A DNA stretch of 57,920 bases, from contig VXTU01000114.1 in NCBI GenBank assembly GCA_009837285.1, positions 1 to 57,920 on the forward strand, read 5' to 3'. Under the pieces are notes generated by a model, which saw nothing but the letters and a program-made list of their open reading frames with translations, had not been told where the DNA came from and did not search any database. The DNA is from Chloroflexota bacterium. GTDB lineage: Bacteria; Chloroflexota; Dehalococcoidia; UBA2979. A program made the position numbers and the translations under genes. This document shows, in pieces, positions 1 through 57,920 of this stretch. The first letter of the stretch is position 1, and each line of letters starts with the position of its first letter.

Positions 1-177
1 GGCTACCGCGGCGGCGGTGGTGGCGGCTACGGCGGTGGTGGCGGCGGTGGCCGCGACTACGGCGGCGGCGGTGGCGGTGGCCGAGGCGGCTACGGCGGCG
101 GCGGCGGTCGCGACTACGGTGGCGGCGGCGGCGGTGGCCGAGGCGGCTACGGCGGCGGAGGCCGCGACCGCTACTAG
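1..177 (+). CDS. 3' end of a gene encoding a Gly/Arg/Tyr-rich tail, as found at the C-terminus of small RRM-type RNA-binding proteins; the 5' part lies outside the window
   Basis: Frame 1 reads GYRGGGGGGYGGGGGGGRDY / GGGGGGGRGGYGGGGGRDY / GGGGGGGRGGYGGGGRDRY, then TAG at 175-177. It is absent from the ORF track because there is no start in the window. A hairpin follows at 221-248. Confidence 0.45.
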   Translation, partial: GYRGGGGGGYGGGGGGGRDYGGGGGGGRGGYGGGGGRDYGGGGGGGRGGYGGGGRDRY

Positions 178-220
178 GCCTCCCTGTAAGGCCATTCCGG
201 ACCGGTCAGACTCGGGTCTC

Positions 221-248
221 GCGGTGTCGCGCCGACGCGCGACACCGC
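221..248 (+). terminator. Perfect 12-bp GC-rich hairpin downstream of the Gly-rich gene
   Basis: gcggtgtcgcgc-cgac-gcgcgacaccgc. There is no clear U-tract, which is common in high-GC genomes. Confidence 0.4.
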
Positions 249-464
249 CTCGACGCCTGCGCGGTGCATGAGACAGCCTGGACCTTATGGCTGGGCGAGC
301 CTGTGGTCGCATGCATCCGGCCGCCGTTCCCCGGCCTGGTTACCGTCACGAAGAACGGTGGGTGCCTCGTCGGCGGCTGGTCGGTGTGTGCGACGCGGAC
401 ACAAGACCGGCCGCCCCGATGCGTTGACAGGGGCCCTGTGCGGCGGGAATCTGGAAGCCGGAAT

Positions 465-540
465 GCGCCGGTAGCTCAGGGGACAGAGCATCAGACTTCG
501 GATCTGACGGTCGAGGGTTCGAATCCTTCCCGGCGCGCCA
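465..540 (+). tRNA. tRNA-Arg (anticodon TCG), CCA encoded
   Basis: Manual fold: acceptor GCGCCGG/CCGGCGC, D-arm GCTC-AGGGGACA-GAGC, anticodon arm TCAGA-CTTCGGA-TCTGA, T-arm GAGGG-TTCGAAT-CCTTC, discriminator G plus CCA; 76 nt. Confidence 0.9.
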
Positions 541-748
541 TCCACCCCTCACCCCTCGAAATCACCGGCGTGACGGCGCGACGGCATCGTGACGCCGCTC
601 GATGCCTGGGCGCGGCGTGGGCGGGGTGTTGGCAACTGCGCCGGAACAGAGTAGAAACACACATGCAGGCGGGGCGGTCGCGTCGCTTCCGCTTACGCGA
701 GCAGCGATCGCCGGTGCCAGAATGTGGCGCTGGAGGAATGGAGGAGAC

Positions 749-1183
749 GTGCCGAAGCAATCCCCAGTACCTGACGAGTTGACGCAGCCCTTCTTCGACG
801 CGTGTAACGAAGACCGGCTGGTTGTGCAGCGGTGCAACGAGTGCACCGAGCTTGACGGCCTGCTCATGCTGCAGCACCCCCCCTCAGAGGAGTGCCGCCG
901 CTGTGGCCCGCACGGAACCCTTGAGTGGCACGAGGTCAGCGGCCGCGGCCGGATCCAGTCGTACGTCACCATGTACGACACCCCGGTGGCTTCGCTGCAG
1001 GAAGACCAGCCGTTCAACATCGCCGTTGTCGAGCTGTGGGAAGACAAGAACGCGCTGTTCCTGTCGCACCTCCCCGGCACCCCGGTCCGCGAGGTCCCCA
1101 TGGGCGCCGAGGTTCGCGTCGTGTTCGAGGTGACTCCGGCCAACGGCCAGAAGGTCGCCGAGTGGGAGGTCGTCGGGGACTAA
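749..1183 (+). CDS. Zn-ribbon/OB-fold protein (DUF35 family), partner of a thiolase-like protein
   Basis: CNEC...CRRC zinc ribbon followed by an OB-like C-terminus. GTG at 749 is preceded by GGAGGAG; an alternative ATG lies at 722. The upstream part of the 602 ORF looks non-coding. Confidence 0.75.
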   Translation: MPKQSPVPDELTQPFFDACNEDRLVVQRCNECTELDGLLMLQHPPSEECRRCGPHGTLEWHEVSGRGRIQSYVTMYDTPVASLQEDQPFNIAVVELWEDKNALFLSHLPGTPVREVPMGAEVRVVFEVTPANGQKVAEWEVVGD

Positions 1184-1239
1184 CCCCCTCACCGACAGGT
1201 AGCAATACCAGGGCGTAAACGCCCAGGAAGGGCAAAGTA

Positions 1240-2553
1240 ATGGCTGAAAACGCACCTGCGGACTTCTACCGGACGCAGGAAAACCCGGGCCTCTGGGAGC
1301 ACCGCGGCAAGGTCGCGGCTGTTGGCATTGGCCACTCCCCCACCGCGCGGCGCTGGGACGGCCAGGCCAGCACCAGCATCGGCGCGTGGGCCATGGTCGC
1401 GATCCGCAACGCCATCGAGGACGCCGGCATCAGCCCGAGCGACGTCGACGGCCTGGTCCTGGACCGCTCGACCACAACCGGCGCGTGGTGGCCCGAGGGC
1501 GACCCGCTCCCCGAGGACGTGATCTCGCAGTTCCAGCCCGGCATCGAGCCGTTCGATGGCATCGCCGCGCTCAGCTCCGAGTGGATCCTCAACAACATGC
1601 CCGAGCTGGACAACGTGTCCTTCTCGATGTACGGCCCGGGCTGCATGTCCAACGTCATCTGTGTCGCAGCCGAGGCCATTGGCCGCGGCCTCGCGAACAC
1701 CGTGGTCCTGCTGAAGGCCTGGCACAACTTCCCGGGCCGCTACTACCAGGGCGGCGCGAACGCGCGTCCGCTGGTTGAGGGCCCGGCCGTGTGGCGGAAC
1801 CCCTGGGGCGTCAGCGCCGCCACCGGCGACGGCTGGACCTTCCAGGAGTACATGGCGAAGTACGGCAAGACCCACGACATGATGGCTCCGTTCATCGTCG
1901 AGGAGAAGAAGAACGGCCTCATGTTCCCCGAGGGCTTCTTCGCGCAGCACCGGCCCGACGAAGTGACCGTTGAGGACTACGTCAACGCTCGCTGGATCGT
2001 CGAGCCGATGAACCTCTTCGACCACGACATGCCCATCCACGTCGCGGTTGCCTACGTGTTCACGACTGCCGAGCGCGCTGCCGACATGGCGCAGACGCCG
2101 GTCTACATCCTGAACCACGGCACTACCCGGCCGAAGTTCGGTCTGACCCAGGGCCTCGACAACGCCGAGGCTTCCACGGACTCGACCGGCCGCAAGATGC
2201 TCGACGGCGCCGGCATCACTTCCGACGACCTCTCCTTCGAGAACATGTACGAAGGCTTCACCACCTTCCACAACTACTTCATCGAGGGCCTGGGCTTCGC
2301 GGGGATCCAGCGCGGTGAGGCGCTCGACCTGTACGCCGGTGATATCAGCATCACGTCTGACAAGCCGGTGTCCCCGAGCGGTGGCAACCAGGGTGGTGGC
2401 CGCACGCGCATCTGGATGCACACGGACACGATCCAGCAGATCCAGGGTCGCGCGGGTGACCGCCAGATCCGGGTGCCTGCCGAGATCGGCATCTCCGGTG
2501 GGCCGATGCCGCAGGGTGGCGACTTCACCATCTGGAGCTCGACGCCTGACTAG
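1240..2553 (+). CDS. Thiolase-like (SCP-x / nonspecific lipid-transfer type) protein
   Basis: 437 aa with thiolase-fold-like sequence. It sits in the typical arrangement immediately after a DUF35 gene. Confidence 0.75.
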   Translation: MAENAPADFYRTQENPGLWEHRGKVAAVGIGHSPTARRWDGQASTSIGAWAMVAIRNAIEDAGISPSDVDGLVLDRSTTTGAWWPEGDPLPEDVISQFQPGIEPFDGIAALSSEWILNNMPELDNVSFSMYGPGCMSNVICVAAEAIGRGLANTVVLLKAWHNFPGRYYQGGANARPLVEGPAVWRNPWGVSAATGDGWTFQEYMAKYGKTHDMMAPFIVEEKKNGLMFPEGFFAQHRPDEVTVEDYVNARWIVEPMNLFDHDMPIHVAVAYVFTTAERAADMAQTPVYILNHGTTRPKFGLTQGLDNAEASTDSTGRKMLDGAGITSDDLSFENMYEGFTTFHNYFIEGLGFAGIQRGEALDLYAGDISITSDKPVSPSGGNQGGGRTRIWMHTDTIQQIQGRAGDRQIRVPAEIGISGGPMPQGGDFTIWSSTPD

Positions 2554-2597
2554 GCATTCGCCTGCGCGGAGTGCGCTCTGATTCAAGGGCACACACG

Positions 2598-2623
2598 GAA
2601 GCCCCCTCGCGAGAGGGGGCTTC
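2598..2623 (+). terminator. Intrinsic terminator-like hairpin after the thiolase-like gene
   Basis: gaagccccctc-gcga-gagggggcttc, a perfect 11-bp stem, followed by tgcttg. Confidence 0.6.
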
Positions 2624-2640
2624 TGCTTGCCTGCTCCGGG

Positions 2641-2751
2641 TCCCTCTCCCGCGCGGCGGGGTATCCCCGCGACGTGGCAAGCCTCGGGCACAGCCCGAGG
2701 CTCGCCGACCCGGCCCTACTGCGGGAGAGGGCGGGGGGTGAGGGTCCGGCG
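2641..2751. repeat. Copy of the GC-rich palindromic intergenic repeat family (CCCTCTCCCGC ... GCGGGAGAGGG-n-GGGGTGAGGGTCCGGCG)
   Basis: Left arm tccctctcccgc (2641-2652), right arm gcgggagagggcggggggtgagggtccggcg (2721-2751), with a nested hairpin gcctcggg/cccgaggc between them. Related copies are at 19.4, 33.7 and 37.7 kb. Confidence 0.7.
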
Positions 2752-2790
2752 ATACTCCTCGAAGGCTGCCAAAAGGGGATCGGAGTCCGC

Positions 2791-3552
2791 TCAGCCCGAC
2801 CGCACGGCCACGTGCAGCGCCACCGTCCCAAGGCCGAACGTCCGCACACGCTCGCCCTCGAACCCCGACGCTTCGAGTCGCCCCGACAGCTCGTCGACGG
2901 ACATGAAGTGCTCCGCCGAGACCGGCAGGTAGGAGTAGGCGTCGCTGTGCCCGCCGAACATGCGCCCCAGTAGCGGCACGACGCGCGCCAGGTGGAAGCG
3001 CTTGAACGGCGCCAGCAGGCCACCCTCGATGCGCGGGATGTCCAGCACCGCCAGCCGCCCGCCCGGCCGCAACACGCGGTGCGCCTCCGCCAGCAACCCG
3101 CCGACATCCGGCACGTTGCGCATCACGAACGCCGCGCACCATGCGTCGGCCGCTCCGTCTGCGAGCGGGAGCCGCAGCCCGTCGCCGTGCACGAACGCGA
3201 CGCTCGCAGCGCCTCGCTCCGCCGCCTTGCGGCGCGCGATCGGGAGCATGGGCGCCGCGAAGTCCACGCCGAGCACGGCGCCCGCGCCGGCCCGCGCGCA
3301 CGCCAGCGAGAGGTCGCCCGTCCCGCACCCCACGTCGACCACGCGGTCGCCGGGGCGCACGAGGGCGCGCGCGGTGGCAGTGCGCCAGGCGTGGTGGCGG
3401 CCACCCGTCATGATGGTGTTCATGAGGTCGTAGCGCCCGGCGATCTCGCCAAAGATGCGCCGCACGTACCCCGCACGGTCCGCCGAGGGGTCGTACAGCC
3501 CTTCGACGCCCGCGGGCGCGTCTCGTCGCTCAGGTGGAGGTGTGCCGCTCAC
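2791..3552 (-). CDS. ubiE: Demethylmenaquinone/ubiquinone C-methyltransferase (UbiE/MenG family)
   Basis: RIFGEIAGRYDLMN, SAM motif VVDVGCGTGD, C-terminal YSYL...S motif; 253 aa. Confidence 0.85.
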   Translation of the reverse strand: MSGTPPPERRDAPAGVEGLYDPSADRAGYVRRIFGEIAGRYDLMNTIMTGGRHHAWRTATARALVRPGDRVVDVGCGTGDLSLACARAGAGAVLGVDFAAPMLPIARRKAAERGAASVAFVHGDGLRLPLADGAADAWCAAFVMRNVPDVGGLLAEAHRVLRPGGRLAVLDIPRIEGGLLAPFKRFHLARVVPLLGRMFGGHSDAYSYLPVSAEHFMSVDELSGRLEASGFEGERVRTFGLGTVALHVAVRSG

Positions 3553-3608
3553 GCGTCGAGCCTAACGGGTCGGCGGCGCTATCGGCAGTACGCTTCAAGG
3601 GGATTCAC

Positions 3609-4684
3609 GTGCGTAGTACGCATGTGCTGACGTATACTGCGCTGCGCCAGACGGCACTCCCCGCCGGAAGCACCATCGCAGCGATGCCGCTTCGCCTCGT
3701 CCCCTGGTCCCCCGAGTACGGCAGCGGCATCGAGGCCGAGACCGACGCTGCCGCAGACGACGGCGCGTCGCTGGTCGAGGCCGACTTCGAGGGCTCGTGG
3801 CGTGCGATCCGCCCGGCCGCCGCAGCGCACCCAGCTGTCCAGATCGTCGACGGCGTCCGACGCGTCGAGGCCCACGCGATAGACGACGGCAGCGACGGGA
3901 CCATGGCCTTCGGCCTCTTCGGGTCGTACGCGGTGGGCGTCGTGCGCTGCGAAGGGCAGCGCGCGCACATCCCCGACAGCGAGCGCGTGCTGCGCGTACG
4001 CCGCCGCTACCTGCAGACGGGCGGCGAGGCCGACGACCGCACCGTCGCTGTCGGCGACGCCGAACTGCACTTCCGCGCCGAGCTCCCCGCTGGAGCTCAG
4101 GCGCCCGCCGACCTCATCGCCGCGCTCAACCGGCTGATGTTGGACGAAGAAGCGCGGCTCGCCGAGGAACTGTCGGAGGACGACTCGACGCTCACGATCG
4201 TGGACGGCCCGCTCCGGTTGCGCGCGGCGGGTCCCCGCGTGGTCGGCTACGTGAAGCGCACGCACCGCTGGTACATCGGACCGGACCGGTTCGGCCTGCT
4301 CGGCACGCTCGCGGTGGGGGAGCGCACGCCGCTGTTCCGCATCGCCGAGAACGACGGGCAGCGCGACCGGCTCGCGTGGTACCTGCGCCTCGCCGACATG
4401 GGCACGCAGTATCACCAGCTGTCGGGCATCGTGCGCCTGGAGACGCTGGGTACGCTGCCACCGAGGGATGCGGGCGCGCTCGCCGACCAGACGGCGCTGG
4501 TGCTGCCGCGACTGGCGTCCTCGCCGATCCGCGACCCTCGCGCTCCGCAGAACCTCACCCCCGTCGGCGCGCTCGAGCAGTTGCTGACACGTCGGCTCGG
4601 CGACCGGCTGTGGATCCGACGCCGCATCGCGGCGGCGCTCGAACCCGCGTCCACCACGTTCGCGATCGCCGCGGAGGCCTCGTG

Positions 4685-4685
<1 letters not shown>
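3609..4685 (+). CDS. nurA: NurA-like 5'-3' nuclease
   Basis: NurA-type motifs IVDGVRRVE and TLTIVDGPLRL, plus VGYVKRTH. GTG at 3609 is preceded by AGGGGA; an alternative ATG lies at 3684. The stop overlaps the herA start (TGATG). Confidence 0.6.
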
Positions 4686-6426
<1,741 letters not shown>

Positions 6427-6430
<4 letters not shown>

Positions 6431-7626
6431 GGCTGCTCCACACCGCCGACTGGCACGTCGGCCGCACCATCCGCGGCCGCAGCCGCGTACCGGAGTTCGA
6501 GCGTGTGCTCGCCGAGGTGATCGACATCGCCCGTCAGGAGCAGGTCGAGGCGATGCTCGTCTGCGGGGACATCTGGGACCACCACGCACCGTCGGCGGAG
6601 TCGGACCGGCTCGTGTTCGAGGCGCTGCGCGAGTGCATCGGCCACGGCATCCAGGTGGTGCTGCTGGCCGGCAACCACGACAACCCGCGCAAGCTCAAGG
6701 CGCTCGGCCTGCTCTCGGAGCTGCTCGGCGTGCAGACGCAGTGGGAGGTGCGACGGCCGAACGCCGGTGGCGTGCTCGCCATCGAGGGCCGCGACCACGT
6801 AGCACGCATCGCCGCCGTGCCGTTCATCACCGAGGGCCGCTACGTGGACGCGGCGGCAATCATGGGCCTGCAGGAGGACTGGGTCAGCGCCTACGCCGAC
6901 GGCGTCGCCGAGATCCTGCGTGCCGCATCCGCCACCTTCGACGCGACCACGGTCAACATCCTCGCCACGCACATCTTTGTCGACAACGCGCGCATCGCCC
7001 GCGTCGACGGCTCCGAGCGCAAGCTCCACATCGGCCAGACCTACGGCGTGACCGCAGCCAGCCTGCCCTCGACGCCCCAGTACATCGCGCTCGGCCACGT
7101 GCACGAGCCGCAGGACATCCTCGACGCGCCGGTGCCGACGGCGTACAGCGGCTCGCTGCTCCAGCTCGACTTCGGCGAACGTGGCCAGCAGAAGGTCGTG
7201 CGCATCATCGACGCCGAGCCGGGCAAACCGGTGATCCCGACCAGCATTGAACTCACGAAGGGCCGCCCGCTGGCCGAGCTGCGCGGCACGCTCGACGAGG
7301 TGCTCGCCCAGGCCGACGACGCGGGAGACGCGCACTTGCGCGTCCGCCTCGATGTCGAGCGCCCCGAGCCGGGCATCGCGGAGCGCGTGCGCGAGGCGCT
7401 GCCCAACGCGGTCGACGTGCAGCTCGAGTACGAAGCGCCCGAGGACGAGGAGAGCGTCGAGGCCATCGGGCACCTCAGCGCCGCCGAGCTGTTCACGCGC
7501 TACTACCAGTCCACGCACGGCGCCGACCCCGCGCCGGCGCTCATCGGGCTGTTCGAGGAGCTGCTCGCCGAGGGCGACGAGGCGCGCGCGGCGGAGGTCG
7601 CCGGCGAGACGGCGGCGGTCCCGTGA
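6427..7626 (+). CDS. sbcD: Exonuclease SbcD / Mre11-family phosphoesterase
   Basis: Motifs LLHTADWHVG, CGDIWDH, LAGNHD, ATH and GHVH. GTG 6427 overlaps the herA stop (GTGA). Confidence 0.9.
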
Positions 7627-10600
7627 GGCCGCTTCGCCTCGAGGTGCGCGGCTTCACCTCGTTCCGGGAGCCTGCCACGCTCGACTTCGAGCATCGGCGG
7701 CTCTTCGCCATCACCGGGCCGACAGGCGCCGGCAAGTCATCGCTCCTCGACGCGATGACGTGGGCGCTGTACGGGCAGGTGCCGCGCGTCGGCCGCGAGA
7801 CCCGCCAGCTCATCACGCACGGCGCGAAGGCGATGGCCGTCCAGTTCGAGTTCAGCGTGCGTGGCGACCGCTACCGCGTCAGCCGCCAGGCGCCCGGCAA
7901 CCTCGGCGCGCGGTTGGAGCAGCAGCGCGCCGACGGCGCGTGGGAGCCGCTCGAGGACCGCGCGCGCGAGGTCACTCGCCGTATCGAGGACCTCCTCGGG
8001 CTCGATTTCGCCACGTTCACCAAGACCGTGCTGCTCCCGCAGGGAGCCTTCGACACGTTCCTGCGCGGCGACGAGCCGCAGCGCCGCGACATCCTCACGC
8101 GCCTGCTCGGCCTCGAGCGTTACGTTCAGGCAGGGCAGGCGGCGAACAGATCGGCGTCTAATTCCCGCCGCGCCGCTGAGGTGCTGCGTGAGGAGATCGA
8201 GCGCCTCGATGCTGCAACGCCCGAAGCGATTGCCGGGTTGGAGCGCGGGCACGCCGCCCTGGCGGCCCACTTCGAGGTGCTGGACGCTCGCACGGGCCTG
8301 CTCGTCGCACTCGCTGACCATGCCCGCGCGACTATCGAGGCCGAGTCAGCAGCGGGTCGCGCCGCAACCGCGAGCGCCGAGGCGACCCGGGACGCGGAGT
8401 CCGCCCGTGACGCCCTCGCCCGCGACGAGCAGGGCCGCGCAGCGTCGCGCGACGAGCGCGACCGCCTCGACGCGGATCGGGCCGCCGTCGGCTACGACGA
8501 GGCCGAACACCGCCGCCTCGAACGCGAGACGCAGATGCTCGACCAGCGCGAGGCCGCGCGGCGCGCGGTCGACGCAGCAGAGGCGGAGCAGTGCCGCGCG
8601 GTCGAGGCCGCTGAGCAGGCTGCCGAGGAGGCAGCCCGGCTGGGCGGCGAGACCGACAGCGCGGAGAGAGCGCGCGCGCAGGCCGAGGTCGCGAGCCGAA
8701 CCGCCCTCGACACCCTCGCCGCAGCCGCAGCCGCGGCACTCGCCACCGAGCGCGAGTTGGGCGAGGCGGCGAATGCCGCCGACGACCGGCGCGTGTCGGC
8801 AGAGCTTGCCGCCGCCGAACGCGACGAGGAGGCACGTCGCCTCACAGCACTCGACGAGCGGCTGAGCGCACGGCAGGAGGTCCTCGCGGCCGCCGGGCGC
8901 GAGCACGACCAGGCGACCGCGGCGCAGACGGCGGCTCAGGGTGCCTCGGACGCCGCAAGCGAGCGGCTGGGCGAGGCGGAGGAACGACGCGCCGAGCGCG
9001 CCGCAGCGCTCGACCTGGCGCAGCGGCAGGACGCCGCGATGACGCTGCGCCAGGGACTGCAGCCGGGTGACCCATGCCCCGTCTGCGGCGAGCCCATCAG
9101 TCACATCGACCCGCACATCCCGCCCGAGCTCGACGCAGCCCGTACAGCCCTCGATGCCGCCGAGGCGTCGCTGCGCCATGCACGGAACGAGCAGTCGGCA
9201 GGAGCAACAACCCTCGGCGCAGCCGAGGCGGACGCTACACGTGCGGCGTCCGCAGTCGAACGCGCGAACGCCGACCTCGACGCCATCCGCGCCGAGGCCG
9301 CGCAGTCCGGTGTCGACGCCGACGCGCTCGCTAAGGCGGCCGAGAAGGCGTCGGTCGCCGCCGAGGCCGAGCGCGCTCGGGCCGCCGCGGCGGTGGCGGA
9401 GCGCGACCGTGCAGGGGGCGCCGCGCGCAGACTCGGCATGCTCCGCGCATCGATCGGCGACGCCCTCGCCGGCCTCGACGCGGCTGAGGCGGAGCCCGGC
9501 GAGCCCGAGGGCGTGCACGCCGACCTCGACGGAGCGATCGAGGAGCACCGGGCAGCGAGCGCCGAGGCTGCTGCAGCGTCGGAACGCGCTCGCACTGCCG
9601 CCGAGCGCTCGCGTGAGGCCCATGCGAACGTCCAGCGCGCCGGCGAGCGGCGCAGGCGCGCGGACGCCGAGTTGGACCGCGCGCGCGAGCACCTCTCCTC
9701 GCTCGGCGACGCGGATGTCGACGCCGATGCGGTGCGAGCCGCCCTCACCGCAACGCAACAGCAGGCCGAGCGCCACCGCAAGATCGAGGCCGCCCTCGCC
9801 ACCGCCGCGCAGGAGCTGGCCGCGGCCGACGCGCGTGTCGAGGCCGCCGGCGCGGCGCTCGCACGCGCGGATGCCACCTCGACGCGCCGGGCTGACGAGG
9901 CGACCGGGGCGCTCGCCCTGGCCGAAGACGCGCGCCGGGGTCTCGCCGAGGCCTGGGCTGCTGCCGCCGTCGAGGGTGCGCCCGACGCCACGAGAGCCCC
10001 TCGGCTCCTCGACGAGCACCGCGTGGCGGTCGCCGCGTGCGAGCGCGAACGTGACCTCGCCGCGCAGCGACTGGAGACCGCGCGCGCCGACGCCGAGCGC
10101 GCCGAGCAGATGCGCGCCGACGCCGCGACGTACGACGGCAACGCGGAGCTCGCCGACGACCTCGCCCACGAGCTGCGGCGCGACCGCTTCATCGCCTACG
10201 TGCAGCGCGAGGCCATGTACCTCCTCGCCGCCGACGCGGGCGAGCGGCTGCTCGCGCTGTCGAGTGGGCGCTACCGCCTGGTCGTGCGCGACGAGGCGTT
10301 CTGGGTCGTCGACGGCTTCAACGGCGACGAGCGGCGGTCGGTGAAGACGCTCTCCGGCGGCGAGACGTTCCTCGCCAGCCTCGCGCTCGCCCTCGCGCTG
10401 TCCGAGCGGCTGCCCGAGATCGCCGGGCGCGGCGGGGCGATGTCGCTCGAGTCGCTGTTCCTCGACGAGGGCTTCGGTGCGCTCGACCAGGACTCGCTCG
10501 ACACGGCCATCGGCGGCCTCGAGACGCTCGCGGGCGGCCAGCGCCTCGTGGGCGTGATCTCGCACATCCCCGAGGTCGCCGAGCGCCTCCCTGACCGCGT

Positions 10601-10694
10601 CGAGGTGGTCAAGAACGGAGCGACCAGCCGCCTCGTCACACCGGGCGCCGTCCCCGAGGCCGGGGTCGAGCCCTCGCTGACCGTCACGCCGTAA
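7623..10694 (+). CDS. sbcC: Exonuclease SbcC / Rad50-family SMC-like ATPase
   Basis: Walker [10 protein letters not shown], long Ala/Glu/Arg coiled coil, zinc hook CPVCGEP, signature LSGGETF, Walker [10 protein letters not shown]-loop ISHI. The start overlaps the sbcD stop (GTGA). Confidence 0.9.
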
Positions 10695-10759
10695 CATGGA
10701 TGTGGGCGGCCGGACCGCCCGATCCGACGGACGGCCCACCCCGCCTCCACGAGGTGCGC

Positions 10760-12226
10760 ATGGCGAACATCCTGGTCCTCGGCGCGAGCGGGTACGTGGG
10801 GACGCACCTTGTCCCCGCGCTGGTCGACCGCGGGCACCGCGTGCGCGCCTCCTCGCGGCGGCGCGACACCCTCGAGGCGCGTGGGTGGGATGACGTCGAG
10901 GTAGTCGCCGCCGACGCGCTCGACGCCGCGTCGCTCGACCGCGCGCTCGAAGGCATCGAGATCGCGTACTACCTTGTCCACTCGATGGCCGCGGGGGCGC
11001 GTTTCGCCGAGATCGACCGCGCCGCCGCGACCACGTTCCGCGAGGCCGCCGAGCGGGCCGGGGTGCGCCGCATCGTGTACCTCGGCGGCCTGCAGCCGGA
11101 CGGCGAGGCCTCAGCGCACCTGCGCTCCCGCCGGGAGACCGGCGACCTGCTGCGCGCGGGGTCGGTGCCGGTCACCGAGCTGCGCGCCGGGATCATCGTC
11201 GGCCCCGGCTCTGCGGCGTTCGAGGTGATCCGCGACCTCGTCTACCACCTGCCGCTCATGGTCACGCCACGCTGGGTGCGCTCACGCAGCCAGCCGATCG
11301 CCCTCGACGACCTCATCACCTACCTCGTGCGCCTGCCGGACCTCGATGAGACCGAGGGCCACACCTACGACGCGGTCGGGGTCGACACGCTGACGTACCA
11401 GGAGCTGATGCAGCAGTTCGCCCGCGTGGCGCGCCGACCGCTCTTTATCATCCCCGTCCCCGTGCTCAGCCCGCGGCTCTCCTCGTACTGGCTGGACCTG
11501 ATCACCGCGGCCCCCGCCAGCGTGGCCCGCCCGCTCATCGATGGCCTCGCGCACGACCTGGTCTCGACGAACCCGTGGCCGCTGCGCGAGGCGATCCCGC
11601 TGCGCCTGCGCAGCTACGAGCAGGCCGTGCGCGCGGCCCTCGCGGAGGAAGAGGCCGCCGGTCCGCCCGCTCGCTGGACCGAGGGCGCGTTCCGGCTCCG
11701 CCAGCAGCGCCACGACATCTCCTTCTACGACAAGCGCTCCCGCGCCGAGGTCCACGTGAACGCCCCGCCCGAGGCGGTGTGGGCGGAGGTCTCCGCCATC
11801 GGCGGCGACCGCGGCTGGTACTACGCCAACACCCTGTGGTGGCTGCGAGGACTCCTCGACCGTCTCGCCGGCGGCGTCGGGATGCGGCGTGGACGCCGCC
11901 ACCCACGCGATCTGCGCGTCGGCGACGCGCTCGACTGGTGGCGTGTCGAGGCTGTGGAGCCCGGGCGTCGGCTGACGCTGCTGGCCGAGATGAAGCTGCC
12001 GGGCTCGGCAGTGCTGGAGTTCGTCGTGACGCCCGTCGGCGACGGCGCGAGCATCACGACGCAGGCGCACTTCCACCCCGCCGGGATGCCGGGCCTGCTC
12101 TACTGGTACGCGCTGTGGCCGGTCCACAGCCGCATCTTCGACGGCCTCACCCGCGCCATCGCCGCCCGCGCCGAGGCGGCCTCTCGCGCCTCGAACGGCG
12201 ATTTCGGCGCGACTGCCTCCGCCTGA
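10760..12226 (+). CDS. NAD(P)H-binding SDR/NmrA-like domain fused to a DUF2867-like (SRPBCC-like) C-terminal domain
   Basis: [14 protein letters not shown] Rossmann motif; ATG 10760 follows GAGGTG; the C-terminal half resembles DUF2867. Confidence 0.7.
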
Positions 12227-12320
12227 TCCCAGCCCCGACCCTCCGCCGCCCGGGGACCCGTTCGGCCCGACGCCCATCGCGTGCAATAATCCCTCCCCGT
12301 ACGACTCCGAGGAGTGAGTG

Positions 12321-13544
12321 ATGGTCGATCTGCCGCTTTCGGATGTGCGCGTGCTGGACTTGAGCTGGCACGTCGCCGGGCCGTATTGCACGCGTGTCCT
12401 CGGCGACTACGGCGCCGACGTCGTGAAAGTCGAGCGCCCCGGCGAGGGCGACCCGGCGCGGCTCATGCCGCCCTTCTTCGAGGACGAGCCGGGTGCCGAG
12501 CGCTCCGCCCTCTTCCTCCACCTCAACACCAACAAGCGCTCGATCGCCGTCGACCTGCGCTCCGGGCAAGGCCGCGAGACGGTGCTGCGGCTCGCCGAGT
12601 GGGCCGACGTGGCGATCGAGAGCTTCAGCCCCGGCACGCTCGACGCTCTCGGGCTCGGGTACGAGGAGCTGCGGGCGGTGAACCCCGGCATCGTGCTGAC
12701 CTCGATCAGCAACTACGGGCAGAGTGGGCCGTACCGCGACTGGAAGGGCTCCGAGCTCACGATCTGGGGCATGGGTGGCCCGATGCTCTACACCGGCAGC
12801 CCCGACCGCGAGCCCCTCAAGACCGCCGGCCACACCCAGGGCTGCCACGTCGGCGCGCTCGCCGCCGCGGCGACGAACATCGCGCTGTGGGGCGCGGACG
12901 CGAGCGGCGAGGGCGACCACATCGACATCAGCTTCTTCGAGGCCTTCATGGGGCTCATCGACCGCCGCACCACGAGCCTGCTCAACTACCAGTACACGGG
13001 TGAGACCTCGGGCCGCCCGCCCGCCGGGCAGACCCCCGGCTCGGGCATCTGGCCCACGGGCGACGGCGGCTTCTTCTTCACCACCGTGATCGGCCCGCGC
13101 TGGAACGCCATGGCGACGATGATCGGCCACGAGGAGCTCCTCGAGGACCCCAACTGGCTCGACCCCGCCTGGCGGGCGCAGGAGGAACCGATGGCGCAGT
13201 TCCAGGGGCTCGTCGGCGAGTGGATGCTCGGCCACTCGAAGCTCGAGATCCGCCAGGCTGTCGAGGACGCCGGGGTCTACGGCGGCCCCGTCAACACCGT
13301 CGCCGAGCTGCTGACCGATCCGCACTTCACCGAGCGCGCCTTCTTCGAGACCATCGACCACCCGACCACCGGCGAGCAGACCTACCCCGGCCGCACGTAC
13401 CGTTCGAGCGCGCACGGCTGGCCGCCGCCACCACGGCGGCGCGCCCCGCTGCTCGGCGAGCACACCGACGAGATCCTCGGCGAGGCGCTCGGCCTCGATG
13501 CCGGCGCGATTGCCGAGTTGCGCGCGGCGGGAGCGGTTTCATGA
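12321..13544 (+). CDS. Family III CoA-transferase (CaiB/BaiF type)
   Basis: VRVLDLSWHVAGPYCTRVLGDYGADVVKVERP N-terminus; GAGGAG lies 6 nt upstream of ATG 12321. Confidence 0.85.
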   Translation: MVDLPLSDVRVLDLSWHVAGPYCTRVLGDYGADVVKVERPGEGDPARLMPPFFEDEPGAERSALFLHLNTNKRSIAVDLRSGQGRETVLRLAEWADVAIESFSPGTLDALGLGYEELRAVNPGIVLTSISNYGQSGPYRDWKGSELTIWGMGGPMLYTGSPDREPLKTAGHTQGCHVGALAAAATNIALWGADASGEGDHIDISFFEAFMGLIDRRTTSLLNYQYTGETSGRPPAGQTPGSGIWPTGDGGFFFTTVIGPRWNAMATMIGHEELLEDPNWLDPAWRAQEEPMAQFQGLVGEWMLGHSKLEIRQAVEDAGVYGGPVNTVAELLTDPHFTERAFFETIDHPTTGEQTYPGRTYRSSAHGWPPPPRRRAPLLGEHTDEILGEALGLDAGAIAELRAAGAVS

Positions 13545-14857
13545 GCAACTCGAACGGTTCCGGCAAGCGCCTGCCGCTCGAGGGCATTCGCATCCTCGAC
13601 TTCACCGTCGTGTGGGCAGGTCCCTACGCCACGCAACTCCTCTCCGAGTGGGGCGCCGAGGTGATCCGCGTCGAGTCGACGAAGTTCTTCCCCTCGACGA
13701 CCCGGGGCGGGCTCGCGCGGCCGAGCGCGGAGCTCGTGCGCTCCGGCGGGCAGGGCGGCTACCCGGACCACGAGCCGGGCGACCGGCCGTGGAACCGCGC
13801 GGCCCTGTTCAACGTCCACGCCCGCAACAAGCGGTCGGTGACCATGGACCTCACGCGCCCCGAGGGGCAGGAGGTCTTCAAGCGGCTCATCGAGGTCTCC
13901 GACGGCCTCGTGGAGAACAACGCGCCGAACACCATGGAGCGGGCAGGCGTTTCGTGGGAGCGCCTGTCGAAGATCAACCCACGGTTCATCCTCGTACGGA
14001 TGCCGGCCTTCGGCCTGACCGGCCCGTACCGCGCGTACCGCACCTTTGGGAGCCACATGGAGGCGGTCTCCGGGCACTACTCGCTGTTCGGCTACCCGGG
14101 CGCCCTCGCCGACGAGAGCGGGACGAGCCTGCTGGCCGACCCGGCCGCGGGCGTCTCGGGCGCGATGGCGTTCATGTCCGGCCTGCGCCACCGTCGGCGC
14201 ACCGGCGAGGGCCTGCAACTGGAGCTCGCCACCGCCGAGAACTTCACCGGCTACATCGGCGACTACATCCTCGACTACTCGATGAACGGCCGGCTCGGCG
14301 AGTACCGCGGCAACCGCGACCTGGTCTACGCACCACAGGGTGTGTACCCGTGCGCCGGCGAGGACCGCTGGCTCTCGGTCAGCGTCGGCACGGACGGGGA
14401 GTGGCGGGCGCTCTGCGGCGTCATGGGCCGCGACGACCTCGCGACAGACGAGCGCTTCGCCACGCCCGAGGCGCGCCGCGCCCACCACGACGAGCTCGAC
14501 ACCGAGCTCCTGACGTGGTCGATCTTCCAGGACCCGATCGAGGCGATGCAGCAACTCCAGGCCGCGGGTGTCGCGGCGGGCGCGATCATGAACGAGAACG
14601 ACGCCTACACCGACCCGCACCTCCGCGAGCGCAGCTACTGGCAGACCCTCGAACACCCCGAGGCGGGGACGCACGAGTATCCCGGCGTGGTGTGGCGCAC
14701 GGCGAACACCCCGAACCGGCTGCGTCACGCCGCCCCGCGCCTCGGCGAGGACAACGAGTACGTCTACAAGGAGCTGCTCGGCTACTCCGATGAGGAGTAC
14801 CAGCACTTCGTCGATACCGAGCACGCCGGGATGGACTACGACCTCTCGATTCCGTAA
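13541..14857 (+). CDS. Family III CoA-transferase (second paralogue)
   Basis: IRILDFTVVWAGPYATQLLSEWGAEVIRVES; ATG 13541 overlaps the upstream TGA (ATGA). Confidence 0.85.
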   Translation: MSNSNGSGKRLPLEGIRILDFTVVWAGPYATQLLSEWGAEVIRVESTKFFPSTTRGGLARPSAELVRSGGQGGYPDHEPGDRPWNRAALFNVHARNKRSVTMDLTRPEGQEVFKRLIEVSDGLVENNAPNTMERAGVSWERLSKINPRFILVRMPAFGLTGPYRAYRTFGSHMEAVSGHYSLFGYPGALADESGTSLLADPAAGVSGAMAFMSGLRHRRRTGEGLQLELATAENFTGYIGDYILDYSMNGRLGEYRGNRDLVYAPQGVYPCAGEDRWLSVSVGTDGEWRALCGVMGRDDLATDERFATPEARRAHHDELDTELLTWSIFQDPIEAMQQLQAAGVAAGAIMNENDAYTDPHLRERSYWQTLEHPEAGTHEYPGVVWRTANTPNRLRHAAPRLGEDNEYVYKELLGYSDEEYQHFVDTEHAGMDYDLSIP

Positions 14858-14882
14858 ACGCCTCGCCGCATTCGCAGACAAG

Positions 14883-14918
14883 TCGGGCCCGTTCCCTGCC
14901 AGCCGGGGGCGGGCCCGA
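14883..14918 (+). terminator. Hairpin downstream of the CoA-transferase operon
   Basis: tcgggcccg ... cgggcccga: a perfect 9-bp stem with an 18-nt loop. Confidence 0.4.
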
Positions 14919-15086
14919 TGGGATCGCGGGTGGGTTGTGTCGTTACGTTCAGCAATCACAACACATGTTATGCCTGAGGGCGTAAGATGACGGCGTGCTC
15001 GCGGAAGAGGCCCCTGGCGCAATCGCGCCTGATCCGGGCTGTGCGCGCGGGCGGCCCTTCCGCAGTGCCGCGGAAGGAGGGCCTTC

Positions 15087-16898
15087 ATGGCCAGCGAAAC
15101 GCAGCAAACAGACCAGTGGTGGGCGCCGCTACACGGACGGCGCACGGTGTTGCGAGGCGCCTTGCTTGGCGGGGTGGGCCTCGCCGCGGCAGCCCTCGTC
15201 GGCTGCGGCGGCGACGATGATGACGATGACGACGCGGCAGCGCCCGCGGCCCCGGCGGCCGCAACGGCGGTCGCGGCGGCCACGGAACAGGCCGCGCCGG
15301 ACGCGTCCGAGGGGCTCGTCACCCCCGCCGGGAACGTGATCCCCCTGCAGTTCCCGGAGCCTGCGGGCGTGACCCCGAAGGCGGGCGGTGTGCTCAAGCA
15401 GGCCGTCGCGTGGAACGTCGGGCCGATCGACCCGACGGTCTCCGCGGCCGGCGGCACGATCGCGCCCGGTCGCGCGGCGTACAACCGCGTAATCGGGTTC
15501 GTCTCGGGACCGGACGCGGACCCGTACAAGATCGAGTTCAGGCCGGAGCTGGCGGCGTCATGGGAGCGCGCCGAAGACGGGCTGTCCTACACGTTCCACC
15601 TCAATGAGGGCGTGAAGTTCCACAACGTGGACCCAACGAACGGCCGCGACTTCACTGCGGCCGATGTGAAGTTCGCGTGGGACCGTTACGCGGCCGGGGG
15701 AGCGCAGTCGCAGTACTTCACGGCCGTACGCAGCATCGAGGCCACCGACGACCACACGGTGGTCGTCAACATGATCTCGCCGCAGCCGGACTTCCTGACG
15801 CCGATCGCCAGCCGCTACCTCACGATCCACCCGCGCGAGATCGTCGACGACGGGACGATCGAGCAGCGCGCCATCGGCACCGGGCCGATGATCATGAAGG
15901 AGGCAACGCCGGCCGAGCGCGTGCTCTACGAGAAGAACCCCGACTACTGGGAGAAGGAGGTGCTCCTCGACGGGCTCGAGCACCTCGTGATGCAGGACCA
16001 GCAGGCCCGGCGCGCCGCCATGCGCGTGAACCAGGTCGACCACGCGATGATCGTCACCAGCACCGTCGGTGACCTCGATGCGCTGCTCGAGACGAACCCC
16101 GATGTGAAGGGGACGTGGAGCCCGACGGTGAACGCGGGCACGCAGATCGCCTTCAACATGAAGACGGTCTCCGCGTACCAGGACGAGCGTGTGCGACGGG
16201 CGCTGTCGGTGGGGCTGGATCGCCAGTTCATGATCGATATCGCCTACGAAGGGTACGGCGCGCAGGTCTCGACGCTGCCGTGGTTCTTCCTCTTCGACGA
16301 GGCGCCGACCCCCGAGTCGGGGCTGCTGGGAGAGTGGTGGGGCTACCGGCCGGACGAGGCGAAGAAGCTGCTGCAAGCCGCCGGCGCTGAGAACCTCTCG
16401 TTCGAGATGATCTACCACAACTACGCGGCGACCTGGGACCAGCTGGCCGAGATTCTGCAGGAGCAGTTCGGGGCCCTCGGCGTCAACGTCGAAGTCACCA
16501 AGCTGGACTACACGTCCTACAACTCGCAGCTCATCCAGGTCACCTACGAGGACGTGATCTACGGGTGGTCCGCGAACGGGTTCGACGCCGACACCTTCTT
16601 CTACGCCCAGATCCACTCGGGGTCAGCGGCGAACCGATACAACATCGAGGATCCGCAGATCGACGCATGGGCGGAGGCGCAGAAGGTCGAGCTCGACCCG
16701 GAAGCGCGCAAGGAGTTGCATCGCAACATCTGGGACCGCATCCACGAGCGGGTCTACCGCATCGACATGCCGGCCCCGCAGTACTGGAGTCTCTACCAAC
16801 CGTGGCTGCGGAACGTGCGGTTTGTGGGTCCGCTCGGGATCAACTACTCGTTCACGGAGATCGCCGCCCAGGTTCAGGACGCCTGGCTCGACAAGTAA
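15087..16898 (+). CDS. ABC transporter substrate-binding lipoprotein, family 5 (peptide/nickel type), Tat-type signal
   Basis: RRTVLRGALLGGVGLAAAALVGC lipobox followed by a GGDDDDDDD linker; SBP_bac_5-like body; 603 aa. Confidence 0.85.
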   Translation: MASETQQTDQWWAPLHGRRTVLRGALLGGVGLAAAALVGCGGDDDDDDDAAAPAAPAAATAVAAATEQAAPDASEGLVTPAGNVIPLQFPEPAGVTPKAGGVLKQAVAWNVGPIDPTVSAAGGTIAPGRAAYNRVIGFVSGPDADPYKIEFRPELAASWERAEDGLSYTFHLNEGVKFHNVDPTNGRDFTAADVKFAWDRYAAGGAQSQYFTAVRSIEATDDHTVVVNMISPQPDFLTPIASRYLTIHPREIVDDGTIEQRAIGTGPMIMKEATPAERVLYEKNPDYWEKEVLLDGLEHLVMQDQQARRAAMRVNQVDHAMIVTSTVGDLDALLETNPDVKGTWSPTVNAGTQIAFNMKTVSAYQDERVRRALSVGLDRQFMIDIAYEGYGAQVSTLPWFFLFDEAPTPESGLLGEWWGYRPDEAKKLLQAAGAENLSFEMIYHNYAATWDQLAEILQEQFGALGVNVEVTKLDYTSYNSQLIQVTYEDVIYGWSANGFDADTFFYAQIHSGSAANRYNIEDPQIDAWAEAQKVELDPEARKELHRNIWDRIHERVYRIDMPAPQYWSLYQPWLRNVRFVGPLGINYSFTEIAAQVQDAWLDK

Positions 16899-16941
16899 GC
16901 GTCGGAGTCCCGGGAGCGGAACGACAACACCACGGGACAAG

Positions 16942-16978
16942 ACTGGGCCCGCTTCCCCTCGCGGGGAGCGGGCCCAGT
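16942..16978. terminator. Bidirectional terminator-like hairpin between convergent genes
   Basis: actgggcccgcttcccc-tcgc-ggggagcgggcccagt (one bulge). Confidence 0.5.
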
Positions 16979-17006
16979 GGCTCGCCGTTGCCAGTCGTGG
17001 CGTCTG

Positions 17007-19322
17007 CTAGCCCTGGTCCTCCAGCATCTCGAGGATGCGCTGCGGCGACGCGGGGATCTCAGTCGGCCGCACGCCGATGGCGTCGCGGATCGCGTTCGTC
17101 ACAGCGGCCAGAGGCGGGATGATGCCGACTTCGCCGACGCCTCGCACCCCGTACGGGTGGCCGGGGTTCGGCACCTCGATGATGAGCGCGTCGATCATCG
17201 GGAGGTCGAGCGCCGTCGGCATGCGGTAGTCGAGCAGCGTCGAGTTGACCATGTTGCCGTCGTCGTTGAACAGGTACTCCTCGGTGAGTGCCATCCCGGC
17301 GCCCTGCGCGGCGCCGCCCTGGATCTGGCCCTCGACGTAATCGCGGTGGATCGCCGTGCCGACGTCCTGCGCGGCCGTGTAGCGGAGGATGTCCACCTTG
17401 CCGGTCTCCGGGTCGACCTCGACGTCCACGACGTGCGTTGCGAACGCCGGGCCGGCCGTCTCCGGCGAGACGTCGGCGCGCGCCTGGATGAGGCCGCCCG
17501 TCGCCTGCAGCTGCCCGGCGAGCTCGGTCAGGCTCATCTCGTGGTCGTCCGGGCCGCGCAGCACGGCGTCGTCGCCGTAGCTCACGTCGTCGGGCTCGCA
17601 CTCCCAGATCAGGGCCGTGCGCTCCTCAAGCTTGCGACGCAGCTCCATCGCCGTCTCGTAGACGGCCCAGCCGCCCGCGAAGGTGGTGCGGCTGCCGACG
17701 GTCGGCAGCGTGTAGCCGACCGAGTCGGTGTTCACGGTCTGCGGCACCACGTCCTCGTACGCCACGCCCATCGCCTCGGCGAACTGCATCGCCAGCGACG
17801 CGCGGCTGCCGCCGATGTCGGCGGAGCCGATGTTGAGGCTCAGCCGTCCGTCGGCGTTGACCGCCGCGAACGCCGAGGACTCCATGCCGACGTTGAACCA
17901 GAAGCCGGTCGCCACGCCGCGGCCGCGGTTCTCGCCGCTGAGCTCGGAGCGGTAGTGCTCCGAGTCCCGGACCGCCTCGAGGCATGCGACGTTGCCGATG
18001 GGGCCGAACGCGACGCCGTCGACGCGGCGGCCACCCTCGACCATCGCGTTCTTGAGCCGCAGCTCGACGGGATCGATGTCCAGCTCGACCGCGAGCTCGT
18101 CAACGAGCGACTCGACTGCCCACTCGGCCGCGGGCGCCGCCGGGGCGCGGTACGCCTGGACGCGCGGCTTGTTGACCACCACGTCCCAGCCGACCGTGCG
18201 GAAGGTGTCGAGGTTGTAGGGGGCGGTGGCGCACATCGCGCCCGCGCTGAACGCCGAGCCCGGGTAGGCGCCGGACTCGTAGGCGCCCTCCCAGTCCATC
18301 GCCGTGATGGTGCCGTCGCGCTTCGCGCCGATGCGCATGCGCATGTGGGTCCCGGAGGTGGGGCCGGTGCCCTCGAACACCTCGTCGCGGCCCATGTACA
18401 TCTTGACGGGGCGGTGGCCGCTCTCCCGCGAGAGCATGGCGGCCAGGGGCTCCATGTAGACCGAGGTCTTTCCGCCGAAGCCGCCGCCGATCTCGACCGG
18501 GTTCACGCGGATCTTCGAGACGGGGTAGCTCAGCAGCTGCGAGAGCTGGTCGCGCACGCCGAAGTACGCCTGGGTGCTGACCCAGACGTTGATCTGGCCG
18601 TCCTCGCTCCACAGCGCTGTGCCGTTGTGCGGCTCGATGTAGCCCTGGTGGTACATAGGCGTGTCGAACTCGCGCTCGAGGACGACATCCGCCTCGGCGA
18701 AGCCGGCGTCGAGGTCGCCCTGCGCGAACTCGATGCGCTTCGCGACGTTGGAGGGGCGGTTGCCGTACTCCTCGGAGCCCTCAGCGCCGAAGAAGCCGAA
18801 GACCTGCTCGGTCGTGATGCTCTCGTGGATGACCGGCGCGTCTTCCGCCATCGCGTACTGCACGTCCATCACGGCCTCGAGCACCTCGTACTCGACGTCG
18901 ATGAGGTCGAGGGCGTCCTCGGCGACGTGGGGGTCGGTCGCGGCGACGGCGGCCACGGCGTGGCCGCGGTAGAGCGCCTTGTCGGAGGCGAGGACGTTGT
19001 CGAGCACCCAGCGCGCGCTGGCGGTCTCGCCTTCGCCCATGAGCAGCTCGGTGTCGTCCTGCCGCGGGAAGTCCTCGTTCGTGATGACCGCCGTCACGCC
19101 CGGCAGCGCCGCGGCCTTCGACGTGTCGATCGAGACAATGCGCGCGTGCGCGTGCGGGCTGCGCAGCACCCGGCCGTAGAGCAGCCGCGGCATCCGAATG
19201 TCCGCGCCGTAGATGGCGCGCCCGTTGACCTTGTCCACTCCGTCGGGCCGTACCGGGCTGCCGCCCACGACCTTGTATTCCCGTTCACCAACAACCACGC
19301 GGTCACTCCTTGCGTGCGCCAC
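17007..19322 (-). CDS. Molybdopterin-binding large subunit of the xanthine dehydrogenase / aldehyde oxidase / CO-dehydrogenase family
   Basis: 771 aa; the GGGFGGK motif and hammerhead plus MoCo-binding architecture are recognisable. Confidence 0.85.
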   Translation of the reverse strand: MAHARSDRVVVGEREYKVVGGSPVRPDGVDKVNGRAIYGADIRMPRLLYGRVLRSPHAHARIVSIDTSKAAALPGVTAVITNEDFPRQDDTELLMGEGETASARWVLDNVLASDKALYRGHAVAAVAATDPHVAEDALDLIDVEYEVLEAVMDVQYAMAEDAPVIHESITTEQVFGFFGAEGSEEYGNRPSNVAKRIEFAQGDLDAGFAEADVVLEREFDTPMYHQGYIEPHNGTALWSEDGQINVWVSTQAYFGVRDQLSQLLSYPVSKIRVNPVEIGGGFGGKTSVYMEPLAAMLSRESGHRPVKMYMGRDEVFEGTGPTSGTHMRMRIGAKRDGTITAMDWEGAYESGAYPGSAFSAGAMCATAPYNLDTFRTVGWDVVVNKPRVQAYRAPAAPAAEWAVESLVDELAVELDIDPVELRLKNAMVEGGRRVDGVAFGPIGNVACLEAVRDSEHYRSELSGENRGRGVATGFWFNVGMESSAFAAVNADGRLSLNIGSADIGGSRASLAMQFAEAMGVAYEDVVPQTVNTDSVGYTLPTVGSRTTFAGGWAVYETAMELRRKLEERTALIWECEPDDVSYGDDAVLRGPDDHEMSLTELAGQLQATGGLIQARADVSPETAGPAFATHVVDVEVDPETGKVDILRYTAAQDVGTAIHRDYVEGQIQGGAAQGAGMALTEEYLFNDDGNMVNSTLLDYRMPTALDLPMIDALIIEVPNPGHPYGVRGVGEVGIIPPLAAVTNAIRDAIGVRPTEIPASPQRILEMLEDQG

Positions 19323-19404
19323 GACGCGCCCGGCGTCGTGGCAGGCTGCTCAACGTTGACTCGACCCTACGCCGCTCCTCGCGCTGTGCGCCAGCGTCCG
19401 CTCC

Positions 19405-19485
19405 GATCCCTCGCCCCCGTCCGCGGCGGAAGCCTCTGATCCCCTCGCCCCCGTCTGCGGGGGAGAGGGTGAGGGTGAGGGGGTC
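19405..19485. repeat. GC-rich palindromic intergenic repeat (1.5 copies)
   Basis: gatccctcgcccccgtccgcggcgg followed by gatcccctcgcccccgtctgcgggggagagggtgagggtgagggggtc. Confidence 0.7.
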
Positions 19486-19542
19486 TGGTCTCGCCTGACC
19501 CCGCACCTGCGGGGAGGCACCGAGGAGCCGGGATCCCCGAAG

Positions 19543-19950
19543 CTACGCCGACTTCGTCAGCTCCATGAGTACGAAGTTCGACGAGAGCGGGTGCACCCAG
19601 ATCGCTTCGCTGTTCGGGACGCGGGTAACGCGGCCGCCGCCGGCTTCGATCTGCTGGGCGAACGCCTCCGGGTCATCGACCTCGCAGACGAGCTGGTAGA
19701 TGCCCTCGCCGTGCGGGTTGAGCGGGTTCACGCGGTCCTGCATCAGGCGGTAGATCGGGCCGTTCTCGTCCACCGGCGAGATGAGGTGCAGCGCCGTCTC
19801 ACCGTTGTAGCCCAGCGCCACGAACCGGAAGTTGCCGATCGAGTTGTGGGCGGGCTCGCCGAGCGGCTCCATGCCGAAGCGCGCCTTGTGGTTCTCGACG
19901 GCCTCGTCGAGGTCGTGCACCGCTACTGTGTGGTACTTCACTTTGAACAT
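19543..19950 (-). CDS. VOC (glyoxalase/bleomycin-resistance/methylmalonyl-CoA-epimerase-like) family protein
   Basis: MFKVKYHTVAVHDLDEAV... 135 aa; ATG 19950 follows AGAGGAA. The longer ORF-track version (to 20079) overlaps the divergent gene. Confidence 0.8.
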   Translation of the reverse strand: MFKVKYHTVAVHDLDEAVENHKARFGMEPLGEPAHNSIGNFRFVALGYNGETALHLISPVDENGPIYRLMQDRVNPLNPHGEGIYQLVCEVDDPEAFAQQIEAGGGRVTRVPNSEAIWVHPLSSNFVLMELTKSA

Positions 19951-20047
19951 GGTGGGTTCCTCTCTACGCAGCGGGGCGTAGTCTACGGGACGCACGCGGC
20001 ACGGGCTCGTGGCCCCGGCGCCCGCACGCCGCACGAGGAGCGATAGC

Positions 20048-21139
20048 ATGACCACGCTGCTGACCCACTCGGGCCCCACGGAGCTCGACGCACGTACGGA
20101 CGGCGATGGCCTCTGGCTCGATGTCGCCGAGGCCGAGCGCGCGACGGGCTGGGAGCTGAAGCCGGAAGGCTTCTGCTACGGCCCCGTCTGCGTCCCCGTC
20201 CCCTATGGCCGCGAGGCGGAGTTCGTCGCGCCCGGCTCGGTCAACGTCGCCGGCTTCTGGCGGCACATGGGCAAGCCGGTACTCCACGACGACGCTCGCG
20301 AGGTCTGGATGCTCGGCGAGGACGCGACCACGCGCTCCTACGAGATGCTGTCGCTGGAGGCCCCGGACTTCGCGTTGCCCGACCTCGACGGCACCATCCA
20401 CCGCCTGTCCGACTACCGCGGGAAGCGCGTCCTGCTCGTGACGTGGGCCTCGTGGTGAGGCTGCCGCTTTGACCTGCCCGTGTGGCAGCGCCTCTACAAC
20501 GAGCTGGCCGAGCACGACTTCCTCGTGATCACCGTGGCTATGGAAAGCCGCGGCGCGGACGCCGCGCGCGAGTGGATCGAGGCGGCCGAGCCGGCCCACC
20601 CGAGCCTCATCGACCGTGACCACGTGATCTCCGAGCTTTACAACATGGTGAACGTCCCGATGGCCGTGTGGATCGACGAGGAGGGCCGCATCGTCCGGCC
20701 CGCCGAGTACGCCGGCACCAACGACGCGTTCCGCGGCCAGGACCGCGAGACCGGCGCGTGGTCCGACGATGCGTTCCAGGAGATGCGACGCGCGCGTCTC
20801 ATCTACATGGACGCGATCCGGGACTGGGCCCGCAACGGCGCCGCCAGCGAGTTCGCGTGGGACGCCGCCGGAGCCCGCGACCGCCTGCGGCTGCCCTCGG
20901 AAGAGACGGCGCTCGCCAACGCCCACTTCCGCATCGGCCAGCACTTGCGGCAACGCGGGCAGGTCGAGGAAGGGGACCGCTTCCTGGAGGAGGCGAAGCG
21001 GCTCGCGCCGGACAACTGGAACATCTGGCGGCAGGCCTGGAACCTGGAAGACGCCCCCGTGAGCGTGTTCTGGGAGCGCGTCGACGCCCTCGGCGACCAA
21101 CGTTACAGCCTGCCGATCGACATGCCAGGTATCACGTAA
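20048..21139 (+). CDS. Thioredoxin-fold (TlpA/ResA/redoxin-like) protein with a C-terminal helical-repeat region, interrupted by one in-frame TGA (20456-20458) at the active-site position; candidate selenoprotein, otherwise a pseudogene
   Basis: ORFs 20009-20458 and 20480-21139 are in the same frame. The read-through sequence is APDFALPDLDGTIHRLSDYRGKRVLLVTWASW-[TGA]-GCRFDLP...VPMAVWIDEEGRIV. ATG 20048 follows GAGGAG. Confidence 0.5.
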
Positions 21140-21266
21140 TGCGGTGGTGTGGCTTGCAACAGACTCGCGAAGGGCGTACAGATCGCAGGGCATCGCCTAA
21201 CGCGGCCTTAGCTTAGAATCGCGCGAAGTGGTGCAGAGCACGCATCTCCGATGGAGGGGGCATTAC

Positions 21267-23129
21267 ATGACGAATAATAGCGACGAGAGTCGCGACTGGA
21301 CGACGTTGTTCGGCAACGTCACGAGCCGGCGCACGCTGCTACGAGGCAGTGCCATCGGCGTCGCTGGTCTCGCCGCGGCCGCCCTCGTGGGCTGCGGTGG
21401 CGACGACGACGATGACGACGACACCGGTGGCGGTGGGACGGCATCGACGACCACCACCACGACCACGACGACCAGCACGGCGGCGGCGACGACGTCGGAC
21501 GACGGGGACGACGCCGGCGATGCGATGGCGGCGGATTACCCCAAGGGTGAGCTCATCCAGGATCCGAACCTGCCGTTCCCGTTCAACTTCGCGGAGCCGG
21601 ACAAGACGCCGAAGGCAGGCGGGACGATCGTGTCCAGCGCCAGCACCGACATCTCGACGTTCGACTCCACGAAGACGGCGGCGAGCGGTACCGGCCGCTA
21701 CGTGAACATGGTCTACAACCGGATCCTCGGGTTTAACCGCGGTGTGAACCTGCACCCGTCGAACATCGAAATCGAGCCGGAGCTGGCGCACTCGTGGGAG
21801 CGCTCGCCCGACGGGATGACCCTTACGTTCCACCTGCGCGACGATGTCTACTGGCAGAACGTTGCGCCGCTGAACGGCCGGCAGTTCATCGCCGAGGATG
21901 TGAAGTTCGCCTATGACCGCTACGCGGTTGAGGGCGTGCACACCGGGTACTGGCTCAACTCGGGCAGTGTCGAGGCAACCGACAACCAGACGGTGACGAT
22001 CTCGCTGGCTCGCGCCGTAGCGGACTTCATCCGCCCGCTCGCGAGCTGCTACCAGTCGATCCACCCGCGCGAGCTGGTGGACAACGGCGAGATCGAGACC
22101 ACCGCCGTGGGCACGGGCCCGATGATCCTCGACGAGGCGATCCAGGCCGAGAAGGTCACCTACGTCAAGAACCCGGACTACTGGGAGCGTGACGTACTGG
22201 TCGACGGCGTTGAGTTCCGGCACCTGCCGGACGGCGCTGCGCGCCTGGCAGCCTTCCGTGCCGAGCAGGTCGCCACGGGCGAGGGCATCGTCGGTAACAT
22301 CCGCGAGGTCGAGAACCTGCTCGAGACCAACCCGGACACGCAGATCAACCTGACCGCGCTCACCAACGGGACCGGGTTCGCCATGAACCTGCAGAACCCG
22401 AAGTACATGGACGAGCGTGTGCGCCAGGCGATCTCGCTCGCGATCGACCGTGACCTGCTGATGACGATCCTCTACCAGGGTCTCGGCCAGGTCATGCACG
22501 CGATCCCGTGGCTCTTCGTCTGGGACGAGCAGCCGACAGTGGAGAACGGGCTGCTTGGGCCTTGGACGCGCTACGACCCGGCCGAGGCCAAGAAGCTGCT
22601 GTCGGCCGCCGGCGCCGAGGGGCTGGAGATGGTCAACATCTTCTTCCCGTACTCCTCGGCCTACGAGCAGACTCCGGACATCCTCACGGACATGTTCCGC
22701 GATGTCGGGATCACCATGACGGGCGGCGCCGCCGACTACACGGAGTTCAACTCCCAGTGGGTCGGCCGCATGCTCGAGGACGTCTCGACCGCCGGTTGGG
22801 GCACCATCGGCTTCGACGCCGAGAACTACTTCTACAACTCGATGCACTCGACGGCTCCGGGGAACCGCTGGCGGTTCAACGACCCGAAGCTCGACGAGCT
22901 GACCGAGGCGCAGCAGGTGGAGCTCGACCCCGAGGCCCGCAAGCTGATCTTCCAGGAGATCTGGAACTACGAGCTGGAGAAGGCGTACCGCCCCGTCATC
23001 GGCGGTGGTGGTGGCTTCTTCGTCTACCAGCCGTGGCTGCGCGGCATCCGCTTCGGCGGGGCGCTCTCCACGACGAACATCTACCAGGACTGGGGCGACA
23101 TCATCCCCTTCGGCTGGATCGACAAGTAG
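21267..23129 (+). CDS. ABC transporter substrate-binding lipoprotein, family 5 (second paralogue), Tat-type signal
   Basis: SRRTLLRGSAIGVAGLAAAALVGC lipobox, GGDDDDDDD plus a poly-Thr linker; ATG 21267 follows GGAGGGGG. Confidence 0.85.
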   Translation: MTNNSDESRDWTTLFGNVTSRRTLLRGSAIGVAGLAAAALVGCGGDDDDDDDTGGGGTASTTTTTTTTTSTAAATTSDDGDDAGDAMAADYPKGELIQDPNLPFPFNFAEPDKTPKAGGTIVSSASTDISTFDSTKTAASGTGRYVNMVYNRILGFNRGVNLHPSNIEIEPELAHSWERSPDGMTLTFHLRDDVYWQNVAPLNGRQFIAEDVKFAYDRYAVEGVHTGYWLNSGSVEATDNQTVTISLARAVADFIRPLASCYQSIHPRELVDNGEIETTAVGTGPMILDEAIQAEKVTYVKNPDYWERDVLVDGVEFRHLPDGAARLAAFRAEQVATGEGIVGNIREVENLLETNPDTQINLTALTNGTGFAMNLQNPKYMDERVRQAISLAIDRDLLMTILYQGLGQVMHAIPWLFVWDEQPTVENGLLGPWTRYDPAEAKKLLSAAGAEGLEMVNIFFPYSSAYEQTPDILTDMFRDVGITMTGGAADYTEFNSQWVGRMLEDVSTAGWGTIGFDAENYFYNSMHSTAPGNRWRFNDPKLDELTEAQQVELDPEARKLIFQEIWNYELEKAYRPVIGGGGGFFVYQPWLRGIRFGGALSTTNIYQDWGDIIPFGWIDK

Positions 23130-23162
23130 TCGGATCCCCTTCGGGGGACTGGAGACCACAAC

Positions 23163-23247
23163 GGGAGCCGGCCAACTGGCCGGCTCCCTGCTTGTCTCCC
23201 ACCGAATGCCCCGATGCCGCGACATGCCGCCTTGCGGCATGTCGCGG
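23163..23247 (+). terminator. Two consecutive perfect hairpins after the binding-protein gene
   Basis: gggagccggcc-aact-ggccggctccc (23163-23188) and ccgcgacatgccgc-ctt-gcggcatgtcgcgg (23217-23247). Confidence 0.55.
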
Positions 23248-23273
23248 GTGAGGCTGAGGGAAGTGCGGGCGCC

Positions 23274-24578
23274 ATGGGGCGGCTGAGGCGCGTCTACTTC
23301 GGGTACTACGTGATCGCGGCGCTGTTCATCGCCGAGATCGCGGTGACCGGTGTCAGCTTCTACTCCTTCAGCCTCTTCATCACCGCCTGGCAGGACGACA
23401 CGACGCTCGGCTGGTCGCTCACCGCCATCAACGGCTCGTTCCTGATCGGCCTACCGCTCGCGTTCACCAGCCCCCTGCTCGGCCGCTTCATCGACGAGCG
23501 CGGCGCGCGGCTGGCGATGCTGCTCGGCGTGCCGTTGATTGGCGGCACGTTCATCCTCGAGGCGTTCATGACGGAGATCTGGCACCTCTGGGTAGCCCAG
23601 GGGTTGCTGATCACCGGCCAGTCCGCGGCCTTCCTCGGCACCGGCAAGCTCGTCGGCCTGTGGTTCGACACGGACCGCGGGCGAATGATGGGCATTGCCC
23701 TGGCGGGCAACAACGCGGGCGGCGTGATCATGGCGCCGATGTCCGCCGTGTTCATCGACGAGTTCGGGTGGCGGACGACGGTCTTCGTCTTCGGCGTCGC
23801 GATCATCGTCATCAACTCGCTCCTGATCTGGCTCTGGGTGCGCGACAAGCCCGAGGACGTGATCGTGGAGGCGCGCCGCGTCGGCCGAGAGCGAGAGGCC
23901 CGGACCGCCGAGGCCCTGCTCGCAGCCACCGCATCCGGCGGCGACGACGCGGCGTCGCAGTCTTCGTCGATGGCGCGCAGCCAGGGCGTGACGTGGCAGG
24001 AGAGCCTGCGCATGTCCGCCTTCTGGCTGCTCACGCTCGCGTTCGTGGCCACGTTCGCCTCGATCTTCGCGGTGCTGAACCAGCTTGCGAAGCACCTCGA
24101 GATCGTCGGGATCAGTACCGAGGCCGCCGGTGCGGCGCTGGGGCTGCTCGGCGCGTTCGGGTTCCTGGGCAAGCTCATCTTCGGGTTCCTGTCGGAGCGG
24201 TTCCCATCTCGCTACGGGTTCGCCGCGATCTGCGTGCTCCAGGTGTTCGGGATCATCATCCTGCTGCTGCTGCGCACGCCCGCCGAGGGCTGGCTGCTGT
24301 GGCCGTTTGTCGCTGTCTACGGCATCGGCTTCGGGGCCGTGGGGGCGCTGATGCCGCTGGTGGTCGCCGACACGTTCGGCCTGCTCGCGTACGCGACGAT
24401 CTTCGGCGCCCAGCAGCTCATCCTCCGCATCGTGAACGGCGGGCTGCCGCCCGTCGTCGGGTGGTCGGTGGACTACACCGGCACGTACGAGGCTGCGTTC
24501 TTCGCAACGATCGTCTCGCTGTTCATCGGCGCAGTCGCTGTCGTCTTCGCGCGCACGGAGACGACGGCGGCGAGGTGA
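23274..24578 (+). CDS. MFS transporter
   Basis: About 12 predicted TM segments. The start is placed at ATG 23274, downstream of the hairpins; the ORF-track start 23214 lies inside the hairpin. Confidence 0.8.
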   Translation: MGRLRRVYFGYYVIAALFIAEIAVTGVSFYSFSLFITAWQDDTTLGWSLTAINGSFLIGLPLAFTSPLLGRFIDERGARLAMLLGVPLIGGTFILEAFMTEIWHLWVAQGLLITGQSAAFLGTGKLVGLWFDTDRGRMMGIALAGNNAGGVIMAPMSAVFIDEFGWRTTVFVFGVAIIVINSLLIWLWVRDKPEDVIVEARRVGREREARTAEALLAATASGGDDAASQSSSMARSQGVTWQESLRMSAFWLLTLAFVATFASIFAVLNQLAKHLEIVGISTEAAGAALGLLGAFGFLGKLIFGFLSERFPSRYGFAAICVLQVFGIIILLLLRTPAEGWLLWPFVAVYGIGFGAVGALMPLVVADTFGLLAYATIFGAQQLILRIVNGGLPPVVGWSVDYTGTYEAAFFATIVSLFIGAVAVVFARTETTAAR

Positions 24579-24680
24579 GCCGGTCGTCGGGCCCTGTCTC
24601 GTCTCCCTGTTGTCGTTAGACACTCGGTGGGCGACGGATCACGATGGCACTGGCCTACTACCGAGGAGGTCGTCCTGGCG

Positions 24681-24962
24681 ATGCAGAAGCCACCCCATCC
24701 GGGCGAAGTCGTGCGTGCCGAATGCCTCGAGCCCCTCGGGTTGAGCGTGACGCGGGCGGCCGAGGGGTTGGGGGTGACCCGCCAGGCGCTCTCCGACCTC
24801 GTGAACGGACACGCCGGCATCTCGGTGGAGATGGCCATCCGCCTGTCCAGGGCGTTCGGTTCTTCCCCTGAGACGTGGCTCGGGATGCAGATGGCGTACG
24901 ACCTCTGGCAGGCCCGGGGACGCGCGGACTCGCTCACCGTGGAGCGGTTCGCACCGGCGTAG
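24681..24962 (+). CDS. higA: HigA-family antitoxin (XRE-type HTH), with no adjacent toxin gene
   Basis: HPGEVVRAECLEPLGLSVTRAAEGLGVTRQALSDLVNGHAGISVEMAIRLSRAFGSSPETWLGMQ; GAGGAGG lies upstream of ATG 24681. Confidence 0.8.
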   Translation: MQKPPHPGEVVRAECLEPLGLSVTRAAEGLGVTRQALSDLVNGHAGISVEMAIRLSRAFGSSPETWLGMQMAYDLWQARGRADSLTVERFAPA

Positions 24963-24992
24963 CACGACGGCGGCCGGGTAGGGCGCTGAGCT

Positions 24993-25889
24993 CTAGGTGC
25001 CTCGCAGGCGCGGGTCCAGCACGTCGCGGATCACGTCGCCGAGCAGGTTGAACGCCAGCACCGTGATCGCGATCGCCATGCCCGGGAAGATCGCCAGCCA
25101 GGGCGCCTCCTCCATGTAGCGGCGACCCGTGCCGGACAGCATCAGGCCCCACGACGGCTCGGGCGGCTGCGTCGACAGTCCGAGGAAGCTCAGACCCGCC
25201 TCGATGAGGATCGCGTTGCCCAGCGAAGCCGAGATCAGGATCAGGATCGGGGCGACCACGTTCGGCAACACGTGCCGGAACATGATGCGCTGTGGCGTTG
25301 CGCCGATGGTCTGGGCGGCCTCGATGTAGACGTTCTGCTTGACCGACAGCACCGCGCCGCGTACGACGCGCGACTGGAACGGGATGATCACGATCGCGAT
25401 CGCCAGCAGCGCGTTCGTCGTGCTCGTGCCCAGCACCGCGACCAGGGACATGGCGAGGACGATGCCGGGGAAGGCCAGCACGGCGTCGACGATGCGCTGG
25501 ATCACCATGTCGATCCAGCCGCCCGCGAATCCGCTGATCAGACCGACCAGCGCCCCGCCGAGCGACCCCAGGCACACCGCGAGGAACCCAACGTAGAGCG
25601 AGATGCGGGAGCCGTGCAGGATCCGGCTGAACATGTCACGGCCGAGGTCATCGGTGCCGAAGAAGTAGGTCGAGTTCGGCGACTGGAACGTCTCGATCGA
25701 GATGGCGATCGGGTCGAACGGCGACACGTACGGCGCCGACAGGGCAGCCGCCACGAGCACGCCGATGACGACGGCTGACGCCAGCCCCACGGGCTTCCGC
25801 ATGACGCGGATCGAGGCGTCCAGCAGCCAGTGCCGCTGTCCGCGCACATTCGAAGTGGTGACGACTACGGAATCTGCCAGAGAGCTCAT
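24993..25889 (-). CDS. ABC transporter permease (DppC/OppC type)
   Basis: 298 aa; N-terminal OppC-like segment and an EAA-type permease body. Confidence 0.85.
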   Translation of the reverse strand: MSSLADSVVVTTSNVRGQRHWLLDASIRVMRKPVGLASAVVIGVLVAAALSAPYVSPFDPIAISIETFQSPNSTYFFGTDDLGRDMFSRILHGSRISLYVGFLAVCLGSLGGALVGLISGFAGGWIDMVIQRIVDAVLAFPGIVLAMSLVAVLGTSTTNALLAIAIVIIPFQSRVVRGAVLSVKQNVYIEAAQTIGATPQRIMFRHVLPNVVAPILILISASLGNAILIEAGLSFLGLSTQPPEPSWGLMLSGTGRRYMEEAPWLAIFPGMAIAITVLAFNLLGDVIRDVLDPRLRGT

Positions 25890-25917
25890 GGGCTACGCTC
25901 CGTCCGCTTCCGTCGCG

Positions 25918-26868
25918 CTACTGGTAGCGGATCCGCGGGTCGATGACCGCGTACGAGAGATCCACAATCAGGTTGGCGGTGACGAAGATGACCGCCATGA
26001 CCATGACCGTGCCTTGCAAGACCGGGTAGTCGCGTAGCAGCACGGCGTTGAGCGCGAGCCGGCCCATCCCGGGCAGCGCGAAAATGGTCTCGATCACCAC
26101 GAGGCCCCCGAGCATGAAGCTCAGGAGGCCGCCGAAGATGGTGATAACCGGAATGAGCGCGTTCTTGAGCGCGTGCCGGACGATGATCGTGCGCTCCTGC
26201 AGTCCCTTCGAACGCGCCGTGCGCACGTAGTCCTCGCGCAGCACCTCGAGCATCGAGGACCGCGTCATGCGCGAGGCTGTCGCCGAGAGGCGGTAGCCGA
26301 CGATGAGGGCGGGGAAGATCAGCGCTTGCAGGTTGCGGCTGGGGTCCTCCCATAACGGGAAGTACCCGAACTCGGGTAACCAGCCGATCCATAACGTGAG
26401 CGCCAATAACAACATCGTCGCGAGCCAGAAGTCCGGCATCGACAACCCGATGATGGCGAAGAGGCGCGCGGCATAGTCCGGTACGGTGTCCTGTTTCACC
26501 GCGGATATGACCCCCATGGGGATGGCGATGCCGATCGAGATGACGATCGCCATGATGGCGATCTGGATCGAGACTCGCATTCGTTGCGCGATCGTCGGCA
26601 GCACGGGCTTGCTGTCCCACAACGACTCGCCGAAGTCACCGCGGATGGCCTTGCTGGCCCAGTCGATGTACTGCGTCACGAACGGCCGGTCGATGCCGAG
26701 GTCCGCTCGCATCGCGGCTAGCTGCTCCTCATCGGCGTAGCCGCCCTCCGCAAGCCGCGCCATGACGACGTCGCCGGGCACGAGGCGCACGAGCGAGAAG
26801 ATGATGATGGAGACGAGAACCAGCGAGGGGATCGCCGACAGCAGCCTGCGGATGATGTACTCGGTCAT
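25918..26868 (-). CDS. ABC transporter permease (DppB/OppB type)
   Basis: MTEYIIRRLLSAIPSLVLVSIIIF N-terminus; ATG 26868 follows AGGAG. The ORF-track extension to 26988 is discarded. Confidence 0.85.
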   Translation of the reverse strand: MTEYIIRRLLSAIPSLVLVSIIIFSLVRLVPGDVVMARLAEGGYADEEQLAAMRADLGIDRPFVTQYIDWASKAIRGDFGESLWDSKPVLPTIAQRMRVSIQIAIMAIVISIGIAIPMGVISAVKQDTVPDYAARLFAIIGLSMPDFWLATMLLLALTLWIGWLPEFGYFPLWEDPSRNLQALIFPALIVGYRLSATASRMTRSSMLEVLREDYVRTARSKGLQERTIIVRHALKNALIPVITIFGGLLSFMLGGLVVIETIFALPGMGRLALNAVLLRDYPVLQGTVMVMAVIFVTANLIVDLSYAVIDPRIRYQ

Positions 26869-27399
26869 GCGGCGCACTCCTGGCCGACGGCAACCCCCCG
26901 GATGGCCGATGGGGTCGAGGTCGGGGGCATTGTATGCCGATTGTGCGCGGTGGCGCGATGCGCGGTTGCGTCGGGCCGTCGGCATCAACAGACAGGCGTC
27001 CCGGAGCGTTCGGGAGCGTCCATCCCGAGGCGGGCCCGGACGCAGTTCGGGCCCCTCGCAGGGCCCGAAGTGGGTTGTGTGCCTGGTTCGCCGGGCGCCG
27101 TCTCCGCGTCAACTCCGGCTGGCTGCGGCGGGTGGCGGCCTGCGCCGCCTGTCGCCGCTGGAGGTGCGACGCCCGGCTAGCCGTGGCCTGCTCTGTCCAA
27201 GGGTCCGCTCCTTCAGCTTCAGGCGCGCTGGGCGCTCCCGAGGAACATCCTGATCGATGCCACGATCAGCCTCCATTCCTCGTGTCTGCCCTTCGATGAT
27301 GCTCCTTCGGATCACGCTTTGCAAGCGTCGCGCACGCCCGCCGTGCCGCCGGGAAGCCTGTCCCGCGCGCCCACCCGTGGCTGGCGCGGGAGGGGTCAT

Positions 27400-27475
27400 T
27401 GGCGCCCCCGGGAGGATTCGAACCTCCGGCCTTCGGATTAGAAGTCCGCTGCTCTGTCCACTGAGCTACAGGGGC
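27400..27475 (-). tRNA. tRNA-Arg (anticodon TCT), CCA encoded
   Basis: Reverse complement folds as GCCCCTG-TA-GCTC-AGTGGACA-GAGC-A-GCGGA-CTTCTAA-TCCGA-AGGCC-GGAGG-TTCGAAT-CCTCC-CGGGGGC-G-CCA; 76 nt. Confidence 0.9.
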
Positions 27476-27623
27476 GCGTCCGCTTGCACGGTTCATCGTA
27501 CCTCGCGGCACCAACGCGCTCCGCCACCCGGCAAGCTACACCCAGGGCCGAAGGGCATCAGCCGAGGGTATTCACCTGGTATCGGGCGCGCTCCCGGAAT
27601 CCGTCGTGGCGTCTCGCACGGTG

Positions 27624-27941
27624 TTACGACAGGCGCGCGTTGAGTAGCCGGTTGAGGCTCACGCCCTCCTCGGCAGCTTGCGTCGTGAGTTCGCGGTGCA
27701 TCTCGGGCGGGACCCGGAGCAGAATGCGTCCGGAGTATGGACGGGTCGCGAGGGGCTCGGGGACCGCTTCGCCGGCCGATTGCATGTCCTGCACGGCTTC
27801 GCCCACCGCCTGCCTGATGCCGGCGAACGCATCCTCTGGTTCCGGCGCGAGCCAGCTCAGGAGCGGGAACTCCAGGCATAGGCCCACGTATTCCGCATCC
27901 TCTTCCGACCAGGTAACGCGGTAGGTGTAGCGATCACTCAT
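27624..27941 (-). CDS. hicB: HicB-family antitoxin
   Basis: YRVTWSEEDAEYVGLCLEFP N-terminal HicB fold and a C-terminal RHH-like RILLRVPPEMHRELTTQAAEEGVSLNRLL; overlaps hicA by 8 nt. Confidence 0.8.
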   Translation of the reverse strand: MSDRYTYRVTWSEEDAEYVGLCLEFPLLSWLAPEPEDAFAGIRQAVGEAVQDMQSAGEAVPEPLATRPYSGRILLRVPPEMHRELTTQAAEEGVSLNRLLNARLS

Positions 27942-28185
27942 CGCCGGCCTCCAGTCTGTCGATGGCCTTGAGTACCTGTCTCACCTGATACGCCTTGGCC
28001 CTGCCCCTGTCGTTCTGGATGTTGACTCTCGGGTCTCCGGCCCAGGGCGTGCGGTAGACCCAGTGACTCCCGCCCGATCGTCGTGGCGACCCGAAGTAGT
28101 CGTCGCAGACCTTCACGAGATCCGTGAAACGCACGCCTCGCGCGTTGGCGCGCATCTGCTGGACGATCGCCTCAACGCTGGCCAC
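27934..28185 (-). CDS. hicA: HicA-family mRNA interferase toxin
   Basis: 83 aa with a GGSHWVY motif typical of HicA/YcfA. The start is GTG, directly behind an AT-rich promoter-like stretch. Confidence 0.8.
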   Translation of the reverse strand: MASVEAIVQQMRANARGVRFTDLVKVCDDYFGSPRRSGGSHWVYRTPWAGDPRVNIQNDRGRAKAYQVRQVLKAIDRLEAGDE

Positions 28186-28498
28186 GTGCCGACGATATCA
28201 TTATTGCTATCATTTATCCATTGCCGTGCAGGAAGTGCACGCGGCGCCCCCTCTGCTCATGCTGACGACGCGTCGGGCTTGATGCCCGGCCGAGTTCGAT
28301 AACAGAGCCGTGCTGCGCAGGCCCGAGCTTCGGTAACAAGGCTCTAACAATCGCGGGGCCGCGCATTCCTCACACATCTTCGCTATGATGCGCGCGCTCC
28401 CACCACCGTAGCAGCAACGCCATCCGCGCGGCTGCGCGCGTCGCCGTGCGCGACGCGCAGCCGGCCGATGCAGTGCGACCAGGCGGGGTGGGCTGCGC

Positions 28499-30838
28499 AT
28501 GCGTCCGGACAAGGGCTTGATTCGCGCGACGCTCGTTGCGGCTGTCGCGCTGCTTTCGTCTGTGGCTGCTCCCTCCTCGGCACAGTCCGAGAACGTGCTG
28601 TCGAATGGAGGCTTCGAGGACGGCGCCTCTGGGTGGTTGACGTCCGGGACCAATGCCACCCTGACCGTCGACGAGACGGACCCCGTGCACTCCGGCTCCG
28701 CGGCCGGGCGCCTCACGGCCACGGCAGCCGGCGCCATTTCCACCGCGTCGCAGTACTGGTGGGCGCCCATCGACGCCCTCGAGCAGTACACGCTCAGCAT
28801 CGAGCTGCAGGCCGACGACCCCGGCATCAGCAACGCTGCCGCGACACTCGAGGTGGTGGACGGCGATGGCGAGGTGCTGGCAAGCCGGGGAGGGTCGCCC
28901 GAGACTGGCTCCGGGTGGCTGTCCATCACAACGGAGCCGGTACTCGCGCCCGCTTCAGCTGAGTACGCGCGGATCGTCGTGAGCGCCGCCGCGGCGAGCG
29001 CGGGAGCGGTCCTCCACATCGACTCGGCCGCCGTCACCGTCGCCGACCCGGAGCCTCAACCCACGGAGACGGCCACGGCCACCGCTACCGCGACAGCCAC
29101 GCCAACCGCGACGGCAACCGCGACCGCCCCACCACCCCCATCGCCTGAGCCAACGGTGCCCGTGCCGCCGGTCGATGTGCCGAAGCCGACACTCCGCTCC
29201 GTCGCGAACCGCCCCGAACCCCGCCCGACGTTCCCGGCACGGCTGATCGCCGAGCCGCCGCCCCGGAGGGTGGCGCCGCTGCTGCTGCGCAACGCCGACT
29301 TCGAGTCGCCCGACGGCTTCGATGGCTGGCACGCCCGTGGCGGCGAGGGGCGCGTGGAGGAGTCCACGCCCGGGTCTTCCGTCGCCGTGCTGACCTCGCG
29401 GACCACCGCGACGAAGTGGATCTATCAGGTAGTGCCCGTCACCCCGGGTGAGTGGTATCAGGCTGGGGCATGGCTGCAGCCGCGCGACGACGCCGAACTC
29501 GGCCTCGTGCGCATCGCCTGGTACGCCTCTGGCGACGGCAGCGGGCGGCAACTCGCCACGGTCGACTCGTCTCCCGCGCCCGGCGATGCTGCCGACTTTG
29601 TAGAGGTGATGACCGGAGCCGTGCGGGCGCCTCCCACGGCGCGAAGCGCCCAGGTGCGGCTGATGCTCCGCCCGCGGAGCAGCGCGCTCGCCAGCCTCAT
29701 CGCCGACGATGCCTACTTCGAGCCGACCTCGGCGCCTGCCCCGGAACCGCCCGAGGCGCCGCCACCGACTGAGACGCCCGTGGCTTCCCCGACGGCCATC
29801 GCCGCTCCCTCTCCGGCGGCCACGCCGTCGCCGGAAGCTATAGCGTCGCCGGTGTCCTCCGCGGCCCCGGCGACTGCCACGCCTGCCGCCAGCCCGGAGC
29901 CCACGGCACGTCCAAGTCGGAACACGCCGCCCGAACCGGTTGCGAGCCCGACGCCCGAGTCGACACCCCCGTCCGCCCCGCAAGTCGTGCGCAGCGTGGC
30001 GCTGGCCCCTGCGCTGCCCCCGACTCGCCCGGCCGCGACGATCAGCGCCACCGCGCCGGTACTCACGGCGTTCGACATCCCGCTGCGCATCACGGCACTC
30101 CTCCCCGACCCGATCGAACCCGGCCCCGACGCGCGGTTCGAGTGGATCGAGGTGACGAACGTCGGTCGGTCGCCGCTCCGTATCCGGGGCTTTGAGCTGC
30201 GCGACAACGCCTCTTCCCTCGCCCTCCCGGACGTTGAGTTGCCCGCGGGGGGTTCGATCATGGTGGCGGGCGAATCGGCCGACCTCGGTCACGTCGTCGC
30301 CCTGCGCGTGGAAGGCGGGCTCTTCAACGGCCTCGCCAACGCGGGCGACCGCGTCGTGCTGCTGACCCCGGAAGGGGCAGTGGTCGACTCGCTGTCGTAT
30401 GGGGACGACGCGAGCAGATTCGGCCCACCCCTCGCGGCCCCCGGCAGCGGCGAGCAGCTCCGACGGCGCTTCGCTGCGAACGGGACGCTGATTGGCGTGG
30501 AGGTTGGGCCTGGCGGTGGCGGGGAGGCGGCAGGAATGGCTGTAGCGACGGCAGATCCCGAACCCACAGTCGAGGCCCGCGCTGCCGCCCCTCTCTTGAG
30601 CCCGACTGTCGAGACAAGGGCGCCTGCGGCAACCACGGCCTCCGGCCCCGCTCCAACATCGGCGACGGGGGCGGTTGCCCGGCCCGAGCTCACCTCCACG
30701 GAGCCGAACCTCGAGCGGGAGGCCGCCGGGAGCGGTGAGGGGGTGAACCGCTCGGCGTGGATCGCGCTCGCCTCGATCGCTCTCGGTGCGCTTGCGGGTG
30801 TGGGTGCGTTCCGGCTGCGCGAACTGCTGGCGGTGTAG
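28499..30838 (+). CDS. Secreted, C-terminally membrane-anchored multidomain protein: two CBM_4_9-like modules, Pro/Thr/Ala linkers and a lamin-tail (LTD) domain
   Basis: Signal peptide ...SSVAAPSSAQS. NGGFEDGASGW and NADFESPDGFDGW module starts. LTD-like FEWIEVTNVG...GFELRD...NAGDRVVLLTPEGAVVDSLSYGDD. Terminal TM segment WIALASIALGALAGVGAF. Confidence 0.7.
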   Translation: MRPDKGLIRATLVAAVALLSSVAAPSSAQSENVLSNGGFEDGASGWLTSGTNATLTVDETDPVHSGSAAGRLTATAAGAISTASQYWWAPIDALEQYTLSIELQADDPGISNAAATLEVVDGDGEVLASRGGSPETGSGWLSITTEPVLAPASAEYARIVVSAAAASAGAVLHIDSAAVTVADPEPQPTETATATATATATPTATATATAPPPPSPEPTVPVPPVDVPKPTLRSVANRPEPRPTFPARLIAEPPPRRVAPLLLRNADFESPDGFDGWHARGGEGRVEESTPGSSVAVLTSRTTATKWIYQVVPVTPGEWYQAGAWLQPRDDAELGLVRIAWYASGDGSGRQLATVDSSPAPGDAADFVEVMTGAVRAPPTARSAQVRLMLRPRSSALASLIADDAYFEPTSAPAPEPPEAPPPTETPVASPTAIAAPSPAATPSPEAIASPVSSAAPATATPAASPEPTARPSRNTPPEPVASPTPESTPPSAPQVVRSVALAPALPPTRPAATISATAPVLTAFDIPLRITALLPDPIEPGPDARFEWIEVTNVGRSPLRIRGFELRDNASSLALPDVELPAGGSIMVAGESADLGHVVALRVEGGLFNGLANAGDRVVLLTPEGAVVDSLSYGDDASRFGPPLAAPGSGEQLRRRFAANGTLIGVEVGPGGGGEAAGMAVATADPEPTVEARAAAPLLSPTVETRAPAATTASGPAPTSATGAVARPELTSTEPNLEREAAGSGEGVNRSAWIALASIALGALAGVGAFRLRELLAV
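29069..29128 (+). repeat. Thr-Ala dipeptide tract (6-bp ACN-GCN tandem repeat) inside the LTD protein gene
   Basis: Encodes TATATATATATPTATATATA. Confidence 0.8.
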
Positions 30839-30841
30839 CCG

Positions 30842-32086
30842 CTACGGCGTGGCGCCCGTGGGACTGCGTGGAAGCGAGACCTCCACGACGAGCCCCCCGC
30901 CCGGCAGCGCCCGGGCCGTTGCCGTGCCGCGGTGCGCAAGCGCGATGGCGCGCACGATCGACAGGCCGAGGCCGTACCCATCGCGCCCCGCTCTGCGCGT
31001 GCGGTCGAGCCGCGCGAAGCGCTCGAATAGCCGCGGGGCCTCCTCGCCGGGAATCAGCGGGCCGCCATTGGCGCACCGGAGCGTCACCGTGTCGGAGTCC
31101 TGCATGGTGGCGATCTCGATCCGGCCGTCGCGCTCGTTGTGGTCGACGGCGTTGTCGACCAGGTTGCCCACGAGCCGGTCGAGCAGCATCCGATCGCCCT
31201 CGACCCGCGCCTCGGTCAGGTCGAGGGTGATATCGAGTGCCAACTCCTCGATGTCCGCAGACCGTGCGTCGAGTGCGCTTCGCACCGCGTCGGCGAGATC
31301 CGTCTCCTGGTCCAACTCCAGCGGACCCTCGGCGCGGGCCAGCACGAGCAGGCGGTCGATGAGCCCCTCGGTGCGCTCGATCGCGCGCCGCACGACCTCC
31401 GCCGTCGCCTCGAGTTGGTCCCGCCCCGCGTCGGGGTCGTCGAGCGTGACGTCTATCTCGGTGCGGATGATCGTGAGCGGTGTGCGCAGCTCATGCGAGG
31501 CGTTGGCGACGAACTCGCGCTGCGCCTCGAACGCCGTCTGCAGGCGGTCCAGCATCGCATCGAACTGGTCGGCGAGGTCCTTGAGCTCGTCGGGCGGGCC
31601 GGCGAGGTCGATGCGCTCCTCGAGTCGCTCGTCGGTGATGCGGCGGGCGGTATCGGCGATCTCGTGCACGGGCCGGAGCATCCGCCCGGCAACGAACCAG
31701 CCCAGTCCAATCGAGGCGACGGCCATCGCCCCCAGAGCGATGCTCGACCGCCAGAGGAGCTCGCGGAGGGTGTCCTCCTTGATGCGCGATACGAGGCTAT
31801 CGAACAGCGAGGAGGCCGACACGGCGCGGAACACGCCCTGCCTCCCGCGCACGGGCTCGCGCTGGACCAGGAACGTAAACTCCCCGCGCAGGTCTCCGGC
31901 CTCCAGGTCCAGCCGCTCCTCGAGCGCATCGCGCAGGTCCTCGCCGCCCGAGGGGAAGTTGCGTGCGACGAGCGCGAAGTTGAGGGCAAGCAGGACGGTC
32001 CCCGCGAGCAGGAAGAGCGCCCCGTACCAGAGCGTGAGGCGCAGCCGGATCGATGGCTGCCCGGCGGCGCCGAGGAGCCGCCGCAT
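30842..32086 (-). CDS. Sensor histidine kinase (2 TM, HAMP, HisKA, HATPase_c)
   Basis: H-box SHELRTPLT, N-box DNAVDHN, G-box GLGLSIV. ATG 32086 overlaps the regulator gene stop (TGATG). Confidence 0.85.
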   Translation of the reverse strand: MRRLLGAAGQPSIRLRLTLWYGALFLLAGTVLLALNFALVARNFPSGGEDLRDALEERLDLEAGDLRGEFTFLVQREPVRGRQGVFRAVSASSLFDSLVSRIKEDTLRELLWRSSIALGAMAVASIGLGWFVAGRMLRPVHEIADTARRITDERLEERIDLAGPPDELKDLADQFDAMLDRLQTAFEAQREFVANASHELRTPLTIIRTEIDVTLDDPDAGRDQLEATAEVVRRAIERTEGLIDRLLVLARAEGPLELDQETDLADAVRSALDARSADIEELALDITLDLTEARVEGDRMLLDRLVGNLVDNAVDHNERDGRIEIATMQDSDTVTLRCANGGPLIPGEEAPRLFERFARLDRTRRAGRDGYGLGLSIVRAIALAHRGTATARALPGGGLVVEVSLPRSPTGATP

Positions 32087-32742
32087 CAGGGGATGCGGTA
32101 GCCGACGCCCCGCACGGTCTCGATCAGCGGCGGCTCGCCCAGGGACTTGCGCAGCTTCATGATCGTGACGCGCACGACGTTCGTAAAGGGGTCTGTGTGC
32201 TCGTCCCACGCACGGTCCAGCAGCTCCTCGGAGCTGACGACGGCGCCTTCTGCCTCCAGCAGCACCTGCAACACGGCGAACTCCTTGCGCGTCAGGCCCA
32301 GATCGCGACCGTCGCGCGCGGCGCTCCGCCGCGCAGCGTCCAGGCGCACGCCATCGCGTTCGAGGACGGGTTGCGCCGCCGGCCGCGCGCGGCGGCCCAG
32401 CGCCCGCAGCCGCGCGCGCAGCTCGCCGAAGTCGAAGGGCTTCGCCAGGTAGTCGTCCGCGCCCAGGTCGAGCCCCTCGATGCGGTCGTGGACGGCGGCC
32501 GCCGCCGTGAGCATGAGGATGCGGCAGTCGTGCTCGCCTGCGACCAGTTTCCGGCAGACGTCGTCGCCGTGGACGGTGGGGAGGTCGCGGTCGAGGACGA
32601 CGATGTCGTACGGGTGGATGGCGGCCTTCTCCAGCGCCTCGGCGCCGTCGAAGGCGAGATCGACAGCGAGGCCGTCGCGCCGCAGTCCGCGCGCGATCGC
32701 GTTCGCTAGGTCGCGCTCGTCTTCGACCAGCAGCACGCGCAT
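32086..32742 (-). CDS. OmpR/PhoB-family response regulator
   Basis: MRVLLVEDE receiver domain plus a winged-helix output domain (...VRGVGYRIP). Confidence 0.9.
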   Translation of the reverse strand: MRVLLVEDERDLANAIARGLRRDGLAVDLAFDGAEALEKAAIHPYDIVVLDRDLPTVHGDDVCRKLVAGEHDCRILMLTAAAAVHDRIEGLDLGADDYLAKPFDFGELRARLRALGRRARPAAQPVLERDGVRLDAARRSAARDGRDLGLTRKEFAVLQVLLEAEGAVVSSEELLDRAWDEHTDPFTNVVRVTIMKLRKSLGEPPLIETVRGVGYRIP

Positions 32743-32792
32743 GCAGCCTCCGGGGGGCCTCGAGCCCTCGGGCAGGGTACGCCGCCCGACCT

Positions 32793-32843
32793 AACGGGAA
32801 CGTAACGCCCGCCCGGCGAAGGTAAACGGGAAGACAACGGGAA
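32793..32843. promoter_or_regulatory. Three AACGGGAA direct repeats, two of them at 11-bp phasing, in the divergent intergenic region; candidate response-regulator operator
   Basis: AACGGGAA at 32793-32800, 32825-32832 and 32836-32843. Confidence 0.3.
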
Positions 32844-32916
32844 GCTTACGAGGAGCTTATGCGTCGCTCGCTAGCCTCCGGGCGCAACGCTCCCACCGCA
32901 GCGAAGGATGGAGTGG

Positions 32917-33645
32917 ATGACACGGACAAAGAAGACGGTCGCGATTGCCGTCGGCGGACTCGCGGCGCTGCTGCTCCTCGGCTCTGTGCTCGCGCACCCC
33001 CGCGGAGCGTTCGTCGACCGGTCGGACGTGCTCGCGCGGGCGCTCGGCATCACAGCCGAGGAGGTCGAGCAGGCGCGGGAGGACGGCACCCTGAAGGGTC
33101 TCCTCGCGGACGTGACGCGGGATGACCTCAGGACGGCGTACGAGGCAGAAGCCACCGAGGTGATCGACGATGCCTCGGCGGCAGGTGACATCACCTCGAC
33201 TCAGGCGGACCGCCTCAAGGAGGTCGTGTCGGCCGACCGCGGCGACCTCACCGACGACGACATCGCGACGCTGAAGAGCCTGCGGGGCGCCGTCACCGTC
33301 GACCGGACTGCGGTGTACGCCTCGCTGCTCGGGATCACGAGCGACGAAGTCGAGGCTGCGAAGTCGGACGGCACGCTGCGCGACAGGCTGGCCGACGTGA
33401 ACCGCGTCGCCCTCGTCGCGGCCCTCGTCGACGCTCGCGACGCCGCGATCGACGCTGCCGAGGACGCGGGCGACATCACTACCGAGCAGGCGGAACTCCT
33501 GCGCGACGCCGGGAAGGGCTTCGGCCGCTTCAGCGGCAAGGGCCACGGCCATTGGGGGAAGCGCGGCTTCGGCGGAAGCTGCGGCAACTCCGGCGAATGG
33601 TCGGGCGACAAGAAGGACGCCTCTCCCGTGGGCGATCCGGCCTGA
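32917..33645 (+). CDS. Membrane-anchored or secreted hypothetical protein with an internal duplication and a Gly/basic C-terminal tail
   Basis: N-terminus MTRTKKTVAIAVGGLAALLLLGSVLA. Repeated segment LGIT[AS][ED]EVE.A..DGTL...LADV occurs twice. An alternative ATG lies at 32908. Confidence 0.55.
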   Translation: MTRTKKTVAIAVGGLAALLLLGSVLAHPRGAFVDRSDVLARALGITAEEVEQAREDGTLKGLLADVTRDDLRTAYEAEATEVIDDASAAGDITSTQADRLKEVVSADRGDLTDDDIATLKSLRGAVTVDRTAVYASLLGITSDEVEAAKSDGTLRDRLADVNRVALVAALVDARDAAIDAAEDAGDITTEQAELLRDAGKGFGRFSGKGHGHWGKRGFGGSCGNSGEWSGDKKDASPVGDPA

Positions 33646-33663
33646 CGCCACCCTCGGAGATCC

Positions 33664-33900
33664 GGTTCCCTCTCCTCCCGACGGGGGGAGAGGGCGGACT
33701 CTGATCCCCTCGCCTCCGTCTGCGGGGGAGAGGGTTAGGGTGAGGGGGTCTGAGGGGTGCGAGCACGCATCGAGGGCCTGCTGGGCCCTCGGACCCTCAC
33801 CCCAGCCCTCTCCCGCGGTGCGGGAGGGGGGCCGGATTCCGATCCCCTCGCCCCGGCTGTGGGAGAGTGTGCGAGGGTGAGGGGGGTCTGCGGGGTGCGG
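33664..33900. repeat. Cluster of four copies (both orientations) of the GC-rich palindromic repeat family
   Basis: 33664-33701 ccctctcctcccgacggggggagaggg; 33702-33760 gatcccctcgcctccgtctgcgggggagagggttagggtgagggggtctgaggggtgcg; 33791-33835, inverted copy accctcaccccagccctctcccgcggtgcggga; 33841-33900 gatcccctcgccccggctgtgggagagtgtgcgagggtgaggggggtctgcggggtgcgg. Confidence 0.8.
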
Positions 33901-33908
33901 CCAGGCCT

Positions 33909-34313
33909 CTAGCTCTCAGCCTCTCGCCACAGCCTCAGACCGAGCGGCACGAACACCAGCGGCAGGACCACGTCGATGAACACCCAGACCTGGCTATCCG
34001 ACTGCTGGTCCCCCGCCGCCCAGTCGACCTGCACCCAGTTCCAGTAAAAGAGCAGCGTCAACGCGGCGGCGAGGTAGAACTGCACGTTCGCCTCGAGGTA
34101 CCGCCGCACGTCAGCTTCGGCGTCGCCGCGCCGCTTCGCCTCGAACGTCACGATGACGGCGAGTGGGAGGCTGGCGGCCCGCGCCCAATCGAAGACGTGC
34201 CAGAGCGCGGGCTGGCCGTCCTCCCAGTCGTAGAGGACCGGATCCAGCACGAAGTGAACCGCGAGGCCCGCCCCGACCACGATGAAGAGCGCGGCGAGGA
34301 GTCGATTCAGCAT
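33909..34313 (-). CDS. Small integral membrane protein (about 4 TM), family not recognised
   Basis: 134 aa; paralogue of the next gene (shared VHFVLDP.LY.WE, LTLLF.WN, QVW.FIDVVLP). Confidence 0.6.
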   Translation of the reverse strand: MLNRLLAALFIVVGAGLAVHFVLDPVLYDWEDGQPALWHVFDWARAASLPLAVIVTFEAKRRGDAEADVRRYLEANVQFYLAAALTLLFYWNWVQVDWAAGDQQSDSQVWVFIDVVLPLVFVPLGLRLWREAES

Positions 34314-34353
34314 TGTGACTCCCGAGCGTCGGCGGGTGGTGACCGATCCGCCG

Positions 34354-34767
34354 CTACATCTCCTCGGCCTGCAGCAGGTCGAAGCCGACCGTCACGAACA
34401 GCATCGGCAGCACCACGTCGATGAAGATCCAGACCTGCGCGTCGGGGGTCTGGGCGCCCGCCGACCACTCGATCTGGAGCGCGTTCCACAGGAACAGCAG
34501 CGTGAGCGCCACGGCGACGAAGAACTTCGTGTTGGCCACGAGGTACGCGCGCAGGTCCGACTCGCCGTCCGCGGCCTGCTTCGCCATGAAGGTCACGTAG
34601 AGCGCGATCGGGAGGCCGCCGGCCATCAGCCAGTCGAGCACGATCCAGGCGATCGGAACGCCCTCACCGGCCTCCCACTCGTAGAGCAAGGGATCGAGTA
34701 CGAAGTGGACCGCCACGGCCGCTCCGACGACTGCGAGGTATACCCCCGCCAGACGCTTCACCATCAT
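34354..34767 (-). CDS. Small integral membrane protein, tandem paralogue of 33909-34313
   Basis: 137 aa; the ATG-ATG start at 34767/34764 is preceded by GGAGGAGGG. The ORF-track extension to 35289 is discarded. Confidence 0.6.
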   Translation of the reverse strand: MMVKRLAGVYLAVVGAAVAVHFVLDPLLYEWEAGEGVPIAWIVLDWLMAGGLPIALYVTFMAKQAADGESDLRAYLVANTKFFVAVALTLLFLWNALQIEWSAGAQTPDAQVWIFIDVVLPMLFVTVGFDLLQAEEM

Positions 34768-34899
34768 CGTGATCAGCCCTCCTCCGGACATGCGACTGCG
34801 AATCAGCTGGCCGCAGTCTACAGAGTTTCTTGCTGGTTCATTAACGGTTCGCGCCCCCGTTGCCGCCGGTGTCCGCCCGGTCGTCTGGCCACTCCCGCC

Positions 34900-35028
34900 G
34901 ACGCGTGCCAGCGTGCGGCCTCGGCGTAGTGATCGGGGAAGTCCGGTGCAAGTCCGGCGCTGTCCCGCAACCGTGAGTCGCCCCGCCCCCAAAAAAGGCG
35001 AGGTGGCAAGCCAGATGACCCACGCGTT
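34900..35028 (+). promoter_or_regulatory. Cobalamin (B12) riboswitch
   Basis: Core GGGAAGTCCGGTGCAAGTCCGGCGCTGTCCCGCAACCGTGAG (34934-34976) matches the conserved cobalamin aptamer core. B12-box-like AAGCCAGATGACC at 35008-35020. A P1 helix is possible between acgcgtg (34901-34907) and cacgcgt (35021-35027). The RBS (35000-35006) and ATG (35015) lie inside the element. Confidence 0.8.
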
Positions 35029-35248
35029 CCCGATCCATCGATGGCTGCTGAGGCCGCTGCTCGTCGCGTTCGTGCTGATCGCGGCGTTCGCCGTGCTCGC
35101 CTGCACTGGCGACGATGACGACGAGGCGGCCGCACCTGAAACGACCGCTCCGGCTCCTACTGCGGCGCTGGCGAGTACAGCGGGACGCTCGAGGACGGTC
35201 GGCGGGCGATCGTCGTCGTGTCTCGCGGCAGTGAACCGCGGACCGTAA
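35015..35248 (+). CDS. Short lipoprotein-like ORF (77 codons) directly controlled by the B12 riboswitch; possibly the truncated or frameshifted 5' end of a binding-protein gene
   Basis: MTHAFPIHRWLLRPLLVAFVLIAAFAVLAC-TGDDDDEAAAPE...: lipobox plus an Asp-rich linker like the two family-5 binding proteins here. GAGGTGG lies 8 nt upstream. The C-terminal 30 aa look non-native. Confidence 0.35.
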   Translation: MTHAFPIHRWLLRPLLVAFVLIAAFAVLACTGDDDDEAAAPETTAPAPTAALASTAGRSRTVGGRSSSCLAAVNRGP

Positions 35249-35278
35249 TCACTGTGATGCTCGCACGCGAGGAGTAGG

Positions 35279-35533
35279 ATGGTCGGCATGAGAGTTCGCT
35301 ACGACTCCGACGCCGATGTGGTGTTCGTCGTACTGCGCGAACCCCGAGGGGGTGAGAGCGGCGGCGAGCGCATTGACGAGCGCCGCTACGCCCATTTCGA
35401 CCAGGCGGATCGCCTGTTCGCCTATGAGTTCCTGTCCGTGAGCAAGGGTGTTTCGCTCGCTGGCATCGAGCCGCAGGATGCCACCCTGATCCGGGAGGCC
35501 ATCGACTCAGTAGCGCGGCTCGCGGTCGCCTGA
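35279..35533 (+). CDS. DUF2283 domain protein
   Basis: MRVRYDSDADVVFVVL... pattern typical of DUF2283; 84 aa; GAGGAG upstream. Confidence 0.7.
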   Translation: MVGMRVRYDSDADVVFVVLREPRGGESGGERIDERRYAHFDQADRLFAYEFLSVSKGVSLAGIEPQDATLIREAIDSVARLAVA

Positions 35534-36366
35534 TGGAGCAACTCGAAGGCCGCGTGGCCGTGATAACCGGTGGCGGCAGCGGGATCGGCGAGGGCCTGGC
35601 CCACGCCTGCCACGCCGCCGGCATGCGGGTCGCGCTCGGCGACGTCGAGGAAGACCAGGCCGCGCGCGTCGCCAACGACGTCCGCGAGCTGGGCGGCGAC
35701 GCCATCGCCGTCCACGCCGACGTCTCGTCCCCCGAGTCACTCGACGAGCTCGCCGCGCGCGCGTACGAGGCGTTCGACTCGGTGCACCTGCTCTGCAACA
35801 ACGCGGGCGTGCTCTCCGTCTCACCCCTTGTCGAGACCCCGGAGACGGACTGGGAGTGGACGCTGGGTGTGAACCTCATGGGCCCCATCCACGGCGTGCG
35901 CGCCTTCGTTCCGAGGATGCGCGAGCAGCCCGGCGACGAGGGGCACATCGTCAACACCGGCTCGGTGGCGGGCACCTTCGCGATCCGCGGCATGCCGATC
36001 GGGGTCTACACCGCCTCGAAGTACGCGGTCGTCGGCTACTCGGAGATGCTGCGCATGGAGCTCGCATCGGAGGGTATCGGCGTCTCGGTGCTGTGCCCCG
36101 GCAGGGTGGCGACGCGCATCCAGGAGGCAGGCCGCAACCGCCCGGACGCCCTCGGCGGCCCGATCGAGCAGGCGCCCGAGCTCGCCGAGCGCCGCCGTGA
36201 GCGCGCGGCCGACCGGCCGCCGCCGATGGAGCCTCGCGAGGTCGGCGAGCGCGTGCTGGACGGGGTGCGGGCGAACCGCCTGTACATCTTCACCCACGCT
36301 GACCAGCGCGGCCCCGTCGAGGACCGTTACCACGACATGATGGCTGCCTACGACGCGATCGACTGA
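35533..36366 (+). CDS. SDR-family oxidoreductase
   Basis: TGGGSGIGEG cofactor motif, NNAG, catalytic YTASK. The ATG overlaps the upstream TGA. Confidence 0.85.
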   Translation: MEQLEGRVAVITGGGSGIGEGLAHACHAAGMRVALGDVEEDQAARVANDVRELGGDAIAVHADVSSPESLDELAARAYEAFDSVHLLCNNAGVLSVSPLVETPETDWEWTLGVNLMGPIHGVRAFVPRMREQPGDEGHIVNTGSVAGTFAIRGMPIGVYTASKYAVVGYSEMLRMELASEGIGVSVLCPGRVATRIQEAGRNRPDALGGPIEQAPELAERRRERAADRPPPMEPREVGERVLDGVRANRLYIFTHADQRGPVEDRYHDMMAAYDAID

Positions 36367-36376
36367 CGGGCGCGGC

Positions 36377-36904
36377 GTGACCCCTCCGAGCATCGAGCAG
36401 CCCTCGATCGAGCCTCGCGTCGGTGCACCGACGGCCGAGCAGCTCGCCGCGCTGCGCGAGGCAATGCTGCTGCACGCGCAGAACGAGGTCGATGCGGCGA
36501 TCGCGGCAGCCGAGACGCTGGTGGAGAGCGTGCCCGACTTCTGCGAGGCCCACTCCTACCTCGGCAACACGCTCGTCACGCGCAGGCGCCGCTTCGCCGA
36601 CGGCCTCGCCGCGCTCGAACGCGCCGCCGCGCTGTGCCCACGCGACGCGGGCATCCTCTACACGCTCGGCTGGTGCCGCGAGTTCGTCGCGAACGCGCTC
36701 GAGAAGCCGCGCGTCGCGCACCAGCCAGTCGAGCAGGACGCGGCGACGCTCTACGCCCTCACCACCGAGGTGATGCTGCGCGCGCTCGACTGCGACCCCG
36801 AGCCCGGCCTGCGCGGTGACATTGAAGACATCCTCGACGTGGTCGCCTCCGCGACGGGCATCCCCTGGGACGAGGAGCACGAGAGCGGCGGGGCCGACGC
36901 CTGA
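36377..36904 (+). CDS. Hypothetical protein with a TPR-like helical region
   Basis: 175 aa, plausible coding composition, GTG start without a clear RBS. The stop overlaps the next ATG (TGATG). Confidence 0.5.
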   Translation: MTPPSIEQPSIEPRVGAPTAEQLAALREAMLLHAQNEVDAAIAAAETLVESVPDFCEAHSYLGNTLVTRRRRFADGLAALERAAALCPRDAGILYTLGWCREFVANALEKPRVAHQPVEQDAATLYALTTEVMLRALDCDPEPGLRGDIEDILDVVASATGIPWDEEHESGGADA

Positions 36905-37734
36905 TGCCGCACCTCGAACTTGATGACGGCTTCCGCCTCTACTACGAGCGCCACGGCGATGGCCCGCCGGTGATCTTCGCGCACGGCGCGGGCGGCAACG
37001 CCATGTCGTGGTGGCGGCAGGTGCCCGTCTTCGCCGAGCGGTACACCGTCGTCACCTTCGACCACCGCGCGTTCGGCCGCTCCCCGGACGTCGAGGATGG
37101 CCCGGGCCGCACGGCCTTCGGCGCCGACGCGCTCGCACTCCTCGACGCGCTCGGCCTGGGCGAGGTGCACTTCGTCGCGCATTCGATGGGCGCGCGGACC
37201 GCGATCGGGCTGATGCGGCTCGACCCCGGCCGGTTCCGCTCGCTCACCATCTCCGGTTCGAACGCGGGCTGCGTCGACGACCGGCTGCGCGAGCGCAAGG
37301 CGGAGCTGGCGGCGTCGGGCGTGACGGCCGGGACGCTGCTGCAGCGCGCGCTGCCCGAGGACTTCCACGAGCGCGAGCCGGAGCTGTGGCACCTCTACCG
37401 GCAGATCCGCTCGATCAACCCGCCGCGCCCGCCGGACTTCCTCGCCCCGTCGCCTGCATTGCGCAACTTCCGGGGCTCGTCGGCGACCCGGCTGATCGAG
37501 TCGGGCGTGCCGCTCCTCTGGATCGTCGGCGAGGTCGACCGGGTCATCCCGGCCGAGCTGGTCCGCATGTCGCACCAGCTCACACCCGGCTCGCGCTACG
37601 CCGAGATCGCCGGCGCGGGCCACTCCGCCTACTTCGAGCGCCCCGAGCCGTGGAACGCCGAGGTGCTGCGGTTCATCGACGAGGTCGAGGCGGCAGCTCT
37701 GGCTCCCTCTCCCGCTGGGAGAGGGTTGGGGTGA
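36904..37734 (+). CDS. Alpha/beta-fold hydrolase
   Basis: HGAGGN oxyanion region, nucleophile elbow AHSMGA, C-terminal GAGHS. The last ~11 codons and the stop lie inside a repeat element. Confidence 0.8.
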   Translation: MPHLELDDGFRLYYERHGDGPPVIFAHGAGGNAMSWWRQVPVFAERYTVVTFDHRAFGRSPDVEDGPGRTAFGADALALLDALGLGEVHFVAHSMGARTAIGLMRLDPGRFRSLTISGSNAGCVDDRLRERKAELAASGVTAGTLLQRALPEDFHEREPELWHLYRQIRSINPPRPPDFLAPSPALRNFRGSSATRLIESGVPLLWIVGEVDRVIPAELVRMSHQLTPGSRYAEIAGAGHSAYFERPEPWNAEVLRFIDEVEAAALAPSPAGRGLG

Positions 37735-37849
37735 GGGTCCGGCGGGCTCCTCGGGGGTTAGTCGCACCCCGCAGACCCTCGGCCGGGGGGATGGGAGTCC
37801 GGCTCCCTCTCCCGCACTGCGGGAGAGGGTTGGGGTGAGGGTCCGGCGG
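37701..37849. repeat. Two near-identical copies of the GC-rich palindromic repeat
   Basis: ggctccctctcccgc(tg/actgc)gggagagggttggggtgagggtccggcgg at 37701-37745 and 37801-37849. The spacer contains cgcaccccgcagaccc, the reverse complement of the gggtctgcggggtgcg module seen at 33885. Confidence 0.85.
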
Positions 37850-37857
37850 CAAGCGTC

Positions 37858-38145
37858 CTACCCGACGCGCTCGTTGATCTCGGCGGCGAGGCGCATGTCG
37901 TAGTCGCTGATGCCACCGACGTCGTGCGTGCTGAGCGCGATGTGGACGCGGTTCCAGGTGTTGGTGAGGGTCGGATGGTGGTTCATGCGCTCGGCGAGGA
38001 TGCCGACCTGCGTGATGAGCCCCATGGCCGCCACGAAGTCCGCGAGCTGCACCTCGCGCACGATCTCATCGCCATCGCGGCTCCACCCGTCGAGCCCGGC
38101 GAGCGCCTCCTCGATCTCGGCGTCGTTCAGCTTGTTCGCCGGCAT
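37858..38145 (-). CDS. phhB: 4a-hydroxytetrahydrobiopterin (pterin-4-alpha-carbinolamine) dehydratase
   Basis: 95 aa, ...ERMNHHPTLTNTWNRVHIALSTHD motif; ATG 38145 follows GAGGTG. Confidence 0.85.
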   Translation of the reverse strand: MPANKLNDAEIEEALAGLDGWSRDGDEIVREVQLADFVAAMGLITQVGILAERMNHHPTLTNTWNRVHIALSTHDVGGISDYDMRLAAEINERVG

Positions 38146-38348
38146 GTGGCACCTCGTTCCGCCGCGTTGTGGGGGGAGCGTAGGAGGGCGGGGGCGAGGG
38201 ATGCAAGGCATTGGTCAGCTACGCGACACTGGCACCGTGATACGTGAAGTTGTGGATCTCCTACGTCAGAAATGACTTGTACTACGCGATATGTCGTGCT
38301 ACCTTCCCAACATCCCGAATGTGGTCGGAGCGCCGAAGGAGGCAACCC

Positions 38349-39512
38349 ATGCGACTCGAACTCCCCGGAATCGGATACCAGCAGGGCAACCGGCAGATGG
38401 TCGTGACTGCGCTCAACCCGGTCGCCCTCGTGAAGACCGTGACGAGCCCGGACCGGTGGAACCCGCTCGGCAAGCAGCCGCACGGCAATCGCCCGCAGGA
38501 CAAGGGGCACCGGGAGGGCATTGCCCAGTACCTCGAGGAGGAGGAGAACTTCGTCTTGGGCGCCGTGGTCCTCTACGCCTCCCCGCGCGATGCGATGTTC
38601 GAGCCGGCCGAGGGCGACTCGAACGGCCCAGTGCGCCCTGGGACCCTCAAGCTGGAGTTCGGGGCGGAGTTCGACGTCGGTGACGGCCAGCACCGTATCG
38701 GTGCGTACAGCGACGTCATGGCCCGCCACGACGAGGACGGCGACCCGATTCTTGAGCGCCTTCGCGCGTCAGGGCAGCCCGCCGTCGTCGTGATCGACGA
38801 CGAACCCCTGCACCGCGCCCAGGACTTCACCGACCTCCAGCGCAACGCGAAGCCGCCCTCCAACTCGATCGCTCTCAGCATGGACCGGCGTCAGCCGGTG
38901 AACCGGATGCTGATCGACCTCGTCCAGGATGCGGCACTCCCGGTCTTCGACCTGGGGGAGCGCGTTGAGTTCCTCAAGGACTCGCCGGGGAAGCTCTCGG
39001 CGAAGCTCTACTCCTTCAACACCATCCGCTACATGAGCGGTACCGCGTTGATCGGCACTGGCCAGCGGAGTGCGCGTGGCTGGGACAAGGCCGTCAACGC
39101 TGCGATCGAAGAGCACCCCGACGCGTCGCGGGCGGGACTCGTTGCATTCTGGCAGGCCTTCGCTGCGCTCCCGCCGATCGCAGCGATCATCGGTGGCGAG
39201 TCGACCCCGGCGAAGCTCCGTGAGGAAACGCTGCTGGGTGCCGCCGGGGTGCTGTACGCGCTCGCGGCTGCGGCGCACGAGGCCTCGGACGTCGGGATGG
39301 ATCTCGGAGAGGCCGTTTCTGCCTTCCAGGGCGTCAACTTCGCGCGCCCCGCGCCGCCGCCGCAGGGCTCCCCGCTGACCCTCGACGACAGCATCTTCGT
39401 CGGCACCCTGATCGATGCCGAAACGGCGAAGGTCGGATCGGGACGCCCTTCGTGGGAGGCGGCTGCCGACCACCTGCTCGAGGCGATCAAGCAGATGCGG
39501 GCGGCGGCATAG
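38349..39512 (+). CDS. DGQHR-domain protein (DndB-like, ParB/Srx-superfamily fold)
   Basis: Literal motif FDVGDGQHRIGAY and downstream QDFTDLQRNAKP. ATG 38349 is preceded by AAGGAGG. The ORF-track start 38244 lies in an AT-richer leader. Confidence 0.8.
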   Translation: MRLELPGIGYQQGNRQMVVTALNPVALVKTVTSPDRWNPLGKQPHGNRPQDKGHREGIAQYLEEEENFVLGAVVLYASPRDAMFEPAEGDSNGPVRPGTLKLEFGAEFDVGDGQHRIGAYSDVMARHDEDGDPILERLRASGQPAVVVIDDEPLHRAQDFTDLQRNAKPPSNSIALSMDRRQPVNRMLIDLVQDAALPVFDLGERVEFLKDSPGKLSAKLYSFNTIRYMSGTALIGTGQRSARGWDKAVNAAIEEHPDASRAGLVAFWQAFAALPPIAAIIGGESTPAKLREETLLGAAGVLYALAAAAHEASDVGMDLGEAVSAFQGVNFARPAPPPQGSPLTLDDSIFVGTLIDAETAKVGSGRPSWEAAADHLLEAIKQMRAAA

Positions 39513-39537
39513 CCGCCCGCATCTGAGCGTCAGCGCC

Positions 39538-39882
39538 GTGGCAATCGACGCCAACATTAGCCTGGAGACGCGGGCCCTCGTACTCGATCTGTATGGGTCG
39601 ACGTGCCAACTGTGCGCCCGTGGTCCCGGGGATCCCGATCGCGTCGATCAGAGTCGGCTTACGCAGCTCGTTGTCGCCCTCGCGGACGAGAGCCTCCCCG
39701 GAGGCGACGACGCCCGCTGCAACCTCAATGTCGTGTGCACGGCCTGCGAGACGAGCCCACCAACGGAGGCGGCGTCGCCAGGCCTCGTGGCACTGATGGG
39801 CGAACTCCGGCGTGCCACGATCGCTGACCAGCGCAGAGCGCTGGAGTGGCTGCAACGCCGAGCCCAGCAGGGACGGGCTTGA
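39538..39882 (+). CDS. Small CxxC...CxxC protein resembling an HNH (beta-beta-alpha-Me) finger that lacks both catalytic His residues
   Basis: STCQLC ... LVVALADESLPGGDDARCNLNVVCTACE follows the HNH layout (CxxC ... [H]H ... GG.D...NL..C..C[H]) with A/L and E in the His positions. A GTG start at 39538 is assumed. The stop overlaps the next ATG (TGATG). Confidence 0.4.
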   Translation: MAIDANISLETRALVLDLYGSTCQLCARGPGDPDRVDQSRLTQLVVALADESLPGGDDARCNLNVVCTACETSPPTEAASPGLVALMGELRRATIADQRRALEWLQRRAQQGRA

Positions 39883-40724
39883 TGCCGCGGCTTGGCACCA
39901 CTGATGCCAACGCCGAGTTAGCCGTGCGGATGTATGGCGAACTCCTCGACGAGCACGGCTGGGGCCTCGACCGCGCGTGGCTCGCGATCTCATCTCTGCT
40001 AATGACGTGCGACTTGTGGTGGGACGGGGACTGGCATCCATTCCACGACGCTCCGGTGTTGCGTGAATCCAACGTCTATGGACTGACCCGAACAGGTGAC
40101 CCAAATCCAGCCCTGACCGATGCGTTCCGCGTGAAGGAGCGGCTGGCGGTGGGGTTCGCCGTCGCGGACGCTGATGTTTGCGCGACTCTTGGGCGCTTTT
40201 TCCGCGAGCCTCGCCTTCTGGGACTCCAGCCGAACAACCCGCGCGGCCACGCGTTCCGCTCCCTTGTCGCGGAGACGCTCGCGCGCTTCGGTGACCCGGC
40301 GCTCGGCGTGGCGGAGGCGATCTCGCCACATGACGTCTTTGCCGGCTTCGACCGCTTCGCCGCCGGACGCGGTAGCCGAATCGACATTGTCGTGCGGCGT
40401 GGCGACCACCTCGTCGCGCTCATCACCACGCACTGGACGTACCGCCACACGCGCGTCGGAATTCTCCGCGATGCGGAGGCTTACATGCCTGCGGTGCGCG
40501 TTCTGAACGCCGACTGCCGGTTCTACGGCGTCACAGCCGAGTTCGGGACGGCGCGGCTGAAGAAGGTCATCGCGGAGACGGCACCTGTGATGCGGAACGC
40601 GGTGATCGACCGCTTGGTGCACCTCAACCCGGAACTCCCTGGCGACCTGATCGGCAAGAACGGGGAACTGCGCGAGATGTGGTCGCTGGCGCAGATGGTC
40701 GAGGACTCGTACAACTGGCACTGA
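39882..40724 (+). CDS. Hypothetical protein, possibly with a restriction-endonuclease-like fold
   Basis: 280 aa. GHAFRSLVAETL helix, then RIDIVVRRGDHLVALITTHWTYRH, loosely reminiscent of the E...D...(D/E)xK layout, although the (D/E)xK triad itself is not evident. Confidence 0.5.
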   Translation: MPRLGTTDANAELAVRMYGELLDEHGWGLDRAWLAISSLLMTCDLWWDGDWHPFHDAPVLRESNVYGLTRTGDPNPALTDAFRVKERLAVGFAVADADVCATLGRFFREPRLLGLQPNNPRGHAFRSLVAETLARFGDPALGVAEAISPHDVFAGFDRFAAGRGSRIDIVVRRGDHLVALITTHWTYRHTRVGILRDAEAYMPAVRVLNADCRFYGVTAEFGTARLKKVIAETAPVMRNAVIDRLVHLNPELPGDLIGKNGELREMWSLAQMVEDSYNWH

Positions 40725-40730
40725 GGTAAC

Positions 40731-42083
40731 GTGACCACGATCCTGCAGACCTTCGAGGCCCTCCACCCCACCTCTCGCACCCTCCACGAACGCGCGCGGC
40801 GCGTCTTCCCCTCCGGCGTCACGCACGACATCCGCGCCTTCTGGCCATGGCCGGTCTACATCGAGCGCGCCGAGGGGGCCCGCAAGTGGGATGTCGACGG
40901 GAACGAGTACGTCGACTACATCGGCGGGCACGGGGCGCTGTTGCTGGGGCACAACCGGCCCGAGGTGATCGAGGCAGTCCGGGGCGCGCTCGACCGGGGC
41001 ACGCACTTCGGCTCCTCGCACGACCTCGAGGTCGAGTGGGGCGAGCAGGTGCTGCGTATGGTGCCGTGCGGCGAACGCGTGCGGTTCACCTCCTCCGGCA
41101 CCGAGTCGACCATGATGGCGCTGCGGCTGGCGCGCGCCTTCACGGGGCGTCAGCGCGTGGTGAAGCTCGTGGAGCACTTCCACGGCTGGCACGACCTCGC
41201 CGTCGGCCACCCGGGCGTCGACGAGGCGCGGCCGGAGTCGGTCGGCGTCCCGCCGGGGTTCTACGAGGACCTCACCATCGTCCCGGCCGGCGATGTCGCG
41301 GCGCTCGAGGAGGCTCTCGTCCCGCGCGACGTGGCGGCGCTGATCTTCGAGCCGACCGGGGCGCACTGGGGTACCCACCCGCTGGACCCCTCTTACCTGG
41401 AGGCCGCGCGCGAGGCGACGAGCGCGGCCGGGACGGCGCTCATCTTCGACGAGGTGATCACCGGCTTCCGGATGGCGCCGGGCGGCGCCTCGGAGCGTTA
41501 CGGCGTCACCCCGGACCTCTCGACGCACGCCAAGATCCTCGCCGGCGGCCTGCCGGGTGGGTGCGTCACCGGCCGCGCCGAGTTCATCGAGATGATCGAG
41601 ATGCGCGAGGACGACGCGGCGTGGAACACACGCCGCCGCGTGTCGCATCAGGGGACGTACAACGCGCAGCCCCCGGCCGCCGCGGCCGGGATCGCCGCGC
41701 TCCGCATCATCGAGGCGGGCGGCGAGGTGGAGCGCGCCGACGCCGCGGCTGCCGATCTGGTGCGCGGCCTCAACGCGCTCTTCGCCGAGCGGTCGGTACC
41801 GGGATCGGCGTGGGCCGCCTCGTCGATCTGGCACCTCAACCTCGGCTACGACGCTCCCCGGCCCACCGACGTGGAGTGGGACGCGGCCGAGGAGCCGCGC
41901 GGCGTCACCGAGGAACTGGTGCGCCCGCTCAAGCAGGCGCTGCTCAACCATGGCGTCGACCTGATGGGGACGGGCGGCATGGTGTCCTCGGCGCACGTGG
42001 AGTCAGACATCACCCGCACCATCGAGGCATTTTCGGACACCGTCGACGACCTGGTCCGTGAGGGATTGCTCGGGGGCGGTTAA
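40731..42083 (+). CDS. Class-III (GSA-aminomutase-like) PLP-dependent aminotransferase
   Basis: DVDGNEYVDYIGGHGALLLGH, SGTESTMMALRLAR, IFDEVITGFR, PLP-Lys region STHAKILAGG. GTG 40731 is only 6 nt after the previous stop. Confidence 0.85.
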   Translation: MTTILQTFEALHPTSRTLHERARRVFPSGVTHDIRAFWPWPVYIERAEGARKWDVDGNEYVDYIGGHGALLLGHNRPEVIEAVRGALDRGTHFGSSHDLEVEWGEQVLRMVPCGERVRFTSSGTESTMMALRLARAFTGRQRVVKLVEHFHGWHDLAVGHPGVDEARPESVGVPPGFYEDLTIVPAGDVAALEEALVPRDVAALIFEPTGAHWGTHPLDPSYLEAAREATSAAGTALIFDEVITGFRMAPGGASERYGVTPDLSTHAKILAGGLPGGCVTGRAEFIEMIEMREDDAAWNTRRRVSHQGTYNAQPPAAAAGIAALRIIEAGGEVERADAAAADLVRGLNALFAERSVPGSAWAASSIWHLNLGYDAPRPTDVEWDAAEEPRGVTEELVRPLKQALLNHGVDLMGTGGMVSSAHVESDITRTIEAFSDTVDDLVREGLLGGG

Positions 42084-42103
42084 CTTCGTGCCCCCGCTCA
42101 GAG

Positions 42104-42124
42104 TTATCCACAAAGTGTGGACAA
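42104..42124. promoter_or_regulatory. Inverted pair of DnaA-box-like 9-mers (TTATCCACA-aag-TGTGGACAA)
   Basis: 42104-42112 is an exact match to the TTATCCACA consensus. 42116-42124 is the reverse complement of TTGTCCACA. A third TCCACA core lies at 42147-42152. Confidence 0.35.
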
Positions 42125-42230
42125 TAGGAATCTGATGGCGTAGAACTCCACACCGTTGTGCGTTTCACAGGGAAACGCACTGCTACTCGGCCGGGCGTGA
42201 CGCCGACATACGCTCAGCCGTCGGACATTG

Positions 42231-43019
42231 ATGGCTGCTCCCCAGGTCCTGAAGCCGGGTCACCCGGATCAGTTAGTCGTCGCTGCTGCCGCCGCGCTCC
42301 TGCTCGCGGCGGCCACCGTGTGGCAGGCCACGCTTTCCGCAGCCGGCACGACTCCCGCTCCGAGGTCCGAGACGGTGGGCGCCACGAGTTCGTTCGAGGC
42401 GGTGCAGTCCGTCGCGCTCCGGATTTCCGAGCGGGACGCGCTCCCGCGCGACTCCCGCGTGACGCCCGTGCCGGGACCTGCCGTGATACGAAGCGCCGCC
42501 ACGGCGGGACTGCTGGAGTCGCCCGCCAGCCCGCCGCCGCGGGTCGCGGCCGGCGCTCCCGACGCAAGCGTCGCGGTGTTCCCGAAGCCGTTCTCGCCGA
42601 CGCTCTTCGATGGAGCGTCCGGTGCGGGCGCCCTGGGCCAGTCGCCTGGCCGCGAGAGCCTCGCGACCGCGGCGCATTCGACGGCCACTCCCGAGCTCCA
42701 ACCCGGTGACCGCGTCGTGGCGACCGTGAGCTTCTACTACTGCACGGCGGATTCGGGTCACCCGGGGGATGGCGGCGCGTGGTGCGGGGCCATGCGCGAC
42801 GGGACGGTCGTCTACCCGGGCGCGGCGGCCTGCGACTACGAGTACCTCGGCCAGCAGTTCCGCATCGAGGGCGATCCGACGGGCCGCGTGTACACGTGCA
42901 ACGACACCGGCAGCGCCGTGCACGGGCTGCACCGGGATATCTGGTTCCGCACGAACGCCGAGGGCTGGAGCTGGCAACGCGACGTCGGCAGGCGCGTGGT
43001 GATCGAGATCGTCAACTAG
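42231..43019 (+). CDS. Secreted 3D-domain (MltA-like double-psi barrel) protein
   Basis: N-terminal hydrophobic segment. C-terminus ...VYTCNDTGSAVHGLHRDIWFRTNAEGWSWQRDVGRRVVIEIV is typical of 3D domains. Confidence 0.7.
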   Translation: MAAPQVLKPGHPDQLVVAAAAALLLAAATVWQATLSAAGTTPAPRSETVGATSSFEAVQSVALRISERDALPRDSRVTPVPGPAVIRSAATAGLLESPASPPPRVAAGAPDASVAVFPKPFSPTLFDGASGAGALGQSPGRESLATAAHSTATPELQPGDRVVATVSFYYCTADSGHPGDGGAWCGAMRDGTVVYPGAAACDYEYLGQQFRIEGDPTGRVYTCNDTGSAVHGLHRDIWFRTNAEGWSWQRDVGRRVVIEIVN

Positions 43020-43031
43020 CCACACTTGTGC

Positions 43032-43059
43032 TTGTGCGCACACGGTCAAAGTCGATAAT
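43032..43059 (+). promoter_or_regulatory. Sigma-70-like promoter candidate upstream of the first XRE gene
   Basis: TTGTGC-16 nt-GATAAT in a locally AT-richer stretch. Confidence 0.3.
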
Positions 43060-43133
43060 GTGTACGTATCGCATGCCCCATCGCGCGAGGCGCCCTCGGT
43101 CGCCACGTGCGTGGCCGCTCCCACAGCGACGAA

Positions 43134-43802
43134 ATGGCGGCGTCAGCGATGCAGGTCGACCCAGAGACGCTGACCCGGCGTTCGGAGCTCGGGCGGCGGC
43201 TGCGTGAGCTTCGCCGCGACAGCGGAATGACGCAGGCGGAACTCGCGCGTGCGGCAGGCCTCGGGCAGGCCTCGCTCTCGAACTATGAGAACGCCAGGCG
43301 CGACATACATTTGGTTTCGGCAGTGCGAGTCGCGGCTGCACTGGACGTCACGCTTGGCGAGCTGCTGGAGGTGCCACACATCCTCGTGGTCCACGATCCG
43401 GATCTCGCGAGGGCGGTGCGCATCCTGGCCGACTCGGAGGAGCTGCTCACGTCGATCGCCGGGCCGCGCCCGCCGCCTCCACCGAGGCCGCCGAAGGCTG
43501 ACGCCGAAGCGCAGCAAGGCGAGGTCGAGGCCACGGAAAGCGAGACCGAGGAACCGGTGAGCGAGGCCGAAGCTGCGGATAGCGAAGCTGAGGCGCGCGA
43601 CGGTGAGGCCGCGGCCACCGACAGCGCGGCCGAAGCCACGGACAGCGAGGCGGCCGCCACGGACGCCGAAGGCGGTGCGACGGACGGTGAGGTCGAACCC
43701 ACGGACGCCGAGCCGCAAGACACTGAGGTGGAATCCGTCGCTGACGCGCCAGTGGAGAGTGACGCCGAGGCGGAGACAACGGACGCTGGTGCGGAAGCGT
43801 AG
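43134..43802 (+). CDS. XRE-family HTH regulator with a Pro-rich hinge and a long acidic repeat tail
   Basis: HTH region GMTQAELARAAGLGQASLSNYENARR; PPPPPRPP; six heptad-like ..ATD.E repeats. Start uncertain (43107, 43134 or 43149). Confidence 0.7.
   Translation: MAASAMQVDPETLTRRSELGRRLRELRRDSGMTQAELARAAGLGQASLSNYENARRDIHLVSAVRVAAALDVTLGELLEVPHILVVHDPDLARAVRILADSEELLTSIAGPRPPPPPRPPKADAEAQQGEVEATESETEEPVSEAEAADSEAEARDGEAAATDSAAEATDSEAAATDAEGGATDGEVEPTDAEPQDTEVESVADAPVESDAEAETTDAGAEA
43606..43731 (+). repeat. Six degenerate 21-bp tandem repeats inside the XRE gene
   Basis: gaggccgcggccaccgacagc / gcggccgaagccacggacagc / gaggcggccgccacggacgcc / gaaggcggtgcgacggacggt / gaggtcgaacccacggacgcc / gagccgcaagacactgaggtg. 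Confidence 0.75.
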
Positions 43803-43817
43803 GTGTCGCGATCATGA

Positions 43818-44192
43818 ATGGGCCGCACACGACCAATGGAGGGACAGACGATCACTATGGGGGATTCCGAGACGCTGAGCCGGCGCGTCGAGATTGGGCG
43901 ACGGCTCCGTGAAGCGCGGCGGCGACGGGGACTCTCGCAGTCCGAGGTCTCCCAGACAGCCGGTATCACGCAAGCGTCCCTTTCCAACTATGAGACCGGC
44001 AAGAGGGAACTGCCCCTGTCCACGATGATGAACCTGGCCGCCGCGCTTGACGTTCCGCTCGGGGACTTGATGGAGATATCCGACGTGATCATCCTGCGGG
44101 ACTCGAGGCTCGCCGACGCCGTGCGCGCGCTCACAGACTCGCCCGAGTTGCTGGAGTCGGTGATCAACGGCGAGCCCGTCGCGGTTCCCTGA
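43818..44192 (+). CDS. XRE-family HTH regulator, tandem paralogue of 43134-43802 without the acidic tail
   Basis: GLSQSEVSQTAGITQASLSNYETGKR. Collinear with the upstream paralogue through ...DSPELLESV. Start uncertain (43818, 43836 or 43857). Confidence 0.7.
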   Translation: MGRTRPMEGQTITMGDSETLSRRVEIGRRLREARRRRGLSQSEVSQTAGITQASLSNYETGKRELPLSTMMNLAAALDVPLGDLMEISDVIILRDSRLADAVRALTDSPELLESVINGEPVAVP

Positions 44193-44378
44193 TCCACTGT
44201 GGGCCCGCTACCGCGTCCGTGAGGGAGGGCGAACCGCGTTCGCCGCGCAGCCGTATACTATCTGCGTCCGGCGGGTCCCTGACGGATCGATCGCTGCCGC
44301 GGCTGATGCCCCAGGCAGGCTGGAGCCGCAGCGTGATCTCGCCGCCGTGGCCGTCGCACGTGAAGCAAGGAGGCGGCA

Positions 44379-45779
44379 TTGGCCAGCGATCACCCGACCA
44401 CACTCGGAGAGCTCCGCCAGTCCGGTTACCGCGTCCGGCCCGTGCGCGAGGAGATGCGCGCGAACCTCATCGACGCGCTCCGTAACAACGTCGACCTCTT
44501 CCCACAGATCCAGGGCTACGGAGATTCCGTCATCCCGCACCTTGAGAACGCCATCCTCTCAGGCCACGACGTCATCCTGCTGGGCGAGCGTGGCCAGGCG
44601 AAGTCGCGGCTGATCCGCAGCCTCGTCGCGCTGCTCGACGAGTGGGTCCCGGTCATCGCCGGCGCCGAAATCCCGGAGAACCCGTTCGCCCCTATCAGCG
44701 AGCAGGCCCGCCAGACCGTCGCCGAGCAGGGCGACGACACGCCGATCGAGTGGATCCACCGCGACGACCGCTACGGCGAGAAGCTCGCCACGCCCGACAT
44801 CACGATCGCTGACCTCATCGGCGAGGTGGACCCCATCAAAGTGGCCGAGGGCCGCTACCTGAGCGACCAGCTGACGATCCACTACGGACTCATCCCGCGC
44901 ACGAACCGCGGCATCTTCGCCATCAACGAGCTTCCCGACCTCGCCGAGCGCATCCAGGTCGGCCTGCTCAACGTGATGGAGGAGCGCGACGTCCAGATCC
45001 GGGGGCACAAGATCCGGCTGGACCTCGACGTCTTCATCCTCGCCACCGCCAACCCGGAGGACTACACCAACCGCGGGCGCATCATCACGCCGCTCAAGGA
45101 CCGCTACGGCTCCCAGATCCGCACCCACTACCCGCGCACCATCGACGACGAGCTGGAAATCGTTCAGCAGGAGCGTGCGCACCTCGACATGGCGGGCAAG
45201 AACGCCGTCGTCCCGCGCTACATGGAGGAGATCATCGCCGAGATCACGCGCCTCGCGCGCCGGTCGCCGGACGTGAACCAGCGCTCCGGTGTCTCCGTGC
45301 GCGCCTCGATCTCCAACTACGAGGCGATGCTCGCCAACGCGCTGCGCCGCGCCATCCGCCTGGACGAGCCCGACGCCGTCCCGCGCATCTCCGACCTCGG
45401 CTTCCTGCGCGCCTCGCTCGAAGGCAAGGTCGAGCTCGAGACGGTGGACGAGGGACGCGAGGACCAGATCATCGACCGCCTCATCCAGGGCGCGGTCGTC
45501 GCCGTCTTCAACCGCCACTGCTCCATCACCGACATGGAGCCGCTGATCGAGGAGTTCAAGACCGGCACCACCGCCGAGGTCGGCGAGGACGCCGGCGCCG
45601 AGGCCTACCAGGAGCTCGTGGGACGTATCGCGCCGCTCGCGGACGCAGTCGCCGAGATCCGCAGCGACGGTTCAGCGGCCGAGCAGGCCGCGGCGGTCGA
45701 GTTCGTGCTGGAGGGCTTGCACCTCAACAAACGGCTCAACAAGGACGCCGTCGGCGGAGGGGCGCACTACCGGGGGTAG
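44379..45779 (+). CDS. ChlI/BchI-like (Mg-chelatase/MoxR-related) AAA+ ATPase
   Basis: P-loop LLGERGQAKS (Ala in place of the usual Gly), Walker B IFAINELPDL, sensor region ILATANPEDY. TTG 44379 lies 5 nt after AAGGAGG. Confidence 0.8.
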   Translation: MASDHPTTLGELRQSGYRVRPVREEMRANLIDALRNNVDLFPQIQGYGDSVIPHLENAILSGHDVILLGERGQAKSRLIRSLVALLDEWVPVIAGAEIPENPFAPISEQARQTVAEQGDDTPIEWIHRDDRYGEKLATPDITIADLIGEVDPIKVAEGRYLSDQLTIHYGLIPRTNRGIFAINELPDLAERIQVGLLNVMEERDVQIRGHKIRLDLDVFILATANPEDYTNRGRIITPLKDRYGSQIRTHYPRTIDDELEIVQQERAHLDMAGKNAVVPRYMEEIIAEITRLARRSPDVNQRSGVSVRASISNYEAMLANALRRAIRLDEPDAVPRISDLGFLRASLEGKVELETVDEGREDQIIDRLIQGAVVAVFNRHCSITDMEPLIEEFKTGTTAEVGEDAGAEAYQELVGRIAPLADAVAEIRSDGSAAEQAAAVEFVLEGLHLNKRLNKDAVGGGAHYRG

Positions 45780-45782
45780 CAC

Positions 45783-48026
45783 ATGCCAATCACCGTCCGC
45801 TACTCCGCCTGGGACGGCACCCAGGAGATCGGCGACCTCGAGGCCGGCGACATCCTGGAAGCCCTCTCCGACGACCTGATGAACTTCGGCGACCTCCAGC
45901 ACGCGCTGCGCAACCTCATGCAGCGCGGCATGCGCGGCCCGCAGGGCATGCGCACGCCCGGCCTGCGCGACCTCCTCCACCAGCTCCGCCAGCAGCGCCG
46001 CGAGCGCCTGGACCAGTTCGACCTCGGCGGGGTGATGGAGGACATCGCCCGCCAGCTCGAGGAGATCCTCGACCTGGAGCGCTCCACGCTCGACGACCGC
46101 ATCGAGGAGGCGGGCGGCCCACGCGAGCCGCAGCCGCAGGCCGACGGCCAGCAGCCCGGCGGCGACTCGCCGGAGGGTGCCGACGATGACGAGGCCTCCG
46201 GCCTCGCGGGTGGCGGCGAGCAGGACGGCGAGGGCAATCAGGACGGCGAGATGGCCGCGCAGCAGTCCCCGGGTGGCCCCTCCGCTGGGCAACAGGCCGG
46301 TGGGCAACAGGGCGGCGGGCAGCCGGGTGGATCTCAGCCGGGCCAGTCCGACGGCGGTGAGGACGACTTCTCGGACATGCTCCGCAGCATCGTCGAGCGG
46401 AAGCAGGACTTCCTCGAGCAGTTGCCGCCGGAGCCGGCCGGGCAGGTGAAGGAGCTGCAGAACTACGAGTTCCTGAACCCCGAGGCACAGCAGAAGTTCC
46501 AGGAGCTGATGGAACAGCTCAAGCAGGCGATGACCGAGTCGTTCTTCAACGACGTCCAGCAGATGGTCGAGGAGATGTCCGAGGGCGACATCGAGCGCAT
46601 GAAGGAGATGCTGCGCGACCTCAACGACATGCTCATCCAACGCATGCGCGGCGAGCAGCCGGACTTCGACTCCTTCATGGAGAAGTACGGCGACATGTTC
46701 GGGGACAACCCCCCGCAGTCGCTCGACGAGCTCATCGAGCAGATGCAGGCGCAAACGCAGGCGATGCAGTCACTCATGGAGTCGCTGCCCTCGAACCAGC
46801 GCCAGCAGCTGCAGTCCCTGCTCTCCGACAAGCTCGGCGACCCGGAGCTGGAGGGCGAGCTCTCACAGCTCGCCGCGAACCTCGAGTACCTCAACCCCGG
46901 CGCGGAGCGCGCTCCCGCCTACCCCTTCCGCGGGGACGAGGAGATCGACCTCCAGGCCGCGATGCAGCTCATGTCCGAGATGCAGGACATTGACGGGCTC
47001 GAGCGCCAGCTCGAACGCGCGCAGTACGACGGCGAACTCGACGGCATCGACCTCGACCAGCTGCGAGAGCTGCTGGGCGACGAGGCCTCAGACGCCATCG
47101 ACCGCCTCGGGGAGTTGCTCGACATCCTGGAGCAGGCGGGCTACATCCGGCGCGAGGGCGACACATGGGAGCTCACGCCGCGCGGCACACGGATGATCGG
47201 CCAGCGCGCGCTCGCCGAGATCTACGCGCAGCTCAAGCGCCAGGGCATCGGCAACCACCCGGTCCCCGAGTCCGGCCGCCACGGCGAGCGCATCGATGAC
47301 TCGAAGGAGTACGAGTTCGGCGACCCGTTCCACCTCGACATGCACCGCACGATGATGAACGCCATCGAGCGCGAGGGGCCGCAGACGCCCGTGCGGCTCA
47401 TGCCCGACGACTTCGAGGTGTTCCGCTCGGAGCTGCTCACCCAGACCGCCACGGCCGTGATGGTCGACCTGTCGTGGTCGATGGCGTTGCGTGGCTCGTT
47501 CCAGTCCGCGAAGAAGGTGGCGCTGGCGCTGCACAACCTGATCAAGGCGCAGTACCCGCGCGACCAGCTCTACATCCTCGGGTTCTCCGCGTACGCGCGG
47601 GAGCTGGAGATCTCGGAGCTGCCGTACGTCCGCTGGGACGAGTCCGTACTGGGCACGAACATGCACCACGCGCTGATGCTCGCGCGACGGCTGCTCGCCA
47701 AGCACACGGGCGGCACGCGGCAGATCATCATGATCTCGGACGGCGAGCCGACGGCGCACCTCGAACGCGGGCGCTCGCAGTTCTCGTATCCGCCGAGCCC
47801 GACGACGATCCGCGAGACCCTCAAGGAGGTGCGACGCTGCACCCGTGAGGGGATCACGATCAACACCTTCATGCTGGACCGCAACTACTACCTCAAGGAG
47901 TTCGTGAACAACCTGGCGAAGATCAACGGCGGCCGCGTCTTCTTCACCACGCCCGACAAGCTCGGCGAGTACATCCTCGTCGACTACGTCCAGCACAAGC
48001 GGCAGCACATCGGCCGCAGCGCCTGA
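45783..48026 (+). CDS. VWA-domain protein with a long acidic/Gln-rich low-complexity and coiled-coil region
   Basis: C-terminal VWA with MIDAS DLSWSM (DxSxS) and ...IMISDGEPTA. Central GGQQGGGQPGGSQPGQSDGGEDD tract. Confidence 0.8.
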   Translation: MPITVRYSAWDGTQEIGDLEAGDILEALSDDLMNFGDLQHALRNLMQRGMRGPQGMRTPGLRDLLHQLRQQRRERLDQFDLGGVMEDIARQLEEILDLERSTLDDRIEEAGGPREPQPQADGQQPGGDSPEGADDDEASGLAGGGEQDGEGNQDGEMAAQQSPGGPSAGQQAGGQQGGGQPGGSQPGQSDGGEDDFSDMLRSIVERKQDFLEQLPPEPAGQVKELQNYEFLNPEAQQKFQELMEQLKQAMTESFFNDVQQMVEEMSEGDIERMKEMLRDLNDMLIQRMRGEQPDFDSFMEKYGDMFGDNPPQSLDELIEQMQAQTQAMQSLMESLPSNQRQQLQSLLSDKLGDPELEGELSQLAANLEYLNPGAERAPAYPFRGDEEIDLQAAMQLMSEMQDIDGLERQLERAQYDGELDGIDLDQLRELLGDEASDAIDRLGELLDILEQAGYIRREGDTWELTPRGTRMIGQRALAEIYAQLKRQGIGNHPVPESGRHGERIDDSKEYEFGDPFHLDMHRTMMNAIEREGPQTPVRLMPDDFEVFRSELLTQTATAVMVDLSWSMALRGSFQSAKKVALALHNLIKAQYPRDQLYILGFSAYARELEISELPYVRWDESVLGTNMHHALMLARRLLAKHTGGTRQIIMISDGEPTAHLERGRSQFSYPPSPTTIRETLKEVRRCTREGITINTFMLDRNYYLKEFVNNLAKINGGRVFFTTPDKLGEYILVDYVQHKRQHIGRSA

Positions 48027-48090
48027 CGCCGGGCGGTCGCCCGCGTCCCGCCTCGGCCGAGGCCTCGAGGTTGGCGAACGGGGACCGCCC

Positions 48091-48819
48091 ATGCCCTCCC
48101 GGATCCCGCCGCGGCTGCTCGTTCCCGCCATCGCGCTCGTCGTCATCGTGGTCGGGGCCTCGGCCTGGTACGCATGGGTGGAGGAGTTCGGGGCGTTCGA
48201 CGGGTTCTACATGGCCGTGATCACTCTCACGACCGTGGGGTACGAGGAGGTCCATCCCCTGGACCGCGGCGGGCGGCTGTTCACGATCCTCTACACGGGC
48301 ACGGGGATCGGTCTGCTCTTCTACACCGTCGGCGCTATTGTTGAAGAGGTGGTCGCGGGCAGCATCGCCGAGGCGCTCGGGGTGCGCGGCCGCAGCCGGA
48401 GAGCAGGCAGGATGCGCAACCACGTCGTCGTGTGCGGGCTGGGCCGAGTCGGGCGCGAAGTGGTGCGTCAGCTGCAGGAGCAGGACGAACAGGTACTCGT
48501 CATCGACTCTACGGAAGAGCGACTGGAAGTTGCCCGAGAGATGGGCGTGGCCTACCTGATGGGCGATGCGACGGACCAGAGGCAGCTCGAACGCGCGAAC
48601 CTCGAACACGCGCGCGCCCTGGTCGCGGCCGTCCACACCGACGCCGACAACACATTCATCGTCCTCACGGCCCGCGCCCTCAATCCCGACCTCACAATTA
48701 CTACTCGTGCGACCTCGGACGCGGCAGCCGTCCGACTGGAAGCAGCGGGCGCGGACCATGTGATCTCGCCGTATCGCATCGCGGGCGAGCGTATGGCCGA
48801 GGCCGTGCTCGGGCGGTAA
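48091..48819 (+). CDS. Two-TM potassium-channel-like protein with a C-terminal RCK/TrkA-N domain
   Basis: Pore helix plus filter TLTTVGYEE; Rossmann motif VVVCGLGRVGREV. Confidence 0.8.
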   Translation: MPSRIPPRLLVPAIALVVIVVGASAWYAWVEEFGAFDGFYMAVITLTTVGYEEVHPLDRGGRLFTILYTGTGIGLLFYTVGAIVEEVVAGSIAEALGVRGRSRRAGRMRNHVVVCGLGRVGREVVRQLQEQDEQVLVIDSTEERLEVAREMGVAYLMGDATDQRQLERANLEHARALVAAVHTDADNTFIVLTARALNPDLTITTRATSDAAAVRLEAAGADHVISPYRIAGERMAEAVLGR

Positions 48820-48821
48820 CG

Positions 48822-48854
48822 AAACGCCCGAGGCGCTCAGCACCCCGGGCGCGA
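48822..48854. terminator. Hairpin between convergent genes; member of a second short repeat family (second copy at 51346-51378)
   Basis: aaacgcccgaggcg-ctcagca-ccccgggcgcga. Confidence 0.45.
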
Positions 48855-48875
48855 CTCGATAGCTCCGCGCGGACC

Positions 48876-49286
48876 CTAGTCCGGGGTCAGTCCCAGGACC
48901 AGGTCGCGCAGCGTCACCAGCCCGCATGGCGCCCCGGCGTCATCGACCACCAGCGCGCGCGAGACGCCGAATTGCACCAGTAACCGCACCGCGTAGCGCA
49001 CCAGCATCGACGAGCGGATCGTCAGCGCCGGCTTCGACATGACCTCGTAGACGTTGACGCGCGCCGGCGCGCGGTCGTGGGCGACCACCTCGCGCGCCAG
49101 ATCGCTGACCGTGATGAGCCCCAGCTCGTCGTCGTCGTGGCGCCGGTCGACCACCAGCGAGCTGATCTGCAGGCGCCGCATCGTCGCCATGGCCTCGGCA
49201 ACTGTCGCCATCCCGTCGATGGTGTGGACCTGCCCGCTCATGATCTCGGACACGCGTATCGCCCGGTCGTCGGCCTGTTGGTTCAC
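48876..49286 (-). CDS. CBS-domain pair protein
   Basis: 136 aa, two CBS repeats. The GTG start overlaps the upstream stop (GTGA). Confidence 0.8.
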   Translation of the reverse strand: MNQQADDRAIRVSEIMSGQVHTIDGMATVAEAMATMRRLQISSLVVDRRHDDDELGLITVSDLAREVVAHDRAPARVNVYEVMSKPALTIRSSMLVRYAVRLLVQFGVSRALVVDDAGAPCGLVTLRDLVLGLTPD

Positions 49287-49633
49287 AGCGCGCCTTCCAC
49301 TTCCTCCATCAGCGTGGGCAACTGCGTCGAGAGCCCGACGGCGTCCTCGATGGTGAGCTGGAAGGCGACGCCGGTGCCATGCTCGCGCTCCATGCCACCG
49401 GCCTCGGCGAGGCGCTCGAGGATGTCGCGGGCCCGCGGTTCCGCTACCAGGAAGAGCACCACGTCCCCGCTCGCCGCGAGGTCCAGCCCCAGGAACGTCT
49501 TATGCGGTTTCAGTCCCTCGCCCCGCACGCCGCTGATGATAGTGGCGCCCGTGGCGCCGCCCGCGCGCGCCGCATCGATGATGTCGTTCGTCTCCTCGTT
49601 GCTCACGAGCGCGACGATCAGCGCCATCTTCAT
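49283..49633 (-). CDS. P-II-family signal-transduction protein
   Basis: MKMALIVALVSNEETNDIIDAARAGGATGATII...; 116 aa. The ATG overlaps the upstream stop (ATGA). Confidence 0.7.
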   Translation of the reverse strand: MKMALIVALVSNEETNDIIDAARAGGATGATIISGVRGEGLKPHKTFLGLDLAASGDVVLFLVAEPRARDILERLAEAGGMEREHGTGVAFQLTIEDAVGLSTQLPTLMEEVEGAL

Positions 49634-50412
49634 GAGTGCACCTCCTGGCGTTCCTTGCGGGTGCGCCAGCGCTCCACCCCGTCGGCGACGATGGCATAGC
49701 CTAGCACCGACATAATGGGGAAAACACTGGCGAATGCGATGAGCCCAAAGCCGTCGATGAGGGGGCTGCGCCCCGGGACGTTGGCGGCGAGACCGAGCCC
49801 CAGGGCTGCCACCACGGGTACCGTGACGGTCGAGGTCGTGACGCCTCCACTGTCGTAGGCAAGCGGGATGATGGTGCGTCTGCTCAGGAAGGTCTGCGCG
49901 ATGACGACGACGTAGGCCGCCACGATGTACCACGGCAGCGGCGTGCCGGTGACGATGCGGAAGCACCCCAGCGACACACCGAGGGCGACGCCCACCGCTA
50001 CCGCGATCCGCAGCCCCCATGCGTTCACCGCGCCGCCCGATACCTCCTGGGCCTTGAGCCCCACGGCGATGAGCGCCGGCTCCGCCACTGTTGTCGAAAA
50101 GCCGACCGCTGCCGCGAAGAGGTAGACCACCCAGTAGTCCTCCCACCGCACCGCGCCAGCCAGCGACCTCACCTCCTCGGTCAGTTGCCACGCCATCGTC
50201 TCGCCGATGGGGAACAGCGCCTGCTCGAGCCCGATGAGGAACAGCGCCAGGCCCAGCAACACCATGACCGAGCCCGTGACGATACCCCGGAGGTTGGGCA
50301 GCCCCTGCCGCAGCGCGCCGAGCTGGAACACCACCAGGATGACGACGACGGGCGACACGTCCCGCAGCGTGTACAGCAGCGTCTCCCCGAAGCGCGCGAG
50401 GAACTCGAGCAT
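49630..50412 (-). CDS. DUF1538-family integral membrane protein
   Basis: Polytopic membrane protein, paralogous to the upstream gene. ATG 50412 overlaps the upstream TGA; an alternative GTG lies at 50415. Confidence 0.7.
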   Translation of the reverse strand: MLEFLARFGETLLYTLRDVSPVVVILVVFQLGALRQGLPNLRGIVTGSVMVLLGLALFLIGLEQALFPIGETMAWQLTEEVRSLAGAVRWEDYWVVYLFAAAVGFSTTVAEPALIAVGLKAQEVSGGAVNAWGLRIAVAVGVALGVSLGCFRIVTGTPLPWYIVAAYVVVIAQTFLSRRTIIPLAYDSGGVTTSTVTVPVVAALGLGLAANVPGRSPLIDGFGLIAFASVFPIMSVLGYAIVADGVERWRTRKERQEVHS

Positions 50413-51146
50413 CACACTGCCATCCCGTAGCCCAGCACGCAGATCATGGGGGTGAGGCTGGCGAAGGCGATCAACCCGAAGCCGTCGAGCATCGGGTTAC
50501 GCCCGCGGATGCTGGAGGCGAGGCCCACGCCCAGCGCGGTGATCAGCGGGACCGTGATCGTGCTGGTCGTCACCCCGCCGGAGTCGTAGGCCACGCCCAC
50601 GATCTCCTCGGGCGCGAACACCGTCATCACCATCACCAGCACGTAGCCGGCGATGATGAAGTAATGGATGGGCCACCCCTTCAGGATCCGCAGGACCCCC
50701 AGCACGATGGCCAGGCCGACGGCGACGGCCACCACCACGCGCAACTCGAGGGCGTACTGGTCCCTCGCGGCCTGGCTGCCGCCGATGAATCCCGCCTGCC
50801 CCGCCACGTCGGCCGCCTCGGCCGCCACGGCGATCAGCGCGGGCTCGGCGACGGTGGTCCCGAACCCGAGGCAGAAGGCCAGCGCCAGCAGCGCCGTCGC
50901 GCTGCCCTTGCGCGCCATGCCCTGCGCCAGCGCCTCGCCCAGCGGAAAGAGCCCGCTCTCCAGCCCCTGGACGAACAGGGCCAGCCCGAGGACGACGCAG
51001 ACGAGCCCGACGACCACCTCGGCGATGTCGGGAAACGCCTGTCGCAGCACGACGATCTGGAAGAAGGCAACGACGGCGAAGATCGGTAACAGGTCCCGCA
51101 GGGCACCCAGGATCTGCCTCGCCATGGCCAGCGCGAACTGCAGCAA
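50412..51146 (-). CDS. DUF1538-family integral membrane protein
   Basis: Polytopic membrane protein. TTG 51146 lies 6 nt after GAGGAG. Confidence 0.7.
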
Positions 51147-51200
51147 ACCGTGCTCCTCGCGCGTGGCTGCATACGTTCGATGGGCCTGCTAACGCGTTTT

Positions 51201-51229
51201 AGCCTATTGAGCGCTACTGCGCCGGTCAA
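51201..51229 (-). promoter_or_regulatory. Sigma-70-like promoter candidate for the DUF1538/P-II/CBS operon
   Basis: On the minus strand: TTGACC-17 nt-TAGGCT, about 55 nt upstream of the TTG start. Confidence 0.4.
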
Positions 51230-51345
51230 TGACGATCCCACCACACCCGCCACGGGCTCAGGGCGCCGACCATGGCGTCACGGGCAGCGCCGGTCGGGTC
51301 ACCGGCTCGAGCGGGCGAGCGGGAGGCAGCCCCCGGAAGACACCA

Positions 51346-51378
51346 AAACGCCCGAGGCGGCTACCGCCCCGGGCGCGA
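51346..51378 (-). terminator. Hairpin downstream of the VOC gene; second copy of the 48822-48854 repeat
   Basis: aaacgcccgaggcg-gctaccg-ccccgggcgcga. The 14-nt and 12-nt arms are identical to the copy at 48.8 kb. Confidence 0.45.
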
Positions 51379-51400
51379 TCAGGTTGGCGAGCGTGGGTGC

Positions 51401-52294
51401 TCAGACCCAGATGCCGGGGCGCTCCTGCCAGAAGAACTGCACCAGCATCCCGCCGGTCTGACGCGGGTGGATGAAGCCCTCGATCCAGCGTGCGCCGTCG
51501 GTCACGCCTTCGCGCTCGCCGAACGGGCGGATGCCGCGAGCGGCGCAGGCGGCCACGGCGGCCTCCCAGTCGGCCACCTCGAACGTGATGTGGTGAATCG
51601 TCGGGCCGCGGCGCTCGAGGAAGCTCGCGATGAACGAGGGGTCGCCGAGGGGCTGGATGACCTCCCAGCGCATCTGGCGCGTGGGCGTCTCCATCACCTC
51701 GGTCACGAACTCGCGGCCGGGGTCGTCGGAGCGGTAGAAGCTCTGCATCCCGAAGACGCGCCCGTACCAGCCGGCCAGCTCGTCGCGGTTCCCGTGGGCG
51801 TGGGAGATGTGGTTGATGGCGATGACGCCCAGCGCCCCCTCGCGCGCCGGCGGCGCGCCCATGCGCGGCATCGCGCCGTTGACGCTGCGGAAGCGGAACT
51901 GGAAGCCGTGGCCGCCGCGCCACGGGTGGATCAGGATCTCCTCGACCGGCTGCTCGGCCGTGCCTTGCTGCTCGCTCCACGGCTCGATGCCGAGCGAGCG
52001 TAGCTCGTCGACGGCGGCGGACAGGTCGCGCACGTGCAGCAGTACGTAGTGGAGGCCGGGTCCCAGCGGGCCGTCGATGAAGCTCTGAAGGTATGAGTCG
52101 GGGCCGGTCGGCGCGGCGACCTCCCAGTCGATGTCCGACATGCCGGGCACCGACATCATGGCGCGCTCGACGCCGAGCGCGTCGTCACGAGTGCGCTGCG
52201 TGGTGGTGAAGCCGAACAGCCCTTCGAGCAGCTCGACCTGCGGCTCAAGCTGCGCTGCGACCATGCCGATACGATCGATTCGCTCGATGTCCAC
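51401..52294 (-). CDS. Two-domain VOC (glyoxalase/extradiol-dioxygenase-like) family protein
   Basis: 297 aa, GTG start. Duplicated VOC modules (RIDRIGM..., INHISHAH...). Confidence 0.75.
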   Translation of the reverse strand: MDIERIDRIGMVAAQLEPQVELLEGLFGFTTTQRTRDDALGVERAMMSVPGMSDIDWEVAAPTGPDSYLQSFIDGPLGPGLHYVLLHVRDLSAAVDELRSLGIEPWSEQQGTAEQPVEEILIHPWRGGHGFQFRFRSVNGAMPRMGAPPAREGALGVIAINHISHAHGNRDELAGWYGRVFGMQSFYRSDDPGREFVTEVMETPTRQMRWEVIQPLGDPSFIASFLERRGPTIHHITFEVADWEAAVAACAARGIRPFGEREGVTDGARWIEGFIHPRQTGGMLVQFFWQERPGIWV

Positions 52295-52375
52295 GGTGCG
52301 CTCCCAGTGTGCGTTAACGTTCGGTCGTGATGCCCCATCATAACGACGCCGCGCCGTATGGGCGGCGGCAGTCGG

Positions 52376-53262
52376 CTAGCCTGCCCGCCCCCAGATGCCG
52401 GGTCGCTCCTCCCAGAAGAACTGAACGAGCACGCCCCCGGTCTGGCGAGGGTGGATGAAGCCGTCCATCCAGCGAGCCCCGTCGTCGGTCACCCCCGTGC
52501 TCTCACGGAACGGCTGCACGCCGTGCGCGACGCACGCATCGACGGCGGCGTCCCAGTCGGCCACCTCGAAGGCGATGTGGTGCATCGCGGAACCGCGCCG
52601 CTCGAGGAACCGTGCGACGAACGATGCATCGTCCGCAGGGTGCATCGCCTCCCAGCGCAGCTGGCCTGCCGGGGTCTCCATCACCACCTGCACGAACTCG
52701 CTCGTCGTGAATCGGTCGACGCTCGTCATGCCGAACGCGCGCCTGTACCAGGCCGCGAGCTCGTCGCAGTCGCCATGGGCGTGCGCGAGGTGGTCGATGG
52801 CTGTGATCCCCACGGAGCCCTCGCGCGCGGGCGGGGGGTTGGGGCGATGCTCGAGGCCGCCCGGGCCACGGACACGGAACTGGAAGCCATGACCGTGAAT
52901 GAGCACCTCCTCCACGGGCTGCTCCTGCGTCCCTGCCTGCTCGCTCCGCGGCTCGATGCCCGCGGCGCGCAGGTCCTCGACAGCGGCAGACAGGCTGGGG
53001 ACCCGCATGCGCACGTAGTGGAGCCCCGGACCGAGCGGGCTGTCGATGAACCCCTGGAGGCACGAGGCCGCCCGGGTCGGAGCTGAGACCTCCCACTCGA
53101 TGTCGGGCGTGCCGGGCACGGACATTAGGACGCGCTCGACTCCGGCCACGTCGTCCCGCAAGCGCTGCTTGGTGGTGAAGCCGAAGAGGCCTTCGAGGGG
53201 TCGACCTGCGGCTCGAGCTCCGCTACGGCCATCCCGATGCGATCGATCCGCTCGACATCCAT
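52376..53262 (-). pseudogene. Tandem paralogue of the VOC gene carrying a 1-nt deletion after codon ~20 (frameshift near 53200/53201)
   Basis: ATG 53262 gives MDVERIDRIGMAVAELEPQV, collinear with the paralogue's MDIERIDRIGMVAAQLEPQV. Reading then continues in another frame as PLEGLFGFTTKQR.... The nucleotide alignment shows cagctcgac (paralogue) against gggtcgac (here). Confidence 0.6.
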
Positions 53263-53375
53263 GGTGCGCTCTCGGCACGCGTGCACAGTCGTCAGCGCGG
53301 CCCCGGCACGATGACGCTGCACCGGCAGCCTTGCGCCGGTGGTCGGCTACTGCCTCACCGGGCTAGCATCCAGCG

Positions 53376-54335
53376 ATGCTACCCGGTCGTGTGCTCCTCG
53401 TGCGAAACCCCCGGGCGCGCCGTGCGCCCTCCGAAGGCGCGCTCCGCCAGGTGTCCACGCCACTGCTCGGCCGGGGCTGGCGCATCGTCATCCGGTCGAC
53501 GACCCAGGCCGGCGAGGCGGCGCACATCGCCTCCGAAGCCGCCGCCGAGGGCTACAACGCCGTGGTCGCCGTCGGCGGCGACGGCACGGTGCACGAGCTG
53601 GCGCAGGGCCTGACGGGTACCTCCACCGCGCTCGGCGTCCTGCCCGCGGGGACGGCCAACATCTGGGCGACGGAAGCCGGCGTCCCGGGCAAGACCTCGC
53701 GGGCCACGGGGTTCCTGGCGCGTGCGCGCTCTGTGCCTGTTGACGTCGGTCGCGTCACGTTCGACGACGGGACCGCGCGGCGCTTCCTGCTCATGTGCAG
53801 TGTCGGACTCGACGCCGAGGTCGTACGGCGGATAGGCGGCGGTGGCCTGCGAAAGCGGATCTTCGGCCGCGCCGCGTACATCGGCGCGGGCCTCGGGCGG
53901 GTCGTGCGGGCCGCTCCAACGCTCACGGGCATCGAGGTCGACGGAGCGTATGCCGAGCATGACCTCTACGTCGCGGTGGTGGGGAACACGCGTCTGTACG
54001 GTGGCATCACGGAGCTCACCAGCGCCGCCCTCGCCGACGACGGCCAGCTCGACGTCGCGACGTTTTCAGCCCGGCGTTTCGCGGGCCGACGCCTCCCGGG
54101 GCGGCTCGCCCTTGCCGCGCGCGCCCTGCGCGGCCGGCTCGACGAGCGCCAGCGGGGCGGCGTCGACTACCAACGAGGCGCCCAGGTGCGCATCGCGCCG
54201 GTGACGCGGCTCCCTGTGCAGGCCGACGGCGAGTACATCGGCGAGACACCCATCACGATCACCGTCGAGCCTCGCGCGCTGCACGTGCTGCTCGACCCCG
54301 ACCCGAACCCGCTGCTCACCGGCGAAGTGGAGTAG
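53376..54335 (+). CDS. Diacylglycerol/lipid kinase family protein (YegS/BmrU type)
   Basis: VVAVGGDGTVHE motif; 319 aa. Confidence 0.85.
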   Translation: MLPGRVLLVRNPRARRAPSEGALRQVSTPLLGRGWRIVIRSTTQAGEAAHIASEAAAEGYNAVVAVGGDGTVHELAQGLTGTSTALGVLPAGTANIWATEAGVPGKTSRATGFLARARSVPVDVGRVTFDDGTARRFLLMCSVGLDAEVVRRIGGGGLRKRIFGRAAYIGAGLGRVVRAAPTLTGIEVDGAYAEHDLYVAVVGNTRLYGGITELTSAALADDGQLDVATFSARRFAGRRLPGRLALAARALRGRLDERQRGGVDYQRGAQVRIAPVTRLPVQADGEYIGETPITITVEPRALHVLLDPDPNPLLTGEVE

Positions 54336-54344
54336 GCGCCGGGG

Positions 54345-55544
54345 TCAACCGGCCGGACGCAGCTCGCCGTCCTCGATGCGGAACCGCCGCGCGCCGGGCA
54401 GGTCGGCGGCGCTCGGGCGGTCCTCGTCGGCCGACGTGATCACGACCTGGTCGACGCCGTAGGCAGCGGCGAGCACGCGCTCGCGGCGCTCCTCGTCCAG
54501 CTCCGACAGGATGTCGTCCAGGAGCAGCAGTGGCGCGTCGCCCGTACGGTCGCGCGAGAGCGCGACCTCGGCGAGCCGCAGCGCCAGCCCCGCCGTGCGC
54601 TGCTGGCCGCGCGACGCGAACGCGGCGGCGTCGTTCCCTGCGATTTCGAAGCGCATGTTGTCGCGGTGCGGCCCGCTGCGCGTCATGCCCGCGACCAGGT
54701 CGTCGCGGCGCCGGGCCTCGATCACCTCGCGGAACACGGACTCGACGCCCTCGATGCCGCCTGCGTCCAGCACAGCCGCTGCGGCGGGCGCCGGCAGCGA
54801 GGGCTCGTAGCACACCGCCAGCGGCTCGACCCCGGGGGCGAGGTCGGCGTAGTGCCGAGCCGCTCCCTCGGCGAGTGCGCGCACGGCGCTCGCGCGGCCG
54901 TGGAGCACGACGGCGCCGGCGGCAACGAGCTCATGGTCCCAGAACGCCAGCTCGTCACCCGGTCGGGCGCGGCGCTCCTGCAGGCTGCGCAGCAGGCTGT
55001 TGCGCTGCTGCAGCACCCGCTGGTAGCGCTGCAACGCCCGCACGTACTCGCGGTCGAGCTGCGAGATGGTGATGTCGAGGTAGCGCCGTCGCCGCGCAGG
55101 CGAGCCGTCGATGATCTGCAGGTCGGCGGCGGAGAACATCACGACACGCAGCCGCCCGATCAGGTCCGACGCTCGCCGCGCGACCCCGTCGACACGGAAA
55201 CGGCGGCTCGTCGGGGGCAGCGCGCGCTCCTCGGCAGCCTCGCGGCCCCGCACCTCCTGGCTGCTCACGACGATCTCGACCGTCACCGGCTCGGCCGCCG
55301 TCACCACCTCGGCGCGGAGCGTTGCGGCGGGGAGCGGCTCCTCGCGCAGCGCGTCCTGCGAGATCACCTCGGCGTCCGCGCCGGCGCGCCCGCTGCGGGT
55401 GGTGGCGAGGAGCGCGATGGCCTCGATGAGGTTCGTCTTGCCGGCGCCGTTCGGCCCGGTCACCACGCTGATTCCGCGCTCCAGCGGGGTGTCGAGCCGC
55501 CGGAACGTGCGGACGTTCGTGAGCGAGAGACGGGCGATCTGCAT
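54345..55544 (-). CDS. recF: DNA replication and repair protein RecF
   Basis: MQIARLSLTNVRTF..., Walker A GPNGAGKTNLIEA, signature SRGQQRT, Walker B LLLLDDILSELD. ATG 55544 follows GGAG. The ORF-track extension to 55853 is discarded. Confidence 0.85.
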   Translation of the reverse strand: MQIARLSLTNVRTFRRLDTPLERGISVVTGPNGAGKTNLIEAIALLATTRSGRAGADAEVISQDALREEPLPAATLRAEVVTAAEPVTVEIVVSSQEVRGREAAEERALPPTSRRFRVDGVARRASDLIGRLRVVMFSAADLQIIDGSPARRRRYLDITISQLDREYVRALQRYQRVLQQRNSLLRSLQERRARPGDELAFWDHELVAAGAVVLHGRASAVRALAEGAARHYADLAPGVEPLAVCYEPSLPAPAAAAVLDAGGIEGVESVFREVIEARRRDDLVAGMTRSGPHRDNMRFEIAGNDAAAFASRGQQRTAGLALRLAEVALSRDRTGDAPLLLLDDILSELDEERRERVLAAAYGVDQVVITSADEDRPSAADLPGARRFRIEDGELRPAG

Positions 55545-55680
55545 ACCGGGCTCCAGGCCGCCTCGATTATCGCCCCGATCGCCACAAGGCGACCGTCGGG
55601 GGCTGCCGTTGACGATCGCTCCCGGTACGGTGGGCACGGGCGACGGGCCACGACCCGACCAGGCCCGGGAGGAGCATCCG

Positions 55681-56727
55681 ATGAGCGACCAACCCATCCG
55701 CGTCGGCCTGATTGGGGCGGGCGCGAACACGCGCCTCCTCCACATCCCCGGCTTCCAGGCCATCGACGGCGTCGAGGTCGTCGCGGTGTGTAACCGCTCC
55801 ACGGAGAGCGGGCAGCGCGTCGCGGACGAGTTCGGCATCCCGCGCGTCGTCACGGACCCCGACGAGATCTACTCGGCAGACGACATCGACGCGGTCTGCA
55901 TCGGCACGTGGCCGTACCGCCACAGCGAGTTCACGGTGCGCGGCCTCAACGCCGGCAAGCACGTGCTGTGCGAGGCGCGGATGGCGACCGACGTGGCCCG
56001 CGCGCGCGCGATGCTCATCGCGGCCCAGGCGCGCCCGGACCTCGTCGCGCAACTCGTCCCCGCGCCGTGGGACCTCGCGAGCTGGCGCACCGTGCGCCGA
56101 CTGCTCGGCGAAGGCGCGCTCGGCGAGGTGCGCGAGGTACACGTCACGATGGTGACGCCCGGCGCGATGAACCCCCGGCGGCCCCTGCACTGGCGCGAGC
56201 ACAGCGAGTACTCCGGCTTCAACATCATGCAGTTCGGCATCGTCGCCGAGGTCGTCCAGCGCTGGCTCGGCCCCACCGAGCGGGTGCTCGCCGACGCCGC
56301 GACGTACGTCACCTCCCGCCGCGACGAGGAGAGCGGCGAGGACTACGCGATCGAGATCCCCGACAGCCTCGGCGTCTTCGCACGCCTCGCCAACGGCGCA
56401 CGGGCGACGTACCTGGTGAGCGCGGTCACGGACGCCCCCCGAGTCCCCAACGGCATCGCCCTGCACGGCACGGACGCGACGCTGCACTGGTGGGCCGACG
56501 GCGACCGCCTCGAGCTGGCCCCGCGAGGCGAGGCGCCACAGCCGCTCGACCCGGATCCGGGCACCGCCGGGTCATGGCGCGTCGAGGCGGACTTCATCGA
56601 CTCGATCCGCGACGGAGCGCCCGTGGAACTGACCAACTTCGAGGACGGGGTCCAGTACATGCAGGTCATCGAGGCGACGTGGCGGAGCTGGTCCGAGGGT
56701 CGCCCCGTCGACATCGCCTCGGTCTAG
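55681..56727 (+). CDS. Gfo/Idh/MocA-family oxidoreductase
   Basis: IRVGLIGAGANT Rossmann motif; GKHVLCEARMA motif; ATG 55681 lies 6 nt after GGGAGGAG. Confidence 0.85.
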   Translation: MSDQPIRVGLIGAGANTRLLHIPGFQAIDGVEVVAVCNRSTESGQRVADEFGIPRVVTDPDEIYSADDIDAVCIGTWPYRHSEFTVRGLNAGKHVLCEARMATDVARARAMLIAAQARPDLVAQLVPAPWDLASWRTVRRLLGEGALGEVREVHVTMVTPGAMNPRRPLHWREHSEYSGFNIMQFGIVAEVVQRWLGPTERVLADAATYVTSRRDEESGEDYAIEIPDSLGVFARLANGARATYLVSAVTDAPRVPNGIALHGTDATLHWWADGDRLELAPRGEAPQPLDPDPGTAGSWRVEADFIDSIRDGAPVELTNFEDGVQYMQVIEATWRSWSEGRPVDIASV

Positions 56728-56751
56728 GCCGGAGGCGGCGAGGCCCCGGCG

Positions 56752-57186
56752 ATGCGCACGGTGGTGGTCGGCGGACAGCGCGAGCGGCGACCGCCTTCGC
56801 TGTGGGAGCTGGCGCTGCGGCTCGTCGTCAACGCGGTCGGGCTGTGGCTCGCGGCCGTGCTCGTGCCCGGCATCCAGATCGACGACGTGCCCTCGCTGGT
56901 CGCCGCGACCGCGCTGTTCGCGCTGGTCAACACCCTCGTGCGGCCACTGGCATTCCTCGCCTCGGCGTGCTTCATCGTGCTCACGTTCGGGCTGTTCATC
57001 GTGGTCATCAACGCGCTCATGCTCGCGCTGACGGCGTGGATCGCGGGCCAGCTTGGGCTCGGGTTCCGCGTCGACGGCTTCGCGTCGGCAGTCTTCGGCG
57101 CGCTCATCGTCGCGCTGCTGTCGCTGTTCGTGTCGTCCGTGCTGCGCTGGCGTCGAGGCCCCCCGCAGGCTGGAGGCCCCGCGTGA
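56752..57186 (+). CDS. Phage-holin-family-IV / DUF360-like small membrane protein
   Basis: LVVNAVGLWLAAVLVPGIQID... and 4 TM segments. Confidence 0.65.
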   Translation: MRTVVVGGQRERRPPSLWELALRLVVNAVGLWLAAVLVPGIQIDDVPSLVAATALFALVNTLVRPLAFLASACFIVLTFGLFIVVINALMLALTAWIAGQLGLGFRVDGFASAVFGALIVALLSLFVSSVLRWRRGPPQAGGPA

Positions 57187-57920
57187 CGCTGTGGCTCTGC
57201 CGCACCTGCGGCGTCGAGTTCGCCGACACCACGCAGCCCCCCGCGGGGTGCGTGATCTGCGAGGACGACCGCCAGTACGTCGGCTGGGGCGGGCAGGAGT
57301 GGACGACGCGCGAGGAACTGCTGGCGCAGGGCCACCGCAACGACGTGCGCGACATCGAACCGGGGCTGACCGGCATCGGCATCGCCCCGCCGTTCAGCAT
57401 CGGCCAGCGCGCGTTGCTCGTGCAGGCCGACGCCGGCAACGTGCTCTACGACTGCGTCAGCCTGCTCGACGACGAGGCCCGCGAGGCCATCGAGGCGCGT
57501 GGGGGCGTCGACGCGATCACGCTCTCACACCCGCATTTCTACGACGCGATGGTGAGCTGGAGCCACGCCTTCGGCAGCTGCCCCATCTACGTCCCGGACG
57601 TCGACCGTGACTTCGTGACGCGCCCCGACCCGGTCATCGAGTACTGGGACGGAGAGCCCCTCGAGGTCGTGCCCGGCGTAACGCTGATCCGCACGGGCGG
57701 CCACTTCCCCGGCAGCGCGGTGTTGCACTGGGAGGGGGGCGCCGAGGGCCGTGGAGCGCTCCTCGTCGGCGACTCGATCACGGTCGTGCCCGACCGCCGC
57801 TACGTGAGCTTCATGTACAGCTACCCGAACCTCATCCCCACTTCGGCGGCGATGGTCCGCGCGATCGTCGCCTCGGTGGAGCCGTACGCGTTCGACCGCA
57901 TCTACGGCGGGTGGTGGGGG
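57183..57920 (+). CDS. MBL-fold metallo-hydrolase with an N-terminal CxxC...CxxC zinc ribbon; 3' end outside the window
   Basis: My own translation: VTLWLCRTCGVEF...CVICEDD...ITLSHPHFYD...RTGGHFPGSAVL... GTG 57183 overlaps the upstream TGA. It is not in the ORF track because no stop falls in the window. Confidence 0.65.
   Translation, partial: MTLWLCRTCGVEFADTTQPPAGCVICEDDRQYVGWGGQEWTTREELLAQGHRNDVRDIEPGLTGIGIAPPFSIGQRALLVQADAGNVLYDCVSLLDDEAREAIEARGGVDAITLSHPHFYDAMVSWSHAFGSCPIYVPDVDRDFVTRPDPVIEYWDGEPLEVVPGVTLIRTGGHFPGSAVLHWEGGAEGRGALLVGDSITVVPDRRYVSFMYSYPNLIPTSAAMVRAIVASVEPYAFDRIYGGWWG

Follow-up and report, generated by a model that had tools for sequence, protein, structure and literature searches.

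Selenoproteins whose redox centre reads U-G-C were described in 2008, when Zhang and Gladyshev catalogued the 'Prx-like (UGC-containing)' family with 46 Sec forms and 855 Cys homologues (PMC2398784, Table 2). The family has also been treated in reviews (PMC9312934, PMC13188914), and reviews set the UGC, UxxC and TxxU subfamilies apart because of the spacing of their motifs. Additionally, there is an NCBIfam equivalog model, NF041054 ('WAxxUGC_long'), named "ResA-like WAxxUGC motif-containing protein"; a literature search for the literal 'WAxxUGC' gave no match, and in papers the family goes by 'UGC-containing'. Its members are termed 'predicted' in the literature, where we found no report of selenium shown experimentally in any of them.

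The locus analysed here lies on the forward strand of a stretch of 57,920 nucleotides, which we call the window. Positions 20048-21139 very probably constitute one gene from sponge-associated Dehalococcoidia, whose product would be a selenoprotein with three domains, located in the cytoplasm and belonging to the 'UGC-containing Prx-like / ResA-like WAxxUGC' family. There is hardly any doubt that the TGA within its frame encodes selenocysteine in a thioredoxin-fold redox protein. A sponge metagenome run contains the window at 100%. The gene runs from the ATG at 20048 to the TAA that ends at 21139 (363 codons plus the TAA), and the translation of the window shows that the TGA at 20456-20458 is the sole interruption of this frame. 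As the original prediction had stated, two open reading frames, one from a GTG at 20009 and the other from a GTG at 20480, share one frame and are split by this TGA, which is in frame with both. The read-through peptide given there was reproduced exactly (YRGKRVLLVTWASW before the stop and GCRFDLPVWQRLYNE after it), and the complete product has 363 residues and contains W-A-S-W-U-G-C-R. Since the frame is open directly after the TGA, the GTG at 20480, which lies 21 nt past the stop, is merely the first start-like codon. The true start is likely the ATG at 20048, as suggested by a Shine-Dalgarno-like GAGGAG at 20035-20040 (read from the sequence, 7 nt 5′ of the ATG and presumably functional) and by the alignment of 25 Cys homologues, which match over their full length beginning at the Met of this codon. 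Gene calling has broken this gene and its relatives from public MAGs into two pieces, of 135-140 and 217-223 residues, that should be merged into one selenoprotein.

The assignment to the family comes from several comparisons. When the protein was compared with NF041054, with U entered as C, it scored 327.4 bits, above the cut-off of 300 (E 1.2e-97), and residues 24-337 aligned with profile positions 8-323 of 354. The motif W-A-x-x-U-G-C, with its U encoded by TGA, is present as W-A-S-W-[TGA]-G-C at 20444-20464. In addition, a BLASTP comparison with a GOS read labelled '#Prx-like UGC-containing' in Dataset S1 of PMC2398784 gave 37% identity over 264 residues (E 2e-61), and the U of that read is aligned to the TGA of the window.

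Three domains may be distinguished in the product. The central one (residues 104-216, 20357-20695) is a thioredoxin-fold domain of the AhpC-TSA/Redoxin type, similar to TlpA and ResA, recognised by Pfam (PF00578, 1.1e-16, 61.3 bits; PF08534, 4.3e-12), by phmmer against the PDB (TlpA/ResA-type proteins at 1e-10 to 1e-15) and by Foldseek. In the PDB alignment, the TGA falls on the first Cys of CxxC and is followed by a one-residue gap, WASWCG-CRFDLP being set against WASWCSICLASLP and WATWCPPCREEIP. The structure was modelled on a Cys homologue (P0004) that is 56% identical to the window protein (AF2, pLDDT 95.8); its equivalent residue, Cys134, stands immediately before helix 135-153 (alpha-1), and the model superimposes on ResA (1st9/1su9) with an rmsd of 1.5-1.9 A over about 116 residues and a TM score (target) of 0.74-0.79. 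Pfam, NCBIfam, the PDB alignment and the structure comparison all support the earlier claim that the TGA occupies the position of the redox-active Cys in a thioredoxin-fold protein.

The N-terminal domain, of about 100 residues (20048-20356), has no Pfam match (residues 1-103) and carries neither a signal peptide nor a membrane anchor. Its first residues, MTTLLTHSGPTELDARTDGDGLWLD, include no hydrophobic segment as judged by eye, and the thioredoxin fold comes after a conserved, soluble domain about 100 residues long. In the alignment with the 25 Cys homologues, the invariant columns of this domain are W23, G41, C43, C48 and P50, the two cysteines (codons 20174-20176 and 20189-20191) forming a C-x4-C pair. 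The domain is confidently predicted in the P0004 model and has no match among solved structures. The C-terminal domain (residues ~230-363, 20735-21136) is all-helical and TPR-like, with a weak Pfam match to TPR_2 at residues 290-323; helices span residues 236-345 in the P0004 model, and W260, W324, R328 and Q329 are invariant.

The TGA codon stands for residue 137, placed where helix alpha-1 starts and expected to be the one that attacks. Its likely resolving partner is Cys139, encoded by the TGC at 20462-20464 and invariant in all homologues; the codon for this cysteine lies between the TGA and the GTG at which gene callers restart and, consequently, it is translated only upon read-through of the UGA. 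The original prediction had proposed aligning homologues at the TGA column, and the alignment revealed a Sec/Cys pair: across the window and 88 related loci, TGA is found at 34 of the 89 orthologous sites, and TGC or TGT at the other 55. In fact, all of the approximately 100 full-length database homologues have Cys at this column (WASW-C-GC). The U-G-C spacing, about which it had been asked whether it was a family trait or a sign of decay, is a family trait, as the family is named for it ('WAxxUGC_long', 'Prx-like (UGC-containing)', PMC2398784) and the homologues read C-G-C. The TGA forms come from Chloroflexota, Alpha- and Gammaproteobacteria, Deltaproteobacteria/Myxococcota, Binatia, Rokubacteria, Acidobacteria and Actinomycetota, and a neighbour-joining tree requires at least five switches between Sec and Cys. 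An 89%-identical orthologue with the same TGA is present on the complete chromosomes OZ244720.1 and OZ242017.1.

A candidate apical hairpin of a bacterial SECIS follows the UGA at 20474-20488, with the arms CUGCC (20474-20478) and GGCAG (20484-20488) and the loop CGUGU (20479-20483), overlapping the codons for Leu-Pro-Val-Trp-Gln. It starts 15 nt, and its loop 20 nt, after the UGA, so that the 5-bp stem with a GU-containing loop that had been predicted about 20 nt past this codon is indeed there; this stem, preferred in the original prediction, is also the one kept in every TGA form. The five pairs of the consensus YUGCC-NGKNU-GGCAG are found in 30 of 30 distinct TGA forms, whereas only 14 of 55 Cys forms have them (Fisher p 1.4e-12, in a test that ignores phylogenetic relatedness among sequences that are mutually related and separated by at least five switches). 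Of the 23 Cys forms that share the L-P-x-W-Q peptide, just 12 retain the hairpin. A similar difference is observed in the codons themselves, as Gln is encoded by CAG in 30/30 TGA forms versus 21/31 Cys forms, and Leu by YUG in 30/30 versus 26/39. The synonymous sites of the hairpin are constrained only in the UGA forms. The contrast between Sec and Cys forms offers a clean natural control for the SECIS of this family, which is kept in all UGA forms and decayed in most Cys forms.

The 5-bp hairpin is also the consensus structure obtained with RNAalifold, and its loop is always N-G-[U/G]-N-U in the TGA forms. Four of the stem pairs are invariant and one alternates between C-G and U-G, while a flanking sixth pair covaries between C-G and U-A (CG in 10 forms, UA in 5, other combinations in 15) and is a C.C mismatch in the window's own clade. 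With so little variation in the stem, direct support from covariation comes down to one wobble change and one flanking pair. The geometry agrees with the bSECIS model in loop size (5 nt; range 3-9), stem length (5 bp; 4-16) and spacing (20 nt; 16-37), and a G occupies loop position 2, within the first two positions where the model expects it. Nevertheless, a loosely defined geometry of this type follows 521 of the 1138 TGA triplets (46%) in this window of 70% G+C; being so common by chance, it is necessary and not discriminating. Additionally, the fold of 20450-20520 is no better than that of shuffled sequence (z-score -0.27). Together with the background of 46%, this led us to reject single-sequence folding as evidence, and the signal comes from the comparison with relatives.

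The apical hairpin alone has a predicted energy of -6.0 to -6.7 kcal/mol, the bSECIS limit being -7.5. When a lower stem, GAGGC (20457-20461) with GCCUC (20490-20494), is added, the values range from -8.1 to -12.6 kcal/mol, the latter when folding was constrained so that the apical hairpin was retained. This possible clade-specific extension (20457-20494) appears weakly, in the constrained fold, and its role is doubtful because it is conserved in the closest relatives only. The original prediction had also pointed to a competing 8-bp stem, GCUGCCGC/GUGGCAGC, which does form as the minimum free energy structure of the single sequence but is not conserved. We rejected it as a functional element, since it relies on GGC-UGC-CGC and breaks in the GGA, UGU and CGU variants; its 14-nt loop begins with UU, and it was not recovered by RNAalifold. 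Rfam gave no match at the site, to a SECIS family or to any other, at gathering thresholds or at E values up to 10; it has no models for bacterial SECIS elements of this type.

These comparative signals require that the codon be translated and that the hairpin be relevant, and they do not by themselves separate selenocysteine from another residue. Cysteine-inserting systems with tRNA-Sec-like molecules exist. It could then be proposed that recoding of the UGA yields a residue other than Sec, or other residues besides it, either through insertion of Cys by a tRNA-Sec-like tRNA with a UCA anticodon and a SelB-like factor or through low-level read-through by a near-cognate Trp or Cys tRNA. The search for the Sec machinery leaves room for this proposal: ARAGORN found no tRNA-Sec in the 57.9-kb window or in the 88 related loci, Pfam detected no selA, selB or selD among 40 of the 46 genes called in the window, and no Sec-decoding gene was found in 1.44 Mb of flanks of the related loci, where a tblastn search with an approximate E. 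coli SelD probe gave no match. This search says little, as it covered a small part of each genome. By contrast, the family is catalogued as selenoproteins with Sec/Cys pairs across many phyla, and large selenoproteomes, of 46-49 predicted selenoproteins, have been reported in other Dehalococcoidia MAGs (PMC13326102). Moreover, if the residue were Cys, a TGC could provide it at no recoding cost, which is what happens in 55 of the 89 orthologues. Hence, we consider the insertion of a residue other than Sec quite unlikely. A reassignment of UGA throughout the genome is ruled out, since TGA is the terminator of 19 of the 46 called genes of the window.

In the surroundings of the gene, the only other coding-like candidate in the window for a selenoprotein gene, with an in-frame TGA at 40722, was discarded, as it corresponds to two adjacent genes in the same frame, one without known identity followed by a class-III aminotransferase. 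No further selenoprotein gene was found in the flanks of 12 Chloroflexota relatives, and conservation of neighbouring genes does not reach past the close Dehalococcoidia clade, the most frequent neighbour being present at 14 of the 89 loci.

If the UGA were instead a terminator, the locus would be either a gene broken by a nonsense mutation or a true pair of split genes (20048-20458 and 20480-21139). Such a reading would agree with the annotation of two open reading frames in every close relative and with the GTG that follows the stop at 21 nt. Nevertheless, gene callers place the break always at the TGA, and the halves are never conserved as separate genes; their existence as separate genes was what the original prediction had named as speaking against selenocysteine. 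Thirty-three other loci, from different phyla and with protein identities as low as ~35-45%, have the same TGA, which would not be expected of a decaying pseudogene. Compared with the closest relatives, dN/dS is 0.11-0.21 upstream and 0.10-0.13 downstream of the TGA (at dS 0.35-0.5), values that indicate purifying selection on either side. From the TGA to the GTG there are seven codons, which encode the invariant G-C-R-x-D-L-P and show almost only synonymous variation. A split at this point would also separate strand beta-1 from helix alpha-1 within the thioredoxin fold, with the loss of the catalytic residue. As for other disabling mutations in relatives, which had likewise been named as a possible sign of decay, none was observed except in one relative (L001), which has lost 2 nt some 40 nt before the TGA. 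This deletion falls within a CGCG run, the contig is from long reads, and an intact, near-identical copy (L002) comes from the same sample. The broken or split gene is, thus, largely refuted, and we regard it as very improbable.

Metagenome assemblies do contain single-base errors, but the idea that the TGA is a miscalled TGC or TGT deserves practically no credit, since contigs from four independent public runs all show this codon, even in strains whose copy of the gene has 37 and 58 substitutions. The TGA also recurs in 33 related loci that were assembled independently, and a sponge metatranscriptome contig covering 20157-20681 leaves the TGA region unchanged.

Taking the UGA as a selenocysteine codon, a mechanism may be proposed by analogy with the E. 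coli paradigm. In this model, the UGA at 20456-20458 would be decoded as selenocysteine when the hairpin at 20474-20488, acting as the SECIS, recruits SelB with Sec-tRNA(Sec) while the codon is in the ribosomal A site; decoding in the source organism would, then, be SelB-dependent. Sec137, at the N-terminus of helix alpha-1 of the TlpA/ResA-like fold, would be the attacking nucleophile, and Cys139, two residues on, would resolve the intermediate as a selenenylsulfide in a short U-G-C ring. The N-terminal domain, with its C-x4-C pair, and the helical C-terminal domain would probably bind, or relay to, the substrate or the reductant. Any function beyond that of a cytoplasmic selenol/thiol oxidoreductase would have to be inferred. 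It is conceivable, but rather unlikely, that U-G-C and C-x4-C form an internal selenol/thiol relay with a chemistry unlike that of TlpA-type reductases and peroxiredoxins (e.g., a strained selenenylsulfide oxidase or isomerase), or that the SECIS-dependent UGA of this symbiont is read as a residue other than Sec.

The candidate hairpin resembles the SECIS of E. coli fdhF and fdnG and the bSECIS model (PMC13188914, Fig. 2) in being part of the coding sequence, a short distance 3′ of the UGA, and in having a G followed by U or G at loop positions 2-3. By contrast, its conserved stem is much shorter (5-6 bp), the element alone is weaker than the -7.5 limit, and no conserved bulged U is seen.

Among redoxins, the protein shares with ResA, TlpA, CcmG/DsbE and StoA a thioredoxin fold of the same subtype and a redox-active residue at the start of helix alpha-1. 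However, its U-G-C centre has one residue fewer than their C-x-x-C active site; those proteins are secreted or anchored in the membrane, whereas the window protein has no hydrophobic N-terminus; and, in comparison with them, it has additional domains, an N-terminal one of ~100 residues and a helical C-terminal one of ~130, with no structural match. Its NCBIfam scores are far below the cut-offs for ResA (66.2/170) and TlpA (48.8/230) and also below those for StoA (42.3/210) and DsbE (20.4/123). With the UxxC 'Prx-like thiol:disulfide oxidoreductase' and the TxxU peroxiredoxin selenoproteins it has in common the Pfam AhpC-TSA domain and a thioredoxin fold with Sec in its redox centre, but the spacing differs, being UGC here. 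The peroxidatic motif P-x3-T-x2-C(U) is also absent: in V-T-W-A-S-W-U the Thr stands 5 residues, and not 3, before the U, and no Pro occurs in register further upstream. The match to AhpC-TSA (61.3 bits) consequently reflects a shared fold only.

By contrast, there is no essential difference from the 'Prx-like (UGC-containing)' family, with which the protein shares the motif W-A-S-W-U-G-C-R-x-D-[LV]-P-x-W-Q, the AhpC-TSA/Redoxin domain in a long form with a helical C-terminal region, and many Cys (CGC) homologues. We found no description in the literature of the YUGCC-NGKNU-GGCAG consensus or of the invariant N-terminal C-x4-C pair, which are details within the same family. As existing catalogues cover the family, which was described in 2008 and has an NCBI-curated model, together with its motif and its mechanism of recoding, the finding is correct but ordinary and opens no new question; the protein is one more member, which adds an example from sponge-associated Dehalococcoidia to a family that was first met in ocean metagenomes.

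The TGA at 20456-20458 is very probably a genuine selenocysteine (Sec) codon; the in-frame TGA in a thioredoxin-fold gene was confirmed, and the interpretation given to it in the original prediction is supported. A single frame runs from the stop preceding the GTG at 20009 to the TAA at 21137-21139, and this TGA is its sole interruption. Translation bears out that the ORFs 20009-20458 and 20480-21139 share that frame and are parted by the TGA, and they are listed separately only because the ORF tool opens a new entry at the first codon resembling a start. Alignment with homologues places the true start at the ATG at 20048, with GAGGAG 7 nt 5′ of it, and the predicted read-through product has 363 residues, containing ...KRVLLVTWASW-U-GCRFDLPVWQRLYNE... 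The TGA itself is real: it is free of changes or indels in gene-covering contigs from four independent public runs, two of which represent strains whose copies of the gene carry 37 and 58 substitutions. Additionally, a sponge metatranscriptome contig of 93% identity covers 20157-20681 and is unchanged over 20450-20521. The window, whose G+C content is 70%, is present in its entirety in one sponge metagenome run, and its nearest relatives are Chloroflexi/Dehalococcoidia MAGs (89-92% protein identity).

An interrupted frame might also reflect a pseudogene or two truly separate genes. However, the seven codons that separate the TGA from the GTG specify an invariant G-C-R-x-D-L-P and, among orthologues with TGA at this column (TGA forms), vary almost only synonymously (GGC/GGA/GGG, TGC/TGT, CGC/CGT/CGG, GAC/GAT, CTG/TTG, CCC/CCA/CCG). 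Against the five closest Dehalococcoidia orthologues (dS 0.35-0.5), dN/dS is 0.11-0.21 upstream of the TGA and 0.10-0.13 downstream. Together with the ordinary use of TGA as a stop, these observations rule out both a pseudogene and a split gene. A reassigned genetic code is rejected, as TGA is the normal stop of 19 of the 46 called genes in the window. In a related locus, L001 (ENA ERZ21829562 ctg258066l, a 3.5-Mb long-read contig), two nucleotides are missing from a CGCG run at about 9935-9945, some 40 nt 5′ of the TGA, which puts the N-terminal half of the gene out of frame; an assembly error or a minor variant is the probable cause, because a second contig of the same sample (L002) holds an intact, near-identical copy.

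The homologues also point to Sec. A protein search gave 2903 matches, and, among the 120 listed, nearly all of the approximately 100 full-length homologues (about 360-375 residues, 43-57% identity) carry WASW-C-G-C-R. The closest of the matches listed (63-87% identity) are fragments, 208-224 residues long, starting just after the TGA, and their contigs are all alike: 21 nt before the C-terminal piece, and in its frame, a piece of 135-140 residues closes with W-TGA. A scan with one genome per species yielded 80 loci which, with eight contig loci and the window, make 89 sites. Cys and Sec, the two states that the original prediction envisaged at this column, are both found, with TGA at 34 sites and TGC/TGT at 55 (the Cys forms). 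TGA forms occur in Chloroflexota, Alpha-, Gamma- and Deltaproteobacteria/Myxococcota, Binatia, Rokubacteria, Acidobacteria and Actinomycetota, and the two states are intermingled in a rough neighbour-joining tree, where parsimony requires at least five switches.

The gene belongs to a selenoprotein family that has already been described and curated. When U was replaced by C, the protein matched NCBIfam NF041054 (“WAxxUGC_long, ResA-like WAxxUGC motif-containing protein”, an equivalog) over its full length (E 1.2e-97, 327.4 bits; curated cut-off 300 bits), and fell far below the cut-offs of the ResA, TlpA, StoA and DsbE NCBIfam models. Pfam AhpC-TSA (1.1e-16) and Redoxin cover residues 104-216, and there is a weak TPR match near the C-terminus. 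In GOS data, a “Prx-like (UGC-containing)” family (pfam00578, motif UGC) comprised 46 selenoproteins and 855 Cys homologues (PMC2398784, Table 2), and the name “UGC-containing Prx-like protein” is used in PMC9312934. Dataset S1 of the 2008 paper holds reads such as ...KKVLLLTWASWUGCRLDVPVWQSIYEEL... (PMC2398784), one of which aligns with the window protein at 37% identity over 264 residues (E 2e-61), its U falling on the TGA. The spacing of U-G-C, one residue short of CxxC and at first a possible sign of decay, is therefore a family trait, since the family definition, the published motif and these reads share it.

Folded alone, the TGA region does not surpass shuffled sequence (z -0.27), and of all the TGA triplets that the window contains, 46% have a hairpin of bSECIS-like geometry 3′ of them; consequently, the evidence for a hairpin is comparative. 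The 5-bp hairpin proposed originally (20474-20488) was recovered exactly as the RNAalifold consensus, and (C/U)UGCC-N-G-(U/G)-N-U-GGCAG, starting 15 nt past the UGA and encoding Leu-Pro-(Val/Gly)-Trp-Gln, is present in all 30 distinct TGA-form sequences. Four pairs are invariant and one is C-G or U-G; a sixth, flanking pair is C-G in 10 sequences, U-A in five and unpaired in 15, being C.C in the clade of the window. By contrast, the five pairs are kept in only 14 of 55 Cys forms (Fisher p 1.4e-12) and in 12 of the 23 that share the L-P-x-W-Q peptide. The Gln codon is CAG in 30/30 TGA forms versus 21/31 Cys forms and the Leu codon YUG in 30/30 versus 26/39, so that fixation of synonymous stem sites is limited to TGA forms. 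The published bSECIS model is matched in loop (5 nt, G at position 2), stem (5 bp) and spacing (20 nt), while its limit of -7.5 kcal/mol is reached only with a lower stem, GAGGC 20457-20461/GCCUC 20490-20494, that is not conserved more widely. The competing 8-bp stem also proposed does form as the MFE structure here, but it is tied to the codons GGC-UGC-CGC and does not survive in other TGA forms. Two MAGs labelled “Rhizobium sp. Q54” differ in state: L014 (about 1031) has Cys (TGC) and has lost the hairpin (CTA CCC ATA TGG CAA), and L015 (about 10409) has Sec (TGA), a naturally occurring case of either SECIS decay following replacement of Sec by Cys or gain in the opposite direction. Short contigs of two public runs (X3 and X23), from the same sponge metagenomes/metatranscriptome, match only a core of about 40 nt (20449-20488, W-UGA-GCRFDLPVWQ), and their flanks diverge (...GAAGTCTACGACGAGCTCAAGGAC...); thus, other sponge organisms or paralogues share the TGA-plus-hairpin core at the nucleotide level.

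No selA, selB, selD or tRNA-Sec was found in the 57.9-kb window or within 1.44 Mb of related-locus flanks. Indirect support for Sec decoding comes from BSepDB, where Dehalococcoidia MAGs, at 46-49 selenoproteins, are counted among the bacteria with the richest selenoproteomes (PMC13326102). The window yielded no second selenoprotein gene, and an in-frame TGA candidate at 40722 proved to be two adjacent genes. In practice, the annotation is corrected from two ORFs to one gene, and the SECIS core of the UGC-containing family is clearly described.

Among the loci compared, the gene has no conserved neighbour outside the close Dehalococcoidia clade. Divergently upstream lie a small glyoxalase/VOC-family gene (19543-19950, minus strand) and a molybdopterin-dependent aldehyde oxidase/xanthine dehydrogenase large subunit (17007-19322, minus), and downstream an SBP_bac_5 and an MFS gene, an arrangement shared by the close Dehalococcoidia relatives that have the TGA form and not kept in the family at large. 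Elsewhere in the window, a cobalamin riboswitch aptamer (RF00174; 34886-35041, plus; 39.2 bits, gathering score 31.5) is overlapped on the opposite strand by a probably spurious ORF without Pfam match (34354-35289); downstream, the plus strand carries a small ORF and genes for a short-chain dehydrogenase, a TPR protein and an alpha/beta hydrolase, a set not typically under B12 control. The region 27400-28185 holds tRNA-Arg(TCT) (27400-27475) adjoining a HicB-family antitoxin gene (27624-27941, minus) and an overlapping upstream ORF without Pfam match (27934-28185, minus), possibly its HicA partner. An HTH_3 gene (24627-24962) is the counterpart of a HigB/HTH_3 pair in relatives, its toxin gene not being called here. 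A DndB-like gene (PF14072, 5.6e-34) followed by a 292-residue ORF without Pfam match (38244-40724, plus), with no other dnd genes seen nearby, may be what is left of a DNA-modification or defence module, or a variant of one. A DNA-repair cluster (3534-10694, plus) comprises a NurA-like nuclease (weak, 4e-06), SbcD (6370-7626) and a 1023-residue SbcC/Rad50-like ATPase (7623-10694). A Pro/Ala/Thr-rich ORF of 779 residues (28499-30838, plus), not called by a GC3-based gene filter, carries a signal-like segment at its N-terminus and a hydrophobic anchor at its C-terminus. At 44379-48026 (plus), a 747-residue VWA-domain protein is encoded after a MoxR-like AAA ATPase, and 51401-53278 (minus) holds a tandem pair of glyoxalase/VOC paralogues, each about 300 residues long.

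The structure was modelled on P0004, a Cys-containing homologue (56% identical; 38 aligned sequences; pLDDT 95.8, pTM 0.92). In this model, strand 124-130 (KVLLVTW) leads through A-S-W-C into helix 135-153, and because the helix begins at the Gly right after this Cys, the Sec-equivalent residue is predicted at the N-terminus of helix alpha-1, the place of the attacking Cys in thioredoxin-fold enzymes. Sec137 would attack the substrate and Cys139 would resolve the intermediate to a selenenylsulfide. Foldseek against the PDB matched the Trx domain alone, to ResA, TlpA, StoA and related proteins (rmsd 1.5-1.9 A over about 116 residues, TM (query) 0.30), and found no solved counterpart for the N-terminal ~100 residues, with invariant C43 and C48 (C-x4-C), W23, G41 and P50, or for the helical C-terminal ~130, which carry W260, W324, R328 and Q329; these two domains may serve in partner binding or electron relay. 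Since no hydrophobic segment was seen by eye at its N-terminus, the window protein is probably cytoplasmic, in contrast to ResA and TlpA, which are not.

Follow-up and report, generated by a model that had tools for sequence, protein, structure and literature searches.

Three adjacent genes from a Chloroflexota bacterium, which we call g1, g2, and g3, are a remodelled Type II restriction-modification cassette, an origin that the original prediction for this DNA missed. g3 derives from the NgoMIV/CCGG family of restriction endonucleases, g2 is a degenerate HNH protein, and g1 belongs to the DGQHR/DndB family. The features are listed here by their positions in the window, which is the whole 58-kb stretch of DNA that we analyzed (57,920 nucleotides).

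37858-38211, minus strand: pterin-4a-carbinolamine dehydratase gene (Pfam, 4.7e-30), upstream of the trio
38212-38348, plus strand: leader with putative promoter and operator array, and a ribosome-binding site
38349-39512, plus strand: g1, ATG start, 387 amino acids; DGQHR/DndB-family protein (ParB/Srx superfamily)
39538-39882, plus strand: g2, GTG start, 114 amino acids; HNH-derived Cys4 zinc finger
39882-40724, plus strand: g3, 280 amino acids; NgoMIV/CCGG-family-derived PD-(D/E)xK protein
40731, 6 nt beyond the stop codon of g3: GTG start of an aminotransferase gene

The AT-richer leader and the three close-packed genes on one strand lie where they had been predicted. The translation of g1 contains the literal DGQHR motif (FDVGDGQHRIGAY), g2 has the described CxxC...CxxC pattern (CQLC...CTAC), and g3 begins on a TGATG overlap with g2, which is also kept in four related loci (L009, L026, L027, and L035).

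A restriction-modification slot in the Dehalococcoidia

In related Dehalococcoidia, the slot between a hydrolase gene and the aminotransferase gene holds one of three cassettes: vsr, a methylase, and a g3 relative; the same with an HNH gene before the g3 relative; or a DGQHR gene, a dead HNH gene, and g3. The trio itself has been inherited vertically at this one fixed syntenic slot, within one lineage of Dehalococcoidia. The original prediction considered the close linkage to the aminotransferase unexpected for a defense module, but because relatives hold alternative cassettes in the same slot, including vsr-methylase-g3, the adjacency is just synteny. More broadly, a C5 methylase gene lies directly upstream of the g3 relative in 17/19 species genomes, often with Vsr. 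In Verrucomicrobiota, the upstream gene encodes an N4/N6 methylase, and on a Kovacikia plasmid, a methylase-endonuclease cassette adjoins an integron integrase.

g3 itself has no match in Pfam, and a search of PDB sequences with a g3 profile gave nothing useful. However, the AlphaFold2 model of g3 (pLDDT 92) has a single significant match in the PDB with Foldseek, which is PspGI (3bm3; E = 2.1e-4, probability 1.00, TM about 0.4). Also, three remote relatives of g3 match Pfam's NgoMIV_restric: P0363 at 1.6e-6 (28.0 bits, with a cut-off of 23.2), P0343 at 5e-5, and P0336 at 2.6e-3. These matches fall on the corresponding segment of g3. The suggestion that g3 might have a PD-(D/E)xK fold was thus a good one, and its canonical relatives, which are all labelled as hypothetical, are a family of NgoMIV-like restriction enzymes.

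The signature of the CCGG family has been described (PMC6344858), and g3 retains only part of it. In the permuted active site, PD...K...(D/E), g3 has D168 and D197 but has His184 at the position of the catalytic lysine; this position is lysine in the remote relatives and arginine in the close canonical relatives. The CCGG-reading motif R-H-D-R, which is invariant in 99 canonical sequences, is R-H-T-R in g3 (R188-H-T190-R191), while the remote relatives carry K-x3-R-H-D-R...E. The g3 proteins of the trio form a monophyletic clade, and the changes in this clade are targeted: among 46 near-invariant positions, only R161, S162, R184, D190, E197, D193, and partly R191 are altered. The catalytic-lysine position is H or Q across the clade, and position 190 varies (T/H/R/S/A). 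In contrast, the metal-binding residues D168, E145, and D197, along with the other family-invariant residues, are invariant across the clade, which argues for a retained catalytic center.

Compared to Type II enzymes of the CCGG family (NgoMIV, Cfr10I/Bse634I, PspGI, Ecl18kI, and EcoRII-C), g3 shares the fold, as shown by the PspGI match, and the order of the elements (D168, then 184, then R188-x-x-R191 where the next helix begins, and then the acidic residue 197). In its relatives, the motif is K/R-x3-R-H-D-R...E, and genes for C5 methylases and Vsr immediately precede them. What sets g3 apart from those enzymes is that histidine takes the place of lysine, and R-H-T-R that of R-x-D-R. Neither a methylase nor Vsr is linked to g3; instead, a DGQHR gene lies before it, and g3 is coupled to a dead HNH finger.

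That g2 is a degenerate HNH protein, as originally proposed, is clear from its nearest relatives outside of the trio (L008 and P0253). These contain a winged helix-turn-helix (wHTH) domain and an intact HNH (GH...N...CxxC), and they pass Pfam's HNH model, whereas g2 does not match it. In our alignment (A2), the four cysteines of the zinc site (C23, C26, C67, and C70) are invariant, but g2 lacks the catalytic His and Asn, as well as the N-terminal wHTH domain: the segment that reads GHIVDRSHGG...SNLRALC in L008 reads LVVALADES...CNLNVVC in g2. The C-terminal helix of g2 (LRRATxxDQRxALEWLQR) is strongly conserved. In L035, g2 is cut to 66 amino acids, yet it retains its C-terminal helix and still overlaps g3 at TGATG. 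Moreover, g2 and g3 are fused in two proteins (P0059 and P0060). We also considered if g2 might be the remnant of a ScoMcrA-type partner and rejected this: the two resemble each other only in the 28 residues of the generic HNH core, and the actual relatives of g2 are methylase-linked wHTH-HNH proteins.

PADLOC (v2) labels the L008 relative of g2 as REase_II. It has no model that matches g2 or g3, in line with the original remark that the cassette could not be matched to a named system, nor does it match the g3 relative P0054 or the fusion P0059.

These comparisons suggest how the trio could have arisen. The ancestral slot was probably vsr, a C5 methylase, and a CCGG-family endonuclease. The endonuclease would have shed the R-x-D-R head that reads CCGG, together with Lys/Arg at its catalytic position, and it would have become translationally coupled to an HNH protein, whose catalytic residues were presumably lost later. 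The DndB-family gene would have taken the place of the vsr and methylase genes.

An alternative is that g3, with g2, is an ordinary restriction enzyme that still cuts a specific site, with its methylase encoded elsewhere and with g1 acting only as a controller (C) protein. Our view of the genome is limited to the 58-kb window, and within it, we found no homolog of the methylase (using a profile built from 16 linked C5 methylases, two single queries, and motif scans) and no amino-methylase motif. The sole SAM-dependent methylase in the window is UbiE/MenG-like (2791-3549, minus strand). It is consistent with this alternative that in L008, an H/Q-type g3 still has vsr and a short C5-methylase-like gene upstream of it, and that g1 has an operator array over its promoter, as C proteins do. 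Nevertheless, we consider it quite improbable. The acidic residue that reads CCGG is gone, and the free variation at position 190 looks like relaxed constraint instead of a new fixed specificity. Also, a cell does not normally survive the loss of a linked methylase, unless its endonuclease had already changed.

g1 and its phased operator-like array

g1 is an orphan member of the DGQHR family, in agreement with the original prediction. It matches Pfam's DndB (PF14072) at 4.2e-34 and exceeds the cut-off of TIGR03187 (77.2 bits versus 58.85), but it is far below the cut-offs of the equivalog models for DndB (TIGR03233; 42.1 bits versus 328) and DpdB (NF041060; 17.7 bits versus 300). PADLOC matches it to DndB and DpdB only. 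As originally reported, the window contains no dndCDE or dpd genes; ssp and DNA methyltransferase genes are absent from it as well. Neither did we find dnd genes in 12 neighborhoods of g1 relatives. A search of the PDB with the sequence of g1 gave nothing useful, and its AlphaFold2 model (pLDDT 90.9) had no significant neighbor there; the best was the DUF262 domain of BrxU, with E = 0.09.

The leader upstream of g1 has a GC content of 0.547, which is in the lowest 0.1% of 137-nt windows (mean 0.701, standard deviation 0.046). It contains TACG cores at 38220, 38241, 38262, and 38283, spaced by exactly 21 nt, and this is the only place in the window with four TACG within 70 nt. A -35-like TTGTAC (38277-38282) is followed, after 17 nt, by a -10-like TACCTT (38300-38305), and a ribosome-binding site (GAAGGAGG) lies at 38335-38342, 5' of g1. 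A simple promoter scan gave nothing at its threshold; we identified the promoter by conservation, as the -35 and the TAnnnT -10 columns are kept in 5/5 trio loci. The operator-like array, which overlaps the conserved promoter, is conserved too: 21-nt-phased TACG pairs are present in 8/10 leaders from g1's DGQHR subfamily, as compared to 1.1% of 548 background windows.

C proteins and BrxR/CapW are encoded by small autoregulated genes for DNA-binding proteins at the 5' end of nuclease or defense operons, with operators over the promoter. g1 has a similar position, but it has a ParB/Srx fold instead of HTH/WYL, is much larger (387 amino acids), and has a probable NTP-binding site.

Another parallel is DndB itself, which is an ATP-modulated repressor of the Salmonella dnd phosphorothioation operon and whose operator is TACG-N10-CGTA (PMC4507180). 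Like DndB, g1 contains the DGQHR/PF14072 domain and is first in its operon, with TACG-core sites that overlap its own promoter. The differences are that there is no dndCDE at the trio or in the 12 other contexts, that g1 is far below the equivalog cut-off, that the sites are mostly direct repeats with 21-nt phasing instead of two N10 palindromes, and that the genes downstream of g1 encode nucleases. Given the cis-element and this distant homolog, we infer that g1 binds DNA. By analogy, g1 is most likely a DndB-like autoregulator, and we propose that it is an autoregulatory DNA-binding and NTP-binding protein.

The trio also resembles GmrSD, BrxU, SspE, and DndI, which combine a ParB-like DUF262 NTPase with a DUF1524 HNH domain in modification-sensing Type IV systems. 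It likewise pairs a DGQ[HQ]R ParB/Srx protein with a module of the HNH type, independently of any methylase, and BrxU is the best (non-significant) fold neighbor of g1. However, the trio consists of separate genes, its HNH lacks the catalytic residues, its candidate nuclease is a PD-(D/E)xK protein, and no match to DUF262 or DUF1524 was found in the trio.

Selection on the trio and its possible function

The three genes are found together in at least 10 assemblies, so their co-occurrence extends to other genomes, as the original prediction required; OZ244720.1 is a complete genome that carries them. Could they be functionless remains of a restriction-modification cassette that is decaying? In related genomes, the R gene shows classic decay, with a frameshift in L025 and an interrupting insertion in L019, and g2 is partly deleted in L035. 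However, the open reading frames are intact in those 10 or more assemblies, which have diverged to 62-87% identity. Furthermore, dN/dS is 0.11-0.35 across the three genes (0.11-0.18 for g1, 0.24-0.35 for g2, and 0.20-0.23 for g3), which indicates purifying selection on all of them, and the conserved residues, the translational coupling, and the promoter are all maintained. The selection analysis largely refutes decay, and we consider it very improbable. Because the trio is kept by selection, it probably forms an uncharacterized methylase-independent nuclease module.

Our preferred explanation, which we hold tentatively and at a little less than even chances, is that a nuclease effector, independent of a methylase, is under the control of a DndB-type autorepressor. 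g1 would bind the (G)CTACG sites that are phased at 21 nt over its own promoter and would repress the g1-g2-g3 operon, as DndB does at its operator in Salmonella. The g2-g3 complex, in which g3 presumably has residual nuclease activity, would be a nuclease effector that does not need a cognate methylase because it stopped reading the old target. It might attack foreign or modified DNA, as Type IV systems do, or it might be toxic, kept under tight repression, and freed once control by g1 fails. The slot would then record an escape from addiction, in which a restriction enzyme survives the loss of its methylase: its sequence-reading head would be remodelled, the enzyme coupled to a dead HNH finger, and a DndB-type regulator put in charge.

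Against this reading, the trio is fixed in the ordinary chromosome of one lineage and is not on mobile elements. It was originally described as a compact restriction or defense cassette. The derivation from restriction genes stands, but the locus is not in a defense island: PADLOC's mad3/LmuB matches in the window are SbcC beside SbcD, and its HTH or control-protein matches are generic XRE proteins. A role in defense is an inference. (The window-wide PADLOC matches also include unassigned ones to mad2, RmrA, and SduA.)

Another explanation is that the trio was domesticated for a housekeeping task, under the control of g1. g2-g3 would bind DNA as a complex whose nuclease is dead or attenuated, or else it would be a repair or structure-specific nuclease that succeeded Vsr. 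This would fit with the fixed, vertically inherited position among housekeeping genes, with no defense island nearby, and with the loss of catalytic residues: Lys/Arg became H/Q in g3, and the HNH residues are gone from g2. Indeed, given the His/Gln at the catalytic-lysine position, g3 may no longer be a nuclease, which also counts against our preferred explanation. Yet domestication seems unlikely to us, as the unchanged metal-binding and family-invariant residues of g3 argue for a retained catalytic center. g2 and g3 also evolve faster than the flanking genes and undergo allele exchange, which is typical of conflict genes (in L009, g2 is 38% and g3 is 72% identical, versus 86-93% for the flanks). 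And relatives of g1 adjoin bona fide restriction enzymes on mobile elements. Against our preferred explanation, an analysis of restriction-site avoidance (CCGG, CCWGG, CCNGG, GCCGGC, and others) gave no informative signal for either the trio or the methylase-linked loci; the site statistics showed only a generic depletion of CTAG.

Returning to an autorepressor with a nuclease effector, we speculate, with considerable doubt, that in the trio, a Type II enzyme was converted into a new kind of system for restriction or abortive infection that does not depend on a methylase. The NTP-binding DndB-family protein would sense a signal and control the dead-HNH/PD-(D/E)xK nuclease, through its transcription and perhaps also by direct action; in place of CCGG, the nuclease would use another discriminator, such as modified DNA. 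The DGQHR subfamily with 21-nt-phased GCTACG operators would then be a general class of regulators of nuclease effectors, ScoMcrA-type enzymes among them, on the mobile elements of actinobacteria. On the other hand, ScoMcrA works without any neighboring gene (PMC3009677), so DGQHR genes may be paired with nucleases just for regulation or by coincidence.

Many orphan homologs of DndB are annotated as "DNA sulfur modification protein DndB" even though no dnd genes are nearby. A testable role for them is that they are autoregulators, with a phased GCTACG operator, that precede nuclease effectors. Members of the g1 subfamily do lie upstream of Type IV HNH enzymes on integrative elements of Streptomyces.

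The three genes and their chromosomal slot

The original prediction described three tightly packed ORFs (here g1, g2, and g3, or the trio) behind an AT-richer leader, and the window sequence contains them as described:

38212-38348, leader, 5' of g1
38349-39512, (+), g1, DGQHR/DndB family, 387 aa; ATG start with GAAGGAGG just 5'; carries FDVGDGQHRIGAY
39538-39882, (+), g2, HNH-derived Cys4 finger (CQLC...CTAC), 114 aa; GTG start
39882-40724, (+), g3, PD-(D/E)xK protein, 280 aa; start codon within a TGATG overlap with g2

The leader has a GC content of 0.547, versus 0.701 for the window, and falls in the lowest 0.1% of 137-nt windows. A pterin-4a dehydratase gene lies upstream of the trio on the opposite strand. 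The domain calls were right, and we too found no dnd or dpd partner genes in the window, nor any ssp genes.

A class-III aminotransferase gene begins 6 nt downstream of g3, which had been considered unexpected for a defence module. The adjacency is real, but it reflects synteny, because the gene order around this slot is conserved whichever of three cassettes fills it. In related Dehalococcoidia, the order is SDR - TPR - alpha/beta-hydrolase - slot - aminotransferase - HTH - AAA - VWA.

Cassettes found between the hydrolase and the aminotransferase (M, C5 methylase; vsr, linked repair gene)
vsr - M - g3: loci L013, L015, L016, L019, L025
vsr - short M - wHTH-HNH - g3: locus L008
DGQHR - dead HNH - g3: the window and loci L009, L026, L027, L035

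At two of the methylase loci, the g3 gene is broken and the methylase is intact: L019 (2610-5154) has a ~1.7-kb insertion with two ORFs, and L025 (8001-8841) is frameshifted. Restriction-modification systems usually decay in this direction, the opposite of what is seen in the window's clade. Separately, some trio loci have small genes inserted between g3 and the aminotransferase: in L009 (8850-9943), a 90-aa ORF plus another pterin-dehydratase paralog (53% identity, minus strand), and in L026 (7891-8628), two ORFs of 103 and 123 aa without a Pfam match.

Besides these loci, g1 and g3 occur together on at least eight further assemblies, as judged by matching contig sizes. Comparisons with L009, L026, and L027 gave dN/dS of 0.11-0.18 for g1, 0.24-0.35 for g2, and 0.20-0.23 for g3. 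The trio diverges faster than its flanks (in L009, g2 and g3 are 38% and 72% identical to the window's, versus 86-93% for the flanks), which suggests allele exchange or fast evolution.

Restriction-modification ancestry of g3 and g2

No Pfam, NCBIfam, or PADLOC model matched g3, and when 1.84 billion proteins were searched exhaustively with its profile, no more than 134 cluster representatives emerged. Within a set of 133 homologs, relatives of g3 lie directly 3' of DNA methylases: an N4/N6 methylase in Verrucomicrobiota, and a C5 methylase with a linked Vsr in Chloroflexota. A C5-methylase ORF is immediately 5' of the g3 relative in 17/19 species-representative genomes, usually overlapping it by 8 nt, and a 141-aa Vsr often precedes the methylase. 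On Kovacikia minuta plasmid pB (NZ_CP083584.1, 1701-4837), the C5 methylase and g3 homolog directly follow an integron integrase, and a gene with a TIR domain is close by; the endonuclease homolog is "hypothetical" in RefSeq.

The AlphaFold model of g3 (pLDDT 92) significantly resembles a single PDB structure, that of the restriction enzyme PspGI (E 2e-4, probability 1.0, TM ~0.4). The remotest full-length relatives match Pfam NgoMIV_restric: P0363 scores 28.0 bits (cut-off 23.2), and P0343 and P0336 match more weakly. All three matches cover the segment S-x-K-W-S-x-R-H-D-R...E-C, which agrees with the published signature of the CCGG family, a permuted PD...K...(D/E) site with an R-(D/E)R CCGG-reading motif opening the next helix (PMC6344858). 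In g3, we assigned the signature to D168, position 184, R188-x-D190-R191, and position 197.

In the canonical set (99 sequences from several phyla, down to 43% identity), R184, R188-H-D-R, D/E193, and E197 are invariant. In the window's clade (18-24 sequences), position 184 is His or Gln and 190 varies (T/H/R/S/A/G), with Arg or Pro at 191, Gly at 193, and Asp at 197. Conservation reaches 97% or more at 46 positions of the canonical set, and the clade departs from these only at R161, S162, R184, D190, D193, E197, and (in part) R191; E62, N119, H123, R126, D138, E145, D168, R173, W185, R188, E220, and R225 are invariant in this clade too. Remodelling has thus been targeted to the DNA-reading head and does not amount to general decay. 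We consider decay a very improbable explanation of the trio.

The sequences with these changes form one monophyletic group, which lies within methylase-linked Dehalococcoidia members. Loss of a linked methylase is safe only after the endonuclease stops cutting host sites, and a single targeted loss of R-x-D-R at the base of the clade fits this order, with the endonuclease changing first. Profile and motif searches found no C5 or amino-methylase in the window, whose single SAM methylase is UbiE/MenG-like. The window has 577 CCGG sites and no signal of avoidance of CCGG-type sites. An enzyme cutting CCGG with neither regulation nor methylation to restrain it would not be tolerable. We consider it improbable that g3 is a normal enzyme whose methylase is encoded elsewhere in the genome.

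No Pfam, NCBIfam, or PADLOC model matched g2 either, and it has only 13 homologs. Its closest relatives outside the trio, in L008 and P0253, are ~190 aa; each combines a wHTH-like region at the N terminus with an intact HNH motif, GHI(V/I)DRS(H/K)GG...NLRA(V/L)C..CN. Both pass Pfam HNH; PADLOC labels the L008 protein a Type II REase, and P0253 begins on the stop codon of a C5 methylase. The g2 proteins of the trio retain all four Cys, and their C-terminal helix is strongly conserved; the catalytic His/Asn and the N-terminal domain are gone, so that g2 is, as judged from these residues, a dead HNH. The losses are not the same in the window type, in L009, and in the fusion P0059, and hence happened on more than one occasion.

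In L035, an in-frame deletion has shortened g2 to 66 aa, with the helix and the TGATG overlap retained, and g2-g3 fusions are found in P0059 (7 member sequences, 2 contigs) and P0060. Therefore, g2 and g3 act as one unit. We argue that this unit probably still does something with DNA, because its metal-binding residues persist along with all other residues invariant in the family, purifying selection acts on each of the three genes, translational coupling is conserved, and fusions exist. We regard a domesticated DNA-binding or repair role outside defence as unlikely but worth considering.

g1 and the promoter of the operon

g1 passes the Pfam DndB (4.2e-34) and DGQHR domain models and falls below the cut-offs for DndB equivalogs (42 versus 328 bits) and DpdB (18 versus 300 bits). 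Its structure model is confident (pLDDT 91) and has no significant neighbour in the PDB; the top matches, all non-significant, are BrxU DUF262, the ParB N-domain, and Srx. DGQHR domains are known relatives of the GmrSD DUF262 NTPase (PMC4619093), and ATP and GTP binding was reported for a DndB-like protein (bioRxiv 10.1101/2025.10.10.680097).

The leader contains four TACG cores (38220, 38241, 38262, and 38283) spaced by exactly 21 nt, the only such cluster within the window. Three cores with the same phasing precede the L009 trio, the L027 and L035 leaders each have two forward and two inverted cores, and L026 has an 18-nt inverted repeat with a TACG core. The 21-nt phased element, ~(G/C)CTACG(C/T)(C/G)R, is also found 5' of g1 relatives (46-63% identity) from Acidimicrobiia, Kitasatospora, and Streptomyces, and a GCTACG palindrome is found on a Rhodococcus plasmid. 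One or more same-strand pairs spaced by exactly 21 nt are present in 8/10 leaders, versus 1.1% of 548 background windows. Among the 28 pair spacings of up to 45 nt, 14 are exactly 21 nt and 4 are 42 nt.

The cores abut or fall inside a -35/-10 pair conserved across the five trio loci. Three of them have TTGACA-N18-TAnnnT; the pair in the window is:

38277-38305, (+), promoter, TTGTAC-N17-TACCTT

In Salmonella, the repressor DndB binds its own promoter at two TACG-N10-CGTA boxes (PMC4507180). We infer that g1 autoregulates its operon.

The slot is a remodelled restriction-modification slot, in which the endonuclease lost its R-x-D-R head and the methylase was probably lost afterwards. The reading that we tentatively favour is that the DndB-type g1 would repress its own operon, and that g2-g3 would be a nuclease effector that needs no methylase and serves defence, whether by Type IV-like action or as a toxic effector kept under repression. 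The "defence cassette" of the original prediction is plausible, with its domain calls borne out; what is new is the slot's origin and the regulatory role that g1 likely has. The trio does not belong in the strict sense to DndB, yet it appears to be regulated like DndB; nor is it strictly DpdB, an active HNH enzyme, or a CCGG-family enzyme, although it derives from the latter two.

Wider neighbourhoods and the rest of the window

None of 12 contexts of g1 relatives contained dnd genes. The Streptomyces relatives sit on integrative conjugative elements (integrase, FtsK/TraB, SpdB, GntR), and in 3/4 Streptomyces/Kitasatospora contexts the g1 relative is followed by a ScoMcrA-type Type IV HNH enzyme (in L006, PADLOC mREase_IV, 1149 bits). 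ScoMcrA on SLP1 restricts without other SLP1 genes (PMC3009677). In L028, the g1 relative stands alone inside a defence island. At two loci, in a mobile region from a metagenome and on a plasmid of Rhodococcus, respectively, the next gene encodes an unannotated protein of 740-789 aa that has a GHKL-like N-box:

L031, 7507-10325, LIELITNSDDA
L036, 7266-9635, LIENVTNMQDA

These could be another type of effector paired with the g1 regulator family.

Other genes in the window account for several PADLOC matches:

3797-6427, 877-aa protein preceding SbcD/SbcC; no Pfam match, weak HerA/mad8 P-loop matches only
6370-7623, SbcD (Metallophos + SbcD_C)
7623-10691, SbcC, 1023 aa, SMC-like
43107-43802 and 43818-44192, tandem XRE-type HTH genes, the first with a long acidic Glu/Ala/Thr/Asp repeat tail

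We rejected the mad3/LmuB matches as defence genes, as they are SbcC next to SbcD. The XRE genes explain the control-protein, capH, and mad8 matches, and an HTH gene is kept at their position in all syntenic genomes. The window-wide scan also matched mad2 (2.9e-21), several RmrA models (~1e-10), and SduA (3.5e-7), outside the 20 genes scanned singly.

Finally, CTACGG recurs every 24-33 nt in positions 1-176, the end of the ORF that opens the window (TAG at 174-176). The encoded Gly/Tyr/Arg-rich repeat tail (GGYGGGGGGRDYGGGGGGGRGGY...) resembles the low-complexity tails of RNA-binding proteins.
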